In this document: piece by piece, positions 1 to 28,052 of the stretch
Layout: each line of letters opens with the position of its first letter
How positions within the stretch are numbered: the stretch's first letter is position 1
Source of the DNA: a virus
Length of the DNA stretch: 28,052 bases
Virus record (IMG/VR): IMGVR_UViG_3300042453_005804
Coordinates: 30,001-58,052 of that record
Direction: 5' to 3' (one strand)
The notes under the pieces: generated by a model
The model's database searches: none
Told to the model about the DNA's origin: nothing
The model's input: only the letters and a program-made list of their open reading frames with translations
Translations under genes and position numbers: made by a program

Positions 1-354
1 GATGCGACCGAACTATATCCTGAATTGTCCAATGACCCAAAAGCCGCAAGAGAAAAGCTAGGTAAACTTCTCATCGCTTGGTCATATTGGGAATCGTCAT
101 GGAAGCATGATGCGTTGGGAGATGGTGGTCGATCCTGTGGAATCATGCAAGTAATGCCGAGGACAGGAGGCGTGTCTTGTGATAAGCTACGTTCCTCAGC
201 AGTGGCAGGTTTCAAGGCAGGACTAGGCGTGATTCGTTCGTTAAATAAAACCTGTGGAGGTCTTCGACCAGCTCTTGGTGCATACGCATCAGGTAAATGT
301 GGTGGTATGAAGACTTTAGTTGAAAAACGTTGCACGAAGTCTGGCGGATGTTGA
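1..354 (+). CDS. SLT-domain lytic transglycosylase, 5' end runs off the window
   Basis: Frame 1 is open from base 1, so the track start at 25 is only an internal TTG. It carries the three SLT hallmarks: the catalytic Glu context WESSW, GIMQVMP and AYASG. Confidence 0.7.
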   Translation, partial: DATELYPELSNDPKAAREKLGKLLIAWSYWESSWKHDALGDGGRSCGIMQVMPRTGGVSCDKLRSSAVAGFKAGLGVIRSLNKTCGGLRPALGAYASGKCGGMKTLVEKRCTKSGGC

Positions 355-479
355 TACATAGTTATGTATGATGGCCTGAATAATTCGGAAAAATCTTCCA
401 ATCGAAAACTATTAAGTTATATACAAGATTATTTATTCCAACGATTCAGGACATTGTACTTACTTTTCCAAAGGCAACC

Positions 480-905
480 GTGCCAGGATTACATGAAGTT
501 TGCGGACTTGAACTTATAGAAAGAATTGCAAAAGAATTTTTTGCAAAAGAAAAAAACCAAGCGAGGGTGTGGTCACCCTCGCTTGGTTGTTGGGGCTTTT
601 TTGATAAAAGCCCGACAGATTATGACAAGTTATTGATTATCGGTTGCGCAAAAAACGGAGATCCCATACTTCCAGATAGAAGCATAATATGGAAACCTTT
701 GAATGATGGTGCTTGGGAACCTTATCATTCAATTCCAAATATGTCATTGGGATTAGGGATAGTTCTTGATAAGAAAATTATTGATATCGATGGATCTTCT
801 AATGTAGCTCTTGGGTTTTTACTAGGTGGAGAAAATACAGGAGTTTTCAACATGTTGATTAAGCAACATGATGTATATAACATTATGTGGAATATGATCG
901 GTTGA
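480..905 (+). CDS. Hypothetical protein (start uncertain)
   Basis: Open frame with a GTG start and no recognisable domain. A strong terminator hairpin sits in the 5' part, so the real start may be downstream, for example the in-frame TTG at 633. Confidence 0.35.
   Translation: MPGLHEVCGLELIERIAKEFFAKEKNQARVWSPSLGCWGFFDKSPTDYDKLLIIGCAKNGDPILPDRSIIWKPLNDGAWEPYHSIPNMSLGLGIVLDKKIIDIDGSSNVALGFLLGGENTGVFNMLIKQHDVYNIMWNMIG
557..602 (+). terminator. Intrinsic terminator hairpin (13-bp perfect stem, 4-nt loop, T-rich tail)
   Basis: CCAAGCGAGGGTG (557-569), loop TGGT, CACCCTCGCTTGG (574-586), then TTGTTGGGGCTTTTTT. An A-run precedes it, so it may act in both directions. Confidence 0.55.
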
Positions 906-910
906 TCGAT

Positions 911-1072
911 CTAGTAAGAGCAAATGTGATCGTAGTCTAGACTCCAATAACACAGTTCTTGATCAACGAGCGAAAGAGCGTCTTTTCTTTGCTCTTCTTT
1001 AATTTTAAGAGAAATGCCAGAAGCGGTTTTTTCTACGATCGACGAATACAGATCTTTTTCTGATTTTTTCAT
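911..1072 (-). CDS. Hypothetical 53-aa protein (below the ORF-track cutoff)
   Basis: Hand translation gives MKKSEKDLYSSIVEKTASGISLKIKEEQRKDALSLVDQELCYWSLDYDHICSY. Its ATG overlaps the HNH stop as ATGA (1069-1072), which suggests translational coupling. Confidence 0.35.
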   Translation of the reverse strand: MKKSEKDLYSSIVEKTASGISLKIKEEQRKDALSLVDQELCYWSLDYDHICSY

Positions 1073-1407
1073 GTTTTTAACTTTGAGTAGAAATCTTGAG
1101 CATCTTTTCTTACATTAGGATTGTGATTTCGCCATGAACCTTTGTGGCCTATGTTCAAATGACACTCGTATTGATCCATACATAAGGTGATCAAGTTTTC
1201 GCTGTCTAGTTCGAAAGAAGGATCAATGTGTACTGGAATTATATGATGAACTTGTATTTTCTTTTTCTTTCCGCATGCCACACACGATTCATTAAGTTCT
1301 AAATGCGCTGCTCTTACCAGCGGCCATAATTTGTCTCTTCTAAGCTCCTTAGATTTTTCTCTAATGGTAGCAAAAAAAACATTAAAGGCATGCTTAAAAG
1401 TATTCAT
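1069..1407 (-). CDS. HNH endonuclease (free-standing)
   Basis: CVACG...VHHIIP...ENLITLC...CH...H is an HNH / Cys-box zinc-finger nuclease pattern. The start overlaps the upstream stop as ATGA. Confidence 0.8.
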   Translation of the reverse strand: MNTFKHAFNVFFATIREKSKELRRDKLWPLVRAAHLELNESCVACGKKKKIQVHHIIPVHIDPSFELDSENLITLCMDQYECHLNIGHKGSWRNHNPNVRKDAQDFYSKLKT

Positions 1408-1691
1408 GACCTGTATATTGGGCTATGAGGAATCACGTGATAATCTTTTGTATACATGTCTGGAAAGACACCAACGTCGTCTGAAATTGGAGGAACTGGT
1501 CCGTAACAATCTTCGAGATCTACTTCTGGTTCTGAAAGATGCGATATAATTTTTTCATCTTCAGGATCAGCGATAGAACCCAACTGTTCTCTTGAAGTTA
1601 AATCTTGAGAAAGTACATTGCTGATGTGAGGTCCTTCTAACACCTCTCTGATTGTTTCTTTGATATACTCTCTCAAGATTTTGTTTTTCAT
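1404..1691 (-). CDS. Hypothetical acidic protein, LRxxI(R/K)E N-terminal motif family
   Basis: The N-terminus is MKNKILREYIKETIREVLEG. The ORF sits in the same-strand gene train. Confidence 0.6.
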   Translation of the reverse strand: MKNKILREYIKETIREVLEGPHISNVLSQDLTSREQLGSIADPEDEKIISHLSEPEVDLEDCYGPVPPISDDVGVFPDMYTKDYHVIPHSPIYRS

Positions 1692-1701
1692 ATGCTTATA
1701 A

Positions 1702-1860
1702 CTAGGATTCTTTAGTAGACTTTTCTTTTTCTGCTACATTCTTAGCGAAACATGACGCTATAGAGTTGCTAATTTCTGCTGTAATGCTTACCATTGTTAC
1801 TAGTGAAAATAAAAACATAGTAAAAAACAAGTAAGGGTGTTCAAGCGCCCATTGAATCAT
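1702..1860 (-). CDS. Small membrane protein, 52 aa (shortened from track ORF 1702..1926)
   Basis: The internal ATG at 1860 follows GGGAGA with a 5-nt spacer and lies just after the infA stop. The product MIQWALEHPYLFFTMFLFSLVTMVSITAEI... has one hydrophobic helix. The longer track version would overlap infA by about 50 nt. Confidence 0.5.
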   Translation of the reverse strand: MIQWALEHPYLFFTMFLFSLVTMVSITAEISNSIASCFAKNVAEKEKSTKES

Positions 1861-1873
1861 TTCATTCTCCCGT

Positions 1874-2125
1874 TTATCTGCGCCACGAGATTCGACCTCT
1901 TGTAGTATCGTAGATTGAAACTTCAACTGTTACATCATCCCCTGGTAATACGACGATGTGATTTTGCCTTAACTTTCCTGACAGCGTTGCCAATACAGTC
2001 TGGCCTGTTGTTGTTTTTACCTTGAATAAGGTGCCAGGTAATGCCTCTTCGACAGTTCCTGTGAGCTCTAAACTATCTTCTCTTTCAATCTGTGATGTCT
2101 CTTTCGAGTTCTTCTTCTTCTTCAT
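1874..2125 (-). CDS. infA: Translation initiation factor IF-1 homologue
   Basis: LTGTVEEALPGTLFKVKTTTGQTVLATLSGKLRQNHIVVLPGDDVTVEVSIYDTTRGRISWR aligns along its length with E. coli IF1 ([62 protein letters not shown]). It has an extra Lys-rich N-terminal extension, MKKKKNSKETSQIERED. Confidence 0.9.
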   Translation of the reverse strand: MKKKKNSKETSQIEREDSLELTGTVEEALPGTLFKVKTTTGQTVLATLSGKLRQNHIVVLPGDDVTVEVSIYDTTRGRISWRR

Positions 2126-2303
2126 AATTTTCTATTTGTTTTTTTTCTTCTTCTGTCGAACTTCCTAACCCTTGGAGAGGTACGTAATTTATTCCTTTTT
2201 GAGGACTACTTAAATCTCCTCCAAAGTATCCTGCAGACCAACGTAAATTTCTTTCAACTTCTTCTCTTATAATCTTTCTTAATTCAGATAACTTGATTTT
2301 CAT
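2085..2303 (-). CDS. Hypothetical acidic protein, LRxxIRE motif family
   Basis: The N-terminus is MKIKLSELRKIIREEVERNL and the C-terminus is acidic. It overlaps infA by 41 nt. Confidence 0.55.
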   Translation of the reverse strand: MKIKLSELRKIIREEVERNLRWSAGYFGGDLSSPQKGINYVPLQGLGSSTEEEKKQIENYEEEEELERDITD

Positions 2304-2673
2304 GTATCATATCTATTTCCAAATTCGATATGTCTACGTAGTTAGATGCGCTAATAACGTCTCTTGAATCAACTTCTATAAAAGTCCTGGAAGTGGTAAT
2401 TTCAATTTTAGACCCAGACTTTATAGGGACCGCTTGTAGAATCGTTAAATTCATTCCAAAAAAATCTTCAGGAATTAATTCCAAAATGTTAGAATCTTCA
2501 TTTAAGATGACTATTCGTTTAGATGAATGATGATAACCACAAGCGATTATCACGTTCTTTCTCATTTTTTCTTTTATTACTAGAATTTCTTCTGTGCACA
2601 GAGACGACATGTAACTAGGTAAGATAATCTCTTCTACTTTTCCAGATGAAGAAATCTTTGCATGATTTTTCAA
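2284..2673 (-). CDS. Hypothetical protein
   Basis: Long ORF in the operon orientation. Its TTG start forms a TTGA overlap with the upstream stop. Internal ATGs are alternative starts. Confidence 0.45.
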   Translation of the reverse strand: MKNHAKISSSGKVEEIILPSYMSSLCTEEILVIKEKMRKNVIIACGYHHSSKRIVILNEDSNILELIPEDFFGMNLTILQAVPIKSGSKIEITTSRTFIEVDSRDVISASNYVDISNLEIDMIHENQVI

Positions 2674-2888
2674 ACCACCCTCAATAGCTCATCAAAAAAG
2701 TATGGTCCTTCAACTGAAGTTCCGTCTACAAGAACATAGTAAACTTGAGAATAGCTATTGGACATGTGCTCGACGTGTTTGCTTTTGCATGAATTAGAAT
2801 GGTGTACGTCTATAACAATACCATTTTTTTCAGGACTTTTCATTTTAAATTTGACAAGGTCTCCCTTGGAAAATCTAGGTAAAATCAA
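2670..2888 (-). CDS. Hypothetical small protein
   Basis: Its TTG start overlaps the groEL stop as TTGA. The KGDLVKFK...GIVIDV pattern hints at an SH3/KOW-like beta fold, but this is unverified. Confidence 0.45.
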   Translation of the reverse strand: MILPRFSKGDLVKFKMKSPEKNGIVIDVHHSNSCKSKHVEHMSNSYSQVYYVLVDGTSVEGPYFFDELLRVV

Positions 2889-4507
2889 GCAGTTTCTCCA
2901 TTGACCAAGACAGCGTCTAAAGTTAAAAACAGTCTAGCAACTGAAGAAGAATTCTTAAGAGCCATTTTAGTAACCTTGACTGGGTCGATAATACCAGCCG
3001 CCACAAGATCGACAAACTCGCCTGAAGAAGCATCATATCCGAAGTTGTTATTGACATTCTTACTCATACATTCTTCAATGACGTCTGGCGATTTGCCACT
3101 ATTATGAGCAATTCTCCTCAATGGTTCTACGCAAGATTTAAAAACCATTTCAATTCCGGCCAACACGTCCCTTTCATAAGAGACATTTTTTGTAGCTTTT
3201 CTGGCTGCTATCGATGCCGTGTATAAAGCTGTTCCTCCGCCCGGAATTATTCCTTCTTCAGTCGCTGCGCGTGTCGCATGAAGAGCATCTTCTATTCTAT
3301 ATTTGCGTTCGATCATTTCCATCTCGGTGGCCCCGCCGACTCGTACGACAGCAACCCCAGAAGCGAGCCGAGCAATTCTGGTTCTTAGGTTATTCATTTC
3401 AAGAGAGCTTATTGTTACATCATTAAGCCTCACTTTTAAATCAGAAACATGCTCTTGGACCTGCTCTCTCGCAGATGAAGGACCAACGATCGTAGTGGTT
3501 TTTGCATCGACAACAAACTTCTTTGCAGTTCCCAGATCTGATAGTTTTACTTTGTCCAAAGACAAACCAGTAGAGCTAGAAACCAGCTTAGCTCCTGTCA
3601 GTTTTGAAATATCAATAAGATATTCATCTTTTGAAGTTCCAAATCCAGGAGACTTAATGGCAACAATCGGTAATTGAGATTTCACTCTATTAAGAACTAA
3701 CCCTTGTAATGCTTCTCCGTCAACATCATCAGCAATGATGAGAAGAGGTTTTCTAGAATTTACCACAGATTCAAGAATAGGAACAAGATCCTTTAATACA
3801 GATATTTTTTTATCTGTGATTAGAACATATGCATCATTATAAGAAGCATGCATCTTTTCGTTGTTCGTAACGAAGTAAGGACTTAAATAACCCCTATCAA
3901 ACTGCATTCCGTCAACCACGTCAAGAGTGGTCGCCATTCCCTTAGCATCTTCTACAGTAATGATTCCATCTCTTCCAACTTTTTCCATTGCAGCTGAAAT
4001 TAGCTCACCTATTTTCTTATCACCATTGGCTGAAATGGTACCAATTTGCGCAATTTCTTCAGTCGTTTCGACTGGATGTGCCTGAGAAACAACGGCATCA
4101 GTCACTAATTTGATCGCGATGTCCATTCCTTCTACTAATTTTTTCGCGTTGTAACCCGCCTCTAACAAATTTAATCCATTTTTTACTAAAGCATGTGTAA
4201 GGACGGTCGAGGTAGTCGTTCCATCGCCAGCTGTGTCATTGGTTTGAGACGCTGCTTCTCTCAGTAGCCTTACTCCCATCATCTCTACTGGATCATCTAG
4301 TTTTACGGATTTGCTGACCGTTACGCCGTCTTTTGTAATGATCGGAGAATCATTTCCATTTTGGATTAAGACTGTTTTTCCATTCGGACCTAAAGTGCAG
4401 CTTACTGCTTCAGCTGCTATGCTAAGACCTGCATATAGCTTTTTTCTAGCATCGCTAGAAAATAACACGCAATTATTAGATTTAGGAGGATGGGGTTCAA
4501 AAGACAT
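2885..4507 (-). CDS. groEL: Chaperonin GroEL (Cpn60) homologue
   Basis: The 540-aa product has typical GroEL blocks: TLGPNGKTVLI, ITKDGVTVSKSV, AGDGTTTSTVL, VGGATEMEMIERKYRIEDALHATRAATEEGIIPGGG and IIDPVKVT. There is no C-terminal GGM repeat tail and no GroES-like gene next to it. Confidence 0.95.
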   Translation of the reverse strand: MSFEPHPPKSNNCVLFSSDARKKLYAGLSIAAEAVSCTLGPNGKTVLIQNGNDSPIITKDGVTVSKSVKLDDPVEMMGVRLLREAASQTNDTAGDGTTTSTVLTHALVKNGLNLLEAGYNAKKLVEGMDIAIKLVTDAVVSQAHPVETTEEIAQIGTISANGDKKIGELISAAMEKVGRDGIITVEDAKGMATTLDVVDGMQFDRGYLSPYFVTNNEKMHASYNDAYVLITDKKISVLKDLVPILESVVNSRKPLLIIADDVDGEALQGLVLNRVKSQLPIVAIKSPGFGTSKDEYLIDISKLTGAKLVSSSTGLSLDKVKLSDLGTAKKFVVDAKTTTIVGPSSAREQVQEHVSDLKVRLNDVTISSLEMNNLRTRIARLASGVAVVRVGGATEMEMIERKYRIEDALHATRAATEEGIIPGGGTALYTASIAARKATKNVSYERDVLAGIEMVFKSCVEPLRRIAHNSGKSPDVIEECMSKNVNNNFGYDASSGEFVDLVAAGIIDPVKVTKMALKNSSSVARLFLTLDAVLVNGETA

Positions 4508-4546
4508 ACCAGTATAGTAAACTCACCTAAGTATTTGTACAGGATT

Positions 4547-4879
4547 TTATCCCTTGGTGACATTTACGTACACAGGTTGTCCTTTTCTCCAAGCAACAGC
4601 TATGTGACCCTTGACATAATCGACCAACATTACATTTAGGATCAATTCTTGTTGTTTATCTTTAATTTTCTCAATGTACTTTATCAGTTTATATTCAGTG
4701 TAATCAATGAGCTTTTTCTTAGAGTTTGCAAATTCTGTTTTCTGCGAAACGTGCATGGTAAACTCAGTGCATTCGCTGATCGGAATATTTGAGTTCCCTC
4801 TAGTCTTCATGTTATATCGTTGCATCGGCTCTTTCGAACCTAACTTCATCAAACTATAATTATTGATTGTTCGGCTCAT
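4547..4879 (-). CDS. Hypothetical protein
   Basis: The ORF lies directly upstream of groEL on the same strand. I see no resemblance to GroES. Confidence 0.45.
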   Translation of the reverse strand: MSRTINNYSLMKLGSKEPMQRYNMKTRGNSNIPISECTEFTMHVSQKTEFANSKKKLIDYTEYKLIKYIEKIKDKQQELILNVMLVDYVKGHIAVAWRKGQPVYVNVTKG

Positions 4880-4923
4880 CTTATGAACGTTTATAACACT
4901 TTTATGAGAGTGTATTTACCGTA

Positions 4924-4945
4924 GTTGTGAAATTTTATTCACAAC
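4924..4945 (-). promoter_or_regulatory. 8-bp stem hairpin in an intergenic region
   Basis: GTTGTGAA-ATTTTA-TTCACAAC lies between the 5015 gene stop and the 4879 start. Neither side has a clear T-tract, so it is not called a terminator. Confidence 0.3.
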
Positions 4946-5014
4946 CTAAGTTAAAAAATACTTAATGTGAATAACTTGGCTAGATTAAACGTGTAAGAGA
5001 TTAATGAAGTAAGA

Positions 5015-5386
5015 TCAAGAGTCGTATTTTCTAGACTTCTTGATTGCTTTTTTCTTTGACAGCCCGCCTGCCATCATTCTAGATATCAAAATGTCAGCAA
5101 AATCTTTGTCACCATCATCATCTTTGTCTAAATCTTCTTGCGATCCCTCTGCATGCAGTTCTTCTTTCACAACATCTCTAATAAAAGCTCTTAACTCCAA
5201 AAGACTATCTTCGTTATTCATCTTTGTACCTTCAGCCTCTATGGCAGCTATTTGACCCCTGGCTTTCTTTTTAGATGTATGACAAGCCCTGTGCTTTTTA
5301 CCTTTTTTATCAGTATAAGAAAGCACGTAACCGCCAGAATCTCCGTCACTCTGCTTACATTTTTGTTTACGTATCTTGTATGGCAT
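5015..5386 (-). CDS. Hypothetical basic/acidic protein with an internal LRxFIRD motif
   Basis: The N-half is basic (KIRKQKCKQSDGDSGGY...KKKARGQIAAIEAEG). It is followed by LLELRAFIRDVVKEEL and an acidic stretch. Confidence 0.55.
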   Translation of the reverse strand: MPYKIRKQKCKQSDGDSGGYVLSYTDKKGKKHRACHTSKKKARGQIAAIEAEGTKMNNEDSLLELRAFIRDVVKEELHAEGSQEDLDKDDDGDKDFADILISRMMAGGLSKKKAIKKSRKYDS

Positions 5387-5463
5387 TTGTTCTCTATCTT
5401 ATAAAATTATCTAAAAAACCTTTGTTTTTTCTATAACTATTATTATACGGCAGGGGGTTCATT

Positions 5464-5784
5464 ATGAACTTACGTTTCCTGAATGCGGTATGTTTTTTTT
5501 GCGTGACCTTATCTGGGTGTGTCGGCAGCGATTCTTCTTTTGAAGAAAGTGAAGAAATGGCCGACGAAGAATCCACCGAGATCTCTCAGCCTCCGAAAAA
5601 TCATGATCAAAAACCAGAACCTGTAACGAAAGATGATCACGACGACGAAAGCTTTGGTGGACCATGTCCAGTTGACACGTATTTAATTCTTGAAAAAGAT
5701 GGTGTGAAGTATATGGTAGAAATTCAGGTTTTTTGTGATCCAATACAGAACATCATAAATCTAGGTTGCCCTGAACCTTATTAA
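5464..5784 (+). CDS. Putative lipoprotein
   Basis: GGGGG lies 7 nt upstream of the ATG. The hydrophobic signal peptide ends in the lipobox L-S-G-C (FFCVTLSGC), and the mature part is acidic. Confidence 0.6.
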   Translation: MNLRFLNAVCFFCVTLSGCVGSDSSFEESEEMADEESTEISQPPKNHDQKPEPVTKDDHDDESFGGPCPVDTYLILEKDGVKYMVEIQVFCDPIQNIINLGCPEPY

Positions 5785-5930
5785 TCTGAATCTTCTTCAT
5801 CACTTTGAACGATACCATGCCCTTGGCACCTGTCTTCTTGTGGCACACCAGCAAGCACATATTCAACGTGTTTTCCGCAACCTCCATATGTCAGTTTGTT
5901 GCAAATATCGCAACGTCTTCTATAGCACAT
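5781..5930 (-). CDS. Small Cys-rich protein, 49 aa (below the ORF-track cutoff)
   Basis: Hand translation gives MCYRRRCDICNKLTYGGCGKHVEYVLAGVPQEDRCQGHGIVQSDEEDSD. A purine-rich GGAAGAAAAGG lies upstream. A paralogue sits at 6654..6758. Confidence 0.45.
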   Translation of the reverse strand: MCYRRRCDICNKLTYGGCGKHVEYVLAGVPQEDRCQGHGIVQSDEEDSD

Positions 5931-5993
5931 ATTACCTTTTCTTCCATTCCATCATTAGCCTGTCATTCGATGATACCTTTTAAATTTCTGGGT

Positions 5994-6335
5994 TTACTGA
6001 GCATTTCTTACTGCGTCAGCCAACGTCTCGCTGCCATTGTATTTTAGCGAATCGTCTTGCCACAGGACAACAGGATCATCATAACCTTTTGTGACCATCA
6101 TTGGAACATTTGTTCCAAATCCAAACATACTTCCAGAACCTTGGACTGCAAATGAAGCTGCGTCTAATTCAGGTTGTTTGTATTTTGCCTGAAGTATTTT
6201 GGCGAACCTTGGAAACTTCTTTTGTATTTCTTCAAAGCTGGTCTTCTTGAGACCTTTCGCGGACATCTCATTTAAATTGGCTGCTTCTAGAAACTCTCTA
6301 ATGAGTTTTCTCAAACGCTTCTCACTCTGTTGCAT
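5994..6335 (-). CDS. Hypothetical protein, LRxxIRE motif family
   Basis: The N-terminus is MQQSEKRLRKLIREFLEAANL. The start overlaps the upstream stop by 1 nt (TAATG). Confidence 0.6.
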   Translation of the reverse strand: MQQSEKRLRKLIREFLEAANLNEMSAKGLKKTSFEEIQKKFPRFAKILQAKYKQPELDAASFAVQGSGSMFGFGTNVPMMVTKGYDDPVVLWQDDSLKYNGSETLADAVRNAQ

Positions 6336-6562
6336 TACTTAGTTTCCTTTTTACTTTTCTTAGATTTCAGACCCATGTCTTCTGCCCACTTGTTTATTTT
6401 ATCTTTTATGTCATTGGGAACGTAAACGCTGTCTGCTTTATAAGCAGGATCATCTAGTAGATCTTCATGATAGCTCTCTTCCGGATGAGATCCCGCATGA
6501 GAAGAGTATTCTTTCACGAATTCTTTTATTAAAATTCTTAATGCTTTTTCGTCAGAATTCAC
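6335..6562 (-). CDS. Hypothetical acidic protein, LRxxIKE motif family (start moved to GTG at 6562)
   Basis: The track start at 6607 lies inside the palindromic terminator at 6588-6615. The in-frame GTG at 6562 gives (M)NSDEKALRILIKEFVKEY, the usual position of the family motif. Confidence 0.5.
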   Translation of the reverse strand: MNSDEKALRILIKEFVKEYSSHAGSHPEESYHEDLLDDPAYKADSVYVPNDIKDKINKWAEDMGLKSKKSKKETK

Positions 6563-6587
6563 GTCAATACTTATCTCAAGCAAATAA

Positions 6588-6615
6588 AAAAAGCTGTGGA
6601 GCTCCACAGCTTTTT
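6588..6615 (-). terminator. Perfect 28-nt palindrome, bidirectional intrinsic terminator
   Basis: AAAAAGCTGTGGAGCTCCACAGCTTTTT has A/T runs on both sides. Confidence 0.6.
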
Positions 6616-6653
6616 ATTCGTTTTTAAGTTTAAATCAAGGCTCGCCGCCAAAG

Positions 6654-6758
6654 CTAGGTACTTCCTCCAAAGATTTGTTCCGCATGTTTTCCACATCCAC
6701 TATAAGTGAGCTTATTTCGAATATCACATCTTCGTCTATAACATATTGACGTCCTCAC
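6654..6758 (-). CDS. Small Cys-rich protein paralogue, 34 aa, GTG start (possibly decaying)
   Basis: The product (M)RTSICYRRRCDIRNKLTYSGCGKHAEQIFGGST is paralogous to 5781..5930. The codon matching the paralogue's ATG is ATA here. An upstream GTG overlaps the previous stop as GTGA. One Cys is replaced by Arg. Confidence 0.3.
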   Translation of the reverse strand: MRTSICYRRRCDIRNKLTYSGCGKHAEQIFGGST

Positions 6759-7297
6759 TTCGTGACATGAGACTGGTTAAATTTATTTTTCAACCATGAA
6801 GTAAATGCTCTATCAGCATCGGGCAATTCATCTTCATCGTCATAATATCTAAGTCGACTTAGAAACTCTTTTTCGAATTCATTTTCTAATTTATCGTCCA
6901 CAATATCAGTGGTGTCAGGATCGATGGAAAGGTAGTCGAAGAATGGATTTTTCTTTTTCTCTGCGGGGTCTAATTCTTGTGCAGCTTTGTAAGCATCATA
7001 TGCCGCCGTGCCAGCTTCAATCGCCCCCATCTTCGCTGCCGCGGCAATTAACGCTGGCGCGCTCGCCGCGCCAGCGAGCGCACCAATTATCCCAACAACA
7101 GTTGCTTTTCCAACAGATTTTGCTGCTTCTTTAGCTTTCGCTATATTTTTATGCTTTTGTATAAACTGTAGAGCTTGTCTAAGATCTCCTGCAGTATATA
7201 CTATGCGTTCAGTAATTATATCTTCCTGCACCAACGATCTAGTGCCCAGAGATTCTTTGATGTATTCTCTAAGGAGTTTTTCATCTTTTCGATTCAT
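6755..7297 (-). CDS. Hypothetical protein, LRxYIKE motif family, with an Ala/Gly-rich hydrophobic core
   Basis: The N-terminus is MNRKDEKLLREYIKESL. The central segment VVGIIGALAGAASAPALIAAAAKMGAIEAGTAA looks like a glycine-zipper or membrane segment. Confidence 0.6.
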   Translation of the reverse strand: MNRKDEKLLREYIKESLGTRSLVQEDIITERIVYTAGDLRQALQFIQKHKNIAKAKEAAKSVGKATVVGIIGALAGAASAPALIAAAAKMGAIEAGTAAYDAYKAAQELDPAEKKKNPFFDYLSIDPDTTDIVDDKLENEFEKEFLSRLRYYDDEDELPDADRAFTSWLKNKFNQSHVTK

Positions 7298-7318
7298 AGA
7301 TTTTCGACAAATAAATAC

Positions 7319-7350
7319 AACCGCAGGAGGGAGTATTCCCTCCTGCGGTT
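7319..7350 (-). terminator. Intrinsic terminator after the Gly-rich lipoprotein gene
   Basis: AACCGCAGGAGGGA-GTAT-TCCCTCCTGCGGTT forms a 14-bp stem. In minus sense it is followed by GTATTTATTTG. Confidence 0.6.
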
Positions 7351-7373
7351 AAAGCTTTATGCTTTTTTATTTT

Positions 7374-7598
7374 TCAAACGCCGCCGCCGGCACCACCAAC
7401 ACCCGGTGCCCCACCTGTTGCACCACCACCAACTCCCGTGCCACCAGTTCCAGGTGCTCCACCCGTCGAAGTAACTGCACCACCTTGACCAGCACCACCG
7501 GCTCCACCGGCGCCGGTACCAGTCGAACCTGAATCATCGCCGCAAGCAGCGAGAGCGACGGCGGCGACGATAAACAATGCGATAGTATTCTTGATCAT
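7374..7598 (-). CDS. Gly-rich putative lipoprotein
   Basis: The signal peptide and lipobox are MIKNTIALFIVAAVALAAC. About 55 residues of G/A/T/S-rich low complexity follow. The segment is locally much more GC-rich than its surroundings. Confidence 0.55.
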   Translation of the reverse strand: MIKNTIALFIVAAVALAACGDDSGSTGTGAGGAGGAGQGGAVTSTGGAPGTGGTGVGGGATGGAPGVGGAGGGV

Positions 7599-7682
7599 TT
7601 TTCTTTAACCTTGTCAACCGAAAGTACGGTTGATACAAAGAATATATCACATTCAAGCATTGTTTACAATGTATTCAGACAA

Positions 7683-8081
7683 TCATTTTCCTCTCAAAAT
7701 TTGAGAAACTGGTTTTCTAGACCATAGGCGGCAGCTCCAGTAGGCTGCTTTTGTCCTATCTGAAGCCCTTTTTGTACCACATCCGTGACGGGCCCTAAAA
7801 GACTTACGAGCTTTCGGATTGTCACGTCGAATTTCCATGTTAGGATCCCCGAAGTTGACTTTCTTCACATTTCCCGTCCTCTTATCTTTGACGTAGACCT
7901 TGTATTTTTTTACGTCACCTTTCATGGGTTTGCCGAGTTGAACATCACGACCTCGATACTCAGCTTCTGTCAACATGTCGATTTGTTCAACGTTGAGCTC
8001 GTACTCATCGAATACCCCTGCTTCCATCAACATGAAAGCTTCACTTATGATCTCTCTTAAAATGCTTATGGTGACCTGCAT
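7683..8081 (-). CDS. Hypothetical protein, LRxIISE motif at the N-terminus and a basic C-terminal domain
   Basis: The N-terminus is MQVTISILREIISEAF. The C-terminal block is KKYKVYVKDKRTGNVKKVNFGDPNMEIRRDNPKARKSFRARHGC...YWSCRLW. From memory this block resembles a widespread viral hypothetical family, which I have not verified. Confidence 0.6.
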   Translation of the reverse strand: MQVTISILREIISEAFMLMEAGVFDEYELNVEQIDMLTEAEYRGRDVQLGKPMKGDVKKYKVYVKDKRTGNVKKVNFGDPNMEIRRDNPKARKSFRARHGCGTKRASDRTKAAYWSCRLWSRKPVSQILRGK

Positions 8082-8133
8082 GTAAATAAACTTTCTACAA
8101 ATTTACGATAAGTATATACGAGCTTCTTATAAT

Positions 8134-8439
8134 CTATTCTTTGGTTTCCTCTTTAGGGGCGGCTTCTGCTGCTGCGTCTGCAGGCGTAGCTCCCTTAGTT
8201 TTAAAACCTATATACTCTGCAGCGTCGGCGGGACGGCTTGGGTCCCCATCAGATCCTTGCGCTCTTCCTGGAGATCTGTACCAATATCCTTGGATGTCCA
8301 CGCCTCGTTCAATCTCATAGGGATAAAACCCAGATTTTTCAGTGGGGTCGGCCGTGACTCCAGGACCAGATGGGCCCTCTTGCAGATGCTTCCTGATGAT
8401 TTTACGTAACTCTTTGAGGCTAATTTTGATCGTTCTCAT
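8134..8439 (-). CDS. Hypothetical protein, LRxIIRK motif family (start moved to ATG at 8439)
   Basis: The internal ATG gives MRTIKISLKELRKIIRKHLQEG, the family's normal N-terminal position. GAGGAA lies upstream. Confidence 0.55.
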   Translation of the reverse strand: MRTIKISLKELRKIIRKHLQEGPSGPGVTADPTEKSGFYPYEIERGVDIQGYWYRSPGRAQGSDGDPSRPADAAEYIGFKTKGATPADAAAEAAPKEETKE

Positions 8440-8605
8440 CTTCGAGATCTTCCTCAATATAACCTTGAGAACCAAGCATCTCTAACTCTTCTACATCCAA
8501 AGGATCGTTCACGGATCCCATCCAACGTCCTGGCATCCACGTTTCCTCTTCGATTATTTCTCTAATGACTCTTCGGAGTTCAGACAATCTTAGCTTCATA
8601 CGCAA
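8420..8605 (-). CDS. Hypothetical acidic protein, LRxVIRE motif family
   Basis: The N-terminus is MRMKLRLSELRRVIREIIEEE and the C-terminus is acidic. Confidence 0.55.
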   Translation of the reverse strand: MRMKLRLSELRRVIREIIEEETWMPGRWMGSVNDPLDVEELEMLGSQGYIEEDLEDENDQN

Positions 8606-8660
8606 AGACTATATATGGATTCAGCATATCATATTTACAAATATTTGAATACATATTGTC

Positions 8661-9077
8661 ATGATGAATGACGAAAGCGTTGGCAGAGACTGGAATGAAG
8701 GAGAGGAAGATCACGAAGGGTACATGGCTGTCGCACAACTTCACAGAATAGTGGAGATGTCGAACATGATGTTGGATGTCATAGGTGAGAATGACGAAAT
8801 ACCAGGTTGGATACAATACAAGATCACGAGAGCGTACAATGATTTAAACGACGCTTTTGCTTATATCGAGTATGAATCTCACGAAGAATCTCCAGAAGTA
8901 CCAGGCGAAGTTCTTGAAGGTCGTAAGAAGAAGAAAGGATTATGGGCTAATATTCACGCGCGTCGAAAAGCTGGAAAGCGACCAAAGCGACCAGGCGAAA
9001 AAGGTTACCCAAAGACTCTTGACATCGGCGAATCGATCGTTAGAGAATTTATAAAAGAAATTATGAAAGAAAAGTGA
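8661..9077 (+). CDS. Hypothetical protein with the family motif at the C-terminus
   Basis: The N-half is acidic. A basic block KKKKGLWANIHARRKAGKRPKRPGEKGYPK follows, and the protein ends in ESIVREFIKEIMKEK. Confidence 0.6.
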   Translation: MMNDESVGRDWNEGEEDHEGYMAVAQLHRIVEMSNMMLDVIGENDEIPGWIQYKITRAYNDLNDAFAYIEYESHEESPEVPGEVLEGRKKKKGLWANIHARRKAGKRPKRPGEKGYPKTLDIGESIVREFIKEIMKEK

Positions 9078-9137
9078 TGTTGGTAGGCGTCTTGTTCCTT
9101 CTCATAGGAATCGGAATATTTGTGGCGACTCTGGGGC

Positions 9138-9422
9138 TTAAGACGTAGATTTGTTAGAAACAGTTTCTAATTGAGACACGTGAAATTCTCGAACTTCAAA
9201 GGGATTATTCAAGACTCTAACGACGGCGATGTCTTGGACTTCAGCATGAAATCCAGCGACGATGTAAAGAGACCCGTATAGAGGATCTTCAACCCATTCG
9301 TAAATCCAGCGAACTATATCACCAATGATAGGTTTATTCTGAGGAAGATGACACGGCATGCTGATTTTCCGTAAATCTTGAAGAATTTCGTCAGGCTCGC
9401 TGGTTTCAGCTGCGCTCATCAT
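9138..9422 (-). CDS. Hypothetical protein
   Basis: ORF in the same-strand train with no recognisable motif. Confidence 0.45.
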   Translation of the reverse strand: MMSAAETSEPDEILQDLRKISMPCHLPQNKPIIGDIVRWIYEWVEDPLYGSLYIVAGFHAEVQDIAVVRVLNNPFEVREFHVSQLETVSNKSTS

Positions 9423-9439
9423 TTTCTTATCAATAATTA

Positions 9440-9670
9440 TCAGCTTTCGTCATGATCGTCAGAATTTTGATCCAACGTTTTTTCGATGATTCGTTTAAAA
9501 GCAAGCCAAATAATCGCAACAAATCCTTCAGCGATTATTTGCGTAGCTACCCACCCGTAACAAATGATGGTCATACCTATCATCGCTGAATCTGGATTTG
9601 AGAACGATTTGAAACCAACGAATGCCAAAGCTGTCAAAAAAGCAAGTGATACAGCTGCCTTTAAAGTCAT
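9440..9670 (-). CDS. Small membrane protein (2-3 hydrophobic helices)
   Basis: Hydrophobic segments are AVSLAFLTALAFVGF, MIGMTIICYGWVATQII and GFVAIIWLAF, with an acidic tail. Confidence 0.55.
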   Translation of the reverse strand: MTLKAAVSLAFLTALAFVGFKSFSNPDSAMIGMTIICYGWVATQIIAEGFVAIIWLAFKRIIEKTLDQNSDDHDES

Positions 9671-10068
9671 TACATTCTTCCCTTGTGATTAGTTGCCGAA
9701 GATTGAGTGATCGTCTTAAATCTTACGCCTGGATCAGTGGACAGATGAGATCCTAATTGACAGCTCTTGCCCTTATGGTATCCTGCGTTGTTCCTGTAAA
9801 ATGATGAGTACTTTTCGCGATCAGCAGTAGAGTCAAAAGCAAGAACGGTGACAGAAGCCTGTTTGCCGTCGCCATTGGCCAATCCCAGGTATTTCACCGT
9901 AGATTCTACCGAACATTCCGGGCACGTGTTGACTCGGCCACCGGCACGAATCTTTGCAGGCGAATTTGTATCGAACATGCAACTACACTCCACGCATTCT
10001 CTTAGCATGGATCCATCATAACATGATGGATGATGACTTTTCACCGTGGTGGCTGACATTGTGGACAC
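9670..10068 (-). CDS. Hypothetical protein with a zinc-ribbon-like Cys pattern
   Basis: It has CVECSC...CPEC. The start overlaps the Nei 3' end by 28 nt. Confidence 0.45.
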   Translation of the reverse strand: MSTMSATTVKSHHPSCYDGSMLRECVECSCMFDTNSPAKIRAGGRVNTCPECSVESTVKYLGLANGDGKQASVTVLAFDSTADREKYSSFYRNNAGYHKGKSCQLGSHLSTDPGVRFKTITQSSATNHKGRM

Positions 10069-10868
10069 CAGTGGACCATCCTTCCTCCGTTGTCACGTTC
10101 GCTGCGGATCTCATGACCCTTGGGACATCGTGATCTAGCGTACACCTTGAAGAAAAATTGAGATGTTCCCGTTAATCCATTCACGTCCCTGTAGGTCTTG
10201 ATAGAGGCTCCTTGAGACAAATAGGACTGACGAGAAATCTTCGCGGATTCCTCACATAACCTTATGTACTCTTGAGAAGATATGTCAGTCACGTTACACC
10301 ATGGATCAACACCGCAGGCGAACAGAATCTCTGCACGTAGATAGTTGCCAATCCCAGCCACCGTAGATTGATCCATGAGGGCCTCGCAGATTGTCCTATT
10401 GGGTTTACCCAGCGTTCTTTTTGTGAATATTTCTGGTGTCAATTCGTCATCTCCAAGAACATCAGGACCGAGACTTTCCAATTTCTTTCTGTGCACTCCT
10501 TCATCTTTGACGAATTTTAGTGTACCGAACCTACGAACGTCGTGAAACCCGATGCTCTTTGAATCTTCACCATACGAGAGTATCACGGCGGTGTTTCTAT
10601 CTGGCGGTGTGGTTGTCCATTGACCTGACATACCATATGTGCACCACATTTTCCAGGGACCCATCGTCCACCACATGAACTTGCCTTTGACGTCGACGGA
10701 TTCGACAACGTAAGAATTCTTCTCGTTATCTCGCAGAAATTCGTGCAATCCCTCGATGGGTTTCTTGGTGTATCGTCCGCCGACGAGGTCGAACTTTTTG
10801 ATGCGTTTGTTGAGCAAAATCTCTCTTAAAAGATCTCTTGAATGACGAAGCTCGGGACCTTCAGGAAT
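10041..10868 (-). CDS. nei: Endonuclease VIII (Nei)/Fpg-family DNA glycosylase-AP lyase, apparent ATT start
   Basis: Extending the track ORF upstream in frame gives I-PEGPELRHSRDLLREIL, matching the E. coli Nei N-terminus MPEGPEIRR. The H2TH motif is GIGNYLRAEILFACGVDP. The C-terminal zinc finger is CPKGH...HWCPQC. No ATG, GTG or TTG precedes PEGPEL in frame. Confidence 0.85.
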   Translation of the reverse strand: MPEGPELRHSRDLLREILLNKRIKKFDLVGGRYTKKPIEGLHEFLRDNEKNSYVVESVDVKGKFMWWTMGPWKMWCTYGMSGQWTTTPPDRNTAVILSYGEDSKSIGFHDVRRFGTLKFVKDEGVHRKKLESLGPDVLGDDELTPEIFTKRTLGKPNRTICEALMDQSTVAGIGNYLRAEILFACGVDPWCNVTDISSQEYIRLCEESAKISRQSYLSQGASIKTYRDVNGLTGTSQFFFKVYARSRCPKGHEIRSERDNGGRMVHWCPQCQPPR

Positions 10869-10876
10869 TTGAGTAA

Positions 10877-10883
10877 CCCTCTT
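10877..10883 (-). promoter_or_regulatory. Shine-Dalgarno AAGAGGG, 8 nt upstream of the ATT codon of nei
   Basis: The minus-sense sequence reads AAGAGGG-TTACTCAA-ATT-CCT-GAA-GGT. Confidence 0.5.
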
Positions 10884-10945
10884 ATAAGCGTTTTTTGTGC
10901 TTACTTTCGAAAGATTAACATGGCAGCCTGTATATTTACACTTGG

Positions 10946-11617
10946 ATGTCAGAAACGCAGCTTAGAAGATTCATCAGACAAGTTTTAATGGAAGTTAGTT
11001 CTCCCACGGAAGAGCTAGCAGGATTCTATGAAGACGCCAGCGATTGGGGTATGAAGGCTATCACCTTATATTATCCATCTCAGGTTCAAAAGAATTTGGA
11101 CGATGTCTCACAAGGGGTCGTCGGATACATTGCCGCACAAAAGCCTAAACAACGTTGCGCAGGCGCATGGGAAATTAAAATGGCCGGGGGACGAGGGTAT
11201 GGTGGGATTTTATACCCAGCGATGTTTGCTGCTGTTGGAGGTCCACTCATACCTGACAGAAATTCGCTTACTGACGATGCCGTGAGAGGATGGAGCAAAC
11301 AGGGATCCCGCAAAAAAGCGGCTCTTGATAATTTTTACGCAGATGATGACAAGAAAGCCACTCCTAAAGATGATTCCGATGACTGTAGAGTTAGAAATTG
11401 GAATCTTGATAAAATTACAGGACGGTGGGTAGGAGATCCCGTGCTTGATAATGCATATTTCCCGAAGGGAAATGAGAATTCTATCTTTCAAAAACTTCTA
11501 TCCAATCATGATAGTTTTATTGAACGTCTTAGTGACAAAGACGTCGATGTCGATTCGTTGTTAGCACGAATATCTAGAGCTGGTGTGGAAAGATTCGAAA
11601 AAGAACGTTTGGGTTAA
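10946..11617 (+). CDS. Hypothetical protein, LRRFIRQ motif family (larger member)
   Basis: The N-terminus is MSETQLRRFIRQVLMEV, followed by a 223-aa body with no recognised domain. Confidence 0.6.
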   Translation: MSETQLRRFIRQVLMEVSSPTEELAGFYEDASDWGMKAITLYYPSQVQKNLDDVSQGVVGYIAAQKPKQRCAGAWEIKMAGGRGYGGILYPAMFAAVGGPLIPDRNSLTDDAVRGWSKQGSRKKAALDNFYADDDKKATPKDDSDDCRVRNWNLDKITGRWVGDPVLDNAYFPKGNENSIFQKLLSNHDSFIERLSDKDVDVDSLLARISRAGVERFEKERLG

Positions 11618-11637
11618 AAATAAACCTCAGAATGAAG

Positions 11638-11643
11638 TATAAT
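11638..11643 (+). promoter_or_regulatory. Candidate -10 box TATAAT, 7 nt before the yeaH ATG (possible leaderless transcript)
   Basis: TATAAT-AAAAACT-ATG, with no Shine-Dalgarno motif. TATAAT can arise by chance in AT-rich DNA. Confidence 0.25.
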
Positions 11644-11650
11644 AAAAACT

Positions 11651-12823
11651 ATGTCGATCTTTAAGGAACATAAGACAATCGCTGATCGATCCGCCTCCGA
11701 TCGACGTCGTCACAAACAGAAAATCGAGAAGGCAATTCGAGATGGTATTCATCATATTGTCGCTGATGAGAGCATCATAGGTCAAGATGGCAAGAAAAAG
11801 TTCAGAGTTCCTGTTAGAGGAATTAAGGAATACAAGTTTGTCTACGGCGACAACAACGGCAATAAGCAGGTTGGATCGGCTCCTGGTAAGGATGTCAAAC
11901 GAGGCCAAAAAATCGGTGAGGGACAACAGCAAGGTCAAGGAAAACCGCAGAAGGCCAGTGATCAAAAAGGAGAAGAATATTACGACGTTGAGATCACGTT
12001 GGAAGAACTCGCAGAGTATCTCTTCGCTGAACTACAGCTTCCTGAGTTGCAGAGACGTCAACTGTCGAACATATCAGCTGATAAATTAAAGAGAAATGGG
12101 TATCGTACTGACGGTATTCTTCCACGCTTGGACAAGAAGAAGTCTGCAATCGCTCGAATCAAGAGAATGAAGGCGGCTGGATTTGACCCTGAAAAAGCCG
12201 AAGAAGGAGAAACCTTCTCTTTCCACGAAGACGATCTGCGGTACAGACACTTCAAGGTCACACCGAAACCTTGCACCAACGCAGTCATATTCTTCTTGAT
12301 GGACGTCAGCGGGTCTATGACGCAAGACAAGAAGTTCCTGGCAAGATCTTTCTTCTTTTTACTCTACCAGTTCATCAGGTCCAAGTACGAAACGGTCGAG
12401 GTCGTTTTCATCACGCATGACACTGAGGCGAGGGTGGTCGAAGAGAAAGAATTCTTCACGGAAGCGACCAGCGGAGGAACGATTGCATCCAGCGCTTTGG
12501 AGCTGACGTTACAAGAGATAGATAAACGATTTCATCCATCATCGTGGAACATCTACACGTTTCAGGCGTCCGATGGCGATAACTTCTCATCTGATAATGA
12601 AAAGTTCATAAATCTCGCACGTGAGCTAAAAGACATCTGTCAGCTGTACGGTTACTGCGAGATTGAACCTGAAAGGTATTACAATCAAGACAAGCTCCAT
12701 ACAACGATGCAACCTCTCGTCGGACCAAAATTAAAGACCGTTAGAGTGGTAGAGAAGGCAGACGTATGGCCTGCTTTTAGAACATTGATGGGTGGTACAG
12801 GCGTGTCTTTGACCAAAGGATGA
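11651..12823 (+). CDS. yeaH: YeaH/YhbH family protein (DUF444, vWA-like)
   Basis: The N-terminus SASDRRRHKQKIEKAIRD and the MIDAS-like FFLMDVSGSM are typical of the PrkA-partner family UPF0229. Confidence 0.9.
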   Translation: MSIFKEHKTIADRSASDRRRHKQKIEKAIRDGIHHIVADESIIGQDGKKKFRVPVRGIKEYKFVYGDNNGNKQVGSAPGKDVKRGQKIGEGQQQGQGKPQKASDQKGEEYYDVEITLEELAEYLFAELQLPELQRRQLSNISADKLKRNGYRTDGILPRLDKKKSAIARIKRMKAAGFDPEKAEEGETFSFHEDDLRYRHFKVTPKPCTNAVIFFLMDVSGSMTQDKKFLARSFFFLLYQFIRSKYETVEVVFITHDTEARVVEEKEFFTEATSGGTIASSALELTLQEIDKRFHPSSWNIYTFQASDGDNFSSDNEKFINLARELKDICQLYGYCEIEPERYYNQDKLHTTMQPLVGPKLKTVRVVEKADVWPAFRTLMGGTGVSLTKG

Positions 12824-14130
12824 AAATGGATTACACATTAGATACATTGGCAGAATGGGATGATAAAATCTGCAAGTTGGCCAAGGGTCACAATCTCGAT
12901 TGGTTTGAGATTGCCTATGAAACCCTCGATTATTACTCAATGATCGGTGCCATGGCCTATCATGGTCTTCCTACACACTTCGATCATTGGTCTTACGGCA
13001 AAACGTTCGAACAAACCTTCCACCGTTATAACCTAGGTATGGAAGGTTTGCCGTATGAATTAATCATCAACAGTGATCCGTCGATCGCTTACCTCATGCG
13101 TGAGAATCCACTATACCTGCAGATCCTCATCATGGCGCATTGCGTTGGACATAGCGATTTCTTTAAGAACAACAGGATGTTCAAGGCCACACGTCCTGAG
13201 ACAGTCGTGCCTCGGTTCAGAGCAGCGAAGAAGAGAATCCAGTCTTACATTGAGAATCCCAACATTGGTGTGGAAAATGTGGAAGAGGTGATAGATGCCT
13301 GTCATGCAATACAGTTCCAGACGACGAAGTATGGGCAAATTCGCAGAACACATGCGGAGCTCAAGGCGGAATACGTTGAGCTGATGAACAACGACAAGAA
13401 AAATGAATATAAGTTCTTTGACATCAATAGAATTCCCTTAGAACCTGACTACGATTTATTAGGCTTCATATCAGAGCACGGTAAGATGCCTGACTGGAAG
13501 CGTGATATAATTGACGTCTGTCGTGATGAAGGTCAGTACTTCTGGCCACAAATTCAAACGAAGGTGATGAATGAAGGTTGGGCTTCCTACTGGCACTACA
13601 CCATGTGTCATGAATTAGATCTGCCTGATGGTATGCATTTACCTTTTATCAAAATGCACAACCAAGTGGTTCGACCTCATGTGGGCGCGATAAATCCTTA
13701 TCACTTAGGTTTCCATCTCTTCCAGAAGATCAAGGAGAGACATGGCATTGAAGAGTGTTTCATCGCAAGGGAGACATGCCATGATGCTTCTTTCCTCCGT
13801 CAATATCTCACGGAGGAGGACTGTGTGGATCTCAATCTCTTCACGTACTCATCAAAACGTCATGAAGGTGTCACTGTCGATGAGGTTTCAGATGATTTAG
13901 GCTGGGAAGAGGTTAAGAAAGATCTTGTCAACCAAGTGGCAGGTGGATCAATTCCAGCTGTCTTTGTGGACGACGTAAAGAGAGATGGCACATTGATCAT
14001 CAAACATGAGCATGATGGTCGAGATCTAGAATTAAGTCATGCCAATAAGGTCGTGGAACATGTCAAGACCCTATGGGGTAGCGATGTGAAGTTTTTCACG
14101 GTTATTGAAGATGAAACTTGGGAGATTTGA
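12820..14130 (+). CDS. spoVR: SpoVR/YcgB family protein
   Basis: WSYGKTFE...YELIINSDPSIAYLMRENPLYLQILIMAHCVGHSDFFKNN is the SpoVR signature region. The start overlaps the yeaH stop as ATGA. Confidence 0.9.
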   Translation: MKMDYTLDTLAEWDDKICKLAKGHNLDWFEIAYETLDYYSMIGAMAYHGLPTHFDHWSYGKTFEQTFHRYNLGMEGLPYELIINSDPSIAYLMRENPLYLQILIMAHCVGHSDFFKNNRMFKATRPETVVPRFRAAKKRIQSYIENPNIGVENVEEVIDACHAIQFQTTKYGQIRRTHAELKAEYVELMNNDKKNEYKFFDINRIPLEPDYDLLGFISEHGKMPDWKRDIIDVCRDEGQYFWPQIQTKVMNEGWASYWHYTMCHELDLPDGMHLPFIKMHNQVVRPHVGAINPYHLGFHLFQKIKERHGIEECFIARETCHDASFLRQYLTEEDCVDLNLFTYSSKRHEGVTVDEVSDDLGWEEVKKDLVNQVAGGSIPAVFVDDVKRDGTLIIKHEHDGRDLELSHANKVVEHVKTLWGSDVKFFTVIEDETWEI

Positions 14131-14163
14131 TACACTGGAGCAGGGAGAGGTATACATAACAAC

Positions 14164-16098
14164 ATGAGCGTCAAGAAGCAACTACTCAAACAAATTCAAA
14201 CGGCTCGAGAAGAGTCATCCAAAACAAAAAAGTTCTCTGGTAATCTTATGGATTACGTCGACCTCGTCGAGAAAGAACCGTCGATAGTAAAATCAGCGCA
14301 TCGTAGGTTATATGAGGCCATTGAGGAACATGGTTCCTACGTGATGCCTGATTCGGATTCACGTAAATTCAAGGTGTTCGATGGCGATGCCGTGAAGGTC
14401 CACAAGTACTTTGAAGGTGAATTCTTCGGAATGGAGACGGTCATTGACAAGGTCATGTCGTTCCTGTCTTCAGCGGCACATAAGGGCGAGGAATCTCGTC
14501 AGGTTCTTCTTCTCATGGGACCAGTTGGAGCTGGTAAGTCAGCATTAACCGAACACATTAAACGTGCGCTCGAAGGCAAGAAGTACTATCACCTCAAGGG
14601 AGATCCTCATCGTGGTGAACCCCTGCAACTCGTACCACGTTCTCTTCGCTCGGAATTTGAGAAGGCACTCAACGTGAAGATTGATGGAGATATTTCACCA
14701 GTCGCCCGCCACAAGCTTCTCAACGATTACGGCGGTAAATATGAGGACTTCGAGGTTGAGGAGACGACATTCTCGCAACGTGGTCGTAGAGGTGTCGCGG
14801 CTGTTCCTCCAATGGATGCCAATAGTCAGGACGTGTCTGTTCTCATTGGGTCGGTAGATATCTCTAAGTTGGATAAGTTTGCCGAGGATGATCCACGAGC
14901 TCTTTCGCTCACGGGAGCATTCAACGTAGGTAACCGTGGCATCGTGGAACTGGTCGAGGTCTTCAAGAACGAGATTGAGTTCCTCCATACAATCATCACC
15001 GCCACACAGGAGAAGAGGGTTCCATCACCCGGAAAGAGCGATATGCTTCACTTCGACGGAGTCATCCTCGCACACTGTAATGAGGCTGAGTGGAATCGCT
15101 TCCAGTCAGAACACACCAATGAAGCCATCATGGACCGCATCGTGAAGATCGCAGTTCCATACTGTCTTGAGGTGGATCAGGAACAGAAGATCTATGAGAA
15201 GATGCTAGGTAAATCAGACTTCAAGGCACACATCGCACCTCACACCCTCAAGGTTGTATCAATGTTCTCGGTCATGAGCCGCTTGAAGCCATCAGCTAAA
15301 TGTGATTTATTGACGAAAATGAAGATCTATAACGGCGAGGACGTCCTTGAGAAGGGTCGCGTTCGTAAGGTCGACATCAAGGATCTTCGTGAGGAAGCTA
15401 AACACGAAGGCATGGATGGTATCTCTACGCGTTTCATCACCAAGGCATTGGACAATGCCCTCACGGCATCCGACAAGGGAATGATTACACCAGTTTCTGT
15501 CATTGAGTCTTTGACCAAGATGGTGAAGGAGCAGATCAACGACGAGACGTTCAAGACAAAGTGCCTAGAAATCCTCCAAAAGACGGTACGAGAAGAATAC
15601 CTCAAGATCCTTGAGAATGAGATCGCAAAGGCATTTATCTCCGCATACGAGGAGCAGGCTCAATCTCTATTCGATACATATCTCGACAACGCTGAAGCAT
15701 ACACGACCCGTGTCAAACTCAAGGATCGTGTTACAAAGGAAGAGAGAAAGCCAGACGAACAGTTCATGGCTTCGATCGAAGAACAGATCGGTATCAGCGG
15801 TTCAGCCCGTGATGGTTTCCGCTCCGACGTTGCTGCCTACATGTTCGCCAAGATGCGTCGTGGTGAAAAGGTTGGATTCCGTTCCTATGAACCACTCCGA
15901 GAAGCCATTGAATCATTCCTCATCTCATCGGTCAAATCACTTGCTCGAGTCGTGACCAAGAGCAAAACTCGCGACGAGGAGCAGAAGGAAAAGTACAATG
16001 AGATGGTGGCAACACTCATCAAGGATCATGGATACACCGCCGAAAGCGCAGAAGAAATTCTTGTGTATGCTTCAAATAATTTGTGGCGTGACGCGTAA
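14164..16098 (+). CDS. prkA: PrkA/YeaG AAA-type serine protein kinase
   Basis: The product is 644 aa, which from memory matches E. coli YeaG. The Walker A motif is LLLMGPVGAGKS, and the PrkA-type N- and C-domains are conserved throughout. Confidence 0.95.
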   Translation: MSVKKQLLKQIQTAREESSKTKKFSGNLMDYVDLVEKEPSIVKSAHRRLYEAIEEHGSYVMPDSDSRKFKVFDGDAVKVHKYFEGEFFGMETVIDKVMSFLSSAAHKGEESRQVLLLMGPVGAGKSALTEHIKRALEGKKYYHLKGDPHRGEPLQLVPRSLRSEFEKALNVKIDGDISPVARHKLLNDYGGKYEDFEVEETTFSQRGRRGVAAVPPMDANSQDVSVLIGSVDISKLDKFAEDDPRALSLTGAFNVGNRGIVELVEVFKNEIEFLHTIITATQEKRVPSPGKSDMLHFDGVILAHCNEAEWNRFQSEHTNEAIMDRIVKIAVPYCLEVDQEQKIYEKMLGKSDFKAHIAPHTLKVVSMFSVMSRLKPSAKCDLLTKMKIYNGEDVLEKGRVRKVDIKDLREEAKHEGMDGISTRFITKALDNALTASDKGMITPVSVIESLTKMVKEQINDETFKTKCLEILQKTVREEYLKILENEIAKAFISAYEEQAQSLFDTYLDNAEAYTTRVKLKDRVTKEERKPDEQFMASIEEQIGISGSARDGFRSDVAAYMFAKMRRGEKVGFRSYEPLREAIESFLISSVKSLARVVTKSKTRDEEQKEKYNEMVATLIKDHGYTAESAEEILVYASNNLWRDA

Positions 16099-16157
16099 GT
16101 GATATCAAGAATATTCTTCCAATAATTATTTGATGTTGCCAAACACAAATAAATAAA

Positions 16158-16195
16158 AATTCAGGACCAAGGTCGAAAGGCCGAGGTCCTGAATT
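16158..16195. terminator. Repeated hairpin terminator, copy 1 (between convergent prkA and a LamG gene)
   Basis: AATTCAGGACC-AA-GGTC-GAAA-GGCC-GA-GGTCCTGAATT, with T-rich sequence following the hairpin in both reading directions. Confidence 0.65.
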
Positions 16196-16207
16196 GTTTT
16201 CTATAAA

Positions 16208-16978
16208 TCAAACTAAAGAAATACCGTAACGATTGGACAAGTAGTTCAACGTATCTGTGCGTTCAGTCGAGGCATGTTGCTTGTGATAAATTAGAATTTC
16301 AGCAATTTTCCCGACGAATGGACCGTAAGAAGCCTGTGCAAATCCACCAATTCGAAGTTCCGGGCAAGGATTTGGAATATTCCAAGGAACAGCATCCCCG
16401 GAACTTGCAAGTGTGCCAGTTGAACCATTGATCAAAATTTCAGCGCTAGACATGTTTGCACCGCTCGCAGAAAATGCTGCTGAAATTTGTGCGTTTGAGT
16501 TTGCTACATACTTTTTGGAGGCATTGCCGTAACCGTCAACTCCTATTACGTGAGGAGCAGGACCATAATAGCAAAAACACACTCGACCATTAGTAGAACC
16601 TTCTTGACCCCAACCGACGAGACCCAGCAAGTCTGTCGAAAATGTGGGATCATTTACTACATATATGCTAAAAGCACTTGAACCCGTTGACCAATTAGGA
16701 GGTGTGAGACGATACAGCTGCTGAGACCCATTGAAGCTAATAGCCTTTCGACTGTTAAACTCAGGTGAACTTGTAGAGAGTGTGGGTTGAGAGACACTTG
16801 GTACAGGTACCAAGTCGACTCCATTTCCAGATCGATCTGTCCAAGTAAAAACCGTTGAACCATTCGACTGATTGATATCATCTGCCCTGTACCATGCTCC
16901 CAATGAATCCGTGGGTGGGCTGGGTTCAGGTGCAACAACTGCAGGTCTTACTCTAACACCATTTAATTTTATACTCAT
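16208..16978 (-). CDS. LamG/concanavalin-A-like lectin domain protein (paralogue family, type B)
   Basis: The N-terminus is MSIKLNGVRVRP. It has W(Y/F)(R/K)AD...TWTDRSGNG...ISFNGSQ and the C-terminus GKIAEILIYHK...YLSNRYGISLV. It is closest to 24568..25404. Confidence 0.75.
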   Translation of the reverse strand: MSIKLNGVRVRPAVVAPEPSPPTDSLGAWYRADDINQSNGSTVFTWTDRSGNGVDLVPVPSVSQPTLSTSSPEFNSRKAISFNGSQQLYRLTPPNWSTGSSAFSIYVVNDPTFSTDLLGLVGWGQEGSTNGRVCFCYYGPAPHVIGVDGYGNASKKYVANSNAQISAAFSASGANMSSAEILINGSTGTLASSGDAVPWNIPNPCPELRIGGFAQASYGPFVGKIAEILIYHKQHASTERTDTLNYLSNRYGISLV

Positions 16979-17039
16979 AAAGTCCTCTTCTAAATTAGGT
17001 ATATGTATCCGCTTTACAAAGTATCAAAAAGTCATGAAA

Positions 17040-17075
17040 ATTCAGGACCAAGGCTAAAAGGCCGAGGTCCTGAAT
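17040..17075 (-). terminator. Repeated hairpin terminator, copy 2
   Basis: ATTCAGGACC-AA-GGCT-AAAA-GGCC-GA-GGTCCTGAAT. The inner stem differs from copies 1 and 3 but still pairs. Confidence 0.6.
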
Positions 17076-17099
17076 AGTTTTTGTCGTTATGTTTGATGT

Positions 17100-18071
17100 T
17101 TAGATCGTTATGGTCTGTGTTGGTGCTCCGTCAAATTTTTTCCAAACAACAGGAGAAGCACTAGAACAAACGTAGATTCCCGTGTCGGAGTAAACGACAT
17201 CTCCTGCCACGGGAGCGGCAGGCAGTTCAGCCGAGCCATCTGGATTTGCGAAAGCTGTTGCAGAAGGTGTGAAATCAGCAGAATATCTTGCGATACCTTT
17301 GCTGACTCTAATTTCATCGATATATCCGTGAAATGGATATTGAATAGCGTTCAATCTGTCAGCGCCAATTACAACTGCAGCTACGGAATTAGTTGGTACG
17401 TTGGCAAAAGTTGCTCCTTGTCTAATACCATTCCAATAGATGGATGTGTTACCTGAGAGTTTTACTACGGCAAAGTGATACCAGGTTCCCGTTGTTATCG
17501 TTGGAACCGTTCTCGTCACAAGACCAGATGCAGCAAAGCCAATTGTCGTAGAATTTATAATATAAAATTGCCAATCTTGAGAAATGGTAGTTTGATGTTT
17601 TGCAATTGGACACATTTGAGATGCGAGAGAGCTGGGGTTTACCCAACCTTCTATCGTAAAATCTCCTGTACTTAAGTTGAAATCGTTATTATATGAATAA
17701 TAGAAATAGTCACCATTTCCATCAAAATATCCGCTAGACCCGCCAAATTTGCTATCGGTTGTACTAATCTTTGCATTGCCACTAACTGTGGCAGCTTTTG
17801 GTGTATAAGAATTGTCGGTAAACGTCGTGCTGTTGTTTGCTCCATTCATGTGAAGAAGCAAAGAGACTGAAGAGTCTCCTACCGTTGCTATGTATGTAGA
17901 TGAAGGCCCATTGGATGTTAGAGTGCCTGCAGACAAATCCAGACCATCGCCAACAACAACCTGTGATCCATCACCTGCCAAAATTTTTGTTCCATCACCA
18001 GGCCAGGAAACTCCACCACCAGCACCACCAGATGCAGGTTTTATTCTTACGCCATTAAAATTTATAGCCAT
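17100..18071 (-). CDS. LamG (LamG_3-like) domain protein, paralogue family type A
   Basis: The N-terminus is MAINFNGVRIKP. It has GDFTIEGWV...WYHFAVV...IYWNG...GYIDEIRVSKGIARY, the classic LamG_3 pattern. Confidence 0.8.
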   Translation of the reverse strand: MAINFNGVRIKPASGGAGGGVSWPGDGTKILAGDGSQVVVGDGLDLSAGTLTSNGPSSTYIATVGDSSVSLLLHMNGANNSTTFTDNSYTPKAATVSGNAKISTTDSKFGGSSGYFDGNGDYFYYSYNNDFNLSTGDFTIEGWVNPSSLASQMCPIAKHQTTISQDWQFYIINSTTIGFAASGLVTRTVPTITTGTWYHFAVVKLSGNTSIYWNGIRQGATFANVPTNSVAAVVIGADRLNAIQYPFHGYIDEIRVSKGIARYSADFTPSATAFANPDGSAELPAAPVAGDVVYSDTGIYVCSSASPVVWKKFDGAPTQTITI

Positions 18072-18115
18072 AACTACTCCTCAGAGACATCTGTAGACAT
18101 CTCTTAAGAATAAAT
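18036..18115 (-). repeat. Conserved 5' module (first 12 codons, SD and 5'UTR), copy A
   Basis: 18036-18089 is identical to 19968-20021 (54 nt), and similarity continues for about 26 nt more. It includes GAGGAG-TAGTT-ATG. Confidence 0.8.
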
Positions 18116-18149
18116 ATAAATTCAATTATGAATTAGTCATTAAATAAAA

Positions 18150-18183
18150 TTCAGGACCAAGGTCGAAAGGCCGAGGTCCTGAA
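18150..18183 (-). terminator. Repeated hairpin terminator, copy 3
   Basis: The core TTCAGGACCAAGGTCGAAAGGCCGAGGTCCTGAA is identical to copy 1. In minus sense it is followed by TTTTATTT. Confidence 0.65.
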
Positions 18184-18206
18184 AAGTTTTTATTGATTAT
18201 TCTTAA

Positions 18207-19064
18207 TCAGATATTGATGTTTCTGCCTGCCTGATCGAACACCTTCCAGGTAACTGGTGAGGCACTCGTGCAGATGTAAGCTCTATCATCAGAATAGACA
18301 GCTTGACCAACTATTGGGCTCGATGGTAGCTCAACAGATCCATTTGCATTTGAGAAAGCTGAGGCAGGAGGCGTGAAGTTTGCGGTGTAACGACCTACTC
18401 CCTTTGTGACCCTAACTTCATCAACATATCCATTAAGATGATGTGAGGTGTTGTTGGTGGCATTTTTACCAATGACCCATTTGCTTACTGTATTGTTCAT
18501 CGCAGGAGCCACAGCACTGGCGCCAGCCTGTACTCCATTCCAGAACAATCTAAATGTGCCAGAAGTTTTTGACATTGCCCAGTGGTACCAGGTTCCTGTT
18601 GACATTGCTGAAACTGTTCTTGACATGAACCCGCCACCTATAGCATTGTATCCCACCACGATCGTTGTTGAATTTTGAATATCAAAGCCTATATCGTAAC
18701 CGCCGAAAACGCTTTGATAACTTGCAAAAGAATTTAGATTTACCCATCCTTCAATTGTGAAATCACCTGCTCCAAATTGAAGATCTGTTCCTCTGTCAAA
18801 TTCTATGTAATCACCATTACCATCAAATGCCGCAGAAGAACCACCAAACTTACTTGCAGCAGTGCTGATTTTAGCATTGCCGTAAGCGGTGACGGTTTTT
18901 GGTGTATAAGAACTGTCGGTAAATGTCGTGCTATTATTGGCTCCATCCATGTGAAGAAGCAAAGAAACCGTTGAATCACCAACGGGTTGAATATAAGTTG
19001 CTGTGTTTGAATTGACTGGTGCGGCGCAAGGTTTAATTCTTACGCCATTAAAATTTATAGTCAT
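18207..19064 (-). CDS. LamG (LamG_3-like) domain protein, paralogue family type A
   Basis: The N-terminus is MTINFNGVRIKP. It has GDFTIEGWV...WYHWAM...LFWNG...GYVDEVRVTKGVGRY. By eye the N-half is very similar to 17100..18071. AAGGAG lies upstream. Confidence 0.8.
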   Translation of the reverse strand: MTINFNGVRIKPCAAPVNSNTATYIQPVGDSTVSLLLHMDGANNSTTFTDSSYTPKTVTAYGNAKISTAASKFGGSSAAFDGNGDYIEFDRGTDLQFGAGDFTIEGWVNLNSFASYQSVFGGYDIGFDIQNSTTIVVGYNAIGGGFMSRTVSAMSTGTWYHWAMSKTSGTFRLFWNGVQAGASAVAPAMNNTVSKWVIGKNATNNTSHHLNGYVDEVRVTKGVGRYTANFTPPASAFSNANGSVELPSSPIVGQAVYSDDRAYICTSASPVTWKVFDQAGRNINI

Positions 19065-19087
19065 AATTTAATCTCCTTTTATTGTTC

Positions 19088-19993
19088 TCAACCTAAGGTG
19101 TATCTACGCCATGTGGGAACTGCCGCATCAGTACATTCGTAAAGAAAGCCATTGCTGTCTTTGGCCATTTTTCCAAGCTCTGCTGTTGGGTAGGTTAAAA
19201 CCCCTGTTCCAAAAGCTGAAGTGGAAGGGGTGAAGTTTGCACTGTATCTAGCAGTATCAGAGAACCTGACCTCATCAATGTATCCATTAATGGTACGCAC
19301 TCCGGTATCTCCAGGAAGACCGCCGGGTAGACTTAAAGAATGACCTAACCCAATGTCTCCGGCAGATGGCATGCTAAGAAAATAACTGCCTGCTCTTGTA
19401 ACATATAGCGTACCATTAATATAAATTTTGATATGTTGACCTGAAGTGCCAACAATGGCGATGTGATGCCATTGACCAGTTGGCGGAACCCATCCTGGGC
19501 TCACCGCGTAGTGGAAAGATCCTCCATACGAATTTTCAAGGTATAGTTGACCTGCGTTGTTCATTATTAGAGCAGGTCCTTGATACCAAGCTGAAGTATT
19601 AAAATGTATCAGCGACGTCCAAGGTATGAGTGATATGTAGTAGAACCATAACTCAATGGTAAAACTACTTCCACCTGTAGGACCAAAGTTTACCTTGTTA
19701 TTAGTATTAGTGCACTTAAATTTAGAAGCATTATTGCCGTTGAAATACAACGAAGAACCGCCGAATTTTGACTGAGCAGTCTTTATTACGGCAGCTCCTG
19801 AAAATGTTCCTGTTCCTGGATTAGATGAATCATCTGTAAAAGATGTTGATCCATCCGCACCGTCAAAGTGTGCCAAAAATTTCGTGTATGAATCACCAGT
19901 TATTGTTTCGAAACTTGTTATGTTGTTGGAAGGTGATGCTGCACCACCTCCTGCGCAAGGTTTTATTCTTACGCCATTAAAATTTATAGCCAT
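19088..19993 (-). CDS. LamG (LamG_3-like) domain protein, paralogue family type A
   Basis: The N-terminus is MAINFNGVRIKP. It has FTIELWF...WHHIAIV...IYINGTL...GYIDEVRFSDTARY. Confidence 0.8.
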   Translation of the reverse strand: MAINFNGVRIKPCAGGGAASPSNNITSFETITGDSYTKFLAHFDGADGSTSFTDDSSNPGTGTFSGAAVIKTAQSKFGGSSLYFNGNNASKFKCTNTNNKVNFGPTGGSSFTIELWFYYISLIPWTSLIHFNTSAWYQGPALIMNNAGQLYLENSYGGSFHYAVSPGWVPPTGQWHHIAIVGTSGQHIKIYINGTLYVTRAGSYFLSMPSAGDIGLGHSLSLPGGLPGDTGVRTINGYIDEVRFSDTARYSANFTPSTSAFGTGVLTYPTAELGKMAKDSNGFLYECTDAAVPTWRRYTLG

Positions 19994-20047
19994 AACTACT
20001 CCTCAGAGACACCTGCAGATGTCCCACAAGAATAATTATGGCTTAAA
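19968..20047 (-). repeat. Conserved 5' module, copy B
   Basis: See 18036..18115. The UTR here contains the near-palindrome GACATCTGCAGGTGTC just upstream of the SD. Confidence 0.8.
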
Positions 20048-20073
20048 ATCGCCAACGAATTATAATTGTTTAA

Positions 20074-20676
20074 TCACTCAAAGCTATAAGACACGTCGAC
20101 CTTCACCTTGAGGCTAGGCACTCGTAAATGGTTTGCCAGACCGATCGATTGGGCTTCTTCTGCGTCCAAATACCAGTCGGCGTGTGACCTATCATGAATT
20201 TGCTTCAAAAAGAATTCAGGTTCCTTGCCACAATTTGCCGCCATTTCTCTATAAACAAGCTGGTTTAGTCTATCACCTTCTTTTGCGTCGGCCTTGATCT
20301 CTTCGATCTTTCCCCTGGCACCACTAGAAACATCATGGATCATGATGGTGGCGTGCTTATCCATGAAACGATAACCAGAAGTACCGTAGCTGAACAACAA
20401 CGCACCACATGACATGGCCTTACCTTCGACGATTGTTGCCACCGGAATGTTTGAAGCCTTAATGTTTGCGATCATGGACATGAGAGAGTAGACTTGACCC
20501 CCATAAGAGTCTATGACCACTGGGATCATCGTTTGACCCGTGGACTGCGCGGCCGACATTTGATTGGAGAACTTTTCGGCGGCTTCCTCATCAAATTTAT
20601 TCACCCTGATGATCACTGGGTTGTAACGTAGCTCGACTTTTTCTAAACGTTTTGAGATGTCTTTAATGATATTCAT
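20074..20676 (-). CDS. ClpP/S14-family serine protease (cellular-type ClpP or phage prohead-type; not resolved)
   Basis: IPVVIDSYGGQVYS...GKAMSCGALLF (Ser), ATIMIHDV (His) and the C-terminal ADWYLDAEEAQSIGLANHL align with the ClpP Ser-His-Asp blocks. Confidence 0.8.
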   Translation of the reverse strand: MNIIKDISKRLEKVELRYNPVIIRVNKFDEEAAEKFSNQMSAAQSTGQTMIPVVIDSYGGQVYSLMSMIANIKASNIPVATIVEGKAMSCGALLFSYGTSGYRFMDKHATIMIHDVSSGARGKIEEIKADAKEGDRLNQLVYREMAANCGKEPEFFLKQIHDRSHADWYLDAEEAQSIGLANHLRVPSLKVKVDVSYSFE

Positions 20677-20705
20677 ATGTTTTTACAGATTATAAATATA
20701 CAACA

Positions 20706-21080
20706 GGTGGAGCCAACCGGTACTGCCCCGGTGTCCGCAATTCTTCAATCAAACAATTCGTCCACAGGCTTGGAATGATTTTATCGACGCCATCCTAGTC
20801 TATTCGATCTGACCAATTTTACGACCGGTCGGATCGAAACCCGTTAGTCGTCTTCCGGAACCACCTTCCGAGAGAAACCCACCTCATACAATGAGGATAA
20901 CCATTGATTGTGACTTTCTGTTTCTAGGTTGTCACCACCCAACCAGTCAGGCCGCTAGGGCAGCTGGAGCGTAGCCGTTGTCGTTGGCAACTATACGTCA
21001 CTTGGATTTTTACCAGGTTCCTCGTGCACCTGGGCCTGCATAGATCGATGTCAAAACCACGTCGAAACTATTTTGGCCCC
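20706..21080 (-). ncRNA. ssrA: tmRNA (SsrA), standard one-piece form
   Basis: The minus-sense 5' end is GGGGCCAAAAUAGUUUCGACG and the 3' end is GGACACCGGGGCAGUACCGGUUGGCUCCACC. The acceptor stem GGGGCCA/UGGCUCC has a G3-U wobble. Blocks AGGUGCA, GUAAAAA and UAGUUGCCAACGAC match E. coli ssrA. The tag frame encodes ANDNGYAPAALAA then a stop. Confidence 0.85.
20947..20988 (-). other. tmRNA tag reading frame (resume codon GCC to TGA)
   Basis: GCC AAC GAC AAC GGC TAC GCT CCA GCT GCC CTA GCG GCC TGA encodes ANDNGYAPAALAA. The E. coli tag is ANDENYALAA. Confidence 0.8.
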
Positions 21081-21084
21081 TGAA

Positions 21085-21411
21085 TCATTTGCTTTTTCGT
21101 GGTCTTCCTTTTTGCTTATTTCTTGAGGAAGAAGAAGCAGGCACAAATTTTTTAATTAATTCTTCTCTAGGTATTGATTCATTTATTTTCTTAATCTCGT
21201 CTTCTAGATCTTTAATCTTGTTTGTCTCAGACTTTAACCATTTATCGAACCCAGTTGTTACGGTTTTTTGCCAAGAATTTTCCAATGAAGAAAGCATTAT
21301 ATGCTCTATTTTCATAAGAATATCGTGGCGAGAAACAGAGTCGTTCGAAAGTAACACAGCTTTATATAAATCGAGCAATTCTTGCGGCGATAATTGTAAC
21401 ATCATATTCAA
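21085..21411 (-). CDS. Hypothetical protein with an AT-hook-like basic tail
   Basis: The C-terminus is SSSSRNKQKGRPRKSK, with a GRP core flanked by basic residues. The stop lies 4 nt before the tmRNA 5' end. Confidence 0.5.
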   Translation of the reverse strand: MNMMLQLSPQELLDLYKAVLLSNDSVSRHDILMKIEHIMLSSLENSWQKTVTTGFDKWLKSETNKIKDLEDEIKKINESIPREELIKKFVPASSSSRNKQKGRPRKSK

Positions 21412-21929
21412 TCCATCACACCATAAAATAGGTTGGCTTTAAGTAAACTGGTCCATTCCTTTGGAAACTTTGAAACTTGAAAAGTCTTTTCATCACCTTC
21501 CTCATTTACCAGTGTGATTTCTTTTCCGCGGCGGATAACCTGCAAAACTCTATCTCCTTCTTCAACGACAGTTCCATCGTCATTAATGATGTCGAATCGA
21601 AGATCTACATCATCACCAAAAAAAGATAGATTGCCCGTCTCTTCGTCAGAAGTTTTGGCTCGACAAGGAGGCAAATCCATTAAACTCCATGCTGAAACCT
21701 CCTCATCATGAGACCGAAGTTCTACTTTTACTTTTTCATCTTGATCATCCTCTAAATCATTGTCTTCATCATCATGATGAATGAGTTCATCTTCGAGAAG
21801 ATGCATGATTTCTTCAACTCCATCTTGAGTTCTCATACTGACATCTGGGAGCATGAGATAGTGAAAAAGAACGTTATGTAGAAACAACTTTTGTGAAGGT
21901 GTAATTTTCATCATTGTTAAATTAATCAA
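21408..21929 (-). CDS. Hypothetical acidic protein
   Basis: The 173-aa ORF has an HHDDEDNDLEDDQDEK stretch and a 4-nt overlap with the next gene. Confidence 0.5.
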   Translation of the reverse strand: MINLTMMKITPSQKLFLHNVLFHYLMLPDVSMRTQDGVEEIMHLLEDELIHHDDEDNDLEDDQDEKVKVELRSHDEEVSAWSLMDLPPCRAKTSDEETGNLSFFGDDVDLRFDIINDDGTVVEEGDRVLQVIRRGKEITLVNEEGDEKTFQVSKFPKEWTSLLKANLFYGVMD

Positions 21930-21950
21930 TGTAAGATTCTTTGTTCAAAC

Positions 21951-22316
21951 TCAAGTACTTTTTGTGACGTTTACTCCGACGTCAGATAAAATCTGTAGCA
22001 TTTTGCTCGCTGCGGCCGAGTCCGAAGAAATGATGACTCGCTTCGTGGGGTTCTTCCCAATTTCAGCCAACGTAGCTATCGCCCTTGCGGCATGAATGCC
22101 ATCGTAAAGTCTCTTGAACCCGTTGCCGTCGAACCAAGAATCAGGTTCAGCTGCAGAGGAAAGGTCATCATCGAGGTACACGATGTCCCAATCTTGCCCG
22201 TCTATCTGCTGCAAAAATTGTAGGTAACGGTGCGCATGTAACACATCAGAATTTTCGTGGTGCGCTGCAATTGCAAGAAACTCACTCTCAGAATCGTTTA
22301 GAACCAATACTTTCAT
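21951..22316 (-). CDS. Hypothetical protein, possibly receiver-like (cREC-type) fold
   Basis: The pattern MKVLVLND...DIVYLDDDL...NGF...RVIISSDSAAASKM loosely matches phage receiver-like domains. The assignment is weak. Confidence 0.45.
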   Translation of the reverse strand: MKVLVLNDSESEFLAIAAHHENSDVLHAHRYLQFLQQIDGQDWDIVYLDDDLSSAAEPDSWFDGNGFKRLYDGIHAARAIATLAEIGKNPTKRVIISSDSAAASKMLQILSDVGVNVTKST

Positions 22317-22348
22317 TTTAGCTTCCGTTTACTCGCTCCCATTATACA

Positions 22349-22354
22349 TATAAT
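22349..22354 (+). promoter_or_regulatory. Candidate -10 box TATAAT, 8 nt before the ATG at 22363
   Basis: TATAAT-GAGAAATT-ATG lies in a divergent intergenic region. Confidence 0.25.
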
Positions 22355-22362
22355 GAGAAATT

Positions 22363-22767
22363 ATGTCACTTAATAATCCAAGTTCAGGCTTTTTTAGCAC
22401 ACCAGAATTTCAAACTTCAGGTTTGCCATGGACAGTTACAGCTGCCACTAGCGGAGTAATCGTCACCAAGTACTCTTTACCAAAAGTCACTAAAAGTATA
22501 ACTTTCGTGAATACTGACACGACGGCAACCAATAGAATCAGGATTGGATTTACTGAGAATGGAATTAACGGCACAAATTACGTATTAGTAAATGGTGGTC
22601 AAACTATCACCCTTGATGCAAGAGTGAAAGAAATATTCATTAGAGCAAACGCTTCAGGAGCATATACGTACAGCGTTTACTGCGCGTTAACCACGATCGA
22701 TGGAAGGTTCATGCCAATTCTAACCGGTTCTGTCGACGGATCCAATTATTGGGATGGTGTCGGCTGA
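22363..22767 (+). CDS. Hypothetical beta-rich protein (possible virion structural protein)
   Basis: The 134-aa product is T/S/V/G/N-rich with alternating beta-strand-like patterns and no charged low complexity. A structural role is a guess. Confidence 0.5.
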   Translation: MSLNNPSSGFFSTPEFQTSGLPWTVTAATSGVIVTKYSLPKVTKSITFVNTDTTATNRIRIGFTENGINGTNYVLVNGGQTITLDARVKEIFIRANASGAYTYSVYCALTTIDGRFMPILTGSVDGSNYWDGVG

Positions 22768-23324
22768 TCTTTACCCCACTGTCCTCGATAAAACGCCATG
22801 GCTACTGTGGCGGCTGATCCGACGTTCAACGATCTAACCGATCCCCATTGCGGGATGTAGATCACATCATGGGCCGCCACCATTGATTCAGGAGATACCC
22901 CAATTGATTCTTGCCCTAAAACAAGCAATGTATCTTCATACCATTTATAATCATAAATCGAAGAGGCTCCTGGAACATTATCTAGCACGACCACTCTATG
23001 ATTCGGGTTCTTGGAGATAACGCTCCCAATATTCTCTTCATAGTTTACGTGCTCATAATTATGCGTACCGCAAGCTCCGCGCCGATCCCAACGCCTTCGA
23101 CCAACGATGATCACTTCGTTGCACAAGAAAGCATTTGAAGATCTCACGACGGTTGAGATGTTGAAGTCATTTCCAAAATTCTCAGCCACGATTTTCAAAC
23201 GGCACCTGTTCTTGTCTTGGTCGGCTAGGATCGCATCGTGCTCCCAATATTTGTAATAATCGATGACGTTCCTATGATCGAACTGTCCCTGTGGCCACGA
23301 CGGATTTTTCAAGTCACTCATCAA
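22746..23324 (-). CDS. SpoU/TrmH-family RNA 2'-O-methyltransferase
   Basis: NFGNDFNISTVVRSSNAFLCNEVIIVG, LVLGQESIGVS and IPQWGSVRSLNVGSAATVAMAFY match SpoU motifs 1-3. Confidence 0.85.
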   Translation of the reverse strand: MMSDLKNPSWPQGQFDHRNVIDYYKYWEHDAILADQDKNRCRLKIVAENFGNDFNISTVVRSSNAFLCNEVIIVGRRRWDRRGACGTHNYEHVNYEENIGSVISKNPNHRVVVLDNVPGASSIYDYKWYEDTLLVLGQESIGVSPESMVAAHDVIYIPQWGSVRSLNVGSAATVAMAFYRGQWGKDQPTPSQ

Positions 23325-23334
23325 ATTTCCTTTT

Positions 23335-23577
23335 TTATGGCTGTTCGAACGAATTTAGATAAGATAAAGAAAAGAAACCTTTTGACCCATCTTCCTTTAT
23401 GATCTCTGCGAAAGCGTTGTCAGCACCTCCGCTTTTTTCCTCTACAATTTCAAGAATAATTCCTACAGCAAAATCGTCAATGAAGACAGAGGGGGATACT
23501 GACTCATGATAAGATCCAAACTTATCGTAGAGAACCAAATCACCTTTTTTGAATGTAATGCTTTGGGTCATAAACAA
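23335..23577 (-). CDS. Hypothetical small protein
   Basis: ORF in the same-strand train. It has a KKGDLVLY...GIILEIV pattern similar to 2670..2888. Confidence 0.45.
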   Translation of the reverse strand: MFMTQSITFKKGDLVLYDKFGSYHESVSPSVFIDDFAVGIILEIVEEKSGGADNAFAEIIKEDGSKGFFSLSYLNSFEQP

Positions 23578-23791
23578 TCTCTATATTTCTATGGCGAACC
23601 TCATCTCGCCAATCTTCGATGGACCCCCAAGGTGCCGTGACGCCTGCCACGTCTACACGCTGTATCTCATCCTCTAAAATATCCGTTATCATTAATGGCC
23701 GATCAGGTCTTGCAACGTGGATGAAAACCATCCCAGCTGCAGGAGGCGGAACTCGCAACTCAATCCACGTAGGTTTTCTAAACATTTCCAT
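23540..23791 (-). CDS. Hypothetical small protein
   Basis: ORF in the same-strand train. It overlaps the tilS 3' end by 14 nt. Confidence 0.45.
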   Translation of the reverse strand: MEMFRKPTWIELRVPPPAAGMVFIHVARPDRPLMITDILEDEIQRVDVAGVTAPWGSIEDWRDEVRHRNIEIVYDPKHYIQKR

Positions 23792-24404
23792 GGTTTACCG
23801 CCTCTTTCTTCTCATCTTTAATATACATCTTCTTTACAACCTTGTCAAGACCAGGATTAATCACCATCGCCTCAGGAACAATTTTGTGACGAATCAAGTT
23901 CCTCATATACTTCAAATCGTTATTGGATTTATCCTCCACCCACTTCAATCCTTTTTTCTCCGCCCAATCAATCAGCTCAGACTTTGGGGTGATGAGAAAA
24001 GGCCTGATGACGTTGTTCCTCTGGTAGGGCAACACCCTAGGATTTCCATGGAGAGAATTGAAGATCCATGTTTCCACCGCGTCTCCAAGGTGATGGGCGG
24101 TAATAACAGGAAATTCGTACATCGAAAGGAAACGATACCTTTCATTCCTCCAGTATTCCTCCATCGATTCCCCAGGAGGTTTTTCACCGCTGATCCGCCC
24201 GATTGAGAGCGTGAGGTTACGTTCCTTGGAAAATTCCTTGGCGAATACCTCGGCCTCATCGGACGTCGCAGTTCCATGGTGAAAAAACGCCAGGTGAACA
24301 TCACGTTTACCGTTCAGAAGGAAATCAGTTACAGCCACCGAATCAACTCCGCTGCTGAAGGCAACAACGCACTTCCGAGGTAGCTTTCCTAGGAACCTGA
24401 TCAT
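23778..24404 (-). CDS. tilS: tRNA(Ile)-lysidine synthetase TilS, N-terminal PP-loop ATPase domain only
   Basis: The PP-loop is AFSSGVDS. Other matches are HLAFFHHGT..SDEAEVF, WRNERYRFL, ITAHHLGDAVETWIFNSLHG and IRPFL...KSELIDWAEKKGLKWVEDKSNNDLKYMRNLIRHKIVP. At 208 aa it lacks the C-terminal tRNA-binding domains of long TilS. Confidence 0.85.
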   Translation of the reverse strand: MIRFLGKLPRKCVVAFSSGVDSVAVTDFLLNGKRDVHLAFFHHGTATSDEAEVFAKEFSKERNLTLSIGRISGEKPPGESMEEYWRNERYRFLSMYEFPVITAHHLGDAVETWIFNSLHGNPRVLPYQRNNVIRPFLITPKSELIDWAEKKGLKWVEDKSNNDLKYMRNLIRHKIVPEAMVINPGLDKVVKKMYIKDEKKEAVNHGNV

Positions 24405-24524
24405 GTCTCCTGATATTACAGCAATTATGATGAGGTTTTCACAGGACCAATTTGTCGGGAATTACATGGGACTTTCCGAGGAGAACAAACGTAAATTCAT
24501 TAATTCGTTAGTGGTGTTGATATT

Positions 24525-24556
24525 TATAATTTGTTGAACAGCATTTAAGCTGTTCA
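24525..24556 (+). promoter_or_regulatory. Candidate -10 (TATAAT 24525-24530) followed by an 8-bp inverted repeat upstream of the SD
   Basis: TGAACAGC-ATTTAA-GCTGTTCA (24535-24556) is followed by GTGGAGATTTT-ATG. Confidence 0.3.
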
Positions 24557-24567
24557 GTGGAGATTTT

Positions 24568-25404
24568 ATGGCAATAGTGACAAAAGGATCCGGTGGATCC
24601 ATCAAATTTAGCGGAACAGGCGGTGGTATAAGCATCACTTCATCAGGCGGTGGTGGCGGCGGCGGCGGAGGAGGATTTGATCCATCTTCTCTAGGTAATC
24701 TCAGCTCTTGGTTTAAGGCTGACGCATTGGGTCTATCAAATGGAGCTACCGTCACATCATGGACGGACAGTGCAGGTGGAAACACTCTGAATGGATATGG
24801 CGGTACTCCCACTTATAACGCATCTGATGCTCAATTCGGCAACATGCCTAGCGTTAGCTTCAATGGGTCTTCCTTTCTTTACAAAAGCTCTCCATCGGGT
24901 CTACCATCAGGCGCCACAGCGTACTCAATGTACGTAGTGGCTTATGCTGATAACACCAACTCTGATTCTACTTTTACCATCTTAGGTTGGGGACAGGCGG
25001 CGACGATGGCGCAGGCCTCGGTAAGTTCATTACAACCAGCATGGGGCGGTCCTGCTTACTTCATAAATTACAACACTGGTGATTATGCTGTTAAGAAAAA
25101 TGACGCGCACGGGCCCCCTGCGGTCGTAATATCCGTGTCTCTGTCAGCAGGTGCTCACCCTGCCACTACAGAGTTATATGTAAACGATCAAGTAGGGACT
25201 GTTCAGCCAGGCTATGCAGGTTATGGTTATACTCTGTCTATTAATCCAGTTATGCTAGTCATAGGATCTGCAGTCGGCGACCTTGGAATACGTAATTTCT
25301 GTGGTAAGTTTGCCGAAGGTTTAATATACAGCGAGCAACACGATAATACTAAGCGTCTTCAAGTTACGCAATACCTAGCAAACAAATACGGAATATCGAT
25401 CTGA
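24568..25404 (+). CDS. LamG-like lectin domain protein with a Gly-rich N-terminal module (type B)
   Basis: The N-terminus is MAIVTKGSGGSIKFSGTGGGISITSS followed by G10. It has WFKADAL...SWTDSAGGN...VSFNGSS and the C-terminus GKFAEGLIYSE...YLANKYGISI. Confidence 0.75.
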   Translation: MAIVTKGSGGSIKFSGTGGGISITSSGGGGGGGGGGFDPSSLGNLSSWFKADALGLSNGATVTSWTDSAGGNTLNGYGGTPTYNASDAQFGNMPSVSFNGSSFLYKSSPSGLPSGATAYSMYVVAYADNTNSDSTFTILGWGQAATMAQASVSSLQPAWGGPAYFINYNTGDYAVKKNDAHGPPAVVISVSLSAGAHPATTELYVNDQVGTVQPGYAGYGYTLSINPVMLVIGSAVGDLGIRNFCGKFAEGLIYSEQHDNTKRLQVTQYLANKYGISI

Positions 25405-25431
25405 AGAAACGTAATAAACCTTTAAGGTTTT

Positions 25432-25463
25432 CGGGTGCAATTTATTTTGCACCCGTTTTATTT
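25432..25463 (+). terminator. Intrinsic terminator
   Basis: CGGGTGCAA-TTTATT-TTGCACCCG is followed by TTTTATTT. Confidence 0.65.
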
Positions 25464-25519
25464 GAGCGGCATTAGTTAATAACTACAGACAGAGAAATGA
25501 ACTTTGTCGAGGAGATTTT

Positions 25520-26314
25520 ATGGCTATAAAGATAACAGGTTCAGGTGGTTCGTTCAGACTTAGAGGAACAGGGGGAGGTATGAAGGTTACTTCGTCGGGA
25601 GGGGGAGGTAGTGGCGGAGGTTCTCCCATCGTCTCGTCGGGTTTAATCCTCCATCTCGACGCAGGTAACCCAGCATCCTATCCTGGCAGCGGTACAACAT
25701 GGACCGACTTGAGCGGAAACGGAAAACATGCCACACTCTACAATTCGCCGACTTATTCAGCAACGAATGGCGGGATAGTATCGTTCAGCAAACCTTCCAC
25801 ACAGTATGCGGCCGGTCCTGCTCTCGGTGCTCAGACCGAATGGACCATCTGCATGTGGGTCAGAAGGGATGCAGACGATCCCTCAGGGTCTGAGCAGTTT
25901 TTCACCGACGAGACCTCACCAAGTGGGAATGGAAGCGTCAACTATTGCTTAGGACACCTGTACTCAACATCAGGAGTCTCAACAAACACATATGTCATTG
26001 GCAATAATTGGTTCGGCACCTCGGGTTCACCCTTCTCAGCGACCCTTGGCGCCTTCTACTTCCTTGTCGGTATGAAGGACTCAGCAGGATTCAAATTGTA
26101 CTCCAACAATTCCTTGGTGGCCTCTTCGGCGGCGGGGGCAATAGGAGGATTAAATGGTTTGGAAGGCTACAGAATTGCCTCCAAATGGACCGGTTACGCA
26201 TCCCCTGTGTACCTGTCATGTACCGTAGGTTCCGTAGCCTTCTACAATAGGGCGCTTAACACCAGCGAACTAACACAGAACTGGGATGCTACTAGAACAC
26301 GTTTCGGTCTGTGA
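25520..26314 (+). CDS. LamG (LamG_3-like) domain protein with a Gly-rich N-terminal module
   Basis: The N-terminus is MAIKITGSGGSFRLRGTGGGMKVTSSGGGGSGGGS. It has LILHLDAGNPASYPGSGTTWTDLSGNGKHATL...WTICMWV...VAFYNRALNTSEL. Confidence 0.8.
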   Translation: MAIKITGSGGSFRLRGTGGGMKVTSSGGGGSGGGSPIVSSGLILHLDAGNPASYPGSGTTWTDLSGNGKHATLYNSPTYSATNGGIVSFSKPSTQYAAGPALGAQTEWTICMWVRRDADDPSGSEQFFTDETSPSGNGSVNYCLGHLYSTSGVSTNTYVIGNNWFGTSGSPFSATLGAFYFLVGMKDSAGFKLYSNNSLVASSAAGAIGGLNGLEGYRIASKWTGYASPVYLSCTVGSVAFYNRALNTSELTQNWDATRTRFGL

Positions 26315-26424
26315 GCGTGAACCACCTACACAAAAAGTATGATTGCACAAGATGCCAACAAACATGGCGGTCACATGCCCAAATCACCTGGTTTCATTGA
26401 TTATGCTTAAGTAGTGCTTTTTCA

Positions 26425-26455
26425 GGCAGGATATTTCTATCCTGCCGTTTTTTAT
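26425..26455 (+). terminator. Intrinsic terminator between convergent genes
   Basis: GGCAGGATA-TTTC-TATCCTGCC is followed by GTTTTTTATT. Confidence 0.6.
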
Positions 26456-28052
26456 TGCATCACGGAGACCCACGATTGCAATCGAGTTTTGGCTCGTGGT
26501 GGAGGAAGTGTGATTCGTGTGGAATTAATTGTTGAATTATTTTCAGATGTTCCACCTTGACTTGTTTGCATAACGAGTTGGTAGTTCATACCCTTTGATG
26601 ATGAATAGCTGTTGTACTGACCTGCCAACCACTGATCATTGAAGTTGTCCTCAGTTTGAACGCATGATGGAACTGCATTGATTGCAAGACCGAAGACGAC
26701 CTCACCGTTCTGGAATGTGGTACAACGATCGTTACCTGGAAGAAGCGGATCCACATCCATGACAGCGAGAGGAGTTGAATTGTTACCATTCAAGAAATCA
26801 ACGGCGCACCAACCACTCTTACCTGAGGTGCAAACTGTCGCCGTTTGAGGCGAGAAGTAACTGAAGAATAGTTTGCCATCGAAGAGTGTAGGGGGTCCTG
26901 TCACCCTGCCCCCATCCGTAAACGCCATCGAAATGCCTTGTGTTGCATTGATGGTTGGTGCGAAAGATGTTCCACTTGCATTCAAGTCATCTACAAATGT
27001 TGCGAGGAAGTTGAGTGTGCCCGGTGAAACTGTGTTGAAAGATTCGCCGTCACCTGTTGTCAACGTAACAGTTGTGACACCGCGAGAATCTACGGAAACA
27101 ATGGGTGCCTGTTCGATTGGTTGGCCCATGGTTGCAGCAACCAACGAGGTTGTCGATAGGTTCAGAGGGTACCCAGAATTGATGCCATTAACTACGTATG
27201 ATAATTTCAAAGAATTATCTGGGACAGACGTGTGATTGTATGCATCCCATGCAATTTCAGCTGTCCACTTGAGCGGTTCAGGATCTGCCATGTTGATCCG
27301 CCAGACGACACCATCAGCATCACCAACATACGCGCGTGTGGACGTTTGAGCCACGCCTGATGGGAAAGGAACAGGTGTTCCTGTGAGCGGAGAATCGAAA
27401 CTGACTCGCGTGGGATTCACAATTACTGCAGGTGATAACCCGCAAGTCAGGGAATCGGCACCACCAGGCCCACCTGAACATGTGGATGTTGAGGTCTTGC
27501 CAGGATTATCACCCCACTCGCCTGCCATCCGAGCGATGATCCTACCTGTCTCCAACTCTACAACAGTCAAAGATCTGGATGGTACCTTTGCACCCCAATT
27601 TCTAATCAACGTTCGAGGATAGTATTGTCCGTTCCACGTGAAGAGTGGAGATCGTGATGTGTTGAAGATCCTACGTGACATCGTGGCGGTGGGTGTTCCA
27701 GGATCCCTTCCCCCGGGGAGAATGGCAACTCCAACCTGCTTGATGATCCCATCCTTTGGATCCTTGATCTTCAACATGGTAATTGCTGCCCCTGGCAGAA
27801 CCTTGCCAAACAAGGCATTACCACCGGATGAATTCACGAGCTGCCACAGGAAACGTGGTTCCATCGGGTTTGTCACATCCACTGCATAATAGAACCCAGA
27901 ATCTCCATAACCTGATGAACCAACGAGGACCGACCTGAATCCTGAAAGATCAGTTGTTCCTTCAGAAGTCTGTGTCATGTTCCTACTGAAAACAACGTTG
28001 CCAACAGTTAGAGGCCCATCAAGCAATCGAGCCTCGGTCTTGAAGTTGGGCC
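26452..28052 (-). CDS. PilY1/PilC-like beta-propeller domain protein, 5' end runs off the window
   Basis: The frame stays open past 28026 to the window edge. FRSVLVGSSGYGDSGFYYAVDVTNPMEPRFLWQL resembles the PilY1 propeller hallmark (GG.G.GYYALDVT.P...LWEF). Confidence 0.55.
   Translation of the reverse strand, partial: PNFKTEARLLDGPLTVGNVVFSRNMTQTSEGTTDLSGFRSVLVGSSGYGDSGFYYAVDVTNPMEPRFLWQLVNSSGGNALFGKVLPGAAITMLKIKDPKDGIIKQVGVAILPGGRDPGTPTATMSRRIFNTSRSPLFTWNGQYYPRTLIRNWGAKVPSRSLTVVELETGRIIARMAGEWGDNPGKTSTSTCSGGPGGADSLTCGLSPAVIVNPTRVSFDSPLTGTPVPFPSGVAQTSTRAYVGDADGVVWRINMADPEPLKWTAEIAWDAYNHTSVPDNSLKLSYVVNGINSGYPLNLSTTSLVAATMGQPIEQAPIVSVDSRGVTTVTLTTGDGESFNTVSPGTLNFLATFVDDLNASGTSFAPTINATQGISMAFTDGGRVTGPPTLFDGKLFFSYFSPQTATVCTSGKSGWCAVDFLNGNNSTPLAVMDVDPLLPGNDRCTTFQNGEVVFGLAINAVPSCVQTEDNFNDQWLAGQYNSYSSSKGMNYQLVMQTSQGGTSENNSTINSTRITLPPPRAKTRLQSWVSVMQ

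What the first reader, a model, noticed from the sequence alone, without database searches (positions are those of the whole stretch)
1404..11617. Family of at least 11 small proteins sharing an L-R-x-(I/L/F/Y)-I-(R/K)-E helix motif, mostly at the N-terminus
Read directly from the translations, the motif occurs in these ORFs:
- 1404: KILREYIKETIRE
- 2085: LSELRKIIREEVE
- 5015: LLELRAFIRDVVKEE (internal)
- 5994: EKRLRKLIREFLE
- 6335: EKALRILIKEFVKE
- 6755: EKLLREYIKESL
- 7683: ISILREIISEAF
- 8134: LKELRKIIRKHLQE
- 8420: LSELRRVIREIIEE
- 8661: ESIVREFIKEIMKEK (C-terminal)
- 10946: ETQLRRFIRQVLME
The rest of each protein is unrelated, often acidic or low-complexity. The motif usually begins 5-10 residues after the start codon, and all members cluster in the left 11 kb. 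A short shared leader on otherwise unrelated proteins looks like a targeting, docking or processing signal rather than ordinary paralogy. One concrete hypothesis is a capsid-targeting or propeptide signal. Phage T4 internal proteins share an N-terminal targeting sequence that the prohead protease cleaves after Glu in (L/I)-x-E. Here I-(R/K)-E fits that shape, and a protease gene lies in the window. Other options are a shared helix for binding a common partner (chaperonin, nucleic acid) or a translational-efficiency element at the RNA level.
Basis: partly seen in the sequence, partly recalled or inferred. Interest (0 to 1): 0.7.

Follow-up and report, generated by a model that had tools for sequence, protein, structure and literature searches.

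The report
Shared leader peptide on phage proteins
About a dozen unrelated small proteins in this large freshwater T4-like phage start with the same short helix ending in ...I-(R/K)-E, which most likely acts as an address tag that loads them into the forming virus head and is then cut off, as phage T4 does with its internal proteins.

Summary
Eleven ORFs between 1404 and 11617 carry L-R-x-phi-I-(R/K)-E, against 0.1 expected in residue shuffles. Codons differ, so conservation is at the protein level, and the protein bodies are unrelated. With corrected start codons the Leu lies at residue 6-11 in nine of the eleven.

The family extends beyond the window. On the matching 282-kb contig it continues past the left edge with the sharper consensus MKIRLSELRRIIRE. 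An exact degenerate DNA pattern for that consensus hit 42 IMG/VR stretches.

The lineage is a T4-like myovirus. It encodes a gp21-type (Pfam S77) prohead protease, a T4-type portal, a scaffold and a gp23-type capsid protein. Leader-bearing genes flank these head genes in four separate lineages.

Several points fit cleavage by that protease:
- The capsid protein's predicted maturation site (VLKE|S) aligns with T4's LTE|A.
- Leaders without the Glu have phi-x-E four residues later.
- In other phages the leader also sits at domain junctions of fused proteins.

Best reading: a capsid-targeting propeptide like the T4 CTS, cut by the prohead protease. This is inferred, not shown. The ClpP-type protease in the window is not the relevant enzyme. 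I found no published description.

The parts
1644..1691 (-). Leader of ORF 1404-1691 (95 aa): MKNKILREYIKETIRE. A diverged form with two phi-x-E sites (IKE, IRE).
   Evidence: An orthologue in L001 keeps the leader as MQHKILREYIRNVINE. A family relative in L017 carries the canonical MKITLRELRRIIRE.
2250..2303 (-). Leader of ORF 2085-2303 (72 aa): MKIKLSELRKIIREEVER. Canonical form.
   Evidence: Scores E=6e-11 against a leader HMM trained only on other IMG/VR contigs.
5162..5221 (-). Internal leader in ORF 5015-5386 (123 aa): MNNEDSLLELRAFIRDVVKE. It sits at the junction between a 55-aa N-terminal domain and a C-terminal module (KDDDGDKDFADILISRMMAGG).
   Evidence: The C-terminal module occurs elsewhere as a stand-alone gene with an N-terminal canonical leader (L024, L028, L030, L050). 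The fusion is kept in L001, with the junction reading MKLSLNELRNIIRQVLEE.
6282..6335 (-). Leader of ORF 5994-6335 (113 aa): MQQSEKRLRKLIREFLEA.
   Evidence: The only Pfam hit is a sub-threshold DEK_C match over the leader.
6509..6562 (-). Leader of ORF 6335-6562 (75 aa from GTG 6562): (M)NSDEKALRILIKEFVKE.
   Evidence: Homologues P0009-P0011, P0018 and P0019 have different leaders on the same body. P0018 carries MKIKLSELRKIIREE.
7241..7297 (-). Leader of ORF 6755-7297 (180 aa): MNRKDEKLLREYIKESLG.
   Evidence: The L001 orthologue has MKKDEKLLREYIRESI. The gene is absent from L002.
8028..8081 (-). Leader of ORF 7683-8081 (132 aa): MQVTISILREIISEAFML. A weak member with Ser in place of Arg/Lys. 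The body matches phrog_7595 from residue 38.
   Evidence: The L001 orthologue reads MQVTLGILKQIIAEAIML.
8377..8439 (-). Leader of ORF 8134-8439 (101 aa from ATG 8439): MRTIKISLKELRKIIRKHLQE|GPSGPG. The Glu position holds Lys, and L-Q-E follows four residues later, just before a Gly/Pro linker.
   Evidence: The family is widespread as MKIRISELRKLIRKVIAE|GPSGPG, next to the 8420 family. Compensation pattern.
8546..8599 (-). Leader of ORF 8420-8599 (59 aa from ATG 8599): MKLRLSELRRVIREIIEE. Canonical form.
   Evidence: HMM E=2e-10. Identical to database protein P0001, and P0002 differs by one residue and is recorded on a 282,134-bp contig.
9024..9074 (+). C-terminal leader-like tail of ORF 8661-9077 (138 aa): DIGESIVREFIKEIMKEK.
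   Evidence: In the fused protein P0145 the homologous ...GYPKTLDI is followed by ETQELKELRAFIRH, which is the leader of an 8134-like module. The tail is therefore best read as a junction leader left behind by a fission event.
10946..10993 (+). Leader of ORF 10946-11617 (223 aa): MSETQLRRFIRQVLME. The Glu position holds Gln, and L-M-E follows four residues later.
   Evidence: The leader is identical in L001 and L002.
20074..20676 (-). ClpP-family protease gene. It is not part of the proposed mechanism.
   Evidence: PF00574 CLP_protease. The S77 prohead protease is P0082, encoded elsewhere.

Best explanation
The motif is the core of a 14-18 residue amphipathic, basic N-terminal helix. Its canonical form is M-K-(I/L)-x-L-x-(E/Q)-L-R-x-(I/V)-I-(R/K)-E-x-phi.

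I propose that it works like the capsid-targeting sequence (CTS) of phage T4 internal proteins. It would dock otherwise unrelated cargo proteins onto the scaffolding core or inner shell of the assembling prohead. The phage's gp21-type (S77) prohead protease would then cut after the Glu of I-(R/K)-E, or after the next phi-x-E. That would leave the mature cargo inside the head, to be ejected with the DNA.

Where the leader sits between two domains, the same cut would split a fused precursor into its modules.

Shown here: the shared leader, its position, its wide distribution, the T4-type head genes of the lineage, and the genomic association with them. Inferred: docking, cleavage, packaging and ejection.
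For: 1. Shared leader on unrelated bodies. There are 11 hits against 0.1 expected, the conservation is at the protein level, and the bodies are unrelated. Of 49 distinct leader-bearing proteins of at least 100 aa from the fetched loci, only four have any Pfam domain. In the NUDIX protein the domain starts at residue 21, directly after the leader.

2. The lineage is T4-like.
- Bulk Pfam annotation of loci found through the leader gives Portal_T4, Gp23, Peptidase_S77 and tail sheath.
- S77 protease P0082 is recorded on a contig of 282,134 bp, the same length as the contig carrying the window's genes. It also occurs in the same Lake Mendota sample.

3. Leader genes lie in head modules of four lineages.
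- L042: TerL, leader gene, portal, protease, two leader-like genes, scaffold.
- L013/L020/L031: leader genes on both sides of TerL and before the portal.
- L053 and L054: protease, two leader-like genes, scaffold, MCP, then more leader genes.
- AT-rich L066/L067: protease, a leader gene, then a two-leader gene.

4. Cleavage logic.
- T4 gp23's cleavage Glu65 (LTE|A) is an invariant column, aligned with VLKE|S, LIKE|A and IVSE|A in these phages.
- In my reading of the listing, every recognisable leader without Glu at the usual position has phi-x-E four residues later (about 17 distinct sequences, for example RKVIAE|GPSGPG).
- The T4 record shows gp24 starting MAKINELLRE|S and gp22 starting MLKEQLIAE|A.
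- T4 propeptides of 10-20 residues act as CTS (PMC5694885). T-even internal proteins share only a CTS (PMC3012670).

5. Junction use.
- Proteins with a second, internal leader at a domain boundary include P0144, P0146-P0150, P0152, P0153 and P0155.
- P0145 fuses three window families with a leader at one junction.
- Window ORF 5015 is such a fusion.

6. The capsid protein itself begins with a leader-like sequence, MKSFTIDQLAQGIKE.

7. The body domain DUF3008, which carries leaders in P0144, was detected by mass spectrometry as a virion protein in cyanophage S-SCSM1 (PMC9602691).

8. The region is hyperplastic among close relatives. Genes are gained and lost, and DNA identity is 67-79% against 96% next door. 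T-even internal-protein loci are described as similarly diverse (PMC3012670).
Against: - No direct evidence of cleavage or packaging exists for any member.
- The leader is basic, and conservation continues about four residues past the Glu (E-x-phi-x-E). This fits one continuous helix as well as it fits a cleavage site.
- The i/i+4 pattern of Glu residues could reflect helix surface chemistry rather than protease sites.
- There are many leader genes, roughly 25 in the ~60 kb sampled. If all were packaged, the head cargo would be unusually rich.
- The window's members lie among small, early-looking genes (GroEL, IF-1, HNH), not in the head module.
- I found no shared late-promoter motif.
- The small proteins next to the protease have no PHROG match, so they cannot be equated with T4 gp67/gp68.
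- The S-SCSM1 DUF3008 virion protein lacks the N-terminal leader.
- The leader has no sequence homology to the T4 internal-protein CTS itself.
Confidence: 0.5

Rival explanations
1. The leader is an uncleaved N-terminal amphipathic helix that docks many accessory proteins onto one common partner unrelated to the capsid. Candidates are a host hub protein, nucleic acid, or the phage chaperonin. Alternatively it drives self-association through a short coiled coil.
For: - The hydrophobic positions (1, 5, 8, 11/12, 15/16) form one face, and conservation runs through the Glu into the next turn.
- The motif can occur at a C-terminus (ORF 8661).
- A phage GroEL gene lies inside the cluster.
- Many members are tiny acidic proteins of the kind often seen among early host-takeover genes.
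Against: This reading does not explain several observations:
- leader genes flank the S77 protease, scaffold and MCP in four lineages;
- the capsid protein N-terminus resembles the leader;
- phi-x-E is always retained;
- fused and split gene states interchange with the leader at the junction.
Confidence: 0.25
2. The leader is an N-terminal degradation or unfolding tag read by a Clp-type machine, namely the phage ClpP homologue at 20074-20676 working with a host unfoldase. It would give a whole class of phage proteins a timed lifetime.
For: A ClpP-family gene is conserved in the lineage. N-terminal recognition signals for ClpX exist (general knowledge, not tested here).
Against: - Read against the published N-terminal ClpX motif classes as I remember them, the leader does not fit. 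The fourth residue is usually basic or polar where a hydrophobic residue is expected.
- The AT-rich L066/L067 lineage and the T4-like head-module association need no ClpP.
- A degron would not be expected at internal domain junctions or on the capsid protein.
Confidence: 0.05
3. The leader is a membrane-surface or other localisation helix. It would bring proteins to the inner membrane, where T4-type proheads are initiated, or to some other site in the cell, without proteolysis.
For: Its amphipathic, basic character resembles known membrane-binding helices (inference from the sequences).
Against: The hydrophobic face is short and is interrupted by charged residues. The same unexplained points apply as for the first rival.
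Confidence: 0.07
4. There is no shared function. The motif would be a compositional or translational side effect, for example a favoured Lys/Ile-rich start of coding regions, or a chance resemblance among helices.
For: Most window members fail a narrow HMM of the canonical leader. AAA/ATA-rich second and third codons are common in highly expressed genes (general knowledge).
Against: - 11 hits against 0.1 expected in shuffles.
- Codons are not conserved.
- Conservation extends over 14 or more residues.
- The motif is maintained in orthologues at 67-79% DNA identity.
- There were 42 exact hits to a 26-specified-base degenerate pattern, where I estimate fewer than one by chance.
Confidence: 0.03

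Closest known systems
Capsid targeting sequence (CTS) of phage T4 internal proteins IPI, IPII, IPIII and Alt, and the polymorphic internal proteins of T-even phages
   Same: - A short N-terminal peptide is the only thing shared by otherwise unrelated, rapidly evolving small proteins.
- It ends in (L/I)-x-E.
- The phage has a gp21-family protease, a gp22-like scaffold and gp23.
- The loci vary between close relatives (PMC3012670, PMC5694885).
   Different: - The sequence is different and longer: 14-18 residues and basic, against the 10-residue MKTYQEFIAE (quoted from memory).
- There are far more members per genome.
- It also occurs at internal domain junctions and once at a C-terminus.
- It is found in uncultured freshwater and marine T4-like phages with contigs up to about 300 kb, not in T-even phages.
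- Function is untested.
[quoted passage not shown]
   Same: gp24's 10-residue start, read from the T4 record, resembles the leader core (K-I-x-E-L-(L/R)-R-E). The capsid protein of this lineage also starts with a leader-like sequence, and its Glu aligns with T4 gp23 Glu65.
   Different: In T4 these are single structural proteins, not a family of accessory cargo proteins. The similarity is short and could be convergent.
Propeptides of giant-phage head proteins (SPN3US gp53/gp54, phiKZ inner-body and ejection proteins)
   Same: Diverged paralogues keep identical N-terminal residues containing protease motifs. Many head proteins are processed, some at several sites (PMC5694885).
   Different: Those propeptides are mostly longer than 100 residues, use (A/S/G)-x-E, belong to paralogous families, and are cut by an S80-type protease.
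Encapsulin cargo-loading peptides
   Same: A short portable peptide, at either terminus, loads diverse cargo into an HK97-fold shell (general knowledge).
   Different: The sequence is different, the peptide is usually C-terminal, it is not cleaved, and the shells are cellular nanocompartments rather than virions. This is an analogy only.

Membership tests
T4-type capsid targeting sequence / prohead-protease propeptide | A short (10-20 aa) terminal peptide shared by otherwise unrelated proteins | tested here: met
   The leader is 14-18 aa, the bodies are unrelated, and the fetched loci hold 49 distinct leader-bearing proteins of at least 100 aa.
T4-type capsid targeting sequence / prohead-protease propeptide | The peptide ends in the prohead-protease site (L/I)-x-E | tested here: met
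   I-(R/K)-E is present in most members. Leaders lacking that Glu have phi-x-E four residues later (my reading of the listing). This is a sequence-level test only.
T4-type capsid targeting sequence / prohead-protease propeptide | The genome encodes a gp21-family (S77) protease together with a T4-type portal, scaffold and gp23 | tested here: met
   P0082 (PF03420) is recorded on a 282,134-bp contig, and the head module appears in L054, L055 and L057.
T4-type capsid targeting sequence / prohead-protease propeptide | The peptide is necessary and sufficient for incorporation into proheads | not testable with these tools
   Requires reporter fusions in an infected host.
T4-type capsid targeting sequence / prohead-protease propeptide | The peptide is absent from the mature protein in virions | not testable with these tools
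   Requires N-terminal mapping by virion mass spectrometry.
T4-type capsid targeting sequence / prohead-protease propeptide | Sequence homology to the T4 internal-protein CTS | tested here: inconclusive
   There is no detectable homology. Only the general shape is shared, plus a short resemblance to the T4 gp24 start MAKINELLRE. tblastn searches of leader peptides and two leader-family proteins against 50,697 GenBank phage records found nothing.
Pfam DEK_C (PF08766) | Score above the Pfam gathering threshold | tested here: not met
   16.5 bits against a cutoff of 24.8, for ORF 5994 only and over the leader residues 4-31.
ClpX N-terminal recognition signal | Fit to a published N-terminal motif class and dependence on ClpXP | not tested
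   Only compared by eye with the motif classes as I remember them, and the fit is poor. A ClpP homologue is present in the window.

The most novel reading that the evidence does not exclude
An abundant, uncultured clade of T4-like phages with contigs up to about 300 kb would use one portable 15-residue tag as a general cargo-loading and polyprotein-junction system. Dozens of fast-evolving ORFan proteins per genome, including enzymes such as NUDIX and PAP2, would be addressed to the prohead, trimmed by the prohead protease and injected with the DNA. This would be a far larger and more modular injected-effector arsenal than in any characterised phage. Gene fusion and fission would be selectively neutral because the tag marks the cut sites.
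Probability: 0.3. Interest if true: 0.8.

Novelty: new variant of a known kind. Interest (0 to 1): 0.65.

Why it matters
If the leader is a capsid-targeting propeptide, it gives a simple sequence rule for predicting which proteins a very abundant group of environmental phages carries in its heads and injects into hosts.

In T4, proteins of this kind are anti-restriction and host-takeover effectors. The rule would therefore point to dozens of candidate counter-defence proteins per genome among ORFs that are otherwise unannotatable.

The leader would also be a second, sequence-distinct packaging tag for engineering cargo into T4-like capsids.

It would also show that the T4 head-assembly logic (CTS plus gp21-type cleavage) is conserved, and greatly expanded, far outside the T-even phages.

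Tried and rejected
- Pfam and PHROGs on the window members gave no family covering the leader. There were only sub-threshold hits, plus phrog_7595 and several PHROGs for the bodies of ORFs 7683 and 8661.
- Megablast of 25 kb of the window, and tblastn of leader peptides and two small leader families, found no match in GenBank phages.
- A full-text literature search for six leader strings found no papers.
- The word-indexed protein search with a leader profile collected only 209 candidates, and the hits listed were mostly close relatives of three window families. It was not useful for judging breadth.
- A narrow leader HMM trained on IMG/VR hits is over-fitted to the pattern used to find them. 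It recognises only 2-3 window members.
- AlphaFold2 on the 223-aa protein without an alignment gave pLDDT 33, which is uninformative beyond predicting a helix at residues 3-17.
- PHROGs on the small proteins around the protease gave no hits, so no equivalence to T4 gp67/gp68 can be claimed.
- A search for a shared late-promoter-like box upstream of leader and head genes was negative. GTATATTTA-like sites are not enriched: 8 found against 6 expected.
- The DNA/RNA-level explanation is rejected because codons vary.
- Ordinary paralogy is rejected because the bodies are unrelated.

Full report
**Observation**

A loose regular expression for the motif finds 11 matches in 51 non-overlapping ORFs of the window. 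Residue shuffles of the same proteins give a mean of 0.097 and a maximum of 2. The strict form LR.[ILFYV]I[RK]E gives 6 against 0.0055.

In all six frames of the 28 kb there are only two further matches, both in stop-interrupted frames. The Leu, Arg and Ile codons differ from member to member and no upstream DNA is shared. The conservation is therefore in the protein, not in a DNA or RNA element. With the motif masked, no two members are similar at better than E=0.05.

Three start codons need correcting:
- GTG 6562 for ORF 6335;
- ATG 8439 for ORF 8134;
- ATG 8599 for ORF 8420.

The first and third agree with database proteins P0009 and P0001. After correction the Leu of LR lies at residue 6-11 in nine members. 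ORF 5015 has the motif at residue 65, preceded by a Met. ORF 8661 has it at the C-terminus.

**Where the window comes from**

Proteins of the window are encoded, residue for residue, on a 282,134-bp ENA contig and on a 43.8-kb Lake Mendota contig. Two IMG/VR contigs are relatives:
- L002 is about 87-91% identical in DNA.
- L001 is 96% identical to the right of coordinate 9500 but only 67-79% identical across the motif cluster.

The orthologues in L001 keep the motif with conservative changes, for example MQHKILREYIRNVINE and MKLSLNELRNIIRQVLEE. Several motif genes are present in one genome and absent from another. The cluster is therefore a fast-evolving, gene-flux region in which the leader is the conserved part.

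**The family is much larger than the window**

On the 282-kb contig, beyond the window's left edge, there are more members within 8 kb. They include:
- MKIRLSQLRKIIREE (232 aa);
- (M)KIELGELRKIIREE on a PAP2 phosphatase (237 aa);
- MKIRLAELRRVIQK (234 aa);
- MKIRLGELRRIIRE (227 aa);
- three MKLT..QLR.IIREE proteins.

An exact degenerate DNA pattern for M-K-x-x-L-x-(E/Q)-L-R-x-(I/V)-I-R-E has 26 specified bases. I estimate about 3x10^-13 per position at equal base frequencies, which is below one chance match even in 10^12 positions. It hit 42 stretches of IMG/VR from many metagenomes, on contigs of up to 298 kb. Every match opens an ORF of 25-354 aa, all but one of at least 53 aa, with diverse bodies.

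Several window families recur there with the canonical leader:
- the GWVPGRWYPG family (window ORF 8420);
- its neighbour, the EGPSGPGVTADPT family (ORF 8134);
- the AGSHPEESY family (ORF 6335);
- the DREQLGS family (ORF 1404);
- the C-terminal half of ORF 5015, as a stand-alone gene.

The diverged window leaders are thus the same element as the canonical one. An HMM trained only on unrelated contigs recognises 2085 and 8420 strongly, recognises 8134 weakly, and misses the rest. The window therefore holds a graded series.

Of 49 distinct leader-bearing proteins of at least 100 aa from the fetched loci, only four have any Pfam domain: NUDIX, PAP2, DUF3008 and a weak RelB-like match. None is a replication, transcription or tail protein. 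In the NUDIX protein the domain begins at residue 21, immediately after the leader.

**What kind of virus**

Bulk Pfam annotation of the large ORFs in the pattern-derived loci returned Portal_T4, Gp23, Peptidase_S77 (the T4 gp21 prohead protease family) and tail sheath. One of them, P0082, has a longest contig of 282,134 bp.

The neighbourhood of P0082 is a T4-type head module: TerL, a 102-aa gene, the portal, a 286-aa gene, the S77 protease, genes of 141, 78 and 164 aa, the scaffold, and the gp23-type capsid protein. One copy comes from the same Lake Mendota sample as the window-like contig.

The closest cultured phages by capsid protein are Microcystis phage Mel-JY01 (35%) and Flavobacterium phage immuto (43%). 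No GenBank phage matches the window DNA.

The protease gene inside the window is a ClpP homologue. It is not the prohead protease.

**Association with head assembly**

Leader or leader-like genes lie inside or beside the head module in four lineages.
- In the window's own lineage (L054), the two genes after the protease begin MKMTRNELKDLVKECL and MKLTSNLLKRIIMQEV. Genes after the capsid gene begin MKLTKSRLRELVVEE and MKLTERQLRKIILEE. The capsid protein itself begins MKSFTIDQLAQGIKE.
- L053 has the same layout, plus four canonical leader genes after the capsid gene.
- L042 has a leader gene between TerL and the portal, and two leader-like genes between the protease and the scaffold.
- L013, L020 and L031 have leader genes on both sides of TerL and before the portal.
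- The AT-rich L066/L067 lineage (about 33% G+C) was reached independently through the representative-protein search. It has the S77 protease, then a 109-aa gene starting MKKKINEAQLRAIIRE, then a 207-aa protein with two leaders.

**Cleavage logic**

[quoted passage not shown] The 10-20 residue propeptides serve as capsid-targeting sequences (PMC5694885). T-even internal proteins are a diverse set sharing only the CTS (PMC3012670).

Read from the T4 record, gp24 starts MAKINELLRE|S, gp22 starts MLKEQLIAE|A, and gp23 has FLTE|A at residue 65.

In an alignment of capsid protein N-termini, T4 Glu65 is an invariant column opposite QVLKE|S, QLIKE|A and QIVSE|A. A T4-like phi-x-E specificity is therefore likely to be retained in these phages.

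The leader ends in I-(R/K)-E. In my reading of the listing, every recognisable leader with another residue at that position has phi-x-E four residues later. Examples are RKVIAE|GPSGPG, RKHLQE|GPSGPG, RQVLME and QKVLLE. This is what a required cleavage site would give, but an i/i+4 pattern on one helix face is an alternative explanation.

**Junction leaders**

A profile of the ten window leaders was searched against 1.84 billion representative proteins. It gave only 14 hits at E<=0.001, as expected for so short a profile.

Nine of the 14 carry a second or internal leader at a domain boundary. One example is MKINESQLRKIIKES...NLNESQLRKIIKES.

P0145 joins an 8420-like module, the core of the window's ORF 8661 and an 8134-like module. 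The leader ELKELRAFIRH sits exactly after ...GYPKTLDI, where ORF 8661 has its C-terminal ...PKTLDIGESIVREFIKEIMKEK. This accounts for the odd C-terminal member as a junction leader left behind by a fission event. It matches ORF 5015, which is a fusion with an internal leader.

Free interchange between split genes with N-terminal leaders and fused genes with internal leaders is what one expects if the leader marks a processing site.

One body domain found behind leaders, DUF3008, belongs to a protein detected by mass spectrometry in virions of the T4-like cyanophage S-SCSM1. That protein has no N-terminal leader (PMC9602691).

**Interpretation**

The most likely mechanism is a CTS-like leader. 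An amphipathic helix docks cargo onto the prohead core, and the S77 protease cuts after the Glu. I give this about 0.5.

What is shown:
- the leader itself, its position and its breadth;
- the T4-type head machinery of the lineage;
- the repeated genomic association with that machinery.

Docking, cleavage, packaging and ejection are inferred.

The main rival (about 0.25) is an uncleaved docking or oligomerisation helix for some other common partner. It is favoured by conservation running past the Glu, by the basic charge, and by the early-gene look of the window cluster. A Clp degron, a membrane-localisation helix and a compositional artefact are less likely.

**Comparison and novelty**

Functionally this looks like the T4 CTS and internal-protein system, and several testable defining features are met. 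The sequence, however, is not homologous to the T4 internal-protein CTS, and there are far more members. The element also works, or at least occurs, at internal junctions. The host clade is an abundant uncultured group of T4-like phages with contigs up to about 300 kb.

I found no Pfam or PHROG family covering the leader and no paper containing the leader strings. I rate it a new variant of a known kind, with moderately high interest.

**Limits**

- I could read only about 60 kb of the 282-kb genome, and the regions were not sampled at random. The number of leader genes per genome is therefore unknown.
- No shared promoter was found.
- Structure prediction without an alignment failed.

Noticed in passing
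window 16208-19993 (- strand) and 24568-26314 (+ strand): There is a second family with a shared N-terminus. Four tandem Laminin_G_3 (LamG) proteins all begin MAINFNGVRIKP or MSIKLNGVRVRP. Two more begin MAI(V/K)(T/I)(K/T)GSGGS(I/F)(K/R)(F/L).GTGGG followed by a Gly run. Their number and length differ between relatives, and some carry collagen repeats. They are probably variable fibre or receptor-binding paralogues with a common anchoring N-terminus.
   Followed up: partly
window 11651-16098 (+ strand): A complete YeaH/DUF444 - SpoVR - PrkA (YeaG-like Ser kinase) operon is carried by the phage. It is 96% conserved between relatives, while the neighbouring leader cluster diverges. PrkA homologues occur in Thermus phages and in uncultured phage records of 635-642 kb.
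   Followed up: partly
window 2885-4507, 1874-2125, 10041-10817, 23778-24404, 22746-23324, 20074-20676: The phage carries an unusual set of cellular-type genes: GroEL/Cpn60, an IF-1-like protein, Fpg/Nei DNA glycosylase, a TilS-like ATP-binding protein (ATP_bind_3), a SpoU methylase and ClpP (Pfam marks).
   Followed up: no
window 8661-9077, residues ~90-126: The stretch KKKKGLWANIHARRKAGKRPKRPGEKGYP matches short segments at different positions of six unrelated PHROGs. It recurs inside the fused protein P0145. It looks like a mobile mini-module in its own right.
   Followed up: partly
window 22363-22767 (+ strand): By eye, the 134-aa protein (MSLNNPSSGFFSTPEFQTSGLPWTV...VTKSITFVNTD) resembles the 142-aa protein that directly follows the S77 protease in L042 (MSTQWPQAGVNDVG...VTKDVSVKNT). 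It may be a conserved virion protein. No alignment was computed.
   Followed up: no
window ~6565-6610 and ~7300-7345 (- strand): G+C-rich hairpins followed by T runs sit directly upstream of leader genes 6335 and 6755 (AAAAAGCTGTGGAGCTCCACAGCTTTTTTT; AACCGCAGGAGGGAATACTCCCTCCTGCGGTT). This suggests that several leader genes are separate transcription units.
   Followed up: no
window 26452-28026 (- strand), continuing beyond the right edge: This is the C-terminal part of a 1404-1414 aa protein. Its N-terminus contains LLLVDTSASM, which resembles a von Willebrand A metal-binding motif. By eye it looks like a PilY1-like or adhesin-like large protein.
   Followed up: no
L042 6495-11126: The portal gene of this relative is 1543 aa, against 656-662 aa in L054 and L055. 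It contains HNH- or intein-like insertions, and Pfam Intein_splicing was among the bulk hits.
   Followed up: no
window 21408-21929 (- strand): The ORF has an internal start reading MMKITPSQKLFLHNVLFHYL. It shares the MKIT.SQ prefix of canonical leaders but not the LR..IRE core. It may be a decayed member or a coincidence.
   Followed up: no
L070 5995-6204 (Synechococcus phage S-SCSM1 gene 93): The 69-aa DUF3008 virion protein ends ...KKKRTFKEFLEYIE. This C-terminal amphipathic tail loosely resembles the leader and the C-terminal tail of window ORF 8661.
   Followed up: no

Follow-up and report, generated by a model that had tools for sequence, protein, structure and literature searches.

Exchangeable LamG-type head genes in an uncultured freshwater jumbo phage: probable accessory adhesin fibres

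Introduction

Modular receptor-binding proteins and tail fibres, in which a conserved N-terminal attachment part carries an exchangeable C-terminal head, are known from the lactococcal phages p2 and TP901-1, the T-even phages and the lambdoid mosaics. Collagen-containing tail fibres and spikes form a second group, comprising collagen-like tail-fibre genes and spikes of the PRD1 P5 type, and phages with multiple receptor-binding proteins, such as the multi-tailspike phages CBA120 and phiK64-1, a third. Collagen-like proteins of prophages have been described (PMC3368898), and Streptomyces umbrella toxin particles are reported to carry six diversified lectins (PMC13274773). Among cultured jumbo phages, multi-copy ConA-like/LamG genes are found in Burkholderia phage S13 (gp1, gp62-64 and gp195), in FLC9 (gp311-314 region) and in Ralstonia phage RSF1 (ORF089-090); there they are classed as accessory or given no known function.

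The DNA considered here, a stretch of 28,052 nt referred to below as the window, belongs to a jumbo phage of an uncultured freshwater lineage (contig ~282 kb). Like S13, FLC9 and RSF1, this phage exceeds 200 kb and carries a number of small ConA-like paralogues, stand-alone or in tandem, although identity to theirs is just ~31-34% over the domain. The likeness to the modular receptor-binding proteins lies in the conserved N-terminus, the variable distal domain and the breakpoints at module borders, and also in the exchange of heads between otherwise near-identical genomes. Unlike those proteins, the present ones have an attachment module of ~12 residues and no folded shoulder domain; their genes lie outside any recognisable tail module and are dispensable in relatives. 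As in collagen tail fibres, the head is immediately preceded in orthologues by a Gly-X-Y shaft (Pfam PF01391), but the window's own six genes have none and the heads are LamG domains rather than known knob folds. The multi-tailspike phages and, conceptually, the umbrella toxins equip a single particle with several glycan-binding heads by way of a common attachment module, a form of bet-hedging over targets that may also apply here should the six heads be displayed together; the attachment modules are, however, non-homologous to those described here.

Organization of the two gene clusters

An earlier note on this DNA had listed six ORFs, four in tandem on the minus strand and two on the plus strand, and the ORF list and translations agree with it (Table 1; genes are named by their first coordinate). 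As that note also held, the two clusters flank a block of tmRNA, protease and RNA-modification genes: between them lie the ClpP gene (20074-20676), the tmRNA (20705-21080; Rfam, 76 bits), a SpoU methylase gene and a TilS-like gene. The tandem array is situated between an operon of the prkA-yeaH-spoVR type, with DUF444, SpoVR and PrkA as neighbours, and this ClpP/tmRNA/SpoU/TilS block. An adjoining ORF of 1413 aa has a signal peptide, and its product appears to be directed to the envelope. None of the six genes matches a PADLOC defence-protein HMM.

Table 1. Coordinates of the LamG-type genes and of the associated RNA hairpins in the window.
Feature	Position	Strand	Description
Terminator-hairpin repeat, copy 1	16144..16200	.	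57 nt (TTCAGGACC...GGTCCTGAA); 3' of cassette 4 and of convergent prkA; dG -20.5, z -4.8
Cassette 4 (16208)	16208..16978	-	256 aa: 12-residue anchor MSIKLNGVRVRP, Pro-rich linker, divergent LamG-like head (subfamily B)
Terminator-hairpin repeat, copy 2	17025..17081	.	3' of cassette 3
Cassette 3 (17100)	17100..18071	-	323 aa: anchor, 36-residue Gly/Asp-rich repeat (WPGDGTKILAGDGSQVVVGDGLDLSAGTLTS), Laminin_G_3 head, ~45-residue C-terminal module
5' leader hairpin, cassette 3	18068..18119	-	Design as in cassette 1; dG -19.3, z -3.4
Terminator-hairpin repeat, copy 3	18134..18190	.	3' of cassette 2
Cassette 2 (18207)	18207..19064	-	285 aa: anchor, Laminin_G_3 head, C-terminal module
Cassette 1 (19088)	19088..19993	-	301 aa: anchor, Gly-rich linker, Laminin_G_3 head, C-terminal module
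5' leader hairpin, cassette 1	19988..20043	-	Shine-Dalgarno and AUG paired with upstream AUAAUUAUUCUU arm; dG -32.8, z -7.6
Second-locus cassette (24568)	24568..25404	+	278 aa: other N-terminal module (three strand-plus-GGG repeats), subfamily-B LamG-like head
Second-locus cassette (25520)	25520..26314	+	264 aa: N-terminal module of 24568 type, Laminin_G_3 head

All six genes belong to the concanavalin-A/LamG superfamily, in two subfamilies. The assignment in the earlier note of LamG domains to every one of them holds directly for four, which match Pfam Laminin_G_3 (PF13385; gathering score 27.6 bits): 17100 and 18207 (each E 4e-17, 63.1 bits), 19088 (E 5e-18, 66.0 bits) and 25520 (E 4.7e-10, 40.3 bits). 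For 16208 and 24568, which are 34% identical to each other, a Pfam search gave no match, and these two (subfamily B) appear as a divergent LamG branch tied in only through profile and predicted-fold comparison. An hhalign comparison of the subfamily-B profile with that of LamG (A5 against A4) gave a probability of 94.8% and an E-value of 5.4e-8 over 192 columns, and a profile search from subfamily B retrieves many PF13385 proteins. Similarly, the motifs that had been attributed to the whole set, FTIEGWV, WYHxA, (I/L)(Y/F)(W/I)NG and GY(I/V)DE(I/V)R, are present in 17100, 18207 and 19088 and absent from the other three genes.

Anchors, shafts and C-terminal module

The 12-residue N-terminus M[ATS]I[NK][FL]NGVR[IV][KR]P, pointed out from the first inspection of the sequence, is indeed common to all four tandem genes and corresponds at the DNA level to a 43-nt repeat family, the members of which are 72-95% identical. 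The plus-strand genes have a different N-terminus, MAI(V/K)(T/I)(K/T)GSGGS(I/F)(K/R)(F/L)(S/R)GTGGG. The proteins 17100 and 18207 had been described as alike in the first half and then diverging; over their length they are 49% identical, and the segments conform to that description, with 75% identity at residues 58-125 against 45% at residues 126-258 and 56% in the C-terminal module. Neither the WPGDG repeat nor the C-terminal module has a match in Pfam or the PDB.

None of the window's six genes has a collagen shaft. Elsewhere, heads sharing at least 82% identity with that of 18207 follow a shaft of collagen or of repeats; in the proteins P0004 and P0006 such a head, 82% identical, is preceded on its N-terminal side by Pfam Collagen. 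The relative L008 has collagen too, as does a 57-kb contig in which four collagen genes stand in tandem, and the orthologue of 17100 in the relative L011 combines the same head with an extra 52-residue collagen insert, (GPQ)6(GAT)10. Across the relatives, then, the shaft may be lacking or may be a Gly/Asp-rich repeat or collagen, and the head may be LamG, LamG-like, discoidin or unknown.

Mosaicism among related genomes

The relative L007 has a backbone ~99% identical to that of the window, in which 16200-17917 and 24623-26452 are occupied by unrelated, unalignable sequence. The homology breakpoint at 16200 coincides with the exact end of terminator copy 1. Within the array, 16208 is replaced in its entirety; 17100 keeps its first 55 aa (96% identical), the head in L007 being an unrelated domain of unknown fold; the core of 18207 is 63-72% identical; and 19088 is 99% identical to its orthologue and is the stable member of the array. 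At the second locus only the first ~18 codons of 24568 align, the remainder being replaced, and 25520 is absent from both L007 and L011, each of which has a single gene of 311-313 aa there. The anchors are position-specific while the heads differ. In L011 the backbone is 87-92% identical but the head of 17100 is 96% identical. Exchange breakpoints fall either right after the N-terminal module or at the array-specific terminator repeat. At the PrkA-ClpP site relatives have 0, 1, 2 or 4 genes, and the array is wholly absent from relatives in which PrkA is 81-92% identical.

For 18207 and its L007 orthologue, dS is 0.08 at aa 1-40, saturated at aa 81-160 and 0.03 at aa 241-285; saturation is confined to the LamG core, in a divergent tract of ~600 nt, with both ends of the gene at backbone level. 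The saturated dS indicates that the segment was imported by recombination. Since dN/dS is below 1 in every segment of this alignment, the variation comes from recombination and not from demonstrated positive selection, and the word 'diversifying' in the earlier note is not upheld in the sense of positive selection. Other parts of its proposal fare better. Conserved N-terminal modules are kept while distal lectin-like domains are exchanged, the alignments with L007 and L011 together with the dS profile are direct evidence of cassette exchange between related genomes, and the comparison of related contigs, in which an invariant array would have spoken against the proposal, revealed swaps, gains and losses. 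Heads and shafts are swapped between co-circulating phages by homologous recombination at conserved borders, and as a result near-identical genomes differ in the number and kind of their heads.

The array was also considered as a set of DGR variable proteins, an explanation that the sequence does not bear out. No reverse transcriptase was found among window ORFs of at least 150 aa (translations and Pfam hits), the repeated elements of the array turn out to be segments of paralogous genes along with terminators, and a ~600-nt tract of saturated dS is unlike a VR of ~100-150 nt.

Terminator repeats and leader hairpins

Each gene is its own unit, with a 5' module (leader hairpin, ribosome-binding site and anchor codons) and, after three of the four tandem genes, a repeated terminator. 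The terminator family (D3) has only three copies in the window and is specific to the array, as is the 5' module. A 21-nt core, TGTCTCTGAGGAGTAGTTATG, occurs only at the leader hairpins of cassettes 1 and 3, and the hairpin of cassette 1 is kept as a structure in relatives that have different inner stems.

It could be imagined that the array is a self-contained plug-and-play cassette system, though we think this quite unlikely. In that case nothing beyond the 12-residue docking peptide would be needed to attach a head of any kind to the virion, and exchange between co-infecting jumbo phages would make use of the conserved 5' module and the repeated terminator as portable homology arms. By burying the Shine-Dalgarno sequence and AUG, the leader hairpin might gate translation, with read-through transcripts remaining silent and translation reserved for those begun inside the hairpin; such conditional expression of fibres might amount to a regulated bet-hedging of adsorption specificity.

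Possible location and function of the proteins

The six genes are probably those of small, modular jumbo-phage proteins of the fibre or adhesin type, with exchanged heads and shafts; the proteins would be accessory virion adhesins and may well be trimeric. At the domain level, PHROG matches include families labelled 'virion structural protein' and 'baseplate wedge subunit', and among the BFVD matches are entries named 'Tail protein', 'Baseplate wedge initiator' and 'Structural protein'. The 1108-aa tail protein of Pseudomonas phage SCUT-S3 has the homologous domain at its C-terminal end, and its gene is downstream of that for the tape measure, a few genes away. As in tail-fibre genes, the N-terminal attachment part is conserved and the C-terminal part is a mosaic from one relative to another; as regards location, the genes are not within or beside a tail or baseplate module. 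No capsid, tail or baseplate genes are recognisable in the 28-kb window, and no tail or capsid families were recognised within +/-10 kb of the related loci. Because the array is absent from relatives with 81-92% identical PrkA, the proteins are not essential and can be at most accessory fibres.

Docking would be through the short N-terminal module, the 12-mer MAINFNGVRIKP in the tandem array and a Gly-punctuated three-strand motif at the second locus. An optional fibrous spacer may follow (a Gly-rich linker, the WPGDG...GDGL.LSAG.L repeat or, in relatives, a collagen triple helix), and then the head, predicted to be a carbohydrate-binding-type beta-sandwich of the LamG/ConA-like superfamily, to which subfamily A would add a portable ~45-residue beta module at the C-terminus. 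The Gly-X-Y shafts that immediately precede the head in orthologues would imply trimers and a variable shaft length. We infer that the proteins trimerise and dock on the virion by the conserved N-terminus, and that they would act as accessory adhesins for host-surface glycans, broadening or retargeting adsorption, rather than as the sole essential receptor-binding protein.

That the genes are accessory, absent in relatives and outside the tail module would also suit fibres decorating the head (capsid) or neck, that is, trimeric lectins on capsid vertices or hexamers that stick weakly and reversibly to glycans and do not set the host range, perhaps comparable to Hoc-type or head-fibre adhesion. 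The very short docking peptide fits insertion at a repeated lattice site, PHROG labels include a 'head and packaging' category, and one LamG homologue (P0137) occurs as a fusion with PF05521, a head closure (head-tail joining) domain. Such category labels are generic, however, no sequence feature separates head from tail, and among cultured homologues those with the best annotation belong to the tail or baseplate. Decoration fibres seem unlikely.

We regard it as very unlikely that the proteins are non-virion lectins made in infection, whether freed at lysis or intracellular, which might for example mask receptors on debris and neighbouring cells or bind host polysaccharide. The location among auxiliary metabolic and translation-related genes is in keeping with this, as are the apparently envelope-directed neighbour with its signal peptide and the position of the ConA-like genes of S13 and RSF1 among non-structural genes. 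On the other hand, a signal peptide or hydrophobic N-terminus is absent from all six translations, collagen or repeat shafts and a conserved N-terminus of docking type are hard to reconcile with soluble lectins, and the mosaic pattern is typical of adsorption proteins.

Predicted folds of the heads

The AF2 monomer of 17100 has a pLDDT of 87.5, being confident for residues 60-323 and low for 1-60; that of 16208 has a pLDDT of 87.9, and Foldseek matches it to ConA-like folds. The best PDB match of the 16208 model is the tailspike of the cyanopodophage Pan3 (9vyh_p), over the full length, with TM 0.63/0.61 and E 1.8e-8, and the 17100 model matches the same chain. The Pan3 tailspike (PDB 9vyh chain p, 269 aa) is likewise a small stand-alone LamG-like protein, and one of the virion, although at 18% identity there is no sequence-level match to it. 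Other nearest solved folds are AbnA domain 4, the receptor-binding fragments of tetanus and botulinum toxins, sialidase/trans-sialidase entries and pentraxin. The earlier note would have abandoned its fibre or adhesin proposal had enzymes been predicted; both predicted folds find their counterparts among non-catalytic modules of lectin or carbohydrate-binding type and in a phage tailspike chain, not in dedicated enzymes. That the heads are ConA-like 'glucanase'-type glycoside hydrolases or depolymerases, making the proteins tailspike-like depolymerases instead of lectins, is highly improbable: the subfamily-B model does match the GH54 arabinofuranosidase catalytic domain (TM 0.58-0.60), some profile matches carry PF09206 and the best fold match is annotated 'tailspike', but no solved enzyme is matched at sequence level, the top matches of subfamily A are non-catalytic modules, and 3keto-disac_hyd, at E 0.07, is below its cut-off.

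Implications

The swap, gain and loss of head genes among close relatives is a pattern usual for phage host-attachment fibres, and the present case is a clean but fairly ordinary example of it. Mosaic adsorption genes being a long-established theme, what is added is a well-resolved example and not a new principle. If the proteins are virion fibres, the locus would be a natural map of the sites that permit lectin heads, shafts and a minimal docking peptide to be separated and joined anew, which would help both in predicting from metagenomes how plastic host range is and in engineering fibre heads. In that case the multi-copy ConA-like genes of cultured jumbo phages, so far unexplained, would gain a function as well.

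Identity and fold of the six proteins

The six open reading frames described in the earlier note were all found where it had placed them, four in tandem on the minus strand and two on the plus strand. Its view that they are six paralogues with concanavalin A-like/LamG domains holds at the level of the superfamily, as judged by profile alignment and AlphaFold, although Pfam Laminin_G_3 matches only four of the six: 17100, 18207 and 19088 (genes are named by their start coordinates; E about 1e-17) and 25520 (5e-10), here termed subfamily A. Likewise, the four motifs by which they had been recognized occur in three genes and are missing from the other three. The genes without a Pfam Laminin_G_3 match, 16208 and 24568, are 34% identical and together form a second subfamily (B), the profile of which aligns with the LamG profile (94.8% probability, E 5e-8) and pulls out many PF13385 proteins; an exhaustive search with it returned more than 40,000 proteins, mostly repeats within giants of 2,000-6,000 residues.

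AlphaFold models of 17100 and 16208 are confident beta-sandwiches (pLDDT 87.5 and 87.9, respectively). The nearest solved folds in a structure search are lectin or carbohydrate-binding modules, the matches comprising domain 4 of AbnA, the receptor-binding fragments of tetanus and botulinum toxins, sialidase/trans-sialidase entries, pentraxin, CBM40 and a type IV pilus PilC entry. The top solved-structure match of the 16208 model is a 269-residue chain of the Pan3 cyanopodophage tailspike (TM 0.63). In a comparison with predicted viral structures, the models come closest to phage LamG proteins, some of them named 'Tail protein', 'Baseplate wedge initiator' or 'Structural protein'. The PHROG matches are domains within giant virion or baseplate proteins. 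A large tail protein of Pseudomonas phage SCUT-S3, whose gene follows the tape measure gene at a distance of a few genes, has the homologous domain as its C-terminal end. PADLOC matched none of the six proteins, and NCBIfam likewise yielded nothing that passed its cut-off; a role in a defence system, which was considered, is unsupported by PADLOC.

Positions of the cassette genes, their leaders and other features in the window and in related contigs
Feature	Contig	Position	Strand	Remarks
DUF444-SpoVR-PrkA operon	window	11651-16098	+	yeaH/ycgB/yeaG-like
16208	window	16208-16978	-	subfamily B
17100	window	17100-18071	-	subfamily A
Leader hairpin of 17100	window	18068-18119	-	dG -19.3 kcal/mol, z -3.4
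18207	window	18207-19064	-	subfamily A
19088	window	19088-19993	-	subfamily A
Leader hairpin of 19088	window	19988-20043	-	dG -32.8 kcal/mol, z -7.6
ClpP-family protein	window	20074-20676	-	200 aa
tmRNA	window	20705-21080	-	Rfam RF00023, 76 bits, full model
SpoU methylase	window			
TilS-like gene	window	23778-24404		
24568	window	24568-25404	+	subfamily B
25520	window	25520-26314	+	subfamily A
Large ORF	window	26452-28052	-	leaves window end
Large ORF	L012	13930-18171	-	full-length
255-aa ORF	L012	13184-13951	-	cassette-less site
434-aa ORF	L029	11992-13296	-	cassette-less site
Third head type	L007	11004-11972	+	
Third head type	L011	12052-13053	-	

Architecture and DNA signals of the cassettes

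The cassette proteins run from an N-terminal 12-mer (the anchor) through an optional spacer to the distal LamG-type domain (the head). The 12-mer is indeed common to all four tandem genes, as had been noted, and is conserved also as a 43-nt DNA repeat; searched for in IMG/VR with a degenerate DNA pattern, the anchor was present only in the window's lineage. The plus-strand genes 24568 and 25520 have a different common N-terminus of three short strand-plus-GGG units. In subfamily A, the head is followed by a C-terminal module of ~45 residues (G..VYS..G.YVC.S.SP..WK), which is portable, standing before a discoidin head in the related contig L008. The idea that this module is foldon-like found no fibritin/foldon match in a profile search of the PDB, and nothing in Pfam. 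The repeat WPGDG...GDGL.LSAG.L, which we had suspected of resembling the beta-spiral of the adenovirus shaft, gave only noise with phmmer against the PDB and Pfam, and the likeness is not claimed.

A 57-nt terminator-hairpin repeat lies 3' of three of the four tandem genes, has no other copy in the window and is kept by the closest relatives in their own arrays. In the predicted leader hairpins of 19088 and 17100, the upstream arm pairs with the Shine-Dalgarno sequence and the AUG, a design that recurs in relatives despite quite different inner stems. When seven leaders are aligned, 85% of cells are paired, whereas slid controls reach 43-52%; both sides are changed in four of the pairs. With seven partly related sequences, this is no more than suggestive of a conserved structure. 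Phage T4 has late genes whose read-through transcripts are translationally silent, and the predicted sequestering leaders resemble that design. The sequence ATAWTTATTC was considered as a general late-promoter motif, but matches exactly at the two cassette leaders only, with one-mismatch matches at chance level.

Exchange of heads among related contigs

Between the window and the related contigs L006 and L007, the backbone (regions outside the cassettes) is about 99% identical, and 16200-17917 and 24623-26452 are entirely unalignable. Homology breaks off where terminator copy 1 ends, within genes 17100 (codon ~51) and 24568 (codon ~18), and at the large neighbouring ORF's stop codon. The third gene of L007 retains the first 55 residues of 17100 (96%) and has an unrelated head, without a Pfam or PHROG match; the fourth has the exact 13-residue N-terminus of 16208, followed by a repeat shaft and a LamG head. 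Because these genes keep their anchors with other heads, each anchor is tied to its place in the array and the heads are exchangeable, which bears out the proposed architecture of conserved anchor and variable distal head. L007 and L011 both have a third type of head, about 270 residues long and starting GGWQTVLDIDFTTQAAQTF, on the same anchor-plus-repeat N-terminus; neither Pfam nor PHROG gives a match to it.

In 18207, divergence from L007 is confined to the LamG core, where nucleotide identity is 63-72% and dS is saturated. For residues 1-40 and 241-285, dS (0.08 and 0.03) is at the backbone level (0.03-0.08 for ClpP, PrkA and SpoU), and dN/dS stays below 1 throughout. The cassettes had been proposed to be diversifying; these values speak against positive selection in situ and, taken together, low dN/dS and saturated dS indicate that the divergent tract is a recombinationally imported allele under purifying selection. 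A DGR mechanism was considered and, on examination of the array repeats and the saturated-dS tract, is unsupported.

The pattern is reversed in L011, with a backbone 87-92% identical to the window's and the 17100 head plus terminator at 96%; its copy of 17100 has an added (GPQ)6(GAT)10 collagen insert. The head of 18207 recurs, at 82% identity or more, behind N-termini of three kinds (the anchor alone, the anchor with the repeat, and collagen), and in L008 and L094 discoidin or LamG heads are mounted on collagen shafts. Such shafts in orthologues imply that the proteins would form trimers. Between the PrkA and ClpP genes there are four cassettes in the window and L007, two in L011, one in a 122-kb contig and none in L027, L012 and L029; arrays of the strain-level relatives L001 and L002 are identical to the window's. 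Thus, related genomes vary in the array, with cassettes swapped, present or absent, as the earlier note had anticipated. L012 is also missing the ClpP block, and L029 has a 434-aa gene in place of the cassettes. By eye, this gene is glycosyltransferase-like and the 255-aa ORF at the cassette-less site in L012 is DNA methyltransferase-like; with other accessory genes there, both sites behave as general insertion hotspots.

Beside the second locus, the large ORF (1413-1414 aa) begins in L012 with a signal peptide, MNRKLFSVLLFLVAFVTTFCVSLTVRAQ, and then a motif, LLLVDSSVSM, resembling a vWA/MIDAS site. By eye it is like a PilY1-type pilus-tip adhesin, but neither Pfam nor PHROG gives a match. It is 75-90% identical to L007 against ~99% for the backbone, and has a SNP cluster (27171-28036) relative to the otherwise identical L001. 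Similarly, 23491-23939 (the 3' half of the TilS-like gene and sequence downstream) has 22 SNPs relative to the almost identical L001/L002 and 78-91% identity to L007, against ~99% for the backbone; it looks like a second recombination tract beside the plus-strand cassettes.

Genome setting

The window comes from a metagenomic contig of ~282 kb (ENA ERZ27272082 k141_1258463), near-identical copies of which occur in JGI metagenomes. Its genes suggest a jumbo phage: GroEL, Fpg, the DUF444/SpoVR/PrkA operon, the ClpP-like protease, the tmRNA, the SpoU methylase and the TilS-like gene. PrkA led to relatives in IMG/VR, viral contigs that reach 361 kb. DNA megablast of 14000-24000 gave no match to cultured phages, and there is therefore no close cultured relative at the DNA level. 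At least 80 viral contigs of IMG/VR (loci L011-L090; PrkA identity 64-100%), many of them 200-360 kb, have conserved the DUF444-SpoVR-PrkA operon. Further examples are known from Thermus phages, from Ralstonia RsoM2USA and from uncultured phages about 600 kb in size, and the stress-kinase module seems to be characteristic of the jumbo-phage group to which the window belongs.

The tmRNA proposed earlier is real, being reported by Rfam although missed by ARAGORN, and lies directly upstream of the ClpP-like gene. The ClpP-family protein matches both cellular-type ClpP (Pfam 5e-27; NCBIfam sub-threshold) and the phage 'head maturation protease' (phrog_94, 7e-23; NF045542, 60 bits against a cut-off of 120), and these profiles fit either tmRNA-linked proteolysis or a prohead protease. 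It could be imagined that this adjoining protease recognizes the 12-mer as a capsid-targeting or propeptide signal. The idea is unsupported, and we keep it only as a distant prospect: collagen shafts are a poor fit to internal head proteins, and the adjacency is positional because ClpP is a backbone gene that stands beside prkA also in relatives without the array.

Function of the cassette proteins

The fold and domain matches, the collagen shafts and the mosaic of anchor and variable head support the view that the cassette proteins are probably virion-attached fibres with glycan-binding heads. By sequence, head or neck decoration fibres would look no different from tail fibres. The subfamily B model resembles a GH54 catalytic domain, which weakly suggests a depolymerase, but no enzyme was matched at the sequence level. 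Because signal peptides are absent and the shafts are of fibre type, non-virion lectins are disfavoured. For virion-attached fibres, the existence of close relatives without the genes points to accessory adhesins rather than an essential receptor-binding protein, a role in which we infer virion presence, placement and ligand alike.

Mosaic genes for tail fibres and receptor-binding proteins, in which the N-termini are conserved and the heads swapped, are a classical theme; phage fibres that contain collagen are equally classical, and so is the use of several receptor-binding proteins by one phage. From cultured jumbo phages, ConA-like genes in multiple or tandem copies have already been reported, with no function assigned. 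Compared with classical fibre systems, the window's locus is peculiar in its very short anchor, its site outside any structural module, the dispensability of its genes, its array-specific terminator repeat and its predicted SD- and AUG-occluding leader. Judged from their sequences, the window's cassettes would add one further case to the already known theme of mosaic fibres.

Follow-up and report, generated by a model that had tools for sequence, protein, structure and literature searches.

Does a phage that carries a tmRNA gene directly upstream of a gene for a ClpP-family protease use the two together, tagging the products of stalled ribosomes with one and degrading them with the other? If so, it would become the first demonstrated case of a virus with a tagging and a degrading half of ribosome rescue of its own. 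The question is raised by a 28,052-nt stretch of viral DNA (hereafter the window, meaning the whole stretch analysed), for which a sequence-only reading had proposed such a functional module in a phage-like context. The context held up. Freshwater metagenomes contain the identical protease on contigs as long as 282 kb. We assign the window to a freshwater jumbo phage whose contigs reach 313 kb. Among the tested ORFs of the window are GroEL, Fpg, YeaH-SpoVR-PrkA, five LamG proteins, a SpoU methylase and a TilS-like PP-loop protein. Coordinates of the features at issue are collected in Table 1.

Table 1. Features of the tmRNA-ClpP region, in window coordinates
Feature	Position	Strand	Remarks
ClpP-family serine peptidase, 200 aa	20074-20676	minus	Pfam CLP_protease (PF00574), E = 5e-27
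AT-rich spacer between tmRNA and ClpP, 28 nt	20677-20704	minus	no predicted terminator
One-piece tmRNA (ssrA) gene, 376 nt	20705-21080	minus	RF00023 and covariation over 10 homologues
Acceptor stem, 3' strand UGGCUCC, and ACCU tail	20705-20715	minus	
T-arm with non-canonical 7-nt T-loop GGCAGUA (20721-20727)	20716-20732	minus	stem intact
Tag frame GCC...TGA, encoding ANDNGYAPAALAA and a stop	20947-20988	minus	translation
Acceptor stem, 5' strand GGGGCCA (G3 of the G3:U70 alanine identity pair)	21074-21080	minus	
p108, 108 aa, predicted all-helical, basic GRP(K/R)K tail	21085-21411	minus	upstream of tmRNA
p173, acidic protein	21408-21929	minus	upstream of p108; often in same cassette

The RNA half of the pair is a genuine tmRNA, as had been claimed, and it belongs to an already known class of phage tmRNAs. 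Rfam cmscan matched RF00023 over its full length (model positions 1-374; E = 4.1e-28). The score of 76.1 bits exceeds the gathering score of 47, and relatives score 74-115 bits. The conserved blocks UUCGACG, AGGUGCA and GUAAAAA are all present, and the tRNA-Ala-like acceptor with a G3-U wobble described earlier is confirmed, with G3:U70 kept in 10 of 10 homologues and compensatory changes at acceptor positions 5-7. ARAGORN and the Rfam covariance model, both suggested as checks on the call, gave opposite answers: the covariance model recognised the tmRNA and ARAGORN called none in the window, because the T-loop is GGCAGUA and does not fit the canonical UUCRANY.

Homologues were recovered by scanning IMG/VR and JGI metagenomes for patterns and then applying nhmmer and Rfam, giving about a dozen distinct homologues or lineages in all. 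Among the metagenome matches to a 20-mer, 14 of 23 were chance matches without a tmRNA, and blastn of the tmRNA region against 50,697 GenBank phage records matched nothing. Across ten distinct full-length sequences, 95.6% of the cells in the fold are paired, and both sides of a pair have changed in 25 instances, as against 12.9 +/- 1.9 after shuffling (0/500) and 1-10 in slid controls. The PK1 stems (98% and 80% paired) are nearly invariant; the other helices are supported by covariation. Folding the single sequence was uninformative (z = -0.97).

The tag frame proposed by the earlier reading is also confirmed. Both the resume context (UAGUU directly before GCC) and the stop codon are intact in the window, and the frame is kept in the 10 aligned full-length homologues, the sole exception being a distant homologue, L218, in which the stop codon is mutated. 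Relatives encode the variants ANDNGYTPAALAA, ANDNGYVPVNLAA, ANDNDYAPVALAA and ANDNGTAPLALAA, and all tag variants end in LAA. When used as a probe for a host or donor tmRNA, the exact tag peptide gave 0 matches in 185,579 species genomes, and a pattern of PK1 plus the start of the tag gave only chance matches in the same set.

Could the odd T-loop mean that this tmRNA is a decaying or non-canonical passenger? Such an RNA would be non-functional in trans-translation or would act as an SmpB decoy, a role already suggested for phage DS6A and its TLD-only RNA (PMC4131195). Besides that precedent, several features point this way: the T-loop lacks U54, U55 and A58, which may compromise the working of the RNA; the covariance score lies 20-40 bits under those of canonical relatives; sister lineages have deleted the tmRNA gene; and the L218 tmRNA lacks its stop codon. 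The CCA is incompletely encoded as well, the 3' end being ACCU in the window, ACCA in two relatives (L167 and L155) and ACU or ACG in others. Against this, eight distinct sequences share the GGCAGUA T-loop, and their T-stem, acceptor stem and P2 show compensatory changes; the tag frame is intact and G3:U70 invariant. The homologues in fact show two types of tRNA-like domain (TLD). In the first, found in the eight sequences that include the window, a GGCAGUR T-loop goes with a D-loop UAG, a pairing that is invariable for T-loops of the GGCAGUA type; in the second, found in four sequences (L013, L118, L162 and L177), a UUCRAWU T-loop goes with a D-loop GG. Changes in the T-stem and acceptor are compensatory inside each type. 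Since eight distinct sequences keep the variant elbow with compensatory stem changes, we take it to be under selection rather than decaying, and we consider the passenger reading quite improbable. The TLD types are discordant with similarity in the body of the RNA, which suggests recombination between the two types.

We then asked which neighbour accompanies the tmRNA. A homologue of p108 (31-100% identical) lies upstream in every lineage of the tmRNA family for which there is upstream sequence. Its stop codon either overlaps the tmRNA or precedes it by 0-4 nt, the distance in the window being 4 nt, and all p108 homologues recovered have a tmRNA or a tmRNA stub directly after them. Judged by gene order, the constant neighbour of the tmRNA is thus the upstream p108. 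The protein has no match in Pfam, PHROG or PDB, the last by sequence and by fold. We considered p108 as a possible SmpB analogue and rejected an SmpB-like fold, as its AlphaFold model is all-helical and finds no PDB match. Homologues of p173 are present in L118/L176, L162, L171 and L155. The two proteins were compared as possible paralogues, and this too was rejected. In L009, the genes upstream of ClpP are unrelated to either p108 or p173.

The protease half was likewise read correctly as a ClpP-family enzyme with an intact Ser-His-Asp triad: Ser89, His114 and Asp167 align with S97, H122 and D171 of E. coli ClpP, whose reference sequence was verified against PDB entry 1TYF. Other parts of the protein diverge. 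The N-terminal axial loop is absent, there being no counterpart of E. coli residues 1-20, and the IGF/LGF docking pocket, which we take to consist of the residues known from ClpP-ADEP and ClpX structures, has lost most of its hydrophobic residues (L48S, F49A, Y60P, Y62V, F82A, M92E and L114D, with L189 absent). These substitutions are family-wide and the charged replacements are conserved, as is a 16-aa C-terminal extension that is the family's own. Scores with canonical ClpP models stay far under the cut-offs (83.4 versus 249 bits for NF001368 and 71 versus 308.6 for TIGR00493). On this alignment, the protease lacks the features that couple canonical ClpP to ClpX or ClpA. Neither unfoldase gene, clpX or clpA, was found in the 28-kb window or in the 20-kb loci of relatives. 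In agreement with the earlier reading, SmpB, ClpX and SspB had zero Pfam matches among the tested ORFs of the 28-kb window, the whole genome being 282 kb or longer.

A divergent ClpP fold without docking features is also what a prohead (head-maturation) protease looks like, and the fallback offered by the sequence-only reading was that the protein is such a protease and lies beside the tmRNA by coincidence. The best PHROG matches are indeed head-maturation families (phrog_94, 83 bits), the Clp_rel_HeadMat model (NCBIfam NF045542) is matched with E = 2e-16, and the gene is core and very strongly conserved. That match, however, reaches only 60.2 bits against a cut-off of 120, and Foldseek with the ClpP model confirms the fold without separating the functional classes. 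No portal, scaffold or capsid gene neighbours the protease in the window, in L007, L009 or L038, or in seven isolates. Its neighbours are LamG proteins and PrkA in the window, RNR, DnaB and ThyX in L038, and NUDIX and UDPGP in L007; in the isolates (RaK2, PBECO4, Tsamsa, PA5oct, a Vibrio phage, Phosso and phage G) it stands beside DNA ligase, dCMP deaminase, RNA ligase or topoisomerase. The nearest isolate relatives are stand-alone jumbo-phage ClpPs (71-77 bits), and head-module proteases of small phages score lower (45-54 bits). Furthermore, the head protease of phage G is a different protein (PMC12484599), and Iyer et al. take jumbo-phage ClpP to be host-directed (PMC7824862). We therefore regard a prohead role as unlikely. 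Of the fallback, one half holds, as the adjacency does look incidental; as for the other half, nothing places the protein in a head module.

Whether the adjacency means anything depends on how it is distributed. The earlier description of two genes on the same strand 29 nt apart holds, the 29 nt being counted from coordinate 20706 and the spacing being 28 nt from the Rfam 3' end. Because no terminator is predicted between them, tmRNA and ClpP may be co-transcribed in the window. A large phage clade has ClpP among its core genes (392 IMG/VR loci; 5065 protein clusters). Among the 80 best ClpP loci (62-100% identity, with up to 10 kb of flank on each side), a tmRNA is found in the closest strains only. 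In all, a tmRNA near ClpP is limited to a sublineage of at least 83% identity plus L266 and L218, and more than 180 related loci keep ClpP with no tmRNA nearby. At 77-85% ClpP identity, the upstream gene ends 29-164 nt before ClpP, leaving no space for a tmRNA, and ClpP lies tail-to-tail with PrkA-SpoVR-YeaH; in the 62-72% clade it lies among RecA, 5'-3' exonuclease, DnaB, RNR, amidase, ThyX and Fpg. In L012 (ClpP 99% identical) and L178 (intact 200-aa gene called), the tmRNA is cut to a 5' stub of ~70 nt and ClpP is kept. An Rfam tmRNA search of these two loci found none, and the deletion that formed the stubs appears to have occurred between ACGAG repeats. The two genes are separated by ~790 extra nt in L162 and by an extra gene in L155.

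The tmRNA is also found with no ClpP gene downstream. In L167, p108 is 100% identical to that of the window and the tmRNA about 98% identical, and what follows is a small coiled-coil ORF, then one of 74 aa, then a fibre-like protein, with no ClpP; homology between window and L167 stops exactly at the tmRNA 3' end. The same downstream context is common to L113, L165, L118 and L122, making five tmRNA lineages with other genes in that place. A wider motif scan yielded a further 111 ClpP loci, two of which, both deep-branching, have a tmRNA within 1.5 kb. In L266, a single strand carries in order a tRNA, a tmRNA that scores 97 bits and has the tag ATQAAAAA, two ORFs, and ClpP. In L218, 25 or more tRNAs form an array whose last member is a tmRNA of the window family, with ClpP convergent. 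Lastly, tRNAs lie within 2 kb of ClpP in 4 of 15 loci in which ClpP is less than 50% identical, and the ClpPs of these four are mutually 27-39% identical. Taken with L266 and L218, these four loci imply that tmRNA-ClpP proximity may exceed chance. The proximity may reflect a shared early or nucleotide-metabolism arm that also holds tRNA genes, or weak coupling.

How does the proposed module fare against this pattern? It holds that the phage tmRNA tags and the adjacent phage ClpP-like protease degrades the tagged products, so that the phage controls their fate. The shared strand, the short spacer with no predicted terminator, the LAA ending of every tag variant and the recurrence of tmRNA-ClpP proximity in L155, L162, L171 and the distant L266 and L218 all fit. 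However, ClpP persists without a nearby tmRNA and even beside tmRNA stubs, and five tmRNA lineages have no ClpP downstream. The protease has neither docking pocket nor N-terminal loop. ssrA tags, moreover, are read by ClpX and SspB, not by ClpP, and the window has no gene for either reader. In phage G, tmRNA, ClpP and ClpX are all present and yet unlinked, tmRNA and ClpP lying ~165 kb apart (PMC12484599 and our own comparison). The module is thus unsupported, and we hold it to be very improbable. A bolder variant would read the proximity in three deep lineages (the window group, L266 and L218) as real coupling and hence as a partly self-contained system of trans-translation and proteolysis. 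There, a tmRNA with the GGCAGUA/UAG elbow would be processed from the 3' end of the p108 gene, p108 might serve as a tmRNA-specific partner, and a ClpX-independent ClpP-fold protease would dispose of the tagged products. We give this variant the slimmest chance of the readings weighed here.

The explanation that we consider probable is that an accessory (p173)-p108-tmRNA cassette lies beside a ClpP-fold peptidase that is core throughout the clade, with recombination and not a module accounting for the adjacency. What the sequences show is the identity of the RNA, the conservation of its structure, its tag, the pattern of gene order and the features of the protease; expression, processing, charging, the use of host SmpB and proteases, and the protease substrate are inferred. 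As the p108 stop codon stands just 4 nt ahead of the first G of the tmRNA, the tmRNA would be co-transcribed with p108. It would be freed by RNase P and 3' trimming, its 3' end completed by the host CCA-adding enzyme, and it would be charged by host AlaRS through G3:U70. With host SmpB and EF-Tu, it could then release stalled ribosomes during infection. The added tag, (A)ANDNGYAPAALAA, would be a degron of proteobacterial type (AANDxxY ... LAA), presumably read by host ClpXP/SspB and other host proteases. The ClpP peptidase would be a core gene of the replication/nucleotide-metabolism arm, separate from the tmRNA, and in one sublineage the two were probably brought together by recombination at the 3' end of the tmRNA. 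On the loci compared, then, the tmRNA most likely came to lie beside a divergent ClpP-fold protease through a lineage-specific rearrangement.

With the evidence against the module, the main value of these results is corrective and practical. Where a survey of phage tmRNAs depends on ARAGORN, as in the huge-phage and phage G studies, the variant T-loop class will go undetected. In lytic jumbo phages, the 3' end of the tmRNA serves as a breakpoint for recombination, and the gene is readily lost. PHROG-based annotation routinely labels jumbo-phage ClpP as "head maturation protease", yet the genes sit in replication arms, and the proteins of this clade have no docking sites for an unfoldase.

Phage tmRNAs have been known from huge phages, cluster C mycobacteriophages and phage G (PMC7162821, PMC4131195, PMC12484599), and are presumed to sustain translation via host factors (same references). 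Like those of Bxz1, Bacillus phage G and metagenomic huge phages, the tmRNA of the window is one-piece, resides in a large genome of lytic type and has no adjacent smpB. It differs in its T-loop/D-loop pair, a variant that ARAGORN misses, and in lying outside a tRNA array, fused to the 3' end of the conserved orphan p108. The G3:U70 acceptor, a putative PK1, the resume context and an AANDxxY...LAA-type tag are shared with bacterial SsrA-SmpB, and the tag of the window begins like that of Caulobacter, AANDNFAEEFAVAA, and is equally long (PMC1233412). Unlike the bacterial SsrA/ClpXP/SspB system, the window has no smpB, clpX or sspB, and in its tag the SspB-like part is set apart from the ClpX-like part by three additional residues (APA).

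The patchy presence of ClpP genes in jumbo phages is already documented (PMC7824862). The stand-alone ClpPs of RaK2, PBECO4/121Q, Tsamsa and phage G (gp257) share with the window protease the ClpP fold and the Ser-His-Asp triad, and are likewise surrounded by replication genes, DNA ligase and dCMP deaminase instead of head genes. The window protease is merely 29-36% identical to them. Whereas PBECO4 gp105 retains a canonical N-terminal loop and part of the pocket, the window protease has neither; in phage G ClpX is next door to ClpP, which is not so in the window, and the C-terminal extension is the window protease's own. Head maturation proteases (NF045542, PHROG 94) resemble it in their short N-terminus, the lack of unfoldase docking and significant HMM similarity, but the window protease stays under the cut-off of that family and outside head-morphogenesis clusters in all loci examined. 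Altogether, phage tmRNA and jumbo-phage ClpP were known before, and the tmRNA of the window stands out by its T-loop variant and its conserved orphan partner gene p108.

The upstream side of the tmRNA is constant: throughout the tmRNA family, in the window and in every locus where we list a p108 homologue, the orphan helical protein p108 is its immediate upstream neighbour. p108 ends in an AT-hook-like tail, GRP(K/R)K, and its gene can overlap the RNA: in the relative L177 the tmRNA 5' end contains the p108 stop codon, and in L178 the p108 reading frame continues into the tmRNA stub. Eight metagenome contigs (L155, L164, L170, L172, L177, L179, L180 and L181) terminate within the tmRNA or just past its end, which is consistent with assembly breaks at a junction that varies between strains. 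The ~790 nt that separate tmRNA from ClpP in the relative L162 (1861-2653) contain neither a convincing ORF nor any match to Rfam.

Coordinates of features in the window and in contig L218
Feature	Position	Strand	Remarks
HNH endonuclease	window 1069-1407	-	phage-encoded
GroEL-type chaperonin	window 2885-4507	-	phage-encoded
Fpg/Nei DNA glycosylase	window 10041-10817	-	phage-encoded
YeaH/DUF444-SpoVR-PrkA operon	window 11651-16098	+	jumbo phage
LamG (Laminin_G_3) paralogues, n=5	window 16208-19993; 25520-26314	-; +	
tmRNA T-loop / D-loop segments	window 20721-20727 and 21068-21070	-	alignment A4
p108	window 21085-21411	-	homologues in L013, L113, L118, L122, L162, L165, L177-L181
cREC_REC-like gene	window 21951-22316		same cluster as next row
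SpoU-family RNA methylase + TilS-like PP-loop ATPase	window 22746-24404	-	shortly upstream of tmRNA cassette
Array, at least 25 tRNA genes incl. tmRNA	L218 1622-10320		322.6-kb phage contig

In the alignment of tmRNA homologues (A4), a D-loop UAG is invariably partnered by a T-loop GGCAGUR, and a D-loop GG by UUCRAWU; this co-occurrence looks like covariation of tertiary elbow contacts. The GGCAGUR type scores 20-40 bits below the other type with Rfam and is not detected by ARAGORN. In the tRNA array of L218, the tag stop codon of the tmRNA is mutated from TGA to TTA and the tag is thereby lengthened to ~40 residues.

The SpoU-family methylase, TilS-like ATPase and cREC_REC-like genes form a small RNA-/translation-related cluster. 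The LamG genes differ in count and content among near-identical strains. Collagen-like GPQ/GAT repeats are present in some strains (L012, L013). The N-terminus MAINFNGVRIKP is common to three of the five paralogues in the window (17100-19993), and the remaining two begin with a related, non-identical sequence.

Throughout the clade defined by a ClpP identity of 77% or more, the YeaH/DUF444-SpoVR-PrkA operon keeps its tail-to-tail arrangement with ClpP. PrkA and SpoVR have also been reported from the Ralstonia jumbo phage RsoM2USA (PMC8504454). Among jumbo and other large phage isolates, PBECO4, RaK2, Tsamsa and PA5oct (L093, L312, L313 and L314) have a DNA ligase gene within a few genes of their ClpP homologue, directly adjoining it in Tsamsa, and all except Tsamsa also have a dCMP deaminase within ~3 kb. 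Despite the nearby ligase, RefSeq labels the homologues of PBECO4, Tsamsa and PA5oct 'head maturation protease', while that of RaK2 is named a Clp protease subunit in its GenBank record.
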